From: Lytechinus pictus | Taxonomy: Eukaryota | DNA: 64,000 nucleotides | NCBI RefSeq assembly: GCF_037042905.1 | Contig: NC_087251.1 | Location: 42,534,001 to 42,598,000 of the forward strand | Direction: 5' to 3' | Shown: piece by piece, positions 1 through 64,000 of the stretch | Position numbering within the stretch: the stretch's first letter is position 1 | Layout: each line of letters begins with the position of its first letter | Translations under genes and position numbers: made by a program | The notes under the pieces: generated by a model | What the model was told of the DNA's origin: nothing | Databases searched by the model: none | Seen by the model: only the letters and a program-made list of their open reading frames with translations

Positions 1-150
1 TATCAATGTCAGGGAATTTTCTCGGGACTATATTGAGAATATTTTGTTGCGTCGGGACAAAAAGGCAACAAAAGGAATAGGTGGAGACGAACGAAGGCAG
101 AGTAAATGTTTATCTTGGCTTCAGTCTCTCGAGGGAGCTTTATAAGTTAG

Positions 151-914
151 CAGGGGCGGTGGAACGTTTTTTCGTTGGGGGGGGGGTGCAAAGCCAAATA
201 AGGGCACTTAAAATGTCAAAATGGGCATTTCAAAGCAAAGAGATATTTTGACCATGAGATTATCATCTGCATTAAGTAGTTGTGTGTTTTGTAGTTATTA
301 AGTTGAGCAAAGCCTTTTTGAAGTGATTACTGATTGATGGAAATATATATTTAGGCCTTATTTTTATTTGAAAACAATTCAAATCTGAAGTTGTGAATCT
401 CGCTTTTTGGTCAATATCATTATCCCGCAAATTACTGTTAAAAGGGCATCGATTGCGAGATGTTGCGAGCGCGAATCGCGAGCTCAAACTTTTGGACACT
501 TCATGATTTAATAAGATTTGAAAATTGAACATTCCTAGCAGTTTTTGTTATATAATGAAAAAGATGTGTATCTAACTAAAGAATTGAAGCGAGTGCGAAG
601 CGCGAGCTGAAAATTTGTGATATTCCATTCTAAAAACTGGACATCCTAAGCACATTTTGCAACCAAGAACAGAATGAGTATCTTGCTAAACATTAATTGA
701 TGCGAGCGCGAAGCGCGAGCCAAACATTTTTTTTTCTAACCTAAAATTTTTTGTTTTAATTAAAAAAAGGTATTTTATTTTGAAAAAGGACACATATCAT
801 TAAATAAAAAAAAGGCACACTCATTTTGAAAAAAGGGATTTTTTTCCTACTGGGAATTTTTTGGGAGCAAGTGCCCCCCTGCTCCCCCCCCCCCCCCCGG
901 TTCCGTCGCCCCTG
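151..914. mobile_element. hAT-like non-autonomous element (MITE) carrying GCGAGCGCGAAGCGCGAGC motifs
   Basis: Termini CAGGGGCGGTGGAAC / GTTCCGTCGCCCCTG; 8-bp flanks TAAGTTAG (143-150) and TAAGTTAT (915-922) match 7/8. Confidence 0.75.
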
Positions 915-1454
915 TAAGTTATTATCCTGAATATGCAGTGATGGTGATTTATAGGTACAGGAAATAATCTTCTATTCGATCCTTAGACATAATGCATGAT
1001 TCCCTTATAAACCCTTCTACAACGATACTCAGCAGGATCCATAAGTCAGGATGTAGTGCTAAGGAAATATCTTGGGTGCTCATCTGCAGTGGTCATCTAT
1101 CAGATTGAATGATTAAAATTTAACTAAAAATTATATGATATTACGAAAGTGTCAACTACCCCGTCCACTACAAACCATTTAACATTCCACTAGAGTTCTT
1201 TGTTTTAATGTATATAAAGGCTTATAAATGTAAAACATGAAAGGCAGGGTAGATTTTCCCAATCAAATCTAGTCAGCTCATAAGTGTTATCAACCAGCCT
1301 TTAGAAGAGTATTGGGGGACTATGAAAAGCGCGGATTTCTTTGATCTCACATTATATCCCAAACTCTAAACACTGACGCATATTTTGAAACGACTCCTCT
1401 AAATTAGCATCGGAAACTCTTTCTGCAACGTAACTCTTTCTGCAACGGACCACA

Positions 1455-1600
1455 GGGGTCCGTTGCAGAAAGAGTTGCGTTTAAACGGAAGTCAACAAAT
1501 CAATCGCAAGTCCCAAATGCGCGCTGTTGATTGGTTGAAAATCAAGTTACGCATGATTTTTAGAGTTGCGATTGATTGCAACTCTTTCTGCAACGGGCCC
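1455..1600. mobile_element. short MITE (same family as 6600-6875)
   Basis: Inverted ends GGGTCCGTTGCAGAAAGAGTTGC / GCAACTCTTTCTGCAACGGGCCC; partial duplicates of the end at 1415-1450. Confidence 0.6.
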
Positions 1601-2469
1601 AAAAATATGATTTCCCCGTGACTGCCCAAAGATCCGACTCGTCTTCTGTCTAGATATTCTTGTCACCAACTTATGAAGAAATTAACCAGGCCATATATGC
1701 GTACGTCCTATCTAGGATGAAGAAGAGGGGGGGGGGGAGGGGGGTATATTATTAAGACCTAAATTTGCAAACAAGATATTCTCTACGGTGCTGCTTGTGC
1801 ACAAGTAAGACATTTAAAACATATTGTCAGTGAAAAGTTGTTGTTATTACTCCATTCTATTTTTTGTCAGTTGCTAGAATGAAATTCATTTCTTTATTGA
1901 AGAGCGAGTAGTAAAATGACAAAATTTAATCAACGATGTTATGAGTCGTGTTTTGTTGTTGTTGTTGTTGTTATGGAAAAACACATTTTAAAAACAAATC
2001 AATAAACGTCCTGACGATTGATCATTATTGGTCACTTATCGTCCAAATTTGACTCTGTTTATGCTCCTGATTTTATCGAACAGCGGTTTACTGTGACCCT
2101 GTCAAAGATTTACGAGCGTACAAAGCAAGTAACTAATGAATATTCTTCAAATTATTGTAGTAACTATTATTTCGTTATTTCATAAACTGGGAGCATTACG
2201 TATTACGTTTAATGTTGTAGATGTGGTAATCCTGCTAATATGTCACACTGCCTCCCCTCTACAGTAAAGTGACGCACCTAGCATAAAGTGTTACAACTGT
2301 AACAATTTTGCCATTATGGCAAATACCACAGAAACCCTGATTAAGCTTGGCTGTTGATTCGTGTTGCCATGGTAGTTGCCATAATGGAGAAGTTACCTCA
2401 GATGTGAACTCTTTGTCCCAGGTCTTTTCTTATTTTGATAGAAACCCAGATCTGAATGACATGTAAAAT

Positions 2470-2905
2470 ATGGTAAACTACCGATTCGTCTATTGCCAAC
2501 TCGTCCACTCATCACATGGTCTACCTTCATTTAGTCTAATGCCATTCCGTCCATCAACATTTGGTCTAACAACCATTTGGTCCAACAACCATTTTTTCCA
2601 ATAATCACTTCGTCTAATCACCAGTTCGTCTATGACCATTTCGTCTAATAACCAGTTGGTCTAATAGGCATACCCATTTTCTTTTCATTCATTTCGCCAA
2701 ATTAACACTTATCCAATTAGACCAAATGGTTTATGGACTACATGGCTATTCACGGCCAACTGGATATAAGACGAAATGGTGAGTGGACGAAATGGCAATT
2801 AGACCATGATGATAGTGGACGGACGAACTGATGGTAAACCAAATGATAGTAGACGAGTTGGCAATTGGACGAATTGGCATTAGACCAATTGGAAATAAAC
2901 CGTTA
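2470..2905. repeat. palindromic repeat element built of short GTCTA/GTCCA units
   Basis: Left half (TTGCCAACTCGTC, TCGTCTAAT) mirrored by right half (GACGAGTTGGCAA, ATTAGACC). Confidence 0.5.
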
Positions 2906-5064
2906 AATATTAGACAGTGCGCTTGACATGCAGTTTTTAGATCGAAGTTCACGGTTTCTTGCGAATCATGACCTTGTTACGATGTTACTTTATATTATTA
3001 TGACGTCACACAAACGTCCTTTACCCTGACCTTACAGTGTTCTGGTTGAAAATAATAATCTTCTACTTTATATTATGACGAGTAAAACATCGGGACGATG
3101 TCCTTATTGCTCTTTACATAATACATTGTGTTGTTAATCAGTTAAAGATCATCCTTGCATATAACTGAAATATGTCGGCAAAATACATATGTGATGAAGA
3201 TTCGACGACCTTGCGCATGATTGCCTTATCGAAAAACTATCATTATTAACTCTTAATTCGGTCGACATTTTTTTTCGATCGGGGGGGGGGGTCGCTGGCA
3301 TTTTGCAGACCCCTACTTTTAACACCAGTGCAAGATATTACACATTACAAGATCTTCCTACAAGATCTTACTAATCTGACATTACTAAACTTGCCCTCTT
3401 TCTCTATCTCCCTCGGAATCTTGGAGAAGAATTTATTTATAATTTGTATTAAAGTGATCTAAGCACATCTTTTGTATAAATTTTAATTTTGAAGGGAATA
3501 TACATGTGTTCCAAGAATATGCAAATTATCCCGGAATCCAATAGTTCACTCATTGTGATTGCTTTTTCCACCTCTTCACTGATTCAAAGTTTAAAAAATA
3601 GGCCTATAATTATTTTGAGTGAAATTTAGAAAGGGTGGGGGGGGGGGGGGGGAGTCTCAAGCTCAAAGCTCTAGCCCCATTTCCAGCTTACAAGTAAATA
3701 TATGTGTTTGGTATTCAATGCTGTGTCGTATTTCTGAAAGTTTGCGGGAAAGCGAAACCGACGGTGAGTTATATTTCTGTCATAATTTTGAGATCGGCAA
3801 ATATTCAGGGATTATGATTCCTTTTCTTTCAAAAGTATTTACATAATCTTTTTGATTCTCATTTTTTCTTCGATACTCATTTTACTTCTTCAGTCTTTTC
3901 TTTCCTCCTCATTAACTACTTGACAGTTCTTTTGCTGCCCTTGTAGCAACGCCCCTGAAAATAATTTGCCAAACCAAGTGCCCCTAACTCCCTTTATATG
4001 TGTAGGATTACCGTTACTGACTATATTACTGACAAAATTCTGACGTATATGCGGTAATGCGAATACCAAATAGTACATGACGATACACAAAGCATAGATA
4101 AATTGCCGCTCGTTTGAAATTCAATAAACGGGGAACAAAATATGGTGAGTAAATATTTTCGATATGTCCCCGACACTTTGCTGATCCGTTGTGTATTTCT
4201 AATAAAATATTCATCGATATTTTTAATGAAGAATATTAGGTATTTTTCTTAATTGAATTAATGTAAAATTTTCTGACGCGCGCGGAGCATTATTCACAAA
4301 TTTCTCATGATTATCCCGATGAAGTTCACTTTGTGACCTTCATGTCTCAAGACCAGGGGCGCTTGTCACAAAGCTTAGCAATCATCGTAGAAGAATATCT
4401 TTACGAATGATTGCATTTACCACAATTTGTAATCAATCGTAAAAAATCAAGCGTACGATCAATTTATAAACTTTGTGATATACACTGGCATGCTTCCTAC
4501 AGAGTTGAATTCCTACAGAGTTGATCCCTTTTCTTCGAAAGGCATGAGGGACTACGTGCAAAACGTCAGGGTTAATGTGATTTGCAAAATAGTCTCGTCA
4601 CATCATGCTCAGACGTCTGCTTTATGAAATGAACATTCTTGTATTTCATATTGATCCTAATAACAAGGATGATATTGACGCACAGAAGGCACAAAGAATT
4701 GATATTTGCATTGGTACACTATCAAGATCATTAAAATATGAAGACGTCCTTGTCCTTAGGTTACTTATAGCAAGGAGAGGATAGGCGAGTTCAATGTCAT
4801 TCCTGGTTTGATGGAATCATTATTGTGTATCACACACGGGCTAACTTTCAATCAATCAGAACTATCGTCATATGTTCGGAGGGGGACGAGGACCAACGGA
4901 ATGTTTTGGGGTCAAGAGTCATGATGATGCGAGGTGATGTCAAAATTGGGAATCGAATGACACGTCATACGAAATGTATATATCCTGTTTTTTCCTAACC
5001 TGCCCACTGAAAGCTGCGGAAGCTGAAACCAGATGACGAGATGAGAAGACGGGTTAAATGACTA

Positions 5065-5541
5065 GAAGACCAATTGTTTAAACTCGGCAGGTCTATTTGT
5101 TTGGGACAGGAGAACAAAATGCGAGATGTTGAATCTTGTTTGTCGACTTGTTTTGGGACAAGAGAACAAGATGACGAGATGTTGAATCTTGTTTTTCGAT
5201 TTGTTTTGGGACAAGAGAACAGGATGACAAGATGTTGAATCTTGTTTGTCGACTTGATTTGGGACAAAATGGAGTCATTTTTCAACAACTCAACATCTTT
5301 TCTTGTCCCAAATAATTGACTTGGTAAGTTCCAACAAGTCGTCATCTTGTCCCAAACAATTCGACTTGCCGAGTTCCAACAACTCGTCATCTTGTCCCAA
5401 ACAATTCGACCTGGCGAGTTCCAACAACTCCTCAATCTTGTCTTCTTGTCCAAAACAAGTCGACTTGCCGAGTTCCAACAACTCGTCATCTTCTTGTCCA
5501 AAACAGGTCGACTTGCCATGTTTCAACAATTCAGTGTCTTC
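5065..5541. repeat. foldback minisatellite: ~52-bp units facing ~45-54-bp units in inverted orientation
   Basis: TTGGGACA at 5101, 5153, 5206, 5259 versus TGTCC(C/A)AA at about 5304, 5348, 5393, 5447, 5495; outer ends are inverted copies. Confidence 0.65.
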
Positions 5542-5544
5542 GTG

Positions 5545-5835
5545 TCCTTGAATAGACTATTTGTAGACCATACATTCTCTGTTTTAGGACCAAAGCTATG
5601 GAATCAACTGCCTATCCAATTACGCCAAATTTCATCAACATAAACATTCAAGTCCCAACTGAAAACTTATTTGTACCCCTCCCACAGTTTAGTGTGTTTT
5701 ATTCAGGATAATTCAAAATTCAATTCTTTTTCGTTTTCTATTATTGTTTGTGTGTATATATATTTTTATTTTTCTTGACGTGCCATGGGCACCGAAAGGT
5801 GGACCTTTGTGCTTTAAAAGTAGCCACCATTATTA

Positions 5836-5866
<31 letters not shown>

Positions 5867-5876
5867 TATTATTATT
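5545..5876 (+). mobile_element. 3' fragment of L2/CR1-group LINE with (TAT)n tail
   Basis: Translation FSVLGPKLWNQLP (typical L2-group ORF2 C-terminus), followed by TAT repeats at 5829-5876. Confidence 0.6.
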
Positions 5877-6385
5877 GTAATTGTATAATATATTGCCCCT
5901 TCCCTATCCGGTGCAATATCGACCGGGTAATCATTTTAAGACAGTAATCATTATGACGCAGCATTCATTTTCATTTCATTTATTTATTTATTTGGTATAG
6001 ATCAACATCAAGCTAGAATAAAGATACGTTTACAATTTATATTACTGTAAATAACATCAACATGAATATATTATTGTAAATTATATACATATTTAGGAAA
6101 GTACAGATTTAAAATACGGGAATTGTAATAAAAAAAAAAATCAGAAATATCGATTGAAAATGTTAAATGGTACATAAGCATGATAAGCACACATGCAGAA
6201 GACTCTCCCCACACACATCATTTAACTCACCCACTTCAAGAGTCAAGTTCCCGCACAAACACATTCACCCACCCACACTCTCATGTCTAATCCACACTTA
6301 CAGGGTTGTAGGTTTAAATCATTAATAAATACCGTATGATTTTTTTCTTGCTGTAAGGGCCTTATGGACCGAAGGGTGTGGACGT

Positions 6386-6450
6386 ATGTGTGTGTGTGTG
6401 TGTATGTGTGTGTGTGTGTGGGTGTGGATGGGTGTGGGTGTATATGTGTA
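6386..6450. repeat. (GT)n microsatellite
   Basis: Read directly. Confidence 0.9.
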
Positions 6451-6599
6451 TGGGAGATGGGGGGAGAAGAAGAAGCTAAACTAGTATATTAGTTCAGTTT
6501 AAATGGAAATAGAAGGCATGTGAGCTGAAAGAAACTGAAGTTTGTAGGTTGATAATATTGATGATGTGCGGTATCTATCTGTATACACTCAGACCATGC

Positions 6600-6875
6600 A
6601 GGACCCCCGTCTTACAAAGAGTTGCGATTGATCCAATCAACCACGACTCTGGAAATCCAGGAATGTCAGCATCTAAAAAGCATGTTGGTTCAGCATATTT
6701 TATAGATACGATGTCCATTCTTAAATTCATGGTTTTCTCCAAAATTCGGTGTGCTTATTTTTGTTTACAAAGGACATTGTGCAAAAATTCCTGAAGAAAA
6801 AATAATGACATCGACGAATTTCCATATAATTGAGGTTGATCGGATCAATCGTAACTCTTTGTAAGATGGGGGCCC
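6600..6875. mobile_element. MITE
   Basis: Inverted ends CCCCGTCTTACAAAGAGTTGCGATTGATCC / GGATCAATCGTAACTCTTTGTAAGATGGGG. Confidence 0.7.
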
Positions 6876-7753
6876 ATATATATATTGAACTGCTTTGATT
6901 GTCTACTATGCCTATGCCGGTCATAATGGAGTAATTTCTCTTCCTATCTTGACACTCTGGGTAAGAGAGAAAACTGCAAAATAACTGGTATGTTGGATAT
7001 CCGTACACAAAATTATATCCATTATCTATTGGCACGTTATAGTTCACACAGTAGAACGATTTAGTAAAATCAGCTGTAGCCTAGACATACGCATACAGTT
7101 CAAAGGTTCAGCACGACCTTCAAGTAAAATGTTAAAAGTTAAAACAGATAATGATCAAGATATGATCCTTTGACGTTATCTCATCAATGTGACCTGCAAT
7201 TCGGAATCTATATTCATTTAGCAGCAAACGAATCAGAACTATGGTCTTGCTAGCATGCAACTATTGATGATATGACTTGAGTTGATGGTTTGGCCAGCTC
7301 TACGCCGAATTCTTTAATCATTTAACAGGTAAGTCACTTGGATGTTTGAATTTGTCATTTTTCAGCTTCTGCAATGCCTTATCATGCTTATGCAACCATG
7401 ATGAATTATTGGAGGGGTTTTGGAAGGCGAGTATCCTGGCAATGATGCCAAATCCAAAGGAATATCTGGTAGATCACGAATAGGAGTGATCAAGTGGTTA
7501 CTTTCTTAAGGATCGTAACAATACAAATGAAATTTTACATATACTAGGCGTATGAACACTACGAACATTTACGGATTACACAAATCGCAAAATACCCTTC
7601 TATTTGCCATGTCACAATAAACATCACCATAACAGATCATCGCATATATTTCATTATGATCAACTAACAATCGTCAATATTAAGATACCGGTAATCATTA
7701 TTTCGAAGCGTTATAACCGGTCATTTCATTTAATGTTTTTGGTTATACATGAG

Positions 7754-9007
7754 TCATTTTAACTTCAACGCCTTTTCTTGTTGCTTCCGTTCTTTTTTGT
7801 ATTCATTCTTTGCTACTTTGATGGCATCTTTTAACCGATCGTACTCATCCCAATCACCCCTTTGCTTGGCAAGGTCACGGGCACGAATCATCCCATATAC
7901 TTCTTTGTCGATATCACTCTTGGAAAGTTGAGAAAACTCCTCAAATGTCAGCAACGGTGTTGACTTGTGGAGATATTTTTTATCAGGCTCATAGGCACAG
8001 TAAACCATATAATGATCACTCATAGCAATATGAGCCACTCCCGAGGACAAGACAGCAAATGGATCATCTGTGAAGACAAAATCAATCAAAGATTCTGTCG
8101 TCTGATATGTGTCCCGACCTTTCGTCTTCCTCAAATCAACCCGTGTAGAATCTTTGATCAGCTGTGACAAATGATGGTTTTTCTCAAGTTCGTCGAGCGT
8201 TTGGAGTTTCTCCCCCTTCACCGATTCCATGACTTTGCACGACGACAGAGTTTTTCTATCGCAGTTGAAATCACCTAGTATCACATAATTTGTTTTACAG
8301 CAACAAGGATACTTCTTGTTACCAGTTCCTTTGGAAGATGTCGGCTTGCAGCTATCTGTTGCCTTCAATGTATCCAAACTTCTTTGCAGCTTTTTAAAGA
8401 GGGAAACCTGATCCCTCGTTCCAGGTGGCACGTACACATTTATTATTCTCAGTAGAGTCTTCTTCAAGCATATGTTGATTTGGTCTGACCCTTTCCCTAC
8501 ACCATTACTCCCGCCAAGCTGGATATCGATGCAGCATGCATCTAATCCTTTCTCCATCTTGGTGTCACACTCTCTGACCAATCTTGAAAGACTGTCTTTC
8601 ACATATATCAAAACACCACCGCGTGGCCTACCTGTAAACTTAGGAGCCCCATCCTTCCTTGACATAATTGTGTATCCAGGAACGTTGAAACTTTCGTTTG
8701 CGTCGTTTTCACCAAGCCAGGTTTCGCTTAGGGTCATCACATCAACTGTTGCCCGACAAAGCAGAAGGAGTTTCAGCTCATCTTTCTTGTTACAAAGAGA
8801 CTGGCAGTTTAGGTGAGCAATTGTTATACCTCCTAGCTGTGACAAGATATCCAGCTCGCGCTGGACCTGGTCAACTAACTCATGTGATGTTGGTTCGATT
8901 TTTATCTGTCTTTGGTTGGAGGACTTCTCCGGGTACTTCACCTCCTCCTTGACCTTTACGGCACCCTTCATTTCTTTCGGCACCTTTTGTGATGGCGCAA
9001 CACTCGC
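7754..9007 (-). CDS. last coding exon (417 aa) of spliced gene: exonuclease-endonuclease-phosphatase (APE-like, LINE-type) domain
   Basis: Open 1254-nt frame with motifs HLNCQSL, LSETWL, RGGVLIYVK, NVYVPP, ILGDFN, LIDFVF, SDHYMV; acceptor TTTTTGCAG| at 9008, phase 0; stop at 7754. Confidence 0.85.
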   Translation of the reverse strand, partial: ASVAPSQKVPKEMKGAVKVKEEVKYPEKSSNQRQIKIEPTSHELVDQVQRELDILSQLGGITIAHLNCQSLCNKKDELKLLLLCRATVDVMTLSETWLGENDANESFNVPGYTIMSRKDGAPKFTGRPRGGVLIYVKDSLSRLVRECDTKMEKGLDACCIDIQLGGSNGVGKGSDQINICLKKTLLRIINVYVPPGTRDQVSLFKKLQRSLDTLKATDSCKPTSSKGTGNKKYPCCCKTNYVILGDFNCDRKTLSSCKVMESVKGEKLQTLDELEKNHHLSQLIKDSTRVDLRKTKGRDTYQTTESLIDFVFTDDPFAVLSSGVAHIAMSDHYMVYCAYEPDKKYLHKSTPLLTFEEFSQLSKSDIDKEVYGMIRARDLAKQRGDWDEYDRLKDAIKVAKNEYKKERKQQEKALKLK

Positions 9008-9489
9008 CTGCAAAAATCAAACGTCAAGAAGTCGATTAAACAAATTAGTAAAAGATACCACTTTTTCAAGAAAGATTTTGAAAGGCATTAGAAGAAACAT
9101 CAACAGCAACGTAAAGTAAAAAAATTGGTATCTTTTTAAATACATGAAATAATTAAGCGGCCAACGAATCATTGCTTTTGACAAGTTTGAGTAATTGTTG
9201 ATTGTCCTTGCTGCAACAATGGGTGATTTCAAGTTCAGTGTAGACCTTTTGGTGTAGGTGTTAGGTCAATTTTTACACGATTATAACACCAAACATAAAA
9301 TGAAGATGGTCCCGAAAAGTCACTCAATAGTTGTTAAGATGTAAATAATGTGATCTGGATCAGTTTTACAAACTTTGAATAAGTTTTGGAGCTAGGGGAA
9401 GCAATCTAAAATTTCAACACAAACACCAAGGCCAACACCGGACTCATAAAATCACCCAATGACATAGACCATCGATGAGGCTTCCTTCA

Positions 9490-9745
9490 TGTGATATCAT
9501 TATCGTCACCATCGCCATCATCAGCATCCTCATCATAATCATCATCGCCATGCACTATCATCAATATCAATATAATCATCATTATCATCATCATCATTAT
9601 CATCACCACCATTCTAATTATCCTAATCATCAAGAGTAAAATTATTATCATCATGATCATAATTATAATTTAAATCACTATCATCATGATCATCATCATG
9701 ATCATCATCACCATCATCATCATCATCATCATCACCACCACCACA
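9490..9745. repeat. (CAT)n degenerate microsatellite, intronic
   Basis: Read directly. Confidence 0.85.
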
Positions 9746-9787
9746 GACCACCACCAACACGGTCCCCATTACCGTTAAAACTATTAC

Positions 9788-10020
9788 CTTTTGAAGAATA
9801 ACCAAGATTCCTTGTCCATGTTGTTTCTCAAGGTCAGCGACAGTACTTCCCTTCACAAGGACGTGGACAATGATCTCCTTGGAATATCTCTGAAGCTTGG
9901 CGAACTCGATTCCAGTCTTTGCTAGCTCAGCCTTATGTTGAGGATAATGGGCTATCACCTCACAAACGAGTTGATCTATCGTCCAAGAACGATCCAAGCC
10001 TTCTTCAATAATGCAACTTC
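9788..10020 (-). CDS. middle coding exon of the EEP-domain gene
   Basis: Acceptor TTCATAATAG| (phase 1), donor AAG|GTAATA (phase 0); encodes (G)SCIIEEGLDRSWTIDQLVCEVIAHYP...GQGILVILQK, in frame with both neighbouring exons. Confidence 0.75.
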
Positions 10021-10591
10021 CTATTATGAACAAGAAATGGAAAGTGTAATTTGCAAAAAGGCTATACTACGACATCGAACTTATCCGAATGAAAAAGAAT
10101 GTATTGAAAAGCCGCTGATTATTTTAATGATTTCTTAAAAGCTGTAAATATGATTGTAATCAATAATAATTATCGAATTATCGGCCAGTTAGTTTGACAT
10201 GTATTGTCTGTAAGGTACTTGAATCTTTGATAAGAAAAGTTTTCATGGAACATTTCTATAGAAATGCACTCCTTTCTCCTCATCAACATGGATTTGTTGT
10301 GGGTAAGTCATGGACCACACATTTGTTGGAAGTCATTGATGAATGGACTCGAGTATTAGATGATGGCGGCACATTATTGATGCCATCTACATGGATTTTA
10401 TGAAGGCTTTTGATACTGTGCCACACCAAAGATTACTGACAAAGCTAGAGGCATATGGTATTCGAGGACATGTCCATGGGTGGATCAAGGTCTTTTTTCT
10501 TGGGCGAAGGGTCAGGAGTCGAACTGGTGTGAAGTCTCAAGTGGTATTCCTCAGGGTAATGTGCTCGGTCCCTGTCTGTTCTTGGCATACA

Positions 10592-11169
10592 TTGAAGGAC
10601 AAGCTCACCCCAACAAAAAGTTGATTTGAATAAAAAGAGGAACATCCAACAAGCATAACACTGAAAATTTCATAATTTCGCTTAATTTCACAAAACAGCA
10701 CATGCAGGTCGGTATGCAAATGAGGAGACTGATGACGTCATCCACTCACTATTTCATTTGTATCTTATTATATGAAATAAGAAATATTCTAATTTTCTCC
10801 ACATCGACAAGTGAAACAGAGAATATATGATCCCTCTCTGAACGTGTTGAATTATTATTGTTTAATATTATATGGTTTAGTCAAGTTGGTCCTTATTGTC
10901 AAATCTGTAAAAAATGAAATATGGTATAATTCAAACAATAAAAAAACACAAAAGAAATAGTGAGTGAGGGACATCATCAACTGTCCCATTTGCATGTCAC
11001 TGAGTTGTGTATATCACTGTTTTGCGAATAATAAGCGAAAGTTTAAAATGTCATAACTTTCTTATTTTACATCCGATTTTCTCCCCCTGAAAATTTTCAG
11101 CGTTATGCTCGTTTGATTTTTCTCGATTTATTCAAATCAACATTTTTCTGGGGTGGACTTGACCTTTAA
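10592..11169. mobile_element. TTAA-targeting (Kolobok-like) non-autonomous element inside the CR1
   Basis: TTGA|AGGACAAGCTCACCCC ... GGGGTGGACTTGACCT|TTAA; splits the RT between the PQG and ADD motifs. Confidence 0.75.
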
Positions 11170-11950
11170 TGATCTTCCCAATACAATGCAATCAAATATC
11201 AAGCTTTTTGCGGATGATACAAAGCTTTATGCCCGCTCGGATCTACCTGCAGGTCTTGTCAGCAACTTCAGAATGACCTGTCACTGTTAGAAAGCTGAGC
11301 TGAGAAATGGCAACTTCGCTTCCACCCAGACAAGTGTACTATTTTGAAAGTTGGTCGTATGCAGTCTGCATTTGAATATCACATAGGTAAAGAAGATGAC
11401 TCTGAACTTCTTAGTGACAGTCAGGTAGAGAGGGACTTGGGTGTACTACTTGATGCACGACTCGATCACCTTCAAAGACCACATCTCACAAGCTGTCTCT
11501 AAATCAAATAAATTGCTGGGTTTAATGAGGAGGTCTTTTGTAAATTTGGATGAAGATACAGTGAAGCTTATGTGTAAAGGTCTAATACGTCCCGCGTTAT
11601 TATGGCCGTTCAGTTTGGTCACCTTTTACAATAGGTGATCAGAAACGGCTAGAGAGTGTACAGCGAAGAGCAACCAAGCTAATACCTCGACTGAGGAACT
11701 TGTCCTATTCAGAGCGACTGCAACACTTAATTGAAACTACCATCTCTTCTACATAGACGTAGAAGAGGAGATATGATAGATGTGTAAGTATAGGCATTAT
11801 GGTATCTATGACTAGCATAGATCTGCTGGTACGAAGTAAGGAAGGGAGGACTAGAAGCCATTCCCAGAAACTTGAGAAGCAGTATGCAAGGCTTGCATGA
11901 TGTAAGGAAGTTCTTCTTTAATTTCAAATCGAGTTATAAGTTCTTGGAGC

Positions 11951-13662
11951 CACTGGTGTAAATCCGTGTTGATGGCTGGGGGGGATGACTGAAATATTTT
12001 GGCTTTTTTTTTGCAATCATGTTTTTAGATATGCAAGGAATTGTCATTGATATGTCCACAGTGGCGTACCGTGGGTCACGGCATTGGGGAGGGGGCACCA
12101 GCAAAATGTTTGAATCACTGAGTGAGCGCGCTCAGTTGCCAGTTATACTGACCTAATAGAGACACTTTCTGGACAATGTCATTAAACGGATATGCATCTC
12201 ACTGATCAAATAATGCGAGCGCGAAGCGCGAGCTGATTTTTTTTTATATTCACACCTAAAAAGAGACATTATAATCAAATTTGTGTAATCATGATAGGTA
12301 CCTGTCTCGCTAAACAATACGAGCGCGAAGCGCGAGCTGAAGTTTTCGTATATTTTTACCCCAAACAGCGAGATTTTGAGGAATATATTTTAGGAATCCA
12401 TTAAGAGTATGCATATCTCACCATAGTCATCTAATGCGAGTGCCAAGCGCTTGCTGGTTTATAAAAATTACATCTGAACACATGAAACACTTTTTGTAGT
12501 CATTGCAATGATTATCATACGCATCTCATTAATCAAATATTGCGAGCGCGAAGCGCGAGCTGAAAATTTAGACAATTCAGACCTGAAGTGGGGCATTCTA
12601 AGGTTTCTTTGTAGGAATTAACTAGGACCATACGTATTTCAATATCCAAATGATGCGAGCGCGAAGCGCGAGCTGAAAATTTTTGATATTCAGATCAGAA
12701 GAAGGGACATTTTAAGGACTGATTATAGGAATTCATGAAGAGCAGACATATCTCACCAATCCACTTATGCAAACGTAATCAAGGACAGGAAATGTTTCAT
12801 ATATACGAAGACCTTAACATGGGGCAATCACTTTTTGAGTCATGAAAAAGAAACATATGTCACTACATAAAACAATGATAACTCAAGTGCTAGGAAATGT
12901 ATTTGGTTTATATTGACTTGAAAACGGGATGTTTCAGTACAACAAGATTATATATATCGTTAACAGACAATGCAAGCACCAGGAACAATGAAGACGTAGG
13001 CCCTGGGCAAATTATGTTTCATGAAGTTATGATAAAAATATATCTTATGTAATGTAACATAACATAATTATAATATAACATTATAATGAATAATATTTTC
13101 TTCTTTCCCACTATACGCTTCTCTTCCTATCTCCCTCTTTTCTCCTTTTCCCCTTTTTCCCGGTTTTTTTTTTGGTCAGCCGATGGGGGGGGGGCATGTG
13201 CCCCCATCCCCCCCCCCCCCGTAGTCACGCCACTGTATGTACATATGGCAAATACCCCTCCAAAATTATTATCTTTTTTACCCCATGATTGTTTAATGGT
13301 TTTATTAGAGATTACATTAAAAAAGAATTTACATTCCATCTTAGTCCCTTCCCAAAGACCCCAACATTGATGAATTGGAAGAAACGGGAGTTTCTCTTCA
13401 ATGTTATAATAAGGACATAAGTATTTCGTTTGGAAATGGTGAACTGGCTCTTTATTTGCATTTTATGATTCAATAATATTGTTTTGTTTTTTAAGCGGTA
13501 TTTCAGGAAGAATTTTCACCAATAAAACAATTATCTCTTGTGATTTTTTTTCATTTCTTTCGTAAAAAGTGGGGGGGGGGCTGTTTGTACAGGCCATCCC
13601 CCCCTCCTCGAAAAGTGGGGGGGGGATATATCCCCCCATCCCCCCCGGGATTTACGCCAGTG
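11951..13662. mobile_element. hAT-like non-autonomous element
   Basis: TIR CACTGGTGTAAATCC / GGATTTACGCCAGTG; perfect 8-bp TSD CTTGGAGC (11943-11950, 13663-13670). Confidence 0.85.
12059..13235. mobile_element. hAT-like element nested in 11951-13662, with ~110-bp degenerate units containing GCGAGCGCGAAGCGCGAGC
   Basis: TIR CAGTGGCGT / ACGCCACTG; TSD TATGTCCA / TATGTACA (7/8). Confidence 0.8.
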
Positions 13663-15665
13663 CTTGGAGCAGTCTACCAGAAATGTAGATTCATCACCTT
13701 CTGTAAATTCCTTTAAAGAATCGGCTTGATAATCACTGGAAGGATATTGCTTTTGTGTACGACTATGAGTAATGAATTTTATATCGTACCACATGCCACT
13801 TCTAAATCTCCAACATGTCCAAAGCTACCGGGGGCTCTGCCCCATACCCCACGCAGTAGGGGCTCTTCATCTGTAACCTTCAAAGGGCTCTATAACGCCC
13901 CCTGTATGGACCCTTCCTACATTAAGCTTTACGTTCAATCACTGGCTTACGGGGGGTCTTGGTTCCACACCGAAGGGAAAATAAAGATAATAGGCAATTA
14001 CGAAATGAGATGAATGGAAAACAATGAAATATTTTATTTGCTTAATATAAAGTGAAAATCTATCAAATAATTAGAAATTCATTTCAAAAGGCCATTCTTT
14101 CGGGCTAGCTTCCCTCGCTGGCGACTTTTTACAAATTTTCCCACATTATTATGTTGTGACCCCTCAAAATATTTGTTTCATTACGTAACTGCGTTTAATT
14201 AATGTGTTGTGTAAAAGATATATAGGCCTACTGTATATCTGCAATTTGATTAATAATAGCGACAATATGTAAGGTTTAAAATGGCTTTGATATCAAAGCA
14301 TAGCACTAGCGGTTTGGCCATGGCCCCAAAAGTTCTACAACCAAGAAAAAAAAAGGAGGAAAGAAAAGTAAAGAAAAAGTGCAAGATATGATGTTAGGGC
14401 CTATTTACTGAATATAATGTCCTAAATGTCTCAAAAAGATTCTCATAAAAAATGTTTTTTTCTCGCTCGCCCGGGACTTTTATTACGTCGCTCAATAGGG
14501 ACTTTTATTACACAGATTTTTAGTACTGTGCACTACTTTTTTTTTACTCTTCACGCTACCGCCGCATAGATCATCGCGCAAAATGGAATCCTGTTCACTG
14601 TGGCGTACAGACAAAAAAAAGGAAGAGAAGGGTGATAAATTATATCATTTTCTGAATACTATTTTAGTATTTCAAAATCTGTAACAAAAGTTGATTTCTG
14701 TAATAGAAATGACAAAATTTTTGCTCGCTCGCAACTTTTTTTGGGAATAAATTCTGCCCGATATGCCATATCTGGCCCCCTGAATTTGTTTGCCTCATTG
14801 CAAAGCTGCATGTTCATACCATGATTATGACCGGGAAATGTTTCGTTACGCCCCTGCTCCAATTGTTCTTTCCTCTTCCTCCCTCCCCCCCCCCTTTTTT
14901 TTTTTTTTGGGGGGGGGGGAGAGGGGGTCCAGTACGTGCTCACATCCCCATCTATGCGCCATCTTAAGTGCATACTTATTTACTAGTCTGCTGTTCAAAC
15001 CCTTCACTCGAGTTAAGGGTCTGAATGTGCAGCCTACTCTTGCCTTATTTACTGAAGGCCCTCTCGCTCAGGATGGAAACAGCAAGTTTTATGTGTGCTA
15101 GTCTTTGCGTGGATCTGGAGACACACTTGCTGATCAAAGTTTCAATCAGGGTCTGTGTCTGCAGACTAAACATCAAGTTTTGAATATGCTAGTATTTGCG
15201 TGGAGACACACCTGCTGATCAAAGTTTCAATCTGGGTCTGTGCCTGCAGACTACTTATTTACCTTGATAAGAACTTCATGATACATGTAGTAATGGTGAT
15301 GATGGTGATAATGATGATAATAATGATAATAACAATAAACACTAATGATGATATTGATAACAATGATGATGATGATGATGATAATAATACGATTTTCTAT
15401 AGCTCAGCCACTTTAAAAATATACTCGTCCGTCATGTGTTTTGATGCAAAATAACATACTATAGCAGTAATATAATTTTTTTGGGGGGAATTCGGTACTT
15501 CTCAGGCCAACATATATCCAGGAAATTCCACCGGGTCAATGATCGAAACCACCCCCTCCCCCCCTTTTTTTTTTTTTTGCTAGCTAATCGATATCATACA
15601 TGTTTACAAGTATAGACCTATATATACTGTAGGTCCTACATTCTTGGACTATGCATAAAACTCAC

Positions 15666-15786
15666 CATATCCTCTGTGTTCCAAGTCATTCTGAGATTCC
15701 TTATTTGGATATGAAATACTGACATAGGTGTTCGGGAGTAGAAATATCGCCTTGGGTTTCCAATGCGTGCCCTTTCCATGGGCCAT
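15666..15786 (-). CDS. first coding exon of the EEP-domain gene
   Basis: CAAT-ATG-G start; MAHGKGTHWKPKAIFLLPNTYVSISYPNKESQNDLEHRGY(G); donor G|GTGAGT at 15665, phase 1, matching the acceptor at 10020; in-frame TGA ~95 nt upstream. Confidence 0.65.
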
Positions 15787-17104
15787 ATTGAGATTCACAC
15801 AACACAGTGATTCACAATACAGTGATTCTGTCCCGGGATTCTGACAAGTTTTTTTATTATGTTTGGACGCCCACGAATATCAGGAACTCCCTGCGAATAT
15901 CAAACAGAAAGTGCAGGTCCGTGCACAAACATACCCACAATGTACACAGCTTTATACCATCTCTAAAATGATATAAGCAGCTAGTACAAGTTGACAATAT
16001 TTCCTGCCAAACTTGTTTTTCCTCAATTGAAGTGGGCGGAGTCCTGTATCTAACATTGCGCAACAGGGGGCCTATATACCGTGTCTTGTATTTCCGGATG
16101 CCATGCAGTGCTTCGATTTCATGACTTTATTGCCTTGTATGTAAATTGAAATATACGGCACCAAAACCCATATTATATTACAGGCCTACATGCAAGATCG
16201 CTCCCAATGTCAGTTGGATAGTTCAAGTTTCAAGTTTCAAAATTTATTGATCAAAATCCACACATAATGGATCGATCATTCTCAATTTTACAAACAAACA
16301 CTTATGTTGCTTATATTGACAATTACAGTGAGACACAAAGTTACAAATCAAATATACAAATATATAAATAAATATAAATACGAAATGCAGAGAGAGAGAT
16401 ATAGAGAGAGAAATATAGAGGGCCCCTTACAGATAGCAGTTATAGAAACATTAAAAATACTGAGGTCACATTCTTGAAAAATTATGGTTAACAATTTTCA
16501 TGTTGAACCCTAAAACATATTCGATACGTATTCAAATCAATAATTGACCTCTTATAGCATAGGTAAAATTATATGGTTTTTTTGGCACGATTTTTAAATA
16601 TGTAAATTATACTAAGCTCAAATCAAATTAAATATATTTTAATAAAACAGCCTATCAAAAGGATGATAATTATCACGGGTGGGAGGAGTGAGAGTCTGCA
16701 GTGCGGGGCAGGAGCCCCATCACATCCCTAAATAAAATAAAGGTTGCAAAGGAAAAATGTTTTTCAATTTTAAGACTCGGAAATAAACAGAAATATCGTA
16801 GTTAAATCGTTTATAATACTGGTTGACGCTCAAATGGTATAATAATTCAAAATAACTAAGATTTGCTGATGAATATTTGAAGAGGAACAACAATGACGTA
16901 GCATAATTTCATTATAGTGACACCGTAGGAAGCTTGGAGAGAAAAGTAACATAATAACAATAATGACAACTAAGCCTTTACCAGACTAACAGCAAAATCT
17001 AAAGGTTTAGTTTTTATCTCTTATCCCTATTCAGGTGAAAAACAAATATGGTTAAGGGTGATTATGAAGTCATTACTTATTATTTTCTAAAAGCTCCAGA
17101 CGTT

Positions 17105-17440
17105 TATAAATAAATAATAATAAATAATAAAGAGTATTTCTAAAGCGCCAAATCCACATTAATTATGTGCTCAAGGCGTTATCACACATTGCACTAAATT
17201 ACGTTTAACTCTATTTTGGAGTTTGACATCATTAGTTTAAATTTCTCTTTGTTGTTTAAGCTTTGGAAATCGGGTAGTATGTCATGTAATTTAGAATATA
17301 ATTCCAGCCTGGGATCATGTTTAATAGCTCCATGCTGGGATCATTTAAACATGAGCAGGTGTCAAGGAAGTGAAGTTCATCCTCTACACCAGACTTGCAT
17401 AGAGGACACATTCTTTCTTCTGGTTTCAGTTTCTTGTATC
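17105..17440 (-). mobile_element. possible LINE 3' remnant with (TAT)n tail
   Basis: Minus-strand translation ...ILPDFQSLNNKEKFKLMMSN resembles LINE ORF2 C-termini, with stops upstream; AAT repeats at 17107-17131. Confidence 0.35.
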
Positions 17441-17499
17441 GCTATAGGCCGGATTGAGGCCGGCTTTGCCCCCCTCCCGCGGATCAGCCAGTGGATTAA

Positions 17500-18660
17500 A
17501 GGGTACTCCAGGCTGAAAATAATGTGATTCGAACAGATAAAGAAAAAACAGACAAACAAAACACTGAAACCCTTATCAAAATCGGACAAGGAATAACAAA
17601 GTTATAAAAATATTTGCAGTGAGAAATCTGATGATGTCATATCCCCATTGTTCTTTTGTATTTTATTACATTATATTGTGTTTCTTTTCTTCAAATTTTG
17701 TCCTCCAATAATTAAAAAAATTGATTGACCATAGATTTATTGCATTAGATATTTATTACTGCAAGTCTGCAACTCATTATTATATAAGGGAGATTATCAA
17801 ACACACATGTATAAAATGTGAAATAGTTATGATTTCATGTAATATTTAAAGGTCAAGTCCATCCCATAAAAATGCTGGTTTGTATTGATAAAGAAAAATC
17901 ATAAAACCTAGCATTAAAAACTTTCATCCAAATTGCATGTGAAATAAGAAATTTTCACAAAACAATTATATGCACCACTTAGTGCTATGCAAATAATAGA
18001 GTCAATGATGTCCCTCACTCACTGTTTCTTTTGTTTTTACTGTTTAAATTATACAATATTTCATTTTTTTACAGATTTGGCAGTAATGGCCAACTTGACT
18101 GAACCACAAAATGTTTAAATAATTGTATTCCACGTTTCATGGAGGAATAGGATTGAAATATATTTCGTATTTTGTATTATAAAATACAAAAGAAATACTA
18201 TAGTGATCGAGTGCGGGAGTGAGTGATGTCATCACTTCCCTAATTTGCATACCGTCCAGGGTGTGCATATAACTGTTTTGTGAAATTAAGCGAAACTTAA
18301 AATGGCACAACTTTCTTATTTCACATCCCGGCGATTTAGATAAAATGTTCAGTGTTTGTGGTTGTTGCATATTTCCCTTTATTTATTCAAATTAAAATTT
18401 TGTTGGGGTAGACTTGTCCTTTGAGAAAAAGAAAAGTGGAGACATGATCGACATGCATCAGCCCACATACATGACATAATAAATATTCACGACGACGTGC
18501 ATATAATTGTTTTCACAAAATAGTGCTGAACTTTAAAATTCAATAACTTGTCAGATTATCCGATTATTATGAAATTTTAAGCATTTTTGCATTGTGATTT
18601 TTTTCTCTACTTATTTAGATATATACTGTATGTAATTATTTTTAAGCCCGGATTACACCT
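17500..18660. mobile_element. TTAA-type (Kolobok-like) element with a related element nested at 17850-18420
   Basis: Outer TTAA|AGGGTACTCCAGGCT ... AGCCCGGATTACACCT|TTCA; inner TTAA|AGGTCAAGTCCATCCC ... GGGGTAGACTTGTCCT|TTGA. Confidence 0.7.
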
Positions 18661-19383
18661 TTCATAACAATAAAACGAAAATATTATATGATAATGAATA
18701 CAATAGCAATAATAAAAATGATCATGATGATGATGGTGATAATAATAATAATAATAACAACAACAATAATGATTATTATTATTATAACACTATAATGAAA
18801 CAATAACTATAATGATAATCATAAAAATGATTATGACATTTATTTCTTCTCTTTTTTGCCCTTTTTATATCGCTTTGTTTCTGATTTTCTGTTTTCTTAA
18901 TTTCTAGATCTCGATGTGCATATACTGCGAGACATAATATGCAGCAGGTTCTTTTCCTTCTTCTACCACCCTCTTTTATTCCCCCCCCCCCCCGGCCTTC
19001 TCCCTTCTCACCGACGAGCGTGCGAGCCGACTGATGAAGAATATTAACATGAAAAAAAAAGACCGAACATCGGGGGGGGGGGGGGGGTGACAGCCCCAAA
19101 TAGAAATGTCTAGAGGCTGCTTGCCTCTTTGTTGTTTGATAACATTCTGAAGCCCTTGAACCTTACCTTTGTTGTTTTGGAAGCCACTATTAAATATATA
19201 TTTATGTCGAATTATTAAGGTGATTTTTATCGCTTGTTTGATTTTACCAAAATTATGGATGTAAGATGGTACCGTTACTTAAAGCGAATGACGAACCTTA
19301 TTTCAATTTCAGACTAACGGACCTTCGGAATAACGAACCTCGTTTCATTCTTGGAAAGACGAAAGTTTGAATTAAAAAATATA

Positions 19384-19982
19384 CAGTGCGTATCAAAACA
19401 GTTTACACTTAGAAAATATTGCAGTAGAATTATATATTTGTAATATCCTGAAGCTTTTCCCACGATTAAACATTGATCAAATGACGATATTATCGAAAAA
19501 TGTTGACATATATTGTTGGGAGCTAATAGTGAATGGATGAGAAAGACTGGAGATGTCTGAAATAAACTTTTGTTTACATTCAGTTATGTCTTCAGATCCA
19601 GACGGCACAAAAAGGGTAAAGGTTATGCTTACCCCCAGTTGAAATGTTAGTATGGGTGGCAAAGTTATTGTTATAAAATGTTTGAATTTATCTGTTTTAT
19701 TTCATTTTGCTAAAAATGCGAAATGTATGAGAAAATGTACCGCACGGTCCGTTTGTTTTCGCCTTATTTCCTTGACACAGCGTGAAAATGAGCATATCTG
19801 CGCAAACCGATTTCTGCGATCTTTACAGAACTGATGGACGTGTGCTCATCACTCTGTCGACATTTTTACTTTCATTTGATAGATGAGACCCAAGAATATA
19901 TGTGAAAAAAATATCCCCATGTTGTATATTTTTCAATTCCCAAGACTTTTTCAGAGTGTAAACTTTTTATTGATACGCACTG
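19384..19982. mobile_element. Tc1/mariner-like MITE
   Basis: TA|CAGTGCGTATCAA..AGTTTACACT ... AGTGTAAACT..TTGATACGCACTG|TA. Confidence 0.8.
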
Positions 19983-20020
19983 TATATTCGGAATAATGAA
20001 TCTTCTGGACAATGCCACAA

Positions 20021-20623
20021 ATTAATGTTCCGATGTCCACCCCTGAAAGCGTTGATTTGAATCGATATAGAAAAAAGAAAACAGCTAGCATAAGCGCTAA
20101 AAATTTCATCAAAGTCGGATGTAAAATACGAAAGTTGTGACATTTCGAAGTTTCGAGTATTTTTCACCAAAAAATTATATGCACACTCAGTGACATGCAA
20201 ATGAGACAGTCGATGATGTCCCTCAGGCTCACTATTTCTTTGATTTTTATTGCTTGAATTATACAATATTTAATTTTTTACAGATTTGACAAGAAGGACC
20301 AAATTGACAGAGACATAAATTATAGAACCTTGCTAATTCTACATGTTCAGGGAGTTGTTTCACTTGACAATGAGGAAAAAATTAGAATATTTCAGAATAC
20401 AAAAGAAATAGTGAGTGGATGACGTCACCAGTCTCCTCATTTGCATACTGAACAAGATGTGCATATAACTGTTTTTTTTTATCAAGCGAAACTTTAGAAT
20501 GTCATAACTTTCGTATTTTACTTCCGATTTTGATGAAATTTTCAGTGTTATGCTTGTTGCATTTATTTATCTCTTTTTCTTTAAATCAACTTTTTGTTGG
20601 GGTGGACTTGTCTTGTTCTTTAA
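20021..20623. mobile_element. TTAA-type (Kolobok-like) element, degenerate
   Basis: Body similar to 10592-11169 and 56892-57500; ends GTCCACCCC / GGGGTGGACTTGTC. Confidence 0.65.
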
Positions 20624-22036
20624 CCCCGTCATTCCAACAAATCCAATTTGTTTTAACTTTTTTTGAAACTGTTAAAACCTTTTAAACAACTTGTTTAAAA
20701 ATTTTAAACAATATTTGTTAGATTGACGGGCTAAACAACGTACTTAAAATTTTAAACAGCGTTTTTTACAGTGTGGAAAAGACACAGAAGTGTATGACCG
20801 TTTTGTCGGCCGTATATTGCTGCCCTCTACGTTGGTTGGTTGCAAGATGCCTGCAATGCACAACAAATCAATGACAAGTTTCAAAGAAAACGCGGGAGGA
20901 GGAAGTTCCCTAATTCATCTTTGCTAAACTCTACATTAACCTTCTTCAGGATCAGGTTTGTTAATTAATCGTATTCAAAGAAAAGTAGGGAATCTAATCG
21001 ATGCCGATTGTATACATTTTAACAATTTTTATTACTTTCCATGACCATGATGATGACAGATTCTTGATTGGAAAATTCGACATCGACTCTGCGCGAGTCA
21101 GCTCGGTCCCAGACGTACACTTTCAAGTTAGTTGCCCATGCTGTCTGTAGTGGTTTCTCGAGACTTGAGTTGAGTTGAATGAAATGAAACCACCCTCCTC
21201 CTCATCTGAGTCCAAGGATTCCTAGCTCCTGGCCAGGGGCAGGGCCAGTGTCATGGTCAAGTTGGCCTTGTTCATGGTTATTCTACTTTTTCATGGTTAA
21301 AAGGCTACAGTAATAATATTGACTTGTGCATCACTACTGCATGCATGTTGCCAGGAAAAAATCATTTAGATTTACTAACGAGTAACGTATGCTTACTCTC
21401 GGCCACGGAGCTAGGGGCGCTAGTGTAGTTTCGCACCTCCCCGTTTAATCTCACCCTAAATAATTCACAACCTAAAATACTTGCATCTGATCCTCCAAAG
21501 TCCAGTAGAAGTTGAATATTTGCCGTTTTGACACTTTTTTTTACAAAGTTTTACACCTATTTCGGAATCACTCGGTCGCTTGAAGCTCAGCGCTGCACAT
21601 AAGCAGTCGGTACGCGTACAGTACGTACCACCTAGTGAAGTGCAAGAAGAGCGAGTTTTTCTATGGTATCTTCAAAAAGATTTTTCCCCCTCTTTCAGCT
21701 TGCACCAAGTATTACGGTAGTGGTTGTGCAGAGTGGTTGATGTTTGTTGTGTGAAGGTGTGTGTGGGGTGTGCGTGTGTGTGCTTGTTTGAATGAAATAA
21801 GAAATGTGAAAAATGTGAATACACGTAGATTTAGCGATGAAATAAGAAATAATAATGTAGAGCCTTGTTTTGAACTCTAGGTCAGAGAACTTTCCTTCAG
21901 TTTACAATTGTATGCTATGTTGATTTCATGCTAGTAGATTACATTTTTCAATTTTTCACATGCCGTACCATCTCCATCCATACCACCTGGGACATGCAAT
22001 GTACATTTCATCCTTTTGTTTGCATGCGCATACACT

Positions 22037-24584
22037 CATGGGCGGAAATCCCAGGGGGGGGGGGGGACAGGGGGGACGTGTCTCCCCTACTCAAAATAGT
22101 AGAGGGGACACAATATAAAATGTCCCCCTACTATTTTTGGTCTTTTATGATGGTAAGAAATACATCATTATAAATCGAAATAAAACATGTATTTTGGGAC
22201 GAGATGACCTTACTTTGGCGATGATAACCTTTTTTTTTGCTTGTCAAATTTTGGTTTTTAAAAAGTGCTCTGTAAAAATGTCAGTTTTATGGTCTGAACT
22301 TGCGCTGCGCTCGCAAATTTTGATTTATCAGGTACCTATTATTTTCGTGTATTCCATAAAGTTTTCAAAATATCCCTTTTCAGGTCTGATTGCCAAGACG
22401 TATCAGCTAGCGGGCTGCACGCTCGCATTTCGATTGGCGAGTTATATAAATGTTTCAATATAGATTATACAACAAACTACTTAAAATCCCCTTTTCATGA
22501 CAGTTTATAAAAAATTTTAGCTCGCGATTTGCGCTCGCATTAATGGTTAAAAATATATTAACTGATGCATCCTATTCATAATCACAAAAGTGAAATGTCC
22601 AGTTTTTATGCCATTATATCATCAGATTTCGCGCGCTCGCATTTTTTGATCGTTGAAATATGTAACGCCTTCATGGTAAGTGCAAGCAATCCTTAACAGG
22701 TACCTTTTCAACAGGTACCAGTTCAAAACGTATATAAAAATTGTGAACATGTCCAAAAAAATTCAGATCGCGCTTCGCGCTCGCATTATTAATACTCACC
22801 CTTTTCAGGATATACAAAACATGAATAGAGTGTCTCGTTCAGTAAATATTATAGGACTAAATCTCGAAATTTTCCGCTCGCGCTACGCGCTCGCATTAAT
22901 TGATTACTTATATACCTATTCTGCTTGAGTTACAAAAAGTGCTTAGAATTTCCATTCTTTAGGTGAACAAGTCCAAAAAAAATCAGCTCGCGCTTTGCGC
23001 TCGCATTATTTGATTGTTAAATGCTACTTTAACAGGTATCTTTTCCATCAGTTCATTTCTGCTCGCGCTTTGCGTTTGTAGTAATTATTAAGTTGCATAC
23101 ACATCTTTTTAGGATAACAAACATTGCCCAGAATCAGTTCAAATTTTAGGAAAAAAATACATAACATTTCAAAAAAAAATTAGCTCGCGGTTCGCGCTCG
23201 CATCATATAAATAAGGATTATGATATTATATATTTATTTATAAGAATAAAGCTAAGAAGTGACTAATGAGGACTACCCCTTCAAAGAAACAAACAAAAAT
23301 CATCTTCGAGCTGCCAATCGGGGAAAATATGGCTGAAACAAATTACCGCCCCCCCCCCCCTATTGGCGAAGGCTGGATCCGCCCCTGTGTCCCCCCTACC
23401 TTTTGGGAGAGATTTCCGCCCCTGAAGGTGGATATGGATCGAACTTTAAAAAAGAGCTAAAATTTTCATTATTATTACTTTGAGTTTTGACATAGGACCG
23501 GGACATCCTTACGACATGTCATGAAAATGATGACTATCTTCCTATTCCTCTTGCTAAGCGCGAGATGAAACAAAAGTGACAATTTAATTATTAAATTAAT
23601 ATCATATTTATTAATGCCTAATGAGAACGCGAAATCTGATGATATTATGGCATAAAAACTGGACATTTCACCTTTGTAATCATGAATAGGATGCATCAGT
23701 TAATATATTTTTAACCATTAATGCGAGCGCAAATCACGAGCTAGAATTTTTTATAAACTGTCATGAAAAGGGGATTTTAAGTAGTTTGTTGTATAATCTA
23801 TATTGAAACATTTATATAACTCGCCAATCGAAATGCGAGCGTGCAGCCAGCTAGCTGATACGTCTTGGCAATCAGACCTGAAAAGGGATATTTTGAAAAC
23901 TTTATGGAATACACGAAAATAATAGGTACCTGATAAATCAAAATTTGCGAGCACGCAGCGCAAGCAGCAAATGTTGATAAAATTATTCAGACCATATAAC
24001 TGACATTTTTACAGAGCACTTTTTAAAAATAAATTTGTAAATCACACAAAATAATGAAAGTTCGATTTCCGAGGTGAAATATGTTTTGTATATTGACTCC
24101 CAAACCTGATATTTGAGCTCCATATTGAACAAGATATGTAAATCACCTAACAGGCAATGCGAGCGCGAAGCGCGAGCGAAAATTTTATATAGTGGCACGA
24201 AAGATTCTTTTTATTTTCCAAGTCTTCCCCTCATCTTATTTTATGCATTCGTCGTCCTTCTCTTCCTTTTCTCCTCTCTTTTCCCTCCTTTTTTCCTTTT
24301 TTCTTTCCCTTTTTTTCTTGTTTTGCTCCGCCAATAGGGGGGGGGGGGGGCCTCGGCCCCCCTGGATCCGCCTATGGGGACAAGGGGCGGGAAAATTTGA
24401 CAAGCAAAAAAAAAGGTTATCATCCCCACAGTACGGTCATCTCGTCTAAACTCGTCCCAAAATACATGTTTTATTTCGATTTAGAATGATGTATTTCTTA
24501 CCATCATAAAAGACAAAAAATAGTAGGGGGGACATTTGATATTGTGTCCCCCCCCCCCTTTCCCCCTTGGGATTTCCGCCCATG
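22037..24584. mobile_element. composite hAT-like non-autonomous element inserted in the left Merlin TIR
   Basis: TIR CATGGGCGGAAATCCC / GGGATTTCCGCCCATG; perfect TSD CATACACT (22029-22036, 24585-24592); uninterrupted site visible in the right TIR at 30384-30391. Confidence 0.9.
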
Positions 24585-25316
24585 CATACACTCACTACAT
24601 GCAGGGAGGTGGTCATATACGTGTATGTCATTACTCTCAGTCTCGCACACTAACTGCACCTGATATCCATTTAGGTTTACCCTTCGTATAACTTTGATGA
24701 TTTCTGATTGGTTCCTTATACTCATCCATGCTTATGTTCATCTATGATTGGTTGATTATATACAAATGAATATTTATGTTTGTGCAGTCGGATGGAAAAA
24801 CAATAAAAAGTGGCAGAGAGTGCCAAGGCCCTGGGAACAATTTTTTTTCACCGGGGTGCTGAGATTAATATACATGTATATGAAGGGCGGATCCAGGATT
24901 TGTGAAGGGGGGGGGGGGTGGCGGAGACCAGCTTCCCTACCTGTTGAGAAACGTGGGCATGAATCAGTACTTGAGCGTAAAGATGTCACAAACAGCCGCT
25001 CAAGAGCTGATGAGCGGGTGGGGGGGGGGGGCGTGGTAAGCATTAAAAAAAAATTTTAACCGTCAGTTCGTAATGTTTTCTGCAAAAGTGACCAATTAGA
25101 AATTCTGTGGGGGAGGGCAGGGTGGGAAAACAATTTTTTAAAAATTGGTAATGATTTTTTTTAAAGGGGGTCCAGCGGGTTTTTAAGGTCTAAAAAGGGA
25201 CTTGGGCGCAGCCGCGGCCGATTCGGCCCCCCTCTTAACAGCCTGAACTCCTCAAATCAGCCTGAAAGGGGGAGGGGGCGAATCGCGGCCGATTCGCCCC
25301 CCCCCCCGATCCGCCC

Positions 25317-25319
<3 letters not shown>

Positions 25320-25394
<75 letters not shown>
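25320..25394. repeat. (TA)n microsatellite
   Basis: Read directly; only about 5 units at the homologous site in the right TIR (~29643). Confidence 0.95.
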
Positions 25395-25396
<2 letters not shown>

Positions 25397-25689
25397 CAAC
25401 GCATTTTGCAGGGGGTTGCTGTGCATCCCCTGAAAAATCTGCAGCACCCCCATCACCCCCGCTTCCCAGGGCCCTGGAGAGAGTCATATGCTCAGAGAGG
25501 GAGAGAGAGAGAGGCCACATAGCCGTTGCAACCTGAGCTAGAGAGTTGTTGGACTAATTTTTATTCGTCTCCAAAGTATAACACCTATGTAGTGAACCCA
25601 AAACGCATAAACCATCAAAGTAATCCTTTACAATAATTAAAAAACACACGAAAACAAAATGTTTATTAGGGCCTTTGGTATATTAAAAA

Positions 25690-26180
25690 AATAAAGAGAA
25701 AGAAATAGAGGAGAGAGGGGGCGGAGAGAGAGAGGCGGGAGAGAGAGAGAAGTGACAAAGAGAGGAAAAAAGACAGGGAAAGAATAAGGAGAAAGGACGG
25801 GGGAAAGAGTAAAAAAATGTAAATACAAAGATGGCACTAAAGAGAGAAAAAAATAAAACAATAGATTTACAAAATAGAAAATAGCCTTAAAAGGAAAGAA
25901 CGAAAAGATATATAGATAGAAAAAGAAGAAAGATAAATTTGACAAGGGAAGAGAAAAAAGATAAAAAGATAAAATGGAAAGGAAGAAAGAATAGAGAGAG
26001 AGTGATTAGAAAGAAAGAAAAAGAAAGAAAAATAAGGAAAAAGAAGAGAGGGGTTTATTAAAATAGAAAGAAAGAAAAGATGGATAGGAAGGAAAGAAAG
26101 AGAAAGAAAAGATGGATAGGAAGGAAAGAAAGAGAAAGATAGATAGGAAAGAAAGAAAGATACTTAAAAAGAAAGGGAAG
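25690..26180. repeat. purine-rich (A/G) low-complexity tract inside Merlin
   Basis: Read directly. Confidence 0.8.
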
Positions 26181-26974
26181 TTATATGCTTCTGTATGTGT
26201 GGATGTAAAGGTGTGTTTGTGTATGTGCGACATCATCATCCCCCCCCCCCCCCAGGTCTGAGGACGTGTCTACGCCACTGCAATCATTCTGTCTTCTAAA
26301 CATACACTTTCGAAATTCACATTTCAATCGTAGCCGCTAATACATTTACACTCACAAAACAAACACATTCATCAGTGATCAGCACACATCTACAAATATT
26401 GCAAATCAAACGTTTAAATGAAATAATGACTGCAAACAAAAGACAAAATAACACAAAATATATTTGTCTCATTGATTTTAGAAAATATATATTATTGATG
26501 AACCTTCATGGAAGGAATATATAAACTTTGAGCAACAATATGCTGGAAGGAATTATACAGATGGTTCTAATAGAAGAAAAAAAATATAGATCATGTCATG
26601 AAGAAAACAATATGTAACTTTAAGACGTATACTGTAACATAAACATAGGTTTTTAAAAAATGATACGTAACTAATTACATTGAGCAAACTTTAACCGAAA
26701 ACATGTTGTAATGCCCGACCCTTAAAAATGATACATGAAATTATGTCTACAACTCGTGTCCTTTCTGAAGCTGATATCAAAATTAAAACTGATCAAGTAC
26801 TTCGCAGAATGAACTGCGGATCACCTAATAACAATGTCAATAATTATTGTCATAATGATACTAAAAAAGTAATAACAAAATATTGGTATTTGGAAAATCA
26901 TAACTGGCAATATCAATAATAGTAAAAAATAAAATAAAAATGATTAAATAGGAAGACGAGCATGTAAGATAAAG

Positions 26975-27940
26975 TTAATTGACGGGGTACAAGTCTGTGG
27001 CAATCTGTGTCCACAAATGAAAGAGTGGACTTGCCGAAAAGCGCTGTGACCACATGAACTCACAAAGGTAGTCGCCTATCATGGCTCTGTTGGTTGGACC
27101 TTGTTGTGCCTTGAACTTCGCCTTCGCTCTCTGCCACATTGACTCGACTCTGTTGGTAGTCACACCGGTGTTCGGATCAACGAAGTTGAGTGTGTGGTTT
27201 ACCACCCCGTGTTGGTATTGTCCCGGCAAGTTTGGTAGGTTGTTGTATGCTCTCCACATATCGGTCCAGATAATGCTGCCGGGTGCCACCCATTGTTGGA
27301 TGATGGGCAGCAGGGTAGCCGCGTCCCGCTGCTGGACTTCGACCAGAAAGCCTATCTTGCGGGCAGGTTCGTAGCCACCGAGGACCCACTTTTCTGGTCG
27401 GGCGCGTCCTACGTTGTTTTTCCTTCTCGCAAAAAGAGACTCATCAATCTCAACTAGGACACCCGGACCCCCGATCTGCTGCTGGTGGTTTTGGAAGTAC
27501 TGGACGCAGATGTCGCGAAAAAACTGCATCCAGTCCACCGTCGTTTTGTTCGAGACTCCAACTTCCTTCATGATGATGTCCTGAGGCAGCCCTCGAGCAC
27601 GACCGCAGTTGGTTGACCATACGTAGGAAAGGGCAACTATCTGCCAGAGTTGAAGATGGCTCCTTTCAAAGAAGCTGTCCTTTCTGATGTTCACCGTCTT
27701 CCGACAGGGATTTGCGCAACGCCATGTGATGCCATCAACGGCCCTGTTATATGCCCCTTCCCGACATGGACGACCGCAGGTAGGACAGTCCATATGTGTT
27801 GCAAGAAGTCCATGGTTTCGGCACCAGAGAACCATGCCGTCGATGTCATATTTGAATCTATGACCAATCTCGGTCAGACTGATTCCCTCAAACTCTGCCT
27901 GGTCAGGCAAATTGCCGCCCTGAGGCTGAGCAGCAGCCAT
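26975..27940 (-). CDS. Merlin transposase (ISXO2/IS1595-like DDE), 321 aa, intronless
   Basis: N-terminal Cys zinc ribbon (CPTC...WRC..C), HTH-like region, catalytic VEIDES, IWTDMWRAY, NH..NFVDP.TG..TNRVESMW; uninterrupted frame. Confidence 0.93.
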   Translation of the reverse strand: MAAAQPQGGNLPDQAEFEGISLTEIGHRFKYDIDGMVLWCRNHGLLATHMDCPTCGRPCREGAYNRAVDGITWRCANPCRKTVNIRKDSFFERSHLQLWQIVALSYVWSTNCGRARGLPQDIIMKEVGVSNKTTVDWMQFFRDICVQYFQNHQQQIGGPGVLVEIDESLFARRKNNVGRARPEKWVLGGYEPARKIGFLVEVQQRDAATLLPIIQQWVAPGSIIWTDMWRAYNNLPNLPGQYQHGVVNHTLNFVDPNTGVTTNRVESMWQRAKAKFKAQQGPTNRAMIGDYLCEFMWSQRFSASPLFHLWTQIATDLYPVN

Positions 27941-28053
27941 GATAAAAATTCAACTCGAGTTTTGACGCCAAAGATGTTTGGTCAACGACTGATCTGACAC
28001 TGGGTTTTCTCGAGGGTTTTTATTTGGAAGTGGGGGGGGGGGGGGTCATTTTT

Positions 28054-28524
28054 ATCATTCATCTTTGGAGTTTCTCTGATGATAACATTTTTGCCGCAAT
28101 CAAAAGGTATCCCGCTTCATTCTCACGCCCCTGGGGGCCACTCTATATACAACGCTGTAACCACGCGCGTGCACAAATACGCGGAATAAGTGGCATTTTT
28201 TCGGGCAGGATCATTCATCTTTGGAGTTTCTCTGATGATAACATTTTTGCCGCAATCAAAAGGTATCCCGCTTCATTCTCACGCTCCTGGGGGCCACTCT
28301 ATATACAACGCTGTAACCACGCGCGTGCACAAATACGCGGAATAAGTGGCATTTTTTCGGGCAGGATCATTCATCTTTGGAGTTTCTCTGATGATAACAT
28401 TTTTGCCGCAATCAAAAGGTATCCCGCTTCATTCTCACGCCCCTGGGGGCCACTCTATATACAACGCTGTAACCACGCGCGTGCACAAATACGCGGAATA
28501 AGTGGCATTTTTTCGGGCAGGATC
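28054..28524. repeat. three near-identical 156-bp tandem units upstream of the transposase
   Basis: Units start at 28054, 28210, 28366; one substitution noticed (CCC/CTC) in unit 2. Confidence 0.95.
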
Positions 28525-29539
28525 CCTTTAAGGGTATCAAAATCGCTCATTTAAGAGAAAAGGGTTTTTCAGAGCAAATTCCGCGCTAAGGGTTATCTTT
28601 TCCCTATCTGAAGCAAAATAAAAATGTTCCTATATAATTGATAATTAAAAGTGATTTTCACTCCTTTTTCACTGACTTACAATTTATATACGGTCGCATC
28701 ATATATATCTATATTTTTTACAACAATGCAAATTCTTCTATAGTTCTATCATGCAAAGTTTTTAGGTACTATGTAGAAACAATTTTACCGTGCACAAGGT
28801 TGGGGGGGGGGGGGGTGAGGGCGAAGATAGTAGCTTTATCGGTGGGAGCAAAGCATTTTTTTCCTTCTTAGCTTCAGTGGGTCCTTTCCAAAGATATAAA
28901 AAGTAATATAGGCACTAGAATGTAATAATGTTGTACTATAACGATCTGTAAAGAGCTGTGCCCAAAATGCAAACTTTCTATATACCAAAATGTAAAATGT
29001 CTCACTCGGTCTCTACGCTACCTCACATAGTAATATAATATTATGAAGTGCCCCTTTTGGACCCCCTCACAAGTAGAATACCAAAGTAAAATGTATAAAA
29101 ATTGAAGGAAATAATGTGCTTTCACGACAGGGGGAGGGGAATTAGGGGCATGGTTTCCAGGTTATCTGCAGGGAGTAAGGGTCGATACATATCGGAGCTA
29201 CATTTTGGGGATTCTTTGAGATGACCCACCCCCACCCCCATGCGCGTATCCAGTATTTTATACCCCTGGGGGCCCGACCAGATTTTGGGCGCCCTTAGGT
29301 AAAATTTGGAAAATGCCGCCCCCCCCCCCCCACATGCATGATCAAAGTAAACTATATCTCGACACATTTTGTTCAAATTATAAAAAGATTTAACCCTAAA
29401 AAGGCAGAGTGATGTTTGTTTGGTTTTTATTTTCGGGGGGGGGGGGTGTTCTCAGACATGGAGCGACAAACTGTTCTGAAACTTGGCATGTAGTGTACAT
29501 AGAACATTATATATTAAATAAACCTATAAGGTCAAACGT

Positions 29540-31004
29540 CTCTCTGAGCACATGACTCTCTCCAGGGCCCTTGGAAGCGGGGGTGATAGGGGTGCTGCAG
29601 ATTTTTCAGGGGATGCACAGCAACCCCCTGCAAAATGTGTTGTATATATATACAGGGGCGGATCCAGGGGGGGGGGGCGATTCGGCCGCGCCCCCTCCCC
29701 CTTTCAGGATGATTTGAGGAGTTCAGGCTGTTTAGAGGGGGCCGAATCGGCCGCGGCTGCGCCCAAGTCCCTTTTTTAGACCTTAAAAACCCGCTGGACC
29801 CCCCTTAAAAAAAAATCATTACTAATTTAAAAAAAATTGTTTTCCCACCCTGCCCTCCCCTACTGACAGAATTTCTAATTGGTCACTTTTGCAGAAAACA
29901 TTACGAAATGACGGTTAAAAATTATTTTTTTTATGCTTACCACCCCCCCCCCCCCACCCGCTCATCAGCTCTTGAGCGGCTGGTTGCGACCTCTTTACGC
30001 TCAAGTACTGATTCATGCCCACGTTTCTCAACAGGTAGGGAAGCTGGTCTCCGCCACCTCCCCCCCCTTCACAAATCCTGGATCCGCCCTTGATATACAT
30101 GTATATTAATCTCAGCACCCCGGTGAAAAAAAAATTGTTCCCAGGGCCTTGGCACTCTCTGCCACTTTTTATTGTTTTTCCATCCGACTGCACAAACATA
30201 AATATTCATTTGTATATAATCAACCAATCATAGATGAACATAAGCATGGATGAGTATAAGGAACCAATCAGAAATCATCAAAGTTATACGAAGGGTAAAC
30301 CTAAACGGATATCAGGTGCAGTTAGTGTGCGAGACTGAGAGTAATGACATACACGTAATATGATCACCTCCCTGCATGTAGTGAGTGTATGCGCATGCAA
30401 ACAAAAGGATGAAATGTACATTGCATGTCCCAGGTGGTATGGATGGAGATGGTACGGCATGTGAAAAATTGAAAAATGTAATCTACTAGCATGAAATCAA
30501 CATAGCATACAATTGTAAACTGAAGGAAAGTTCTCTGACCTAGAGTTCAAAACAAGGCTCTACATTATTATTTCTTATTTCATCGCTAAATCTACGTGTA
30601 TTCACATTTTTCACATTTCTTATTTCATTCAAACAAGCACACACACGCACACCCCACACACACCTTCACACAACAAACATCAACCACTCTGCACAACCAC
30701 TACCGTAATACTTGGTGCAAGCTGAAAGAGGGGGAAAAATCTTTTTGAAGATACCATAGAAAAACTCGCTCTTCTTGCACTTCACTAGGTGGTACGTACT
30801 GTACGCGTACCGACTGCTTATGTGCAGCGCTGAGCTTCAAGCGACCGAGTGATTCCGAAATAGGTGTAAAACTTTGTAAAAAAAAGTGTCAAAACGGCAA
30901 ATATTCAACTTCTACTGGACTTTGGAGGATCAGATGCAAGTATTTTAGGTTGTGAATTATTTAGGGTGAGATTAAACGGGGAGGTGCGAAACTACACTAG
31001 CGCC
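29540..31004 (-). repeat. right TIR of Merlin (1465 bp)
   Basis: Reverse complement of the left TIR segments. Confidence 0.9.
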
Positions 31005-31012
31005 GAGCTAGG

Positions 31013-31900
31013 CCCTAGGGATTCCTTCCCATTCATCTGCGTGTACCACCAAAAAACCTGAAACTTTCACCCCCGAGATTTCTACTTTCCTTTTAGTTTT
31101 AAAAGATCAAGAGTTCCGGCGCAGTGTGCGGCCGCTTAAGTTAACAATGCTTAGGTTAGGGTTTTTCCATCCTGTAACTAGTGTAACTATTTTGCACAAA
31201 TTTAATCCATACCATAGACCTACATATCATATAAAAAGGACTGATGGTACTTACTATTTTTATCGCAAAAATTGGCCGATAGCAATCGTGTGACGGTGGT
31301 GGTCAAGATTGACCACCACTTCTGACCGCGATAGCATTCTTCTGTGTGCGGCCACCCTGTCTCTAGTGCGGTTTCCGATGTACAATTCCTATGGCGCTCC
31401 CGCAAGCTCTGTGAGGCAGCTGCAATTCACCTCTAAACGGCGCGCGAATGTTGCTGAGTGCGCAGTTCCATTGCAAACGCATGTGAAAATAGCGAGCATA
31501 CACACAAAGCCGCACTTAGTTAGGCCTTAGGGCGCTACATTTTGAGGTGTTGTCGTATTTTTCATGTTTTTTATTATTTTTTCGATCTCAGCATTGACTT
31601 CCGGAAAGAAATGGCGGCCGACATCGGCTCGCGAAAGTACTAGTTTTTACCGAGGGGCGAGGACATGTTTTCAAAATCCACGAACATCGAGAAAACCGTG
31701 AAAAATCCACTTTTTTATACCCCTTGTTTCTTAACTATGAACCGACGGTGATATTTTTTTATGCGAGATATGGTGATTTACTTAAGGAAATTTCACTTTT
31801 TATTTGAGATTTTGCCCATGTCGCCGGATGATTTTGTAGTGTGGGAGTGAGTTAGTGAATATGTACTGTACATGTTTAGAGTGTGTTGGTGATTTCAGTG
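31013..31900. promoter_or_regulatory. CpG-rich candidate (bidirectional) promoter upstream of BANF1
   Basis: Raised CpG density; ETS-type TTCCGG at 31114 and TTCCGGAA at 31599; YY1-type AAATGGCGGC at 31609; candidate donor GTGAGT at 31847. Confidence 0.45.
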
Positions 31901-32479
31901 GAATATTGTTGAGTCTGCTGAATGGCCGCACACCAACCCCCTGCCGCGCACAGATGCAGTTACTCTAGCCCTTAATCATGTAGATGGGATACAACTTCAT
32001 TTCGGACATTTCTACAATATCAATTTCATTTTTAAACAAGAATTCATTCAAAAAACGAGAAAAATGTTATGCTTGAAAACTTGCCACCGTGTTAACGTCA
32101 CCATCTTGATTTCATTGTCTTTCGCTTGGCGACAGCATGCAAATTGCGCGATTTGCGTGCTGTCACCACTCGCCAAGCGAAAGACAAGGTCTACTCAAAG
32201 GTCATTTCATCATCATGATGATCCTCATCTGGTACGGGATGAAGGCGCGAGCCTGTAACTCCCGGTCGCTTCTTGTACTATTTGTAGGATTAATATTGCT
32301 GAAAATTACTACTTCATGAGCTTGTGTGAGGAGTCATGGAAGCTCAAAGTGCTTATTTTGCCAAAATATATCAATACGGTACTTCTTTTAAATTTGTCTG
32401 TTGTTGGCATTTGTATTAACTTAAGTATTTAGGGTCAATGAACTTAGACCATGTTGGGGGAATCAATATCAAAATCAAT

Positions 32480-32803
32480 ATTCCACCAACTGGACCATGT
32501 ACACGTGGAAATCCTGATAAGTTCCAAATCCCATATGCCAGAACACAAATATATCAAAAGACATTCTTTCCTGATGCTATCAGAATATGGAACTCGCTCC
32601 CAGCAAAGATAGTCCACAGCACCTCCCTCGCGTCTTTCAAGCAGGAGGTGCAGCAAATGAGGCTTCGTTAAGGCCTCTTCTGTTTTTAGCCGCACATAGT
32701 TTTGTAGAGATTTTTACTTGCACTATTCATCTGGGCACTTGACAAGCACAACTAGTACGATAATATGCCAATGGCAGTCTGTACTTGACAAGAAGAAGAA
32801 GAA
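32480..32803 (+). mobile_element. 3' fragment of CR1/L2-group LINE with (AAG)n tail
   Basis: TRG..KFQIPYART..YQKTFFPDAIRIWNSLP...SLASFK; AAG repeats at 32789-32803. Confidence 0.7.
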
Positions 32804-33680
32804 CTTAAAAAGTATATGGATCTAGTTTCATTAAACTTGGCTATGATGTTAATGTCGTATTACTGAATATCCTGCCTGAGGGGAGGCCAATCGAATATAT
32901 TGCTGTACACACGCGTGACCAAACAAACGCGTTTAAAGGGTTTTTTTTTTTCAGTTTTGGACATGGGCTGCGCGTGCACTCGTTAAGGGTATCAAAAACA
33001 CAGATTTTCAAAAAAGGGATAGTTTTGAAAGACTGGTAAATGGTCAATCGCAGGGTCAAATGTATTTAGGGTACGTTTTTTTTTAAGGACTAGCCAAACG
33101 TGTTTAAGGTATGTTTTTTTCCCAAGCTTTTTCCCCGGGGTCATATTCTGGCGACAACTTGTTTAGGGGCCAAAATGTGCAAATAAAGCCCACAAAAACT
33201 TGTTTAGGTGGTTATTTTGCACACAGAAAAACTTGTTCAGGGGGTATATGGAAATGATTTGGCCACGTGTGTGTACAGCAATATATTTAACTGCCCCCCC
33301 CCCCCGGGTTTCAGGTCACATGACCAAGGTCAAAGGTTATTTAGGGTCAATGAACTCTGGCCAAGTTTTGGGTATTTGTGGAATTACCAATTTAACTTTG
33401 AAAGTTTATGGATCTGGTTGTGAATAATTATTTTAAAGTAGTTTTCAAAGTCAGCACTGCTGCTATATTGATCGCATGATGCAGGTGAGACTGCCAGAGG
33501 TGCTCCACTTGTTTATTACAAGTATTTACAACCCTGCCAGGCTAGCTTAGTATTTTTCCTTTCCAGTCATCCATGTGACTCACTCCTTTGGGAATTATCT
33601 TAAGTGATTTTTCTTTAAATTTTTTTTTTATATATCTTCCCCTGCATTAGATACCAGATTGGTAGTGAATACATTGCAGC

Positions 33681-33809
33681 ATGGCCCAATCAACATCCCA
33701 GAAACATAGAGACTTTGTGGCAGAGCCAATGGGAGAGAAATCGGTGCAGGAAATGGCTGGCATCGGACCTGCCATTGGTGGTAGACTTAGTGAGAAAGGC
33801 TTTGATAAG
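33681..33809 (+). CDS. BANF1: barrier-to-autointegration factor, coding exon 1 (43 codons)
   Basis: [43 protein letters not shown] matches the BAF N-terminus; upstream acceptor polypyrimidine+TAG at 33650; donor AAG|GTAACA. Confidence 0.96.
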
Positions 33810-35408
33810 GTAACAATAAATTTGTGATTTTTATAGAAGAATGGGGACTAGGGTAATTTAAACAGAATGAAGGTGCTGCAATAGTGACACAGTATTGGTT
33901 ACATGTACTTTAACTGCAGATTTGTAACATTTATTTTATTTTATTTGAATACAAAACATGGAAACTTTAGACATGACAAAATACAACACAGTCTTCATGC
34001 AGCATAGTTCTACTGTATATTCTGCACTGTCTAATTTATCAACCCACTTCAACCATCGAGAATCTAACTTGGAAATTCTCTGATCTGACCAGGGAAATCT
34101 CCATGATCTAACCAAATCACAACCTTAAGCATTATCAGAAGGGCAGGAAATGTAACACCAGTGCTTGACAGTCAATTCCAAGTTTGATAATGAGAAATGC
34201 ATACTGATGGAAATAATAGCTTAGTTCATGCCTGTTTCATGCCCGATTCAAACAGCTGCATTCTTGTTCTTATTACTATATTTATTATTAAGTTACTGAG
34301 GTTTAATTGATTTACCTAGTTTTAATTTTTTTAAATGTCAATTTCCACTGGTATGATAACATGCTAACAACAATGCAGAAATACAGTGTACAGTAGTGAA
34401 GTAAATTTGGAATGGTCTGAAATGCACCACTGTTACATAATTAGAGAATATGTATTCAAAACCACTAAGTGTTGCCAATGAAATTTTCAAAGAATTTAGA
34501 AAATGAAATGAGCTCTCTAATTATGTGGTCGCTGTATCAAAGCCCCATGTTAGCAAAGTCATGAGGATATAACGAGTTGCAGCTAAACATAAGTTTTTGT
34601 TGGAAGGCAACAATTTTAAAAATTATTTTAAGAAATTAACATAAAAATAATTATTACATAGTTACATCGGTTAACCTATGGCATCATATATTATGTCTCC
34701 ATGGCCCATAATCTGAAGTCAGGTCTAACTCTGTGTTAAAATTATGGGAAGCCAAAAATTGAATACGGTAAATGCATTTACAAAATCTATTTCATATCTT
34801 TACTTGACACTTTCCACATTTTTAATGGTAAAGAGAACTATTTCAAAAATAATTTGTTCCAGTCTCTTATTGTATGATTTGAGTATCGAATGAGCTGACA
34901 AACTGAACTTAGACTGCAAGAGATACCTGTCACAATTTGCTATCCATAGTTTAACAACAACTTTAGACCAGAGTTTGAATTCAACTCAAGTTTAGAATGC
35001 AGGCTCATGAGTTTTTCTTTGCAGCTATGGACAGTTCTGCGATTTGGAGCTGTGAGGCACTTTCATAAGCATGGGTGGGATGATTTTTCTCCCTGTGTAA
35101 AAAGCTATGAAAAATGTTGTCAAGCCTTATCATGTCTGAAAGACCTTTTTCTCTGTTCAAATCAAATCAGTATGTTGTTAGGGTGTCACGCACACAGTAC
35201 TTGTCATTTCATACATAGTTATTTTCTATGACTTTGAGTGATTTTTTGTCTTTATGATAACCATCTTTATTCACCACTTCTCTCTTCTGTGGTTTTTCCA
35301 TCTTTTTCTCCCTCATTCCTTTTATTTTCCCCCTTTCACTCTCTCTTTCTTGTACTGTCTCTTTCTCTCTCCTTTTCTTTCCCTCTTTTCCTTCCCCTTT
35401 CATTACAG

Positions 35409-35555
35409 GCCTATGTTATCCTTGGGCAGTTCTTGGTCCTAAAGAAAGACGAAGAACTATTCATTGATTGGCTGAAGGACGAAGGAGGAGCCAACAAGAA
35501 ACAGGCGGGAGATTGCTATAATTGTTTGAAGGATTGGTGCGATGCCTTTTTGTGA
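35409..35555 (+). CDS. BANF1: barrier-to-autointegration factor, coding exon 2 (48 aa + stop)
   Basis: [48 protein letters not shown]; long polypyrimidine tract + CAG acceptor, phase 0. Confidence 0.96.
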
Positions 35556-36398
35556 TCTCATTTACCCAGTTTATGTTTTAGGATCAGAGCTTAAAAGGGG
35601 GCCAACCGGTGCACATAAAAGCAGCATGATGTAAAAGGAGCAAACTACTGTGGGACGCCACCACAGGAATTTTAATTTTTCAAAGGAGGCACTTTGTGTG
35701 GTAAGATATTAAAGTTTGATAAAACAATGGATATAATGACTAATAACTGACCATCAAATATTTCATTTACTGTACCCATTTTAGGGGAAAATTGCAATGA
35801 GTTTCGGGAGGATTTTGCTCCTGAAATGCTAAAAAAATCCCTGGAAAATAATAATAAAAAAGAGCCTAGGGAAGTCCTCCTTCACTGCAAAATCCAATGT
35901 TTCAGATTTCATTTAATTTATGAAAATAGACCCTGACCAAATTAATATGTAGGCATTGAAATCCCCAGGCATAAGAGCAAGTTTTTGTTTTTAAAGATGA
36001 ACCTGCTATCATGTAGTACTTTATTTATCAATAAGGAAAGTTCTTCAGTAAGTTGCCAAATCAATACCATGGTCATTCGAGTTTTGGCTTGCTGACACAA
36101 CTCATTGCACATTCTCATTTTTTCTCTGCTCCCTTGGGAGTACATGTAAGTGTGGTGCTTACATTATCAAGAAAACTGCATTGATTTTCAATCTTACTTG
36201 GGGGCTCTTTCATGAAAGTATTTGCATGTTATGATTGAATGCCTTTATGCTCAAGTGGAAGCCTTTCTTGCGCTAAGTGATAGAATGTATCTGACTTTAC
36301 ATGTTCCAGGTACATGAAAAATTGTAACTTTACGAACAATTTTATGAAACACGAGTCCCAAGTATCAACTTTTTGAAGAGTAGCAAATTAAGATTTAT

Positions 36399-36988
36399 GG
36401 GGAAACATCGGGCTGAAGTTATCTATATCTAAATAAATAGAGTAAAATTCACAGAGCAAAATGCTGAAAATTTCATCAAAATCGGATAACAAATATCGAA
36501 GTTATTGAAATTTAAAATTCAGCAATATTTTGTAAAAACAGTTATAAGTACGTCATCATGATCATTAGGTGGGCTGATGTCACATCCCCACTTTCCTTTT
36601 TCTTATGTTATTACATAAAATCATAATTGTTTCATTTTTTCATACATGTGTAAATAATGTGTCTCCATTATATTGCAGCAATAAATAACTAATGCACTTA
36701 ATCAGTTGTCAATCCAATTGTTTTAGTTCGTGGTAGAAAAATTTTGAATGAACCTAATTTCATATAATAAAATACAAAAGAACAAGTGGGGATATCACAT
36801 GATCAGTTTGCTCATTGAATATTCATGGAGACATGCCTAGAACCGTTTCACCGGAATAATGCAAATTTTAAAATTCAATAACTTTGTTATTTGTTATCTG
36901 ATTTGGATCAAATTTTCAGCGTTTTGCTCAGTGAATTTTACTCTGTTTATTGAGATATGAATATCTCCAGCCTGGAGCATCCCTTTAA
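36399..36988. mobile_element. TTAA-type (Kolobok-like) element, second subfamily
   Basis: Direct homologue of 39210-39811; right end CCAGCCTGGAGCATCCCT|TTAA. Confidence 0.7.
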
Positions 36989-38333
36989 GCATATAGAAAA
37001 AAAAAATCCCTTTAAGCATGACCACAGTGCAGGATTATTTGATGTGTTCAGATTCATATGATATAGAATGTGCCACCCAACTTCTTGTAAAGTTGACTAT
37101 ATGTTGTATAAAGTGTAGAAGTCTATGATGATAGTGTAGTTTTTATTCACAATTTGGGTTGTGGTCTGTTTGAAATCTGTAGAATACAATATCTAATGGG
37201 TTGTACGGGAAATGCGTAATACATTTATTCCTTCTGTTATGAGCCTTTGTATCAGTAGTTACCCTAAACACACACGTTAAGCTCAGATTTAGTGCAATTT
37301 TATCATGATGTTATGTACTATGTAGGGTATAACATTTCTAAACAATATCCAGCACTTATATTAATTTCATATATTTGAGAACTTTAATGTGTCGTGTTAA
37401 AAAAAATTGTGTTCATACTTCATAGTGCATTTTTTGGTCATCTGTTATCTGGCTTTATTTTTTTGAAAAAGAGACACTGGCGTTTCATATTGTCCTCTTA
37501 ATAATTTAACTCAATTTTTTGTATTTCCATGACACATTCTAGATTGTATCTCTTCCATATATTATTTAGTTCATGAATTTTATGTGTAGGTGATTATTCC
37601 CATACTTTGAAATGTGCTACATCATTTTGTAATGGTTACATCTACTTGTATCATTCATTAAAATGTACTTTTGACACTATTACAGTATTACTCCTTGACT
37701 TGCGTGACATCACAATAATATGGGATTTTGATTGATCATAATGCATCACAAGAAATTGATTGATCACAAGAAAATATCTATTTTATCATGATTTTGAATT
37801 GATTCATCCATTCAATTGCTGCTGGTGACTGGTGAACTTACTTTAAGAATCACGATTACTATTTACAAAACATATGAAGTACAAAGTAATACAATTTCCA
37901 TTTTTTAAAGGATAATTTTACTGATTTTTTTTGTTACACCGTGGAAATCTGTAGATTGTTTTGCAATGTACATTTTTAGATACATTCTGCTTTTGGTCAC
38001 TTTCTTTAGATTGATGATAATGCAAGCCATCAAGGCAGATATGTATGTATTTATGATCTTGTTTACATTGACTCCCATTTCCTAATTACATAACACCATT
38101 GTTTTTGTTCATATAATCGAATATTGATTAGTGTTTAATTACTCCCATGGCACACCTTCCCATTACCTAGCCTGCTAATTGAAATTAGAATAATTTATGG
38201 AAGGATGTCTGTCCAAACTCCATTACACCATATTGTAGCTTACTTTATACACATAATTTGAGTTACAGAGTGTCCAAATTTTCTAAAAGTTGTTTTAATC
38301 ATTCAATTCTGATTGTATATGTATTTATTGCTT

Positions 38334-38339
38334 AATAAA
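38334..38339 (+). terminator. candidate distal polyadenylation signal of BANF1
   Basis: AATAAA followed by T/GT-rich tract; a more proximal AATAAA lies at ~35853. Confidence 0.3.
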
Positions 38340-39209
38340 AATGCATTTTAGAATTTAAATTTGTTTCATCTATTGTCGACTTGTTATTCTTGTATATCTT
38401 TTTTGTGTGAAGTTACTGTTCTGAAGTGTCTCCCTGACAAAATTGAGAATTACATGTAGTTAAAAGAATTATGAATCATCTTCATATGAATGTTTTATGT
38501 CAGTTTTGCACTTTCTACTCTGATAAATGAAGCAACTTGTTGACTAGTGACACAGAGAGGACACTGCTTTCTTGGCCACCCCCCCCCCCGGGGTAATAGG
38601 GGAAGAAAGGGAAGGGAAAGGAAGGCGCAATAAAGGGGGGGGGGGGGGCAAGAGAAGGGGAAAAGAGTGAAAGAAGGGAAGAAATATGAAAGAAACGAAA
38701 AAGAGTGAGGGGGGATAATAAGATAGGGGCAGTGTAATCTTAATCTTAAAAAATCTGTTTTTTTTTTTTTGGGGGGGGGGCATAATTGTCTTAAACTTGA
38801 GGAGGCTTGCTAAATCATTGACCCGAAAATGAGGGGGCGCCAAATTGACCCAAAATAATGATGGGACCCAAAATAATTGTTAGTAAAGGGGGCACCAATT
38901 CCATTTTAAACTCGGGGCGCCATAATGGTAATGAAACTAAGGGGGTGCCGAATTTATCTTGAACTTTGTGGTCCCCAAATTGAGCCGAAAATAATAAACG
39001 CCAAATTCAAGCTTTCATCAAGGATGAAGATGGTGGTGACAATGATGAAGATGAATGCCATAGAGATAGTGATGGTGATGATGTTCATGGTGGAGTATTT
39101 GGTGATGATTAAATCAAAGGAAGAGTGATTTAATGATAAACTGAAATTCTGACACAGAAAATTTACTTCAAATATTCTGATGATAACATGGATTTAACGT
39201 TTGCCTTAA

Positions 39210-39811
39210 AGGGAGTGTCCGGGCTAAAAATATTTATATCTTAATAAAACGAGTAAAATTCAAAAAGCAAATTGCTGAAAATTTCATCAAAATCGGATAA
39301 CAAATAAAGAAGTTATTGAATTCTAAAGTTTATAAATATTCTGTGAAAACAGTTATATGCATATCGTCATTAATATTCATTTGGTGGGCTGATGATGTCA
39401 CATCCCCACTTTCTTTTTTTATGTTATTACATGAAATCATAAATGTTTCACTTTTCATACATGTGTAAATGATGTGTCACTGTTATGATGAAATAAGTTG
39501 TGGCAATAAATAACTAATGCACTTAATCAGTTGTCAATCCAATTGTTTTAGTTCTTGGTTCACAAATTTTTAATACACCTAATTTCATAGAAATTAGAAA
39601 AGAACAAGTGGGGATATGACATTATCAGCCTACCTAATGAATATTGATAAAGACATGCCTAGAAAATAATGTTTCACCGGAATAATGTAAATCTTTAAAA
39701 TTCAATAACTTTGTTATTTATTATCCGATTTTCTCCAAATTTTCAGCAGTTTGCTTTGTGAATTTTACTATATTTATTGAGATAGTAATATCTCCAGCCT
39801 GGACCATCCCT
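39210..39811. mobile_element. TTAA-type (Kolobok-like) element
   Basis: TTAA|AGGGAGTGTCCGGGCT ... AGCCTGGACCATCCCT|TTAA. Confidence 0.8.
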
Positions 39812-40479
39812 TTAAATTAATAAAGAGAAAACCATCATTATAGACTCTGGTAGAGAGGTAAAAAAATCGGGACCGTGGTGTCTTATGGATTTATGTGCAA
39901 TAAGCAATTTGGGATCGATTGAATGAAAATTTGAAGAGTTACGTGTAGGGTGAAGAAGCATGTTATTTACCTGAACATCAGCAGTAAGCTTTGAAGGGAA
40001 TTTTATGCCAAATACTGTTAGAGTTTAGTGTCTTTAGTTTCGTATGGAAAAATTGGTTTTGTAAGTGATAGATATTGCGAATTAGTACAAATTCTAATGG
40101 TTTTTCCCCTTAATAAGTATGTTGTATTAATTTTAGTTTTTGCACAGGTTGCCCAAACTACATTGCACTATGATATATAAGGTAATGTTAATAAATTGTA
40201 CAGCGTGACGAGGGTAGTATTATGTGGAATAATGTTTTTCATTTTGTAAAGTACACCGACGTTTCTTGAAATACTACATTTCGAAGTTATACAACGTATG
40301 TGTTCGTTCCAATTTAGATTGTCATCTATTGTAGCACTTAATTTTGTATCTTTTTTTTCTTTTTAAAGGTATATTGTCTGTGCTTATATTGTAAGGAAAT
40401 TCAGTAATATGTGAATTTGTATGTTCAACATACATAAAGTTTGTTTTATATATATTAAGTGAAAGCTTATTACACTTAA

Positions 40480-41320
40480 ACCACAAAGACAGTTTTGGCA
40501 ATTCACGATTAATTGTAGATACTAAAGTTTATAAGCTATTATGTGAACAAATTATGTTTCTGTCATCAGCAAATAATGCAAATGATAACTAAGGCTTTAC
40601 AGTAGTCAATCATTAATATATATTCAAAAAAGCAAGGGGCCCAAGATTGATCCTTGTGGAACTCCGTATTTTATTGATTGGTTTTTCTTAGGTCCATGAA
40701 TACTAAAATAATGTTCTTTACAAGCCATTGCATTTGTAATTTTATCATATTGACATGATATATGTATTAAAGCCTGGTCCGTTGAATGTCCATTCCTGAA
40801 TCTATATTGGTTTTCATTCAGAAAATGTAATTTTTAGGGAATCAGGACATTTGCCGATGGTGATCGATATATTACTCAAAGGAGTAAACATCTTTTAAAA
40901 AAAAGGAGAGGCAATACTATAATGTGTTTAACAAGAAAGTGATTATTCTATCATGCCCTTGAGATTTGCTTGATTTGAGATGTTTTGTTATTTCAATTAT
41001 TTCCTGAACATTTCTTGGTTTAAAGAATAACAGAGAATTAGTGGGTGTGGGAAGAAATTTTGCAAAATTTTGATTTGGTCTATAAAGTTGATTTGCCAAC
41101 ATTCACGATTTCGCCTAATAAAATTGTAGTTTTGCAAATTGAATATGTAAGGTGAAGTATTGTGAAGCCATGTTTCTGTGACACCAATAATGGAAAATCT
41201 GAAATTACTTAGAGTAAGAAGTAATGATTGATTCCAGTGATTCAATTTTTTGGGGGGTTAAAACTTCAAACATTTATGAGTAGCAAACTGAAATTGTTTC
41301 CATGTCTTTAAATTTAGAAG
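40480..41320 (-). mobile_element. heavily deleted L2/Crack-type LINE remnant (EN + RT pieces)
   Basis: FSIIGVTETWL (EN), KSSKSQGHD, NQYRFRNGHST, GVPQGSILGPLLF, ALFADDR. Confidence 0.7.
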
Positions 41321-41844
41321 TAAATTCTTCAGTTGAGTAGTACTATAAAATGATGTACTGGGTAATGTTTGCATTGAAAATAGAAAAAATATCCATGTCA
41401 CGATTAAAGAATGAGATTATAAGTATTATTGATTTGCATGTAAATTTTCTCTATCAGATTTGTATGATGTTGGTGGTAAAGGTGATGTGATGATTTCTTT
41501 TTTGAATAAAGGATTAATACAGAGTAGATAATACTATTGGGGTGATGATGATGCTGATAATGACGATGATGATGATGATACTAGTTTTGGTCATTGGAGG
41601 ATTGGAATTCTACAACCAAATATGGGTAATGAATTTTCATAACAGAAATTCAATGAACACTCAAATTTATGAGTATCTCCGCCCTGTTTATGTATAACTG
41701 AATGAACCCTTTAATCACAGGGTTAACAGTGCCACAATACCAAACATCGATCAAAATATAGACTAAATGAATCTATACAGTAATTTGCTTGGTCATCGTT
41801 ATCACGATCCGTCTTAAGAAGTAAAAATCAATGCTATATTATTA

Positions 41845-42047
41845 CCCCGGTTTAGCTCGAGCTTCCATCACCGGCAGTCAATGCATGCAATGGTAGCCCA
41901 TTCACCATGTTCACCTCACCTGGGTCGAGTGCAGCACAGTGTGGATAAATTTCTTGCTGAAGGAAAACACGCCATGGCTATATGATTCCAACCCACGACC
42001 CTCTGTTTGAAGGACGAGAGTCAGAACCACTAGATCACGACGCTCCC
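41845..42047 (-). mobile_element. tRNA-derived SINE
   Basis: Minus strand begins GGGAGCGTCGTGATCTAGTGGTT (A-box-like) ... GGTTGGAATC (B-box-like), then a non-tRNA body. Confidence 0.65.
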
Positions 42048-42346
42048 ACAATTATAGTCACGCGTTTTTCAAAATTGGTACATGTCCTCTGTAAATAAAA
42101 CGTATTGGGACGGTTTGCGAAAAGACCAAAGGGTGACAATCATTACATAATGGCTTGTAAAATGTGCCATGTTGCACGTACTCATGTAATAATGATTGCA
42201 CTCATATAATGACACAGTTGCACTAATCGGCAGAAGTAATTTGTCAATGACAATGGATGCTATAGAATTCAACACGTTTAACATACTTGGTTTCAATGAA
42301 AATTTATGAAGGCTATGGTTGTCGTATCCGTGAGAATTGTTTTTAA

Positions 42347-42932
42347 AGGCCCCCTCACACCTACCCGAATTGCCTGAAATATACCTCGCGATGGCTGGCG
42401 AAAAGCATTTTTTATTATCGTTTTCAATGGTAACTGAGATATTTACCCTTCGTGTTTGGGTTCGTACATCTTCTGTACTAACAGCTGCAATTATTCAAAT
42501 TCGCGCGGAAATTTTGAAAGTTTTAAAATTTCCCGACGAATCGAAATATCGTTGGTCTTCTGTATGAATTCGCATATCTTATTTAGACTGCGGTAATCGT
42601 TCGTTTATCGTTCGTGTGTTATTGTCGCGCATAGTCCCTTTTCGCGCTTTTGTCAAAGTGGACCGATCTCGAAAGAACAACACGATGACACAACTTACAA
42701 GATTCCCTTGTCTTCGTTTCTAATCGCACGCAGAGGTGAACCGAAAAATCGATATCCTTCGCATGTCATATTTATCCTGTGCTTACCGTGTTCGTTAATA
42801 AAATTTGACAATAGTTGCTGATCGCATGATTTGATGAAAATTTTATTTGAATTCGTTGAATTCGCGTGCATTTCGTTCATTTTTCCCATTCGTCACCCTT
42901 CGTCCGCCTACATTCGGTCAGGTGTGAGGCCG
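42347..42932. mobile_element. MITE
   Basis: Inverted ends CCTCACACCTACCCGAAT / ATTCGGTCAGGTGTGAGG. Confidence 0.55.
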
Positions 42933-44660
42933 AGGCCGCGGAACGGTTTTCAAAGTGGGAGGTTTGCGAAAACTCGCAACGCCCACCTCAGGTAGAACAA
43001 GCCGGCCGGTTTACTGGACTGTACACTTTTGAATGTTTTTATATCGGTTGCAATGAGCCTTTTCTCTCTCTCTTCACGCCATTTAGGGTTGCTAATTTGG
43101 GTATGATAATGACGCCATTGAGGGATGCAAATATGAATAGATCTACGCCGTTAAGGGTTGCAAATTTGAGAAGATTCGGGAGCAGACCTAAGCCATAAAC
43201 ACCATGAAGGGCGTGATTTTAATGGATACAAAATAATCCTCGCACACGCCGGCCAGCGCATCACTTATGAGAGAATACCCCCGTCACAGTATAGTCTCTA
43301 GTCTTACACCCGTCTCTATAATAGGCAGCACGCCTAGGGTTTAGGCCTTTAGACTACACCATTTTGTTTTATTCATACCGGGGATTCATATTATTTTTTT
43401 AGGACGGGTTGTTTTGTCCTTTATCAAACTATGTATTTTTGATAACTTTGTATTTATTTTGTGAGTATTTCCCTCTCATTTATTTATTTTTTTCTCATTT
43501 GATTATCTGTATTTATACTTTGTTATTTTGTTATTTGTTGTGTTATCTATTTTTGAGGGGCCCACATTGTACAAGCATTGCTTTTTAGTGGGTCCCTCCA
43601 TTTCCATCTTAATTTAATTTCTATTGAAAAATAGTATACATATTTAAAACCTACAATGTGTTGCCCAGATTGTCTAAGTGTTTTTTCACAACATATGCAT
43701 CATTAATTTTTTTTGCAACGGATACAAATATTTATGTTTATATATGATATACAATTTGTTTTTGTTTGATGGAAGTGAAATAAATAAATTTGAATTTGAA
43801 TTTGGATATGATTTGTTTTTTAATTATCAATTTAAAAAAAAAGAAGAAGATATAAGGAGGTTTAATTAATGTATGTATTTTTCAACACATTAACTGGTAT
43901 GGATTCCATTTTTCATAGTTTTGATGTAATTGTTAAAACGAATGGTAAGTGATGCATCAGTCAGTCAAGGCAAGCAACATTTTTCACTTGCATTCATTAA
44001 TAGGCTAAAAAGATGGCTATTCCGTGGCTGAGAGAGGTTTCATTGAGAGTAAATTATGCTGGCCTTACTTGCAATAATATTTTAAAAAGCCGGGAATTTA
44101 TACCTGTTGTATGTAACATGAATTTAACATCAGTAATCAGTATGGTATCAAATTAATCGATTTCAATATGTTTACGCCACTTAGGGTATCAAATTAGGGG
44201 CTTATCCCTGTTATCGCCACTTAGGGTTGCAAATTTAGTTAATGTAGTGACGCCGTGTAGGATGCATTTCTGAGGTTGTCGGACACGGGTGGGTAGCAGT
44301 CCATGTGGAGAGTGACCCCCCCCCCCCCCCCGGGGGCATCAACGCATAATGTCACACCAACGCATAATGTCGCAGATTGTCCCGACCTTTCGTTTGAGGA
44401 CGCACACGCTTATTTACGACGGTAGTTGATTTTGGATTTTGGAAGAGACTTTTTGGGCCCGTCATCATGGTCGTAAAATTATGTCCTGCAATGCAAATTG
44501 TGTGACATGAGATTTTTTTTTCGTTTCGCATCTGCGACGGAAACATTCAATATGCGTTTCGTGTGCAAAATTCTGGTTGCTACTATGGTAACAGCGATTT
44601 ATCCGATTTGGGACGACTTTCCAAATCCACTTTTGGTTCCTCCCAGAGCTCGAGAAGCCG

Positions 44661-44950
44661 CCCGGGGGGCCCACTCCCATTGAATAGTGGATACCAGGCG
44701 CGACCATACGTAAAAAGGGAAAGAATGGGTAAGTACGTATAGGCATATGTAGCGTTATAAGGGTGTCAAAAACGATGATTAAAATACTGAAAAACGGGAT
44801 ATATTTCCAATACTTGTAGGGTGTCACAACCCAAAAAAAGAGATGCATTTTCATAATCTGGAAAAGACTTACTTCCATTGTTTAGGGTGCTTTTCAAGAC
44901 CCCATAGTCGCGCCTGGTATCCGCTCATCAACAGAAGTGTACCCCCCGGG
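44661..44950. mobile_element. CCCGGG-ended MITE (relatives at ~32877-33308 and ~58389-58580)
   Basis: GGATACCAGGCGCGAC / GTCGCGCCTGGTATCC inverted pair; CCCGGG at both ends. Confidence 0.6.
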
Positions 44951-45022
44951 AAATCCCCCATTTCTGCGGAAAGTAAAACATACTGCCCATTACATTGTGT
45001 GCTAGAGGCATATCGTTTGTGT

Positions 45023-47938
45023 ATAATGGGCTTTCAGTTTGGCTATAGAGCAATCAAAAGTGTAAAAACATCATTCAGATTCGCCATAGTGCACTCAAGT
45101 TAACACCGGAGGTCACGTGACTGAAGACAGAGCGTTCAATTTCGCTATTAGGTATCCATGTTCATAACTAGTGCATTCAATTTAGCACTGTATTTACATG
45201 ACTTGTAATACATATTCAAACATTCTTCGCTTGTTTTTCCCAACCTGCAGTATGTGTGCCACCAGTGACCATTCATAAAACCGCACTGGACAATTTACAT
45301 TATTCTTTACAGATGCTTGTAAAAAATCATGTAAATTACATAAAAGCAGTGGCCTGCTTATTTAGGAAGTTATGTACCATCTGCAATTACGATATCATAG
45401 TATATACATTTAGTTTTTTTTTTTAAAGAATATAAAAGGTTCAAAAAGAATTATATAAAGGAAGAAAACCGTAGTCAATGTCTTTAAAATTTGATGAAAA
45501 GATTATTGTTTAAAATGATTAAAGGCATATGAAAACAGATACAAAATTAAAAAACAAAACAATAAAAGTATGTTATGAAAGAAGAAAATCATGATATTGT
45601 ATACAAGCTAAAGTAATCAATGGCTGAAAAAAAATGACTGATTTTTGTGCTTTGAACTTTAACATGTAAATTTCATACCAAAGATCTGTAAAATATAACT
45701 AATCTGCAATTACGATAGCATATTAAGTATACACATTTAGTTATTATGTTTTTTTTAAGAATATAAAAGGTTAAAAAAGAATTGTGTAAGGGAAGAAAAC
45801 CGTAGTCAATGTCTTAAGTTTTGATGAAAAGATTATTGTTTCAAACGATTAAAGTCATATGAAAACAGATGCAAGATGAAAAGAACATTAAACGTAAATA
45901 TGAAAGAAGAAAATCATGATACTGTATAGGTCTACATGCTATGATTATGTCTCTAGTCAATGCATATATCAAAGAGATGGTGCAAATATACATTAAGAAC
46001 CAAAAAAAAATACAAAGATAAAAAAGACATATGAATTAACACAGGGAAATGTCAGGAAATTTTCCCTCTGATAATTTATAGGCCTTTAGCCATCCGATAT
46101 TTATATTTTTTTGGTGACTAAATATGGATATAGTAAGCCCATAAAATGGAAGAAAATTTAAACATGAGAAAGTTATAAAACAAATGGAAAAAAATACGTG
46201 TGCTAAATTGCATGCACAAATTGTATAATTGGATGCAAAATGGCGAAATCAAATACTCTAACAAAGCTCGAGGGGGTTTCACGGCGAACTTGGTTGCACT
46301 GTGTACAAATTGGACGGGAAAACCTATAATATAGGTTTTCCCGTCCAATTTCACACTTAGTGCAAGATAGGTCATTCAATTTTGCACATTGTGCATGACA
46401 AAGTATAAATAGGTCATTCAATTCATTAGATAGGGCAGCCAAAATCACCAGTCGGCATTCAAATTCGCTATAGTGCAACCAAAATGGCCAATTGGTATTC
46501 ATAATTGCTTTAGAGCAACCAAATCCGCCACTCGGCATACGAATTTGTACATAGCGCAACCAAGTTCGCCCGTGAAACCCCCTCGAGCTATGTTAGAGCA
46601 TTCAATTTCGCCATTGTGCATCCAATTATATAATTTGTGCATGCAATTTAGCACACATAATTTTTTTTATTTGTTTTATAACTTTCTCATGTTTATCTTT
46701 TCTTCCATTTTATGGGCTTACTATGTCCATATTAAGTCATCAAAAAAAAATATCGGATGGCTAAAGGCATATAAATTAACAGAGGGAAAATTTCATGACA
46801 TTTTCCTGTGTTAATTCATAAGTCTTTTTTATCTTTGTAATTGTTTGTTCTTAATGTATATTTTCTTGCCATTTGCACCATCTCTTCGATATAAGCATTG
46901 ACTAGAGACATAATCATATCATGTATACAATAATCGTGATTTTCTTCTTTCATATTTACGTTTAATGTTCTTTTTATCTTGCATCTGTTTTCATATGACT
47001 TTAATCATTTAAAACAAAAATCTTTTCATCAAAACCTAAAACATTGACAACGGTTTTCTTCCCTTATATAATTCTTTTTTAACCTTTTATATTCTTTAAA
47101 AAACATAATAACTAAATGTATAAACTTAATATGATATCGTAATTGCAGATGATTATATTTTACAGATCTTTGGTATGAAATTTACATGTTAAAGTTCAAA
47201 GCAAAAAACTTGGTCTTTTTTCAGCGATTGATTACTTTAGCATGTGTACAATATCATGATTTTCTTCTTTCATAACATACTTTTGTTTTTATTAATCATG
47301 TATCTGTTTTCATATGCCTTTAATCATTTAAAACAATAATCTTTTCATCAAAACTTAAGACATTGACTACGGTTTTCTTCCCTTTAATTCTTTTTGAAAC
47401 TTTTATATTCTTTAAAAAATGATAACTAAAATGATAAACTTAATATGATATCGTAATTGCAGATGGTATATAAATTCCTAAATAAGCAGGCCACTGCTTT
47501 TATGTAATTTGATTTTTACAAGCATCTGTAAAGAGTAATGTAAATTGTCCAGTGCGGTTTTATGAATGGTCACTGGTGTCATACATATTGCAGGTTGGGA
47601 AAAACAAGCGAAGAATGTGTGAATATGTATTACAAGTCATGTAAATACAGTGCTAAATTGAATGCACTAGTTATGAACATGGATACCCAATAGCGAAATT
47701 GAACGCTCTGTCTTCAGTCACGTGATCTCCGGTGTAAATTTGAGTGCACTATGGCGAATCTGGATGATGTTTTTACACTTTTGATTGCTCTACAGCCAAA
47801 CTGAATGCCCATTATGAATTTTTAGCTGCCCTATGGCGATTTTGAATGACTAGTTTGAATTTTTGGTTGCTCTTTAGCGAAATTGAATGAACTATTTATA
47901 ACCTTGCATGCACTAAGTGCGAAATTGAGTGGGAAACC
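45023..47938. mobile_element. two copies of one ~1.6-kb TIR element arranged head-to-head (giant palindrome)
   Basis: 45023-46311 is the reverse complement of 46542-47815; copy B 46334-47938 has ends GGTTTTCCC / GGGAAACC flanked by TATA; copy A ends at 46324. Confidence 0.85.
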
Positions 47939-48004
47939 TATAATAATAATTAGATTTATATAACACTTTTTCCAGAGGATACAAAGCGCTGTTGATTGCA
48001 TAAG

Positions 48005-48330
48005 ACAAGTTAAGGTTTATGGTTATATAAGTGTGTTTTTAGATGTTTTTTGAAGAGGTCAAGAGAAGAGATGTTTCGAAGAGATGGAGGGAGTTTGTTC
48101 CAAAGACGGGGGGGGGGGGGCAAGAGATTGAAAGGAGTTGAAACCGGCCTGTTTTCTAGATTTTGGAATGACATAGGAAGGAGCAGCTGCAAAACGAAGA
48201 GAGTATGTAGATCTTTGTTGCTGAAATAATGAAGAAATGTAAGAAGGTAGTGTGGTTATCCGAGATTTATAGGTTTGAACAAGTATTTGATAATGTATTC
48301 TATCAGAAACAGGAAGCCAATGTAGTTCAT
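48005..48330 (-). mobile_element. 3' fragment of L2-group LINE
   Basis: PRLWNKLPPSLRNISSLDLFKKHLKTHLY; upstream NYIGFLFLIEY..KYLFK. Confidence 0.65.
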
Positions 48331-48475
48331 TTTTTTCTATTTATCCTCAAATGAGGTACATTTTTGTCCATAAAAATATCAGAAGATACAAGTTTTTACA
48401 TCAACAAAATTCATTTCATATCACACAACAATATTTTACAAAAAATACAACAAATACAATAAAATATGCTACTTA

Positions 48476-48614
48476 CACTACCAGTCACAATTCCTCGGCC
48501 CGCTGTCACCCGTCGAGAACCAGAGAACAATAGATTCAGTGGACTGAATCTATTGTTGTCCGGCTCCAACAGACCAGCCAACAGCGGACCAAAAAAAAAA
48601 CGTGACTGGTAGTG
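48476..48614. mobile_element. 139-bp CACTA-ended mini-element with internal hairpin
   Basis: TA|CACTACCAGTCAC ... GTGACTGGTAGTG|TA; internal AACAATAGATTCAGT-GG-ACTGAATCTATTGTT. Confidence 0.7.
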
Positions 48615-49489
48615 TATCCACTCAAAGTAAAAACGCATCTTCTGCAACTCAGTTTCATTAAATCTTTTCTGATTATACTTCAAACTTATGTGAAATCTTA
48701 TTTCTGCTTTCAAATCTTTCAATAGATAGTTTCCATATAACACACGTTTCTTTTTATCATTACGTTCTTTGACATAATTCTTATATACAGTATATTGGGC
48801 GTATTTAAGGATGAAATTGACGAGTTGTTTTCGGTTGCCTATATCATATCCTATAATAATCGTTTTTTCATTAATGTCAATATCAAGGTCAAAAATATTC
48901 CGAATAAGACACGAAACTATTTTCCAAAATATCCTGACTTTTTTGCATATCAATAAAAAATGACATATAGTTTCCTTGCAATTGCAAGTACGACATAAAT
49001 TATCATTCGAAATTCCCCATTTGCATAAATTGTCTTTACTGTGCAATATTCTGTGGAAAAGTTTAACATTAAATTGTTTTATTTTATTGTCATTAATTTG
49101 CTGAAATTTGAATTTAAATACTTCACTCCAATCAAATTCGTTTGATAAGTCCAAACGGTCTTGCCAAAAATGTGAACAAACGGGTTCTTCTTTATATTTA
49201 TCCTATCCACGAACAAACTATAATAGTGTTTCGCTGACATTTTCTCGACATTTATTGAGTCACCTGTTGCTAACTCAATCACATTGGGTTCTTCTGTTTG
49301 TAGCCGCTGTGGGGTTCTTGTATTACGTAATTTCTCTAACCAGAAGTGTGGGAATGCCTTTTGAGTTTTGACAATTCGAAAGAAGTAAGCAATTGTCTGC
49401 GGTTAAAATAGTTGCTAATACATCTTTCATATTCCCATCTTCTATAATCTGTCCCAATTTATAAATCCCCTCTTTGATCCAGTTTTGAA

Positions 49490-50806
49490 AACGAGCACAT
49501 CAATGATGTGGAGTTCATCCGGCATCTCGCAACGAAATTTAACACAATTTTAATTTCATCCCAGTTGACACTGTAGTGAATTATACTGGTGACATAAATT
49601 GAGGATATAGAATTGAAATTGATGAAGAAATGACATAGAAGCATTTTTTGTGATCTATGAATAATTTCATATAATTTAAGTATAAATAACTTTCTAGTCA
49701 AAATTTCTTTACTATATGTAGAACCTTGGTGAACCTCATGTAGCTCTCAGATGGAACAAAAATAATCAAAATCAATTAACAAATAAATAAGTAATTATTT
49801 GGGAGTTTTGAAAATATATGAATAAATTAGCATACTTAATGAATTTCAAAATTCTGTGTTGAAATTTTGTATCACCACCTCGAGCTATCATATTAAGCAA
49901 ACAAAATTGAAATTGATCAACAAATGAAGAAGAAAAAACATTTTTTTGTGATTTATGAATAAATTTTGCATAAATTAGCATAAATAATTTTCCAGACAAA
50001 ATTTTGTGTACAAGTTTGGTAAGCCTCATGCAGCTCAACCAGATGGAAGAAAAAAAAAAAAAAATCTGTCAACAAATAAAGAAGAGGCATTTTCTGTGAT
50101 TTATGAATAAATTTCGCCTAAATTAGCATAATAAATTTTCTACTGAAAATTTCAAAATTCTGTGTAGAAGTTAGGTGAACCTCATGAAGCTCTACCAGAT
50201 GGAAGAAAACAAATCAAACTCGGTCAACAAATAAAGAAGAAGAGGCATTTTCTGTGATTTCTGAATAAATTTCGCATAAATTAGCATAAATAATTTTCTA
50301 CTGAAAATTTCAAAATTCTGTGTAAAAGTATGGTGAACCTCATGAAGTTCTACCAGATGGAAGAAAACAAAATCTAAATCGGTCAATAATTACAGAAGAA
50401 AAAGCATTTTATGTGAATTTTTAAAAATATGAATAAAATAATTTCGCATAAATTAGCATAAAAATTGTTCTGGTCAAAATTTCAAAATTCTGTGTAAAAG
50501 TTCGGTGAACCTCATAGAGCTCTACCAGATGGAAGCAAAAAATTCAAAATCGGTCAACAAATAAAGAAGAAGAAGCATTTTTTGTGAATTTTGAAAAATG
50601 CGCATAAATTAGCATATTTAATGAATTTCATAATTCTGTGTAGAAGTTTTGAATCCCCCACCTAGTGCTATCATATAAAGCAAACAGAATTGAAATCGGA
50701 CTTGAAATGGCAAAGAAGTAGCATTTTGAAATTGTGGACGGACGACAGACGACGGACGCCACGCCACGGCATAAGCTCATCTAGCCCTTCGGGCCGGATG
50801 AGCTAA
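49490..50806. mobile_element. Helentron-associated (HINE/DINE-1-like) non-autonomous element with internal ~155-bp tandem array
   Basis: Inserted in an A-run; units marked by GGTGAACCTCAT at 49728, 50174, 50332, 50504; GACG/GACA microsatellite at 50737-50759; terminal stem-loop AGCTCATC...GATGAGCT 50774-50804. Confidence 0.7.
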
Positions 50807-52162
50807 AATAACGTTTCTTTCTCATGTTTTATATTGCTATTATACCAGATAATTTCTTGGTTTATATCGCAAACATTAAACATGTGAATATACTTTATTT
50901 CAGACCACGATCTAAAAAGGTCAATGTAAAACACAGGTCATTGTTTTCTTTTGCATATTCTTATTATATCATTTTTTGGCAATAAAATCTCAAACACATA
51001 GGAATGTCAGAAATTTTACTGATCCAATAATTGAATAAAATTTTCCATGGTTTTTTCACCTGAGATATATTTTTGAATCCATGATAAACGAAGAGAAAAA
51101 CATTTGTAAAGTAAATTGACCATTCTAAGGCCTCCTTCTATTTCAGAATTACAGCATACATTACGTTTGACCTTTTCAGCTTTGGAATTCCATAAAAAAG
51201 AGTATATTAATCTATTTACCAATTTAATTATTTTCAATGGTACTGGGACTGCTGTGGCTGTATATACTAATTGAGAAGTGACTAAATGCTTTATGACAGT
51301 CACCTTCCTATACAATGTTAGTTTTCGCATTTTCCATAAATCTGAAGTTCTTTTTATTTTCTTCACTTTACCTTCCCAATTTAAGTTTTCAACTTCTCTA
51401 TGAAATTTTCAAACATAAACCCCAATACATTTTATAGCATTTTCTGTAAATTCTAATTCCTCAGTGTTTTGGACATTGATATTTAATCTCATGAACTTAG
51501 ATTTTGACCAATTAATTTTGGGACCAGCATTTTTACCAAAGTTTACTACTTCTCTCATTATTTCTTAAACAGAGTTGACAGAATCGGCAAAAATTGTAGT
51601 ATCATCTGCACACTGAACTATACGAATATCTATGAAATCTGAACAATCTGATTCAGGGTTAGGTACTTGAATACCTCAAATTTTTTAATTTTGTTTAACT
51701 TCTGCTGCTAAACTTCTGCAAAATAATAAACAAAAGGGCAGACAATAGACATCCTTCTTACACCCCTATTAATCGAAAAAAAATTGATATCCAACCATAA
51801 CTCATTATTTTACCACTGGCGATATTATACAAAGTCTCAATCCATTTAATAAACGATTTTTTATAAAACCAAGTTCTTCTAGTAAAGTGAATAAGAAATT
51901 ATGATAAACGGTGTCAAAGGCTTTCTTAAAGTCTAATGACATAATGATACCAGGTGTCTCAGTACTTTGTCAAAAGTCAATTTTGTCCTGTACAAGTCTT
52001 ATGCATTCAGGTGCAGAACGATTTTTCATAAAACCAAACTGATCTGAAGATACAATGCAATAAATAATTTTCTTTAAACAGTCAAAACACGAGCTGCTAA
52101 TAAGAAGTGATATGGGCCGCCAATTATCTAGAAGATTTTTGTTGCCCTTTTTATAAGAGTAA

Positions 52163-53815
52163 GGCTGCGTTTATTCGACCTCAAGCCAGAATCATGATTT
52201 GAATCATGATTTGAATCACGATTCAAAACACGAACATGAATCATGATTCAAAACACAAACATGAATCACAATATCACAGAATCAGCGTTTAGACGACCTT
52301 CATTCCAATGCTGTTTCTCCTCAGATTCGGGCCAATCCAGTGCGCATCACTAGTGCGCAGTTTGACAGAGGAAGTTTTTCGCACGTGTTTCGGCTCTCGA
52401 AAAATCTTTTGCTTCCAGAATTCAGTCTATACCTCATTTTGTTTACTTCCATCATATAGGGTCCATATGCTTCTATTCATCTTGTTAGTTTTATAAAAAA
52501 TGGTGTTCGGAGGTGGATTTCAGCGTAGATCCAATTTAATATTGATACTGTATACTCAACAACAACTGAGATCATTGTCTGTCCAGTTAATTCATTTACG
52601 AGAACTTGAAGTTGCAGACATGACCAAAAAATGAAAAGTAGTGGACGATGCGATGACCAACACAGAACTTGAACATGACAAGAAATGCATGCGTAGTACA
52701 TATTCATGTACATACAGCGCCTTGAGCTTGGCAAGAGTCAAACCGAAAGTAGCCCGACACAACAGTGAGGTCATAGAATCATGATTGTAATCACGATATC
52801 GTTTATTCGAACATTTTCGTACGTGATTCTGCAGAAACGTATTTCCAAACGCCCCTTTTTTCGTGTTTCATGTTTGTGATTCTAATCATGATTATATTCA
52901 ATTTCGACTAAGCGCAATCGTGATTCTGCAGAATCATGATTTGAATCATGATTCAGATCATGATAGGCTGCGTTTATGCGACCTCAATCCAGAATCATGA
53001 TTTGAATCATGATTTGAATCATGATTCAAAACACAAACATGAATCACGATATCACAGAATCAGCGTTTAGACGACCTTCATTCCAATGCTGTTTCTCCTC
53101 AGATTCGGGCCAATCCAGTGCGCATCACTAGTGCGCAGTTTGACAGAGGAAGTTTTTCGCACGTGTTTCGGCTCTCGAAAAATCTTTTGCTTCAGAATTC
53201 AGTCTATACCTAATTTTGTTTAATTCTATCATATAGGGTCCATATGCTTCTATTCATCTTGTTAGTTTATCCAAAATGGTGTTCGGAAGTGAATTTCAGC
53301 GTAGATCCAATTTAATATTGACACTCTATACTCAACAACAACTGAGATCATTGTCTGTCCAGTTAATTCATTTACTAGAACTTGAAGTTGAAGACATGAC
53401 CAAAAAATGAAAAGTAGTGGACGATGCAATGACCAACACAGAACTTGAACATGACAAGAAATGCATGCGTAGTACATAATCATGTACATACAATGAGCAT
53501 ATAGAGAGCCTTGAGCTTGGCAAGAGTCAAACCGAAAGTAGCCCGACACTAGTGAGGTCATATAATCATGATTCAAATCACGATATCGTTTATTCGAACA
53601 TTTTCGTACGTGATTCTGCAGAAACGTCTTTCCAAACGCCCCTTTTTTCGTGTTTCATGTTTGTGATTCTAATCATGATTATATTCAATTTCGACTAAAC
53701 GCAATCGTGATTCTGCAGAATCATGATTTGAATCATGATTCAGATCATGATTCTAGGGTGAAAAAGTGGCGGATAAACGCACCCTAGGGTAAAAAAGTGG
53801 CGGATAAACGCATCC
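52163..53815. mobile_element. PIF/Harbinger-like MITE with a second copy of itself (52966-53784) nested near its right end
   Basis: TAA|GGCTGCGTTTAT ... ATAAACGCATCC|TAA; removing it rejoins LINE QAIL/TL..KKG; two ~800-bp direct copies and a doubled right end. Confidence 0.8.
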
Positions 53816-56199
53816 TAAGAATGGCTTGACTTTGAGTTGAGGACAATTGTGTTTTCTCATATCCCTGATTCAGACTGGCAACTACCATCTGTTTCAAGTC
53901 CTCCCAAAAACATTTATAAAATTCAACACTTAGGCCGTCACTACCAGGAGACTTGTTAAGATTCATTGACTTTAGTGCGAGCCAGCATTCATTTTCAGTA
54001 AGCTTTCCCTCACATATATTTGCTTCTTCATCATTCAAAACATATAACTTTAAGTTACCTATATATTCTTTAAAATCAGATCTTACATCATCTTTTTGAT
54101 ACAGTTTAGTATAGAATTCATGTATATTTGACAAAATTTTCTCATCTTCCTTAATAATCTTTCCATTAATATCAATACAGTCTATTTCTTTCTTCTTGCC
54201 TTTTGCTTTTTCAAGCTGGAAGAAATATTTAGACGATTTCTCTCCAAACTCAAGCCACATTGCTCTTTGATGTCATAAAATAAACTCAGAAATTGTCACT
54301 ACATAAACTTTGCCATGTCAACATGTCACATCCCGCCTCCGGACCTCCCCTTTTCCCTGTCTATTTCGTTTACGTATAGATGCCACCCTTGAGAAGTGTG
54401 AAAACATCAAATGCAGCTGCCTTTTCGATACAATGGCACAAATCAACAGATAGTTAAAACAAGGTGTGTTTATAGGTGCCACTGAATTCAACTCTTGCGC
54501 CAGCTGTATAAGCACCCTATTTTCCCTAGCTTAATGGAAAGTAAGAATTGCCAAAAACGTTTTGGGTATCAAACAGCAGTGGCGGACCGTGACCCGGAGG
54601 AGACAAAGCATTGGGGGGGGGGGGCACAGCATTGTTCACAGACAATACAGTGCCCCCCATCCCCCCTTGGCTACCAACGTATGTAACCAGTTATACCAAA
54701 GGAACTGACCAACCAGGTAAGTAAATCGAATAATTATTATTGTTACAACAGAGAAGTTTAGAAAATAGTAAGACGAAATTGAATACTCAACTCCACATTT
54801 TTATTGACGGCTCCAAACCGCTACCCAAAGAAAGGACAGATTTTAAAATATGTGCTCAGAAAAAGTGCTTTAGGCATTTTGTGTTAATACTGATTTACCA
54901 ATTGTTTTATGGTAATTTAGGGGTGCTGAATCCAAAAATGCTGTTTGTCAAACTTGATTCCGACGTTTTCATCCTCAAATCGGCAAAAAACAAAATGGCG
55001 GCATTTTTTTAATGCAGTTTCCCATATTAAACGATTTTTATGGGTGATTATATTTCAAAAATTGGGATCTATGCGTTATTTTTTATTCCCAGGGTTGCAA
55101 ACATAATGTGTCCGATTGATTCGTCAGCCATCTTTAATTCAAAGATGGCTGCCATGATTCACAGCTGCTGATTTGATAATATGACCAAATGTTTGATAAT
55201 TTGGGGGTGATGCTGGCATATTCACATTGCGATATCTTTAACGTGTCCGCCATTTTTTCCTCGCCTGCATAGCAGAAGCAAGACATAGACGTCGTTTTTC
55301 CGACGGCGGCGGCGAAGTCAACATCAAATCTTAACCGACGTTAAGTTTTTGATATGTCATAACTTTTAGACCTTCCAAAATGGCGTCTATAATGGACGTT
55401 GTAACTTTGAAATGGTCCACATTCATATAATATCCACCTGGTAGAAATAATTTTGGGGTCTACCGAGAATAAAATAAAACATATAAAAAAAATCGTGGTT
55501 CCAAAGGGAAAAATTACATTGGAAAAAATTCAAAGTTTATCAGTGGTGCAGTTTTGCCCCAAAAAAATGATGATGGCTTAAAAAATAGTTGCTATTTCTT
55601 AAAAATCTGGCTGCAAAGTTCATATACTATCTATCTACAATGTAGAAACATTTTTGTGTCTTTCTCATGATTTCAAGGGTCAAATGATATAGGTCAAGAC
55701 GAATTACAGGGATACACTGTTGTCCATTTTGTAGAAAAAAAATGAAGAACGCTCCAAAAATTACATTCAAATTGGCCATCATTGTTACAAAAATGACAAT
55801 ACTTCATATCCCATCTAGTGCCACTATTTTGGTGTCTCTGTTTCTAAGACTCATGAAAATATGTTTTACAAGAATTAGTGACATAATTAGATGGTGGTGC
55901 AACAATAAGTAAACATCCAAAAACAAACTTTAAAAAACAAGGTACACTTTCACCTAAAAAATTCCATAATTCAATCATAAGTATTTCAAGAAACGTCATC
56001 TTTGTGCTTAGGACTATCCTATGGTTTCATGATTAGGGGACAGCAGTAATTTTTTTACGCAATTTTAGAAGTCGCTTTGGACTTTTTTCGACGAAAAGGA
56101 AACTGACCATCCTTTTTATTTGTCCCGATTTATTATTTTAGCCTTTAAACCACAATAGTGTAGATTTTGTTTACCTAATTTTGACTATGTTTAGGTGAT

Positions 56200-57800
56200 G
56201 GAAGTCATCTTAGACTCATTTTGAAAGCCAATTTTAAATAACAGCCAAAATGGATTGTAACTAATCCAAAAGTATTTTTTAACCCTTGAAACCGTAGTGT
56301 AGACACCAACATCATATCTCCCAAATGGATTCTAAATTGATTATGTCAATTTTTAAGTATCAGCAGCCATTTTAGACTCCTTAATTGGAAATCATCTTGG
56401 ATTTTTAGACATACAGGACTATTGACTGTCCTTGTAACTTATCCTAATGTATTACTTGACCATTTAAACCAAGGGTTAGACAATAATCATATACCCCAGG
56501 CGGATATTAAACAAACTATGTCAGTTTTTAGGTAACAATAGCCATTTTAGACTCCAATTTTGGAAGCCTTCTTGGATTATTGGACATGCTCAACCTCTGA
56601 CTGTCCTTGTAACTTGTCCTAATTTATTACTTGACCCTTTAAACCATGGGTTAAAGACCAAACTTATATACTCCAGGCTGATATTAAACAAACTATGTCA
56701 GTTTTTCGGTAAGAAGGGCCTATATAGACTCCATTTTTGGAAGCCATTATGGATTTTTGGACATACTGGAACCACTAACTGTTCTTGTAACTTGTCCAAA
56801 TCTAATACTTGACCCTTTAAACCATGCGTTATACTAAAAAAATCATATTCTCCAAGCGGTTATTTAACAAACTGTGTCGGTTTGTAATTAAAGGTCAAGT
56901 CTACCTCAGAAAAATGTTGATTTGAATCAATAGAGAAAAATCAGACGAGCACAATGCTGAAAATTTCATCAAAATCGGATGTAAAATAAAATAAGTTATG
57001 ACATTTCAAAGTTTCGCTTATTTTTAACAAAATAGTTATATGAACGAGCCAGTTACATCCAAATGAGAGAGTCGATGACATCACTCACTCACTATTTCTT
57101 TTGTTTTTTATTGTTTGAATTATACAATATTTCAATTTTTACGGATTTGACGATTAGGACCTCCTTGCCTGAAGCACAAAATGTTAAAATAATGGAATTC
57201 CACGTGTTCAGGGAGGAATGAAACTTCATTTCACATGACAATGACGAGAAAATCAAAATATTTCATATTTCATATAATAAAATACAAAAGAAATAGTGAG
57301 TGAGTGATGTCATCAGTTCCCTCATTTGCATACCGACCGAGATGTGCATATAACTGTTTTGTGAAATGAAATGAAGCGAAACTTTAAAATGTCATAACTT
57401 TCTTATTTTACATCCGATTTTGATGAAATTATCAGTGTTATGCTTGTTGAATTTTTCTCTTTTTATTCAAATCAAGTTTTTGTTGGGGTGGACTTGTCCT
57501 TTAACGACAGACATTTTATACTCCATTTTTGCAAACCATCTTGGATTTTTGGACATGGAGGACCATAGACTGTCTTTTTACTTGTCCCAAAGTATTTCTT
57601 GACCCATTAAACCATGGGTTAGACACCAACATCATATCTCCAAGGCAGATATTAGACAAACTATGTCGGGTTTGGGGGGTTTTTAGATAACAACAGCTAT
57701 TTTAGACTCCAATTTTGAAAGCCATCTTGGATTTTTGGACATAGTGGACTGTTGACTGTCCTTGTAATTTGTCCCGATTACTTCTTGACCCTTGAAATCA
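56200..57800. repeat. ~175-bp degenerate tandem array, interrupted by a TTAA element
   Basis: TAGACTC..TTGGAAGCCATCTTGGATTTTTGGACAT units at about 56211, 56373, 56548, 56726, 57518, 57703. Confidence 0.75.
56892..57500. mobile_element. TTAA-type (Kolobok-like) element
   Basis: TTAA|AGGTCAAGTCTACCTC ... GGGGTGGACTTGTCCT|TTAA. Confidence 0.85.
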
Positions 57801-59275
57801 CCAATGAATAAAACCCAAATAAAAGACACGAAAAATACGTAATAGATGAATTATGAATTTTTAGGCCATGGTAGCCATTTTTACGCAATCTTGGATTTTC
57901 AGGTACCCTGGAGTGCTTATGTTCACTCTTTCCTTTTTCGCACTCCACCACTGAATACATGTATGCACCGAAAAAGGTGTCTAGGGTAGATAAAGTGCCG
58001 GTTATTTTAATTTTCAGTTAATGGCGGCCATCTTAGATGCCATCTTGAAAATAACCACTTTTCCGGATACGGATTTTGGTGGATTTTTAGTATGTTATTT
58101 CTGAGATCAAATAGTACCAAAAACCATTGACAAACATTTTTGTTACAAGTTTTGGGGGGGTCAGAATAGAGTAAAAATGGGTGTAGAATGGCGGCTATAT
58201 TGTTTTGCCAATTTGAGGATTTTAACATAAAAATCAAGGTTGGCAAACAGCAAATTTGGACTCAGCGACCTCAAATTATGTTAAAGCATTTCTCAGTTCA
58301 GCATTAACACGATTTGCCTAAGGCAGTCTACTTTTCTCAAATCTGGACCTGACTAGTAGTTCTGCTTTTTGCGTTCCTGCTTTCTCTTCCCGGGTGGGGG
58401 GGGGGCACTTCCATTGACGAGTGGATACCATGCGCGACCATGGGGTCTCGAAACGCACCCTAAACAAGTATTTTCCATATTCTGAAAATGCACCCCTTAA
58501 CAAGTAATGTCGTGTGAAACCCTGCCCTTATCAAGTATTGGAAACAAAACGATACTCTTGACGAGTATTCCCTGGCTCCAGGGATCGAGTAATGGTCAGA
58601 ATATATCACATCAGCATGATGGATACCCATGACTACAATGAGCATGCCTGCACGATGTTGCCTCTTTGTCAGAAATAATATAAATGTCACACATAAGAAT
58701 TAATTAAGGAGCAATTGGAGCCCAACTTATCATATCATCCTCAATCCTAACCTCATTATTTTATTCGTAAGTTAATTCAAATAACATGTTAAGGATCTTT
58801 CTTAGGAGCTGGGAGCATTGATCAATCGATGTATCTGTTAACATAGTGCACATAATTATACCCCGATACATTACAATACTTTCTGTTGATTAAAATATTA
58901 TGAACAAAGAAAATGGATGAAATGTATCTTTACATATCAAAGACTATATTGAAAATGAATTGAAATTGAATTGAATTCCTAAATCAAGAAACTCGGAAAG
59001 AGTTGGTTACACTTATAGTCCAGGATAGGCCCCATAGAATGATAAAGAACTTATTTATTATCATTACCGTCATTATTATTAACTTAATAATGAGAAAGGT
59101 CATCTTGAAGTTCATCATAATGATTTCGTCTTTTATTACTACTTTTGGTTTATTAACATATTAATTCATCTCGTATATAAATATGTATTACTTTTCTGTT
59201 GCCAATATACCTTGTTTACACCCTCACCCCCCCCCCCCCGCACGACTGGAATATTCTTTTTTTTATCAAATCAAC

Positions 59276-59401
59276 TGCGCCTGCGCACAACCTGTATGAC
59301 GTCAGCTCGAATTCCATGAAAAGTCAGTGACAGACGTAGACGACATTTCTTTCTCCTGCAATTTTGTCGATTTTTTGTGATTGTTCTATTAATTGGTAAG
59401 T
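59276..59401 (+). promoter_or_regulatory. candidate promoter and short non-coding first exon of a gene running out of the window
   Basis: NRF1-like TGCGCCTGCGCA (59276), perfect CRE TGACGTCA (59297), Inr-like TCAGT (59324), donor G|GTAAGT (59396). Confidence 0.5.
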
Positions 59402-59960
59402 CGATATATTTGTGAAGATCGAGTAACATTGTTTAATGATTGTAAATTGGAATGACATGTCTGACCAATTTTGTGAATTTCGAGGAGCCAAATTTTAGTG
59501 AAGATTTTCTCTGCTCTACGTCACGGTGGTATTCAATGACAAAATGTCATCCTGAGCAGTTTGAAATATGAAGATAGTCTTGTAGGGAGATAGGGTTCCC
59601 ATGCACCCCATTGATATGTTTTTTTAACCTACATTTTTTTAATCCTTATGATGTCTAGTGAATGAATTTTGATGTTCCCAAAACGAAATATTGTCCCATG
59701 GGGTTCAAATCCAAGATTGAAGATGGCGTCCAAAATGGCCGCCATATTCATGGAATTTGGATTTTTGTACATAGATTCCGACACAAACATTCATTTGCCA
59801 CAAAATGAGTGTCATATGAAAGATAAATAAATTTTCTACAAGTTGATACTATTCACTGGTGATGAAAAGATAATTCGGCTGAGATTTTCATAAGAAAAGA
59901 GCAATTTTGAGATTTTTTCCAAAAAAATTGAAAATTTGCGAAATACATGATTTAGGCCTA

Positions 59961-60571
59961 CCGTAAGGGCACTAGTATTCAACCCGTTTGGAGAGTTTCC
60001 TCAAATATATAGAAATATAGAATTTACCTGAATTTCAGACCCGTCTTATTTCCAAGAGCAAATGCTGGTTATTCTTTTTCCGTTATTTTTTTATTCAACC
60101 AGTTGAATGTGTGCGCGGGTGATCGAATTATACGGCGACGGATTTTGGTACTAGTATTCAACCCGTCGGCACTAGTATTCAACCTAGCGATGAAAGATGG
60201 CCCTGTCTCTCAATCTACCCTTGTCCCATCCGACTATGGACTAGACCATTTGAGATGAGACCAAACAGGGAATTAATCAAAGCCAGAGACTTACATAGAT
60301 CTAGATCTAATTTAGCAATCTAAACCCTTTTGAGATTTGCTATCAATCCTCACTAGGTTGAATACTAGTGCCATTCAGTGCAAAAGGCCATCGCCGCATA
60401 ATTCGATCCTCCGCGCATACAGTCGACAGATTGACAAAGAAAATACCGACAACAGATTACCCTGGAAATAACAAAGGTATGAAATTAAGATAAATTCCCT
60501 ATTTCTAAATATTTTGGGGAATATATCAAAATCTTTGAATTATGCCGGGTTGAATACTAGTACCCATACGG
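59961..60571. mobile_element. pogo/Tc-like MITE
   Basis: TA|CCGTAAGGGCACTAGTATTCAACCC ... GGGTTGAATACTAGTACCCATACGG|TA; motif ACTAGTATTCAACC repeated internally. Confidence 0.8.
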
Positions 60572-61949
60572 TACCATAAATCTTATGAAAATGATGGTAT
60601 TGCCTTAAAATTTCTAGAAAACTTTCCTAATATACAAGTATTAAGTGGACAAAATTCCAAATCGATATCATTTTTCTTTACAAACTTATAATGTCTCAAA
60701 CTTGAAAATTAAATTTTCAGAAATTTAGCTTTTTACTGCATATCACAGACTAGGATATACTAATGTATATTGTCACATTTCAACCCAGAAAATGGAAATG
60801 GGCCTTAATAAAAAGCGAAATTAGCTATTATTTTGTTGGTAGAATTTATTACAATCCCTTTATTCTTCAATTTAAAGTCGGTTGATATAGTTTTTGAAAG
60901 AATTAAGACTTTTGGACAAAATGTGTATGTTTTCGGTAAAAAAAATTGCACATGCACTGTTATTGATCAGATTTATTATGAATAGCCGTAATAAATGCAC
61001 AATCTCAACATTCGATATGAAAGAGGAGGTATCAACGAGAATATCGACAGGCTTCATGCCACCACAAGTATCTTCATTTGCTTCAGATATAAGGAAAATA
61101 TAAGTGTGGCAGTCACACCCATGAAAACGATTGCAAAGTTATTATGGTATGTCATACAAATAATACAATAGCTTTGATCAGCCTCTAGCATCGATTGTGT
61201 TGGCATGACTAACACACCGTGTACAGTATGTGCATGATAATAGAAATGTATATGATTCAGTAGGATGTAAATACAAAAAAGGCGTTCCTGTTACATCATA
61301 AAGAAATTTATTTAATAAAGTTTCTCGTAAGCAGTTATAAGATACACTAGCATTGCAGGTAATAGAGATGAAGTTCTGACACATCAATACACAACTCAAA
61401 GAAACATGTCAAAGCTACCCCACATGCACCTTATTTGTATTTTTAATCCATGGCCTGTATTCCAAAATCAGGTTTATTTTCGAACACGGTCTAACTCTTT
61501 TCTAAATCTATGAAGAGCCAAAATTTAAAAATTCTGTTTATATCTTATATCTGTTATGTTTACTACTCTGTTCCTTTTTCTTTCATAATGAAGAAAAAAA
61601 CTCAATTATCATTCTCAGACAATTATGAACAATTTGGGGGTCAATATTAATGGAATTGGCTCTCCACAGTGAAAGGTCATTGGGCGAAATTCTGTCGTCA
61701 ATCAAAAAGTGATCATAGTCGAAAACCATATCATAGTTCAGATGACCAAAGATCTGACATGGTATCTGACGATCAATAACCAAAACAAAAGAAATCACGA
61801 TCAAAATCAAAAGGTCGAAAGAACTAACCGATCAGTGAAGTGGACACAGCACACGATACTATCACAGATCATGATAATCATCAGTCTAAAGGCAGTCCAT
61901 CCAACTTTGCATAATTTGACACAATACACACAAATGGGCCAACCACAGT

Positions 61950-64000
61950 TGTAAATTCAGAAGGTACAGTAGCATTTGCTAACATTGACATAATATGCCC
62001 ACAGAGTCGGTCAACATAAGCTCTACCTAAGAGTTGACTCAAGTGCAAGTACTAACACTATCACGGTACGTGCCGCCAAGGCAATATAAAGTTCAAAGTG
62101 GGAATCATTAGTGAAATAAACACCAGTAAAACTTGTAGGTTATGGTGAGATTCCAATTAAATGTAAAGGTACACTAGACATAAAATGTTACAGTCTAAAA
62201 ATGGTTAAAACAGACATTTTATGTAGCAGATGTCAAGGTTTCAGCTACCCTAGGGTTGTAAGGTTGCACTGACCTTGGAATTATCACAATTCACTCTATG
62301 CACAATTATGACACACCTACACCTAACCCCAAACAAACATCTATTACAAGTGATAAGGATCTCAAACAAGCATTTCCAGAGCAATTCGATGCTATTGGTG
62401 GTTTCAAAGGAAAAGCGATGCTTCATGTCAAGGACATCGCTAAACCTACCATAGACGCACCACGCAAGTGCAGCACACTTGAAGGACAAGATCAAGGCTG
62501 AACTGGACAAGATGGAGCAGCAAGAAGTCACCAGGAAAATCGACTACCACGCCGATTGGTGCATGACCATTGTTGTGAAGAAAGACGGTTCTATCAGAAT
62601 TTGTCTTGACCCAAGGAGGTTAACAACGCCTTGAAGAGATGCCCACACAAGGTATCAACCTTAGAGGAGGTCCAACTTACCTTTGAAGGACCGTACTTCT
62701 CCAAGTTAGACACAAAAAGGCTGGTTACTGGTCACTTCACCTGACTGAGGAATGCCAAGACCTCACCACATTCCGAACACCATCTGGAAGGTCCAAAGAT
62801 TACCATTTGGTTATGCAATAGCCAAGACATCTTCCAGCAGCACATGGATAGGATTGTCCAGAATGTGCCAGGCTGCACATGCATTGCAGATGACATAGCT
62901 ATTGTAGGGAGAACGGAGGAGGAACACGACAAGAATCTGTACTTGTTCAAGGAGACAGCAAAGCAAGAAGGCTTAGTGTTCAACAGCTCCAAGTGCACAA
63001 TCACGAAAGAAGCTTTCAACTTCTTTGGCTCCAAGTGCACTAGATCATATATCTACCCAGATCCTAGCAAGGTAGAAGCCAACACATTACCCAAGTACTA
63101 TTACCCAAGGACAAAGAGGATGTTCAGAAATGCCTAATATTGTTCAAATACCTAGCAGCATACATTCCTAATTTCTCGGAGAAGTCAGCACCACTTCGAT
63201 AACTTCTTCACAATGAAGTACCGTTCATCTGGGACGATGATCATGAACATTCCTTGAACAGCATGAAATGCGCAGTATCATCAGGTGCATGTATAAAATT
63301 CTATAACCCAGAGAAAGAGACAACTGTCGAGGTAGATGCATCAATAAAAGATCTAGGAGCATGCCTACTTCAGGAAGGTAACCTGTTGCGTTTGCATCCA
63401 AAGTCTTTCCACTGCACATTCCAACTACTCAAACATAGAGAGGGAAATCTTAGTCCTAGTGTTTGGTATCAAACGCTTCCATACATATCTGTTCGGGAAG
63501 GAATTCACAGTCATAACCAATCACAGACCACTGGAAATTATATGGAAAAATCCTCTTCGAAGTGCACCACCACATCTACAGCAATCTCTTATCAAAGTCC
63601 AAGGAAATAGGTGTCAAGTCAATTACCGACCTGGAAAAGACATGATTCTTTCCGATACGTTGAGTCGACTTTCTAATCCCAAGGAAGCATGCGATGTACC
63701 GCTAGATGTCAGAGTTAAATCCATCTGCTCTGAGGTCAAAGATTCGCATACTATGCGATCGACTTATTACTCTTCGGACAACACAAGAGGACAGAACTTC
63801 AGAGAGAAACGGCTAATGATCCAACTCTCAGATCATTATGGCAGGTAATTACTCAGGGTTGGCCTGAAACAATCCAAGAGTTACCGAAATCCATGAGGCA
63901 GTATTGGTCGTACAGAGATAACATCGGATTATCACATGGAGTTCTCTTCAAGGGAAGTCAAGTCATCGTACCGAAGTGCCTGAGGAATGATATCCTTAGA
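61950..64000 (+). mobile_element. decayed Gypsy/Ty3 LTR retrotransposon pol (protease-RT-RNase H-start of integrase), continues past window
   Basis: LRVDSSAS (protease-like), VVKKDGSIRICLDP, CIADDIAIVG, EVDASIKDLGACLLQ, NYSNIERE, ITNHRPL, YRPGKDMILSDTLSR; multiple frameshifts and stops. Confidence 0.9.

Follow-up and report, generated by a model that had tools for sequence, protein, structure and literature searches.

What kind of gene lies on the minus strand at positions 7754 to 15786 of this stretch of Lytechinus pictus DNA (the window, i.e., all 64 kb analysed), where a large exon with the motifs of a retrotransposon endonuclease (EN) follows two small ones? A preliminary description, made from the letters alone, had proposed a spliced host gene with an intact APE-type nuclease of LINE origin and no reverse transcriptase (RT). 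Our analysis argues that the locus, LOC129265718, is probably an old domesticated CR1/L2-type LINE endonuclease that lost its RT and was kept as a host gene.

The exon borders were read directly from the sequence: exon 1 ends at GATATG/GTGAGT, exon 2 lies between the acceptor TAATAG/GAAGTT and the donor CAAAAG/GTAATA, and exon 3 starts at TTTGCAG/GCGAGT and closes with TGA, the intron phases being 1, then 0. Joined, these exons give a minus-strand CDS of 121 + 233 + 1254 = 1608 nt (535 codons and the stop), whose translation, P0018, is identical letter for letter to RefSeq XP_054759650.2, "uncharacterized protein LOC129265718" of L. pictus (535 aa). The model of three minus-strand exons with GT-AG sites in one 1608-nt frame was thus confirmed. 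The minus-strand ORF at 7754..9016 (stop to stop, 420 aa) is the longest among the 28 ORFs of at least 110 aa in the window, the runner-up reaching 324 aa. The features, in window coordinates, are as follows.

15787..15873, minus strand: 5' UTR, minimum extent; X1 record 4 begins at 15873 and continues through the ATG at 15786
15666..15786, minus strand: first coding exon, aa 1-40 and one further base, opening the N-terminal domain; ATG at 15786, donor G/GTGAGT at 15666/15665, matches the P0018 N terminus
10021..15665, minus strand: intron 1, 5.6 kb, repeat-filled; GT..AG, repeat depth very high in 4/4 runs
10131-10624, plus strand: frameshifted RT fragment in intron 1; RVT_1 pieces in two frames, tblastn matches at 10131-10590
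9788..10020, minus strand: second coding exon, aa 41-118, with the core of the N-terminal domain; acceptor TAATAG/G, donor AAG/GTAATA
9008..9787, minus strand: intron 2, 780 nt, GAT/GGT-type simple repeats; GT..AG, X1 depth 0 in bin 9488-9771
8867..9007, minus strand: K/E/P-rich disordered linker at the start of exon 3, aa 119-165; low pLDDT
7991..8836, minus strand: EEP (APE-type) nuclease domain, aa 176-457; Pfam PF14529/PF03372, invariant catalytic residues, Foldseek
7757..7945, minus strand: C-terminal helical K/E-rich tail, aa 473-535; AF2 helices, conserved to Diadema
7754..7756, minus strand: stop codon TGA, read in the sequence
7500..7753, minus strand: 3' UTR, minimum extent, extending below 7500; X1 record 1 at 7547-8441, X15 record 7 at 7500-7768
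starting at 7734 and 7318, minus strand: AATAAA/ATTAAA-type signals, read in the sequence

Splicing was observed in one transcriptome-like contig, including the junctions that the preliminary description had predicted. Contig record 4 of run X1 (688 nt, 0 mismatches) joins the three exons at 15873-15665, 10019-9787 and 9006-8761, its junctions falling on the GT-AG sites with a one-base G/G ambiguity, and the putatively transposon-derived exon is therefore present with the other exons in one transcript. X1 was taken as RNA (transcriptome-like), which is supported by its empty intron bins: X1 and X15 depth is 9-19 across most exonic sequence versus 0-1.5 in the non-repeat intron bins. In the ~6% sampled of each of the raw RNA runs X19 and X20, exon depth is near zero, which says nothing firm on expression. 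We conclude that LOC129265718 is a real L. pictus gene, which has three exons and is expressed.

The encoded protein consists of an N-terminal domain, a disordered linker, an EEP nuclease and a helical tail. In the nuclease, the motifs HLN, SETW, VYVPP, GDFN, PTR/STR, LID and SDH are all found, so that the N, SETW, Y, GDFN, ID and SDH motifs described earlier are indeed intact, and they are invariant in the nine family proteins aligned (see below), as are residues N185, E213, Y310, D364, N366, D427, D449 and H450. These residues align with the same motifs in LINE ENs and in a cellular EEP enzyme, and we take their catalytic roles to be those of their counterparts in APE1 and L1-EN. Pfam scored the exon-3 ORF at 36.8 bits for PF14529 (cut-off, 27.4) and 30.6 bits for PF03372 (cut-off, 24.5), with similar scores for P0018. 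The AF2 model (mean pLDDT, 67.4) adopts a predicted EEP alpha/beta sandwich fold; at E <= 0.001 Foldseek matched it to 287 PDB entries, every listed one being an EEP enzyme with probability 1.00, and human L1 ORF2p (E 4.5e-11) and L1-EN came out best. The family nuclease also carries three insertions of its own, one of which holds a conserved CxC pair.

Beyond the nuclease, the stop codon falls 85 aa past the SDH motif, and the predicted tail helices (473-479, 486-500 and 504-534) belong to a segment conserved as far as Diadema (IxKxVxxxIxxRDxA...W[DN]xx[DE]RL). No RT is encoded: Pfam found no RVT_1 in the protein, and tblastn with six LINE post-EN/RT segments returned nothing downstream of the stop, in agreement with the preliminary description. 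The likeness to CR1/L2 ORF2 claimed there held for the nuclease, which is far closer to these LINEs than to APE1. For the tail, taken as an EN-RT linker, the resemblance is suggestive and, on its own, non-significant: the top three real matches of a tail-only HMM are LINEs of the L011/L015/L016 lineage in their post-EN position, with E values of 0.08-0.3 versus 0.46 for a shuffled control. An ATP-synt_E match on the tail (22.5 bits; 20.5 in P0018) was dismissed as a low-complexity chance match.

A LINE-type nuclease without RT might also be a mobile or non-autonomous EN-only derivative of a LINE rather than a host gene, as the best Pfam model, PF14529, is named 'Endonuclease-reverse transcriptase' and the genome is rich in related LINEs. 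The copy number and structure of the family make this most improbable. A search of the 811.7-Mb genome with exon 3 recovered at least three close loci (copies A, B and C, at 100, 77 and 83% identity), and the remaining matches, among the 107 obtained by scoring the best 100 of 1216 candidates, were partial and at most 47% identical. Exon 3 is shared by copies A and B at 77% identity and, in its C-terminal half, by A and C at 83%. The exon-2 peptide lies upstream at each of the three loci, copy A having two introns; genome-wide this peptide occurs at no fewer than three loci (four pieces). Moreover, no RT is present in cis, tblastn also finding no RT similarity in the DNA flanking copies B and C, the introns are spliced out, and the architecture is conserved across genera. 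Together with the exon-joining contig and the identical RefSeq model, these few loci bear out the claim of a spliced host gene and not a dispersed element. The neighbouring BANF1 was correctly recognized, the sole BAF matches of the genome lying at window positions 33690-33818 and 35406-35549 on the plus strand; copies A and B flank it in opposite orientations.

Is this gene maintained by selection? Within L. pictus, constraint among the three paralogues appears only mild, with NG86 dN/dS of 0.61, 0.55 and 0.68 and non-synonymous changes below the neutral expectation at p 0.006, 0.022 and 0.056. In GCF_037042905.1, two copies look degenerate, B because its exon 2 carries a frameshift and a TGA and C because half of its nuclease, the N-terminal one, is missing; copy A is intact. 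Older RefSeq protein versions differ by 4-6% from the current one, and the other two genes are full-length there. Such dN/dS values (0.55-0.68), the damaged copies, the divergent older versions and the near-zero depth in two raw RNA runs are what one could expect if the gene were LINE-derived, transcribed and annotated and yet functionless, i.e., a slowly decaying, copy-variable relic or a non-catalytic scaffold. The preliminary description had deduced selection from the frameshifts of the other LINEs, a weak argument; the real evidence comes from orthologues. Full-length relatives of the same architecture (516-545 aa) exist in L. variegatus, Strongylocentrotus purpuratus and Diadema, and the frame has indeed been kept open, with every catalytic residue invariant, in Strongylocentrotus and Diadema. 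The alignment of nine family proteins has 100 invariant columns, all catalytic residues included, the identity between Lytechinus and Diadema proteins being 34-37%. Neutral decay from Lytechinus to Diadema would not leave such a pattern of intact proteins and invariant columns, which, with the intact and visibly spliced copy A, makes a functionless relic quite improbable.

All named family members are from echinoids: L. pictus, L. variegatus, S. purpuratus, Diadema setosum and D. antillarum. The exon-3 protein search gave 13 matches and the family profile 47, of which 14 belong to the family (at least 318 bits) before scores fall to 114 bits; the others are mostly LINE-type EN proteins, many with RVT_1. 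No longer relative appeared at E <= 0.001 among 8000 candidates scored (proteins of 731-2085 aa). The L. variegatus members have adjacent LOC numbers on one contig, and several D. setosum members share a contig. Four family LOC identifiers were looked for in the literature searched, and no mention was found.

Where, then, did the nuclease come from? The family HMM scores 88-113 bits against PHD/esterase-bearing LINE ORF2s, which show weak PHD and RVT_1 hits and whose ORF1s are GDSL-esterase-like; at E <= 1e-3 it matches no L1-clade EN and not the cellular EEP enzyme L030. Against the PDB, the family profile finds neither APE1 nor any L1-EN chain at E <= 1 (its lone match, a beta-lactamase at E 0.43, is attributed to chance), and an L1-clade EN encoded in the L. 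pictus genome matches APE1 at 3e-9. In the maximum-likelihood (ML) tree, the family is monophyletic (100/100) and lies among the non-L1 LINE ENs in a clade of 55 rows that excludes L1-clade ENs and the cellular EEP (97/96), and in a 35-row ML tree it is sister to LINEs L014/L016 (87/85). With non-L1 LINE ENs, and unlike L1 ENs or L030, the family shares AHLNxxS, SETWL, R(R/P)xGGV, Y(R/V)PP and SDHYM(V/I). Within this clade of 55 rows the backbone forms a polytomy, and thus the donor LINE lineage is not singled out.

The expected grouping with CR1/L2-like ENs was therefore obtained, whereas the exclusion of a placement outside the LINEs was not: the best tree keeping the 48 LINE-type rows as one clade without the family is unrejected by the AU test (delta lnL 15.8, p 0.247). 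The EN tree rests on one cellular outgroup with a very long branch; the genome's own APE1, with its small exons, gave matches with the L1-clade EN profile at E 0.1 or worse and was left out. This AU result would suit an old echinoid cellular EEP nuclease that never belonged to a retrotransposon and resembles LINEs through a shared cellular ancestor or convergence, as would the introns, the N-terminal domain present in no LINE compared here, the three family-specific insertions and the non-significance of the tail homology. We nevertheless consider such an origin unlikely, given the ML grouping with non-L1 LINE ENs, the motifs common to them and missing from L1 and L030, the lack of APE1 similarity by profile, the echinoid-only named membership, and the many database records, RT-bearing ORFs among them, over which the related LINE ENs extend. 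Descent from a LINE to a host gene would thus be the favored direction.

The preliminary description further held that a host gene captured the EN as its terminal exon. This part found no support, since exons 1 and 2 have no relative outside the family in the L. pictus genome or among 1.84 billion representatives. The exon-2 peptide had seven matches among these representatives, five being family members or fragments and two being repetitive proteins (838 and 1628 aa) aligned over a short helical stretch and judged spurious; an ANAPC15 match on the poly-D intron read-through of the exon-2 ORF was likewise discarded as a low-complexity chance match. For residues 1-120, the ESM Atlas returned three unnamed clusters (0.91-0.92). 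The model of exon 2 alone (77 aa; pLDDT, 63.9) was compared with VIA-align, and all 50 entries shown are Ubl, FERM-F0/F1, PB1, RA or similar small alpha/beta domains, with Z of 4.4-5.8, below the trust level of the tool. These low-scoring matches weakly suggest that the family-restricted N-terminal domain of ~105 aa may have a ubiquitin-like beta-grasp fold. The linker behind it is predicted to be disordered (residues 121-163 at pLDDT < 50 in the AF2 model of P0001), and the segment aa 119-165 is missing in Diadema proteins.

Altogether, we propose that the EEP nuclease of a CR1/L2-type LINE gave rise to the large last exon, the RT being lost, and that it came to lie behind the ~105-aa family-only domain and a disordered lysine-rich linker. 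This fusion would predate the split of Diadema from camarodont urchins and would since have been retained as a small gene family with turnover. The protein is predicted to be a Mg2+-dependent nuclease that nicks DNA in the manner of LINE ENs and would no longer prime reverse transcription; its N-terminal domain, basic linker and tail could recruit it, probably in the nucleus, to a partner or to chromatin. As to its role, a tentative and rather unlikely possibility is an old echinoid nuclease for genome defence or DNA processing, i.e., a LINE EN turned on retroelements or foreign DNA, or used for programmed nicking, recruited through the ubiquitin-like domain and encoded in a copy-variable cluster. 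If so, an arms race would have left its traces in the mild paralogue constraint, in copies gained or lost from one assembly to the next and in the coexistence with related LINEs that look intact. BANF1, between copies A and B, is a DNA-guarding gene. L. pictus and S. purpuratus are laboratory models in which gene perturbation is practicable, and the family offers a direct route to ask what cells can do with the nicking enzyme of a retrotransposon. A likely origin and a predicted activity can now be assigned to a group of proteins that RefSeq lists as "uncharacterized".

Among known systems, APE1/APEX1 and ExoIII agree with the family in EEP fold and catalytic residues (Foldseek TM 0.53-0.66, target-normalised) but give no profile match, and the N-terminal domain and helical tail are additions of the family. 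In order of similarity, L1-clade ENs stand between APE1 and the family. The human LINE-1 ORF2p EN (PDB 9hdr, 8uw3, 1vyb and 7n8s) provides the best structural matches (9hdr_A at E 4.5e-11 over 418 columns; TM 0.65-0.70 normalised to L1-EN crystal chains); it differs in its 14-18% identity and in having no family-profile match at E <= 1, and the L1-clade ENs of the L. pictus genome do not fall within the family's clade. The CR1/L2 ORF2 ENs agree in fold and catalytic motifs, give the strongest sequence matches of the genome and join the family in the ML trees; compared with these LINEs, the family has no RT or ORF1, at least three copies versus hundreds, introns, the N-terminal domain and three nuclease insertions. 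The combination of an APE-type EN with PHD and/or esterase modules in ORF2 of the CR1/L2 lineage is described by Metcalfe & Casane 2014 (PMC4120745), who cite Kapitonov and Jurka (2003).

Domesticated LINE-1 ORF1 sequences, L1TD1 and Lyosin, are presented in the excerpted text of PMC12129022, which describes fusion of the terminal-exon type for ORF1 isoforms. As portrayed there, they resemble LOC129265718 in that LINE-derived coding sequence is retained as protein-coding exons of the host, and differ in being vertebrate and in encoding ORF1p, an RNA-binding, non-enzymatic protein, in contrast to the enzymatic ORF2 nuclease of echinoids. The nearest known parallel is the ruminant gene BCNT p97 (bcntp97/CFDP2), which recruited an RTE-1 endonuclease domain (Iwashita et al. 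2006, via PMC12129022), the only ORF2-derived host gene named in that excerpt, where the nuclease domain is described as intact with its molecular function unknown and the conservation of ORF2 fusions as still to be worked out. On this account, both place a LINE ORF2 EN domain without RT within a spliced host gene. BCNT p97 has an RTE-1 EN and goes back to the duplication of a host gene that can be identified, BCNT, whereas the echinoid nuclease is CR1/L2-like, as judged by the PHD/esterase modules of its nearest LINEs, and its N-terminal exons have no known source; in P0018, Pfam (E <= 5) found no BCNT domain. Host genes known to stem from a LINE's enzymatic ORF2 are few. Common to Lytechinus, Strongylocentrotus and Diadema and arranged in small multi-copy clusters, the echinoid family is far older than BCNT p97, and it would thus represent a much older case, catalytically intact by sequence, across echinoid orders.

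The longest open reading frame in the window (7754..9016, minus strand, 420 aa; 28 ORFs of at least 110 aa were listed, the runner-up having 324 aa) covers the last of three exons of LOC129265718, whose splice sites were read directly:

15786-15666, minus strand: exon 1, beginning with ATG and ending at the donor G/GTGAGT
10020-9788, minus strand: exon 2, with TAATAG before and GTAATA after
9007-7754, minus strand: exon 3, with TTTGCAG before, terminating in TGA

Joined by script, these exons gave 1608 nt (535 codons plus stop), and the product was identical to P0018, the RefSeq protein XP_054759650.2, "uncharacterized protein LOC129265718 [Lytechinus pictus]", encoded on a 49.7-Mb contig. The three-exon, 535-aa gene put forward in the preliminary description is thus the RefSeq model, with the intron phases, 1 and then 0, that had been proposed. 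LOC129265718 is already annotated, without name or function, and no mention of four family LOC identifiers was found in the literature searched.

Four sequencing runs were mapped over 7500-16000. In X1, a set of Logan contigs presumed to derive from RNA, a single 688-nt contig (record 4, depth 11.3) matched 15873-15665, 10019-9787, and 9006-8761 of the minus strand with 0 mismatches. The one-base offsets reflect a G/G ambiguity, so that the contig corresponds to GT-AG splicing at 15666/10020 and 9788/9007, and both predicted junctions are spanned. This is the only proven three-exon contig; exon 2 also lies within a 366-nt contig of run X15 (record 12), excluded from this count because its flanks were not displayed. 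Depth in X1 and X15 was 9 to 19 across most exon sequence versus 0 to 1.5 in non-repeat intron bins (9488-9771, 10056-10339, and 11192-11475), and in two raw RNA runs, with ~6% of each sampled, exon depth was almost nil (two X20 bins had 0.62 and 0.45). The transcript extends 5' at least to 15873 and 3' past 7500, to lower coordinates. Within intron 1, a repeat at 10340-11191 was extremely deeply covered in each of the four runs (up to ~76,000 in contigs), and many RNA reads connect 10732 with 11032 and 10673 with 11080 on opposite strands, suggesting that the repeat is a transcribed foldback or inverted-repeat element of very high abundance.

Searching all six frames of the 811.7-Mb genome with the exon-3 protein returned at least 107 matches (from the best 100 of 1216 candidates). 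Among the matches listed, three loci were close: the window (copy A), C7:42616830-42617996 (plus strand, 77%; copy B), and C21:14424799-14425554 (minus strand, 83% across aa 169-420; copy C). The remaining matches listed had at most 47% identity across ~100 aa, many of them within ORFs of ~1000 aa, and the exon-2 peptide was matched in the genome at those three loci only. Pfam on P0018 returned only models of the EEP (APE-type nuclease) superfamily and no reverse transcriptase (RT), and six segments from the post-EN/RT part of LINE ORF2s, EN being the LINE endonuclease, found by tblastn no RT past the stop and no match within the 1.5 kb flanking copies B and C. The claim of a nuclease without RT thus holds, and many dispersed copies with RT downstream were not seen. 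RT-like matches in the window are a frameshifted opposite-strand fragment in intron 1 (10131-10590) and an L1-like LINE remnant at 51580-54266 (minus strand; tblastn to L1-clade ORF2, E down to 7e-24). The window also holds an LTR-retrotransposon pol fragment (62745-63848, plus strand; RVT_1 and RT_RNaseH) and an open 324-aa ORF (26975-27949, minus strand) in which an ISXO2-like/IS1595 DDE transposase domain was recognized (PF12762, E 2.9e-14). This ORF is probably the gene of a DNA transposon and is adjoined by a tandemly repeated ORF at 27946-28554.

In copy B (G000:C7:42616144-42617996; loci L002, L023, and L024), annotated as LOC129265719 (405 aa), exon 2 is interrupted by a frameshift and a TGA, and exon 3 is open (394 aa) with GDLN replacing GDFN. 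Copy C (G000:C21:14424799-14425992; loci L003 and L022), annotated as LOC129282926 (353 aa), is without the N-terminal half of the nuclease. In earlier RefSeq versions the same three genes encode 535, 535, and 525 aa (95.0%, 96.3%, and 83.0% identity to P0018), the damaged copies B and C being full-length there (535 and 525 aa). Since these versions are unlike, the cluster differs between assemblies or haplotypes, and the damage suggests that, within L. pictus, copies or haplotypes vary or assemblies differ. All BAF matches in the genome fall on two exons of a BAF/BANF1 gene in the window (33690-33818 and 35406-35549, plus strand; PF02961, 60.3 and 72.9 bits). With copy A (minus strand) on one side and copy B (plus strand, ~18 kb past the window end) on the other, BANF1 is flanked by two nuclease genes in opposite orientation.

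The exon-3 protein query found 13 proteins, and a profile built from nine family members found 47, of which 14 belong to the family (at least 318 bits). Below these the score drops to 114 bits, and EN proteins of LINE type make up most of the remainder, RVT_1 being present in many of them and PHD in some. Named members come from L. pictus, L. variegatus (two, with adjacent LOC numbers on one contig), Strongylocentrotus purpuratus (two), Diadema setosum (three on one contig), and D. antillarum (two), and all full-length members have the plan N-terminal domain, nuclease, and tail. The Diadema proteins are 34 to 37% identical to P0001, a family protein, and the Diadema and camarodont lineages have been separate for more than 200 million years. 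In the nine aligned family sequences 100 columns are invariant, including N185, E213, Y310, D364, N366, T406, R407, D427, D449, and H450. Likewise invariant are C338, C353, and C355 of P0018 (window about 8350-8297), forming a C...CxC pattern from Lytechinus to Diadema in a family-specific insertion before GDFN where model confidence is low; these residues could bind a metal or form a disulfide. NG86 dN/dS was 0.61 for A-B (dS 0.22), 0.55 for A-C (dS 0.18), and 0.68 for B-C, with nonsynonymous changes below the neutral expectation at binomial p = 0.006, 0.022, and 0.056, respectively. With damaged copies among these pairs, constraint on copy A is underestimated, and the open, motif-perfect frames predicted across genera are stronger evidence of selection than paralogue dN/dS.

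The AlphaFold2 model of P0001 (95% identity to the window protein; mean pLDDT 67.4) was divided as follows:

residues 12-117: alpha/beta domain, block means 66-86
residues 121-163: disorder
residues ~176-457: EEP core with three low-confidence family-specific loops
residues 473-534: helices

The best Foldseek matches were human L1 ORF2p (9hdr_A, E 4.5e-11, 418 columns) and L1-EN crystal chains; TM scores to target were 0.65 to 0.70 for these chains, 0.66 for TRAS1 EN, and 0.55 to 0.65 for APE1. Genome and protein database searches found no relative of the N-terminal domain beyond the family. With an exon-2-only model (pLDDT 63.9), all 50 matches listed were ubiquitin-like or related small alpha/beta domains, including Atg12, TBCB/TBCE Ubl, USP7 Ubl, FERM F0/F1, and PB1, at Z 4.4 to 5.8, under the tool's trust level.

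The nuclease had been described as resembling CR1/L2 endonucleases more than APE1. The family HMM scored 88 to 113 bits against LINE ORF2s of the genome (L014, L016, L005, L006, L009, L017 to L019, and L008) versus 29 to 38 bits against other LINE groups, and it matched neither L1-clade ENs nor L030, a cellular EEP, at E <= 1e-3. Searched against the PDB, the family profile found neither APE1 nor L1-EN chains at E <= 1; for comparison, an L1-clade element of L. pictus scored 352 bits against human L1 ORF2p and reached 3e-9 against APE1. Moreover, AHLNxxS, SETWL, RxxGGV, Y(R/V)PP, and SDHYM(V/I) are common to the family and non-L1 LINE ENs and are not found in L1 ENs or L030. The best-matching LINEs carry RVT_1, a weak PHD before the EN (16.6 bits), and weak GDSL-esterase matches in ORF1 (25 to 26 bits), both under cut-off, and P0026, a database relative, combines PHD (29.3 bits), EN, and RT. 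Modules of the PHD and esterase types are characteristic of the CR1 and L2 lineages (PMC4120745).

In a 35-row tree the family (100/99) was sister to L014/L016 (87/85). In a 64-row tree it (100/100) fell within a 55-row clade with non-L1 LINE ENs (97/96), the backbone of which is a polytomy, and eight L1-clade rows and the outgroup, a single long-branch cellular sequence, fell outside. The alternative that the family stands outside the LINE ENs was not rejected by an AU test uniting the 48 LINE-type rows without it (delta lnL 15.8, p 0.247), with that same outgroup. Weighing this against the HMM scores, motifs, and clade, and against the family's echinoid-only distribution, we consider a LINE origin of the nuclease likely, and a CR1/L2-type donor is modestly favored. 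The likeness earlier drawn between the tail and the CR1/L2 EN-RT linker is only suggestive: the L011/L015/L016 lineage has a similar post-EN segment at the expected place (IxxxIxxxIRxRx...DWxxYxRL[KR]), on which a tail-only HMM gave E 0.08 to 0.3 versus 0.46 for the best shuffled control. The LINE lineage nearest the gene comprises L014, L015, and L016 (G000:C17:19.50 Mb, C11:26.58 Mb, and C16:25.85 Mb), with ORFs of 472 to 1093 aa and a PHD-like finger before the EN. Two of its ORFs (1054 and 1093 aa) have no stops, so that L. pictus may still harbor active relatives of the presumed donor.

We propose that the protein would act as a metal-dependent nicking nuclease that, having lost the RT, could not prime cDNA synthesis, and that its N-terminal domain, basic linker, and tail would carry it to its site of action. 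L1TD1 and Lyosin are ORF1-derived (PMC12129022). The nearest precedent is the ruminant BCNT p97, which is described as having kept an intact RTE-1 endonuclease domain, with no known function (PMC12129022). Compared with BCNT p97, the echinoid gene is a new, much older, and better-conserved case of a known but rare kind.

Follow-up and report, generated by a model that had tools for sequence, protein, structure and literature searches.

An autonomous-type Merlin transposon within a host repeat

The window, i.e. the whole stretch of 64,000 nucleotides of Lytechinus pictus DNA analysed here, contains a Merlin element, a cut-and-paste DNA transposon of the autonomous type, which is inserted into another repeat and flanked by an 8-bp target site duplication (TSD) (Table 1). 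The element spans positions 21416 to 31004 and is bounded by one 8-mer that is repeated exactly on the other side, for which the chance expectation is about 4^-8. It starts with GG and ends with CC, and both the 5'-GG of its terminal inverted repeats (TIRs) and the length of the duplication agree with the Merlin superfamily, for which 8- or 9-bp TSDs are the rule. After removal of a nested insertion from the left arm, the net length of the element is 9589-2556 = 7033 bp, of which the arms make up 41.7%.

The transposase open reading frame (ORF) is read from 27940 to 26975 and contains neither stop nor frameshift. The encoded protein matches PF12762 (DDE_Tnp_IS1595) with E=2.8e-14 and 53.8 bits at a cut-off of 27, and the same profile was matched by 25 of 25 aligned sequences. 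The residues of the DDE triad lie in columns that are invariant in 16 of 16 sequences, and the 90% cluster to which the protein belongs consists of four member sequences. The four-cysteine motif of the transposase is also conserved; PF12760 was matched by one of 25 relatives, weakly (E=0.067). With regard to accessory genes, none of the seven other interior ORFs reaches the Pfam cut-off. An A-rich, TATA-like word located about 30 bases ahead of a word resembling an initiator may be a core promoter, judged by the consensus. These results bear out the initial annotation, which had described a Merlin element of about 7.0 kb with a perfect 8-bp TSD, GG...CC termini, TIRs amounting to about 40% of its length and an uninterrupted transposase. 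By analogy to the family, this DDE transposase, the only one of the element, would bind to the arms at their outermost part, cleave the two ends and insert the element anew. In this little-studied superfamily, an unbroken transposase of 321 residues and clean ends make the element a candidate for activity assays.

Table 1 Features of the Merlin element and its insertion site (positions in the window).
Feature	Position	Strand	Remarks
Left 8-bp TSD	21408..21415		same letters as 31005-31012
Left arm, outer part	21416..22036	+	621 bp, identical to right arm
Nested non-coding hAT-like element	22037..24584		CA...TG ends; exact 8-bp TSD 22029-22036 / 24585-24592
Left arm, inner part	24593..25499	+	beyond offset 905, ~3% substitutions versus right arm
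MITE-like module in left arm	24882..25319		short inverted ends, without clean TSD; present in right arm too
(TA)38 run	25320..25395		expanded in left arm only
Merlin/IS1595-type transposase ORF	26975..27940	-	321 aa; DDE D166/D227/E266; N-terminal CxxC...CxxxC motif
Possible core promoter	27987..28025	-	~50 bases upstream of transposase ATG; predicted from consensus
Three tandem 156-bp units	28054..28524		one base differs among units; upstream of transposase, outside arms
Right arm	29540..31004	-	1465 bp
MITE-like module in right arm	29653..30092		mirror of 24882-25319
Right 8-bp TSD	31005..31012		within multi-copy host repeat

Structure of the terminal arms

The TIR length of 1465 bp claimed previously is that of the uninterrupted right arm; the two parts of the left arm add up to 1528 bp, its longer TA run included. 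In the alignment of the two arms, 1433 of 1453 columns match (98.6%); the arms differ by 20 substitutions and 14 indel events. The inner edge of the arm falls in a GA microhomology. The inner arm has a GC content of 52%, compared to 40% in the outer arm, and is richer in base runs. Short relatives sharing the ends of the MITE-like module occur as joints in two other sequencing runs (X1 and X2). Within the arms, Tandem Repeats Finder reported nothing but the TA run, and a 10-mer scan yielded two short duplicated words. The term "foldback-like", which had been used for the element, is thus apt for its overall shape with long terminal inverted arms, but not for the arms themselves, which have no tandem array except the TA run.

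The left arm is interrupted by an element which we take to be hAT-like from the rules for termini and TSDs. It has arms of about 600 bp of its own, contains further nested pieces, and no transposase-like ORF was found in it among the listed ORFs.

Identity gradient along the arms

The 34 differences between the arms are unevenly distributed: counted by offset from the outer end, there are none in 1-640, four in 622-905 and 30 in 906-1465, corresponding to zones of 0, 0.7 and ~3% substitutions from outside to inside. Going inward, the first difference follows 20 bp after the nested insertion. If the differences were uniformly distributed, none of 34 would fall in the outer 621 bp with P ~7e-9; the comparison of no difference in the outer 622 bp with four in the next ~280 bp gives P ~0.009, with an inner boundary that was picked post hoc. 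The gradient may partly reflect faster mutation in the G/C- and run-rich inner arm, and a few differences in the outer arm could have been lost to assembly polishing. The graded identity is a feature that the initial annotation did not contain.

Since the arms look homogenised, their identity cannot date the insertion. The same annotation had called the element young, and this we do not uphold: the 2.5-kb nested insertion and the ~3% substitutions in the inner arm speak against a very recent origin. The same holds for related copies in another run, which show 1-3% difference and seem to have acquired additional insertions. For the field, this is a caution that arm identity is unsafe for dating DNA transposons. 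At the same time, the gradient with its three steps, which halts at the nested insertion, documents clearly and at one locus how terminal repeats may be extended and homogenised.

The arms in other sequencing runs

Reads from other runs were compared over positions 28530-32010, and the comparison rests on 40 of 129 variant rows, 24 of 230 loose ends and 24 of 429 pieces. At position 29572, the left-arm allele was found in all six X10 reads and the right-arm allele in an X1 contig. At 30454/30459, the state common to both arms differs from all three covering runs (contigs of X1 and X6, and two of two X10 reads at 30459). The right-arm junction is present in X1 according to depth arithmetic, the contig being deduced from bins rather than taken from the listed pieces. 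The long arms are real and also occur in other individuals. In X1, X2 and X10, high read depth, which is not equivalent to copy number, was confined to the outer ~290 bp; over most of the inner arm, the MITE ends excepted, the depth ranged from 0 to 5, and in X1 most of the inner arm was covered at low depth. The host repeat runs uninterrupted into sequence resembling the left flank, with the element absent, in X10 (26 reads) and X2 (four contigs). No other flank at the element terminus was found among 24 of the 230 loose ends, and no second full copy was seen.

A contig of X6 tracks the internal DNA to 29539 and continues with 114 letters unlike the arm, i.e. it departs exactly at the arm edge. 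This contig has a depth of 2.2, is 92% alike, carries another organism label and may derive from a parent repeat rather than from a Merlin copy. An X1 record departing at 29525 and continuing for 272 letters was considered as a copy without the right arm and dropped; depth arithmetic places another X1 contig, one with the right-arm allele, at ~29525-29528, and this points to an insertion in that copy.

Origin of the arms

The explanation that we favour, and that we regard as probable, is that the arms of a Merlin element grew by recruitment of internal DNA and were homogenised afterwards, inward from the ends, with most of the arm length as a by-product. According to this scenario, the functional TIR would be shorter than the present arms. 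The remainder would be internal DNA without repeats, older MITE-like debris among it, transferred from one end to the other through repair templated by the inverted repeat, a "recruitment" as proposed for the Galileo transposon. Later arm-to-arm copying, proceeding inward from the ends and halting near the 2.5-kb nested insertion, would have left the outer 640 bp identical, and the inner arm would have drifted ~3% apart. The gradient was observed directly in the alignment, and we infer arm-to-arm copying as the mechanism behind it. The occurrence of one MITE-like module at corresponding positions of both arms is more easily explained by copying than by two insertions. As no second full copy was seen, the transfer may have gone in either direction and may have taken place early or late. 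Most of the arm length is probably dispensable for transposition and a by-product of recombination.

We only tentatively entertain an extended version, in which the element belongs to an echinoderm family of Merlins that is still mobile and in which every autonomous copy has ~1.5-kb non-repetitive arms that are re-homogenised inward, the nested insertion marking the stop. If true, such a mobile long-armed family would lend itself naturally to measurements of arm-to-arm conversion tracts and to the question whether long TIRs are compatible with an active IS1595-type transposase.

Somewhat more doubtful is the alternative that the family is currently mobile and that arms of 1.46 kb are its normal, inherited and functionally required ends, this copy being recent and the nested insertion later. 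The initial annotation, with its Merlin family that may still be active, comes close to this view. The intact ORF of 321 residues and the four members of its cluster are in line with this, as are the low-depth cover of most of the inner arm in X1 and the right-junction contig obtained by arithmetic. Moreover, an ORF drifting for as long as the inner arms would have had a probability of ~0.5 of acquiring no stop and of ~0.03 of acquiring no frameshift, a rough estimate based on the rates of the inner arm and on five non-run indels counted by eye. This estimate suggests that the element was still mobile once it had its long arms. However, the high depth restricted to the outer ~290 bp suggests relatives with shorter ends, to the extent that depth can stand for copies, the inner arm consists of debris of other repeats without a repeated binding motif, and the loose ends covered revealed no other flank at the terminus.

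A one-off local rearrangement, in which the right end of a short-TIR Merlin was overwritten once by left-end DNA of the same or another copy, is unlikely. The sharp inner breakpoint at the GA microhomology, from which the X6 contig departs exactly, would fit such an event, and the longest recruited TIRs of Galileo were found in single non-autonomous copies according to the available part of PMC3573991. Nevertheless, a single event would give one age along the arm instead of three zones, both arm alleles are present in other samples, and an intact ORF is not expected after that much neutral drift by the above rough estimate. A false inverted duplication created by the assembly, which the perfect identity of the outer 640 bp and the fact that none of the listed contigs spans all of 28530-32010 might suggest, is very improbable in view of the 34 differences between the arms, the restriction of the nested element, which has a TSD of its own, to a single arm, the exact TSD at both outer ends and the presence of left-type and right-type alleles in other runs.

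Comparison with known systems

The element shares with the Merlin superfamily of Feschotte (2004), as described in the available part of PMC8101967, the DDE_Tnp_IS1595 domain with intact DDE, a single ORF, GG ends, an 8-bp TSD and an internal tandem repeat; it differs from the Merlins described there as being without Zn_Tnp_IS1595 by its four-cysteine motif. The TIR range stated in the same source is 24-462 bp (PMC8101967), a descriptive range rather than a defining limit, and is exceeded by the 1465 bp found here. The attribute "giant" in the initial annotation is hence justified against this textbook range but not against Repbase: of 19 Merlin families with a listed TIR size, among 70 families in all, two are listed with 1000 bp, namely zebrafish Merlin-1_DR and Merlin-N5_DR (PMC8101967, S1 Table, as far as available). 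From the mirrored repeat coordinates in that table, we calculated arms of at least 1.1 kb in the 4.3 kb of Merlin-N5_DR and of at least 1.6 kb in the 13.7 kb of Merlin-2_DR, whose DDE is listed as conserved. By these table entries, the three zebrafish elements have kilobase arms like the element described here; their arms hold tandem arrays (79-bp, 113-bp and 44/99-bp units), whereas those of our element are non-repetitive and partly MITE-like debris. None of the 70 families in the available table is from an echinoderm.

In a metagenome scan, 61 stretches matched and gave 21 related loci, all but one of them smaller than 5 kb; none of the 21 shared the terminal 16-mer (≤3 mismatches) or arm sequence. 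One of these loci (L008, 43% identity) has 36-bp inverted ends; the other loci say nothing on arm length. In viral contigs, none of 25 stretches was confirmed. Literature on long-TIR or sea-urchin Merlins, arm conversion and foldbacks, with subscription papers mostly outside the scope, gave no description of this family, and the available part of PMC6431247 contains no mention of Merlin.

The sea-urchin TU elements are foldback elements. With foldback elements such as Drosophila FB and Tetris, our element has in common long inverted arms able to fold back; unlike them, it has its own transposase and its arms are without an internal tandem-repeat domain.

Galileo, a Drosophila element of the P superfamily and thus with a transposase of a different superfamily, has TIRs of up to ~1.26 kb that were lengthened by recruiting internal DNA; arm-to-arm recombination and conversion were proposed, and long TIRs were called a convergent trait (PMC3573991, available part). 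Long TIRs, recruitment of internal DNA and proposed arm conversion are common to Galileo and the element described here, but the longest Galileo TIRs occur in non-autonomous copies with no intact transposase (PMC3573991), whereas our long arms flank an intact ORF. Since Merlin arms of kilobase length have been recorded before, as has the recruitment of TIRs, the novelty of the element is limited: it illustrates a known kind well and does not establish a new one.

Structure of the element

A single-gene DDE element inserted here with an 8-bp TSD, and it is a genuine Merlin element with an intact transposase. The measurements of the initial annotation (8-bp TSD, GG...CC termini, TIRs of 1465 bp making up ~40% of ~7.0 kb, uninterrupted transposase) were borne out by self-comparison of the window and by the ORF. 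The element starts with GG at 21416 and ends with CC at 31004, between exact TSD copies (21408-21415 and 31005-31012). The outer arms form an inverted match of 100% (21416-22038 with 30382-31004) and, past a gap, the inner arms one of ~95% (24584-25499 with 29540-30392). The gap corresponds to a nested element, presumably hAT-like by the terminus rules: it has CA...TG ends and is flanked by a separate, exact 8-bp TSD. The nested element is itself bounded by inverted arms of ~600 bp, whose longest piece agrees at ~97%; its right arm carries a ~300-bp insertion, and a short GC-rich word is repeated many times in its interior. Minus the nested element and one copy of its TSD, the Merlin element measures 7033 bp, 41.7% of which is arms (right, 1465 bp; left, 1528 bp, counting its longer TA run). 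Long arms are common nearby, both in the nested element and in a second long-armed element with 1.3-kb arms at 90% identity and an internal ~320-bp duplication, for which no clean TSD was seen in the alignment. The window also holds two ~580-bp MITE-like families with inverted ends, 73-83% alike, and a short ORF which we take to resemble the C-terminus of reverse transcriptase from a LINE.

Coordinates of features in the window
Feature	Position	Strand	Remarks
Nested element	22037-24584
MITE-like module, left arm	24882-25319		~440 bp, same in both arms
MITE-like module, right arm	29653-30092		~440 bp, same in both arms
Transposase ORF	27940-26975	minus	unbroken, 321 aa
Candidate core promoter	~27990-28025		sequence words only
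Polyadenylation words	26054, 25662, 25560
Three 156-bp units	28054-28524		upstream of transposase
Short ORF	32420-32671
Second long-armed element	45023-47815
~580-bp MITE-like family, one	10590-11170, 17843-18422, 20035-20612, 56885-57504
~580-bp MITE-like family, other	36409-36988, 39206-39815
Tandem arrays or duplications	49611-50648, 52162-53751, 56255-56883		158-bp, ~780-bp, 175-bp units

Transposase

The ORF matches PF12762 (E=2.8e-14), and D166, D227 and E266 are invariant among 16 aligned sequences. Among named relatives, the protein is closest to one from Diadema antillarum (84%); sequences from crinoids, one nemertean and cnidarians come next, which points to a sea urchin as the probable host. 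A four-cysteine motif at residues 52-79 (27704-27787) shows little or no variation across 25 aligned sequences, only one of which matches PF12760, weakly. The candidate promoter and polyadenylation words would confine the transcript between the arms. The 156-bp units, with one base different among them, can be read through in one frame of the plus strand as 202 aa, which lack a methionine and have no Pfam match at cut-off. Contigs from two other samples, X1 and X2, extend unbroken 891 and 1463 letters leftward beyond 28530, and those copies may have fewer units. In a related metagenome locus, L005, positions 1-1159 hold a 474-bp inverted duplication (97%) enclosing a relative of the Merlin transposase (66%), an arrangement due either to faulty assembly or to rearrangement of the copy.

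Identity gradient and origin of the arms

The arms match at 1433 of 1453 columns, and their 34 differences are unevenly spread: counted inward from the outer end, there are none at offsets 1-621, 2 substitutions and 2 indels at 622-905 (0.7%), 14 and 11 at 906-1351 (3.1%), and 4 and 1 at 1352-1465 (3.5%). Under an even spread, the probability of no difference in the outer 621 bp is ~7e-9. The identical stretch is 640 bp long, the first difference lying 20 bp inward of the nested insertion. The inner arm has higher GC and more base runs than the outer arm, which may explain some of the gradient. X1 and X2 contain shorter relatives that share the ends of the MITE-like module (joints near 29677 to 30060-30073), and the inner edge of the arm falls within a GA run common to both sides. 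The arms had been called foldback-like; they are long and inverted, but do not qualify as foldback arms proper, because a tandem-repeat search found no tandem array in them except the TA run.

We consider it fairly probable that the arms were lengthened by copied internal DNA and then homogenised from the ends. As in its family, the transposase would bind the outer ends and move the element by cut and paste. The anatomy suggests that DNA beside one end, already carrying MITE-like debris, was copied onto the other, the inverted repeat serving as repair template and the switch occurring at GA microhomology; later copying from the ends inward would have preserved identity in the outer arm, coming to a halt near the 2.5-kb nested insertion. 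The insertion date cannot be read from arm identity. By a rough estimate under crude assumptions, an ORF drifting as long as the inner arms would have a chance of ~0.5 of no stop and 0.03 of no frameshift. The intact ORF therefore lends slight support to continued mobility of a long-armed form, since it would probably have been broken under equal drift. The boldest reading, a mobile family that homogenises its own 1.5-kb arms, we consider rather unlikely.

Related sequences in other samples

Four of the 12 listed runs were compared with 28530-32010 at 88% likeness, X1, X2 and X6 as contigs and X10 as ~6% of its RNA reads. One X6 contig (depth 2.2, 92% alike) tracks the element's interior up to 29539, immediately before the arm starts, and continues with 114 letters unlike the arm. 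A second (depth 19.5) covers 30382-30973. It starts exactly where the left arm is broken by the nested element, and the terminal 31 bp are missing from it. The outer ~290 bp of the arm have high depth (X1, 109-181; X2, 174-504; X10, 14-22, one strand) and most of the inner arm, MITE ends excepted, 0-5, a contrast that may reflect relatives with shorter ends or a single expressed copy, depth not being copy number. A family in which long TIRs are required appears unlikely.

The two arms in the window agree with each other at 30454 and 30459 but not with X1, X6 or X10 (2/2 reads at 30459). At 30929, 30 of 31 X10 reads have another letter than the arms, although the window letter makes up about half of X2 depth. 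Sequence from the element's interior is also present in X1, where it diverges by 1-3% and seems to carry two additional insertions. X1 further contributes an arm piece, 30131-30562, from which the nested element is absent. A one-off local event seems improbable. At 29572, the left-arm allele is present in 6/6 X10 reads and the right-arm allele in an X1 contig which, by depth arithmetic, starts at ~29525-29528 and crosses the right inner junction. Because X1 and X10 hold these alleles and X1 spans the junction by that arithmetic, the long right arm probably also exists outside this assembly, and an assembly artefact is very improbable.

In 26 X10 reads and 4 X2 contigs, the right flank joins sequence like the left flank (~21385-21412, compared by eye). 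Hence the insertion lies within a host repeat that has multiple copies, the others being uninterrupted; the reads and contigs represent empty sites in those relatives and do not show an empty allele at this position. The host repeat at 31013-32010 has high depth in X1, X2 and X10; many records skip ~31090-31964, which suggests a further ~870-bp insertion or a longer repeat form.

Comparison with known systems

Merlins are described with TIRs of 24-462 bp, GG ends and 8-9-bp TSDs in the part of PMC8101967 considered here, and the element has the GG ends, the 8-bp TSD and the DDE transposase of a Merlin; related sequence in the other samples may represent further copies. Merlins described there lack the IS1595 zinc ribbon, whereas the four-cysteine motif is conserved, or almost so, in the 25 aligned sequences. 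In the S1 Table of that paper (70 Repbase families, 19 with TIR size), two are entered at 1000 bp (Merlin-1_DR and Merlin-N5_DR), and Merlin-2_DR has mirrored repeats (64-112 with 13613-13661; 847-1832 with 12117-12880), implying, by arithmetic on the tabulated coordinates, that a gene with intact DDE is flanked by arms at least 1.6 kb long. The TIRs, termed giant in the initial annotation, do exceed 24-462 bp, but kilobase arms are, from these entries, already on record in Merlin. The part of the table considered lists no echinoderm family, and no description of this family was found in the literature searched, outside of which lie Repbase and most subscription papers. Compared with the three tabulated families, the arms here are non-repetitive and graded in identity. 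Recruitment of internal DNA into TIRs of up to 1.26 kb is described for Galileo in the part of PMC3573991 considered, where the proposed mechanism of arm growth is the same as that proposed here. The element is thus at the long end of known Merlin arm lengths, and the best lead is its gradient of arm identity, which ends at the nested insertion.
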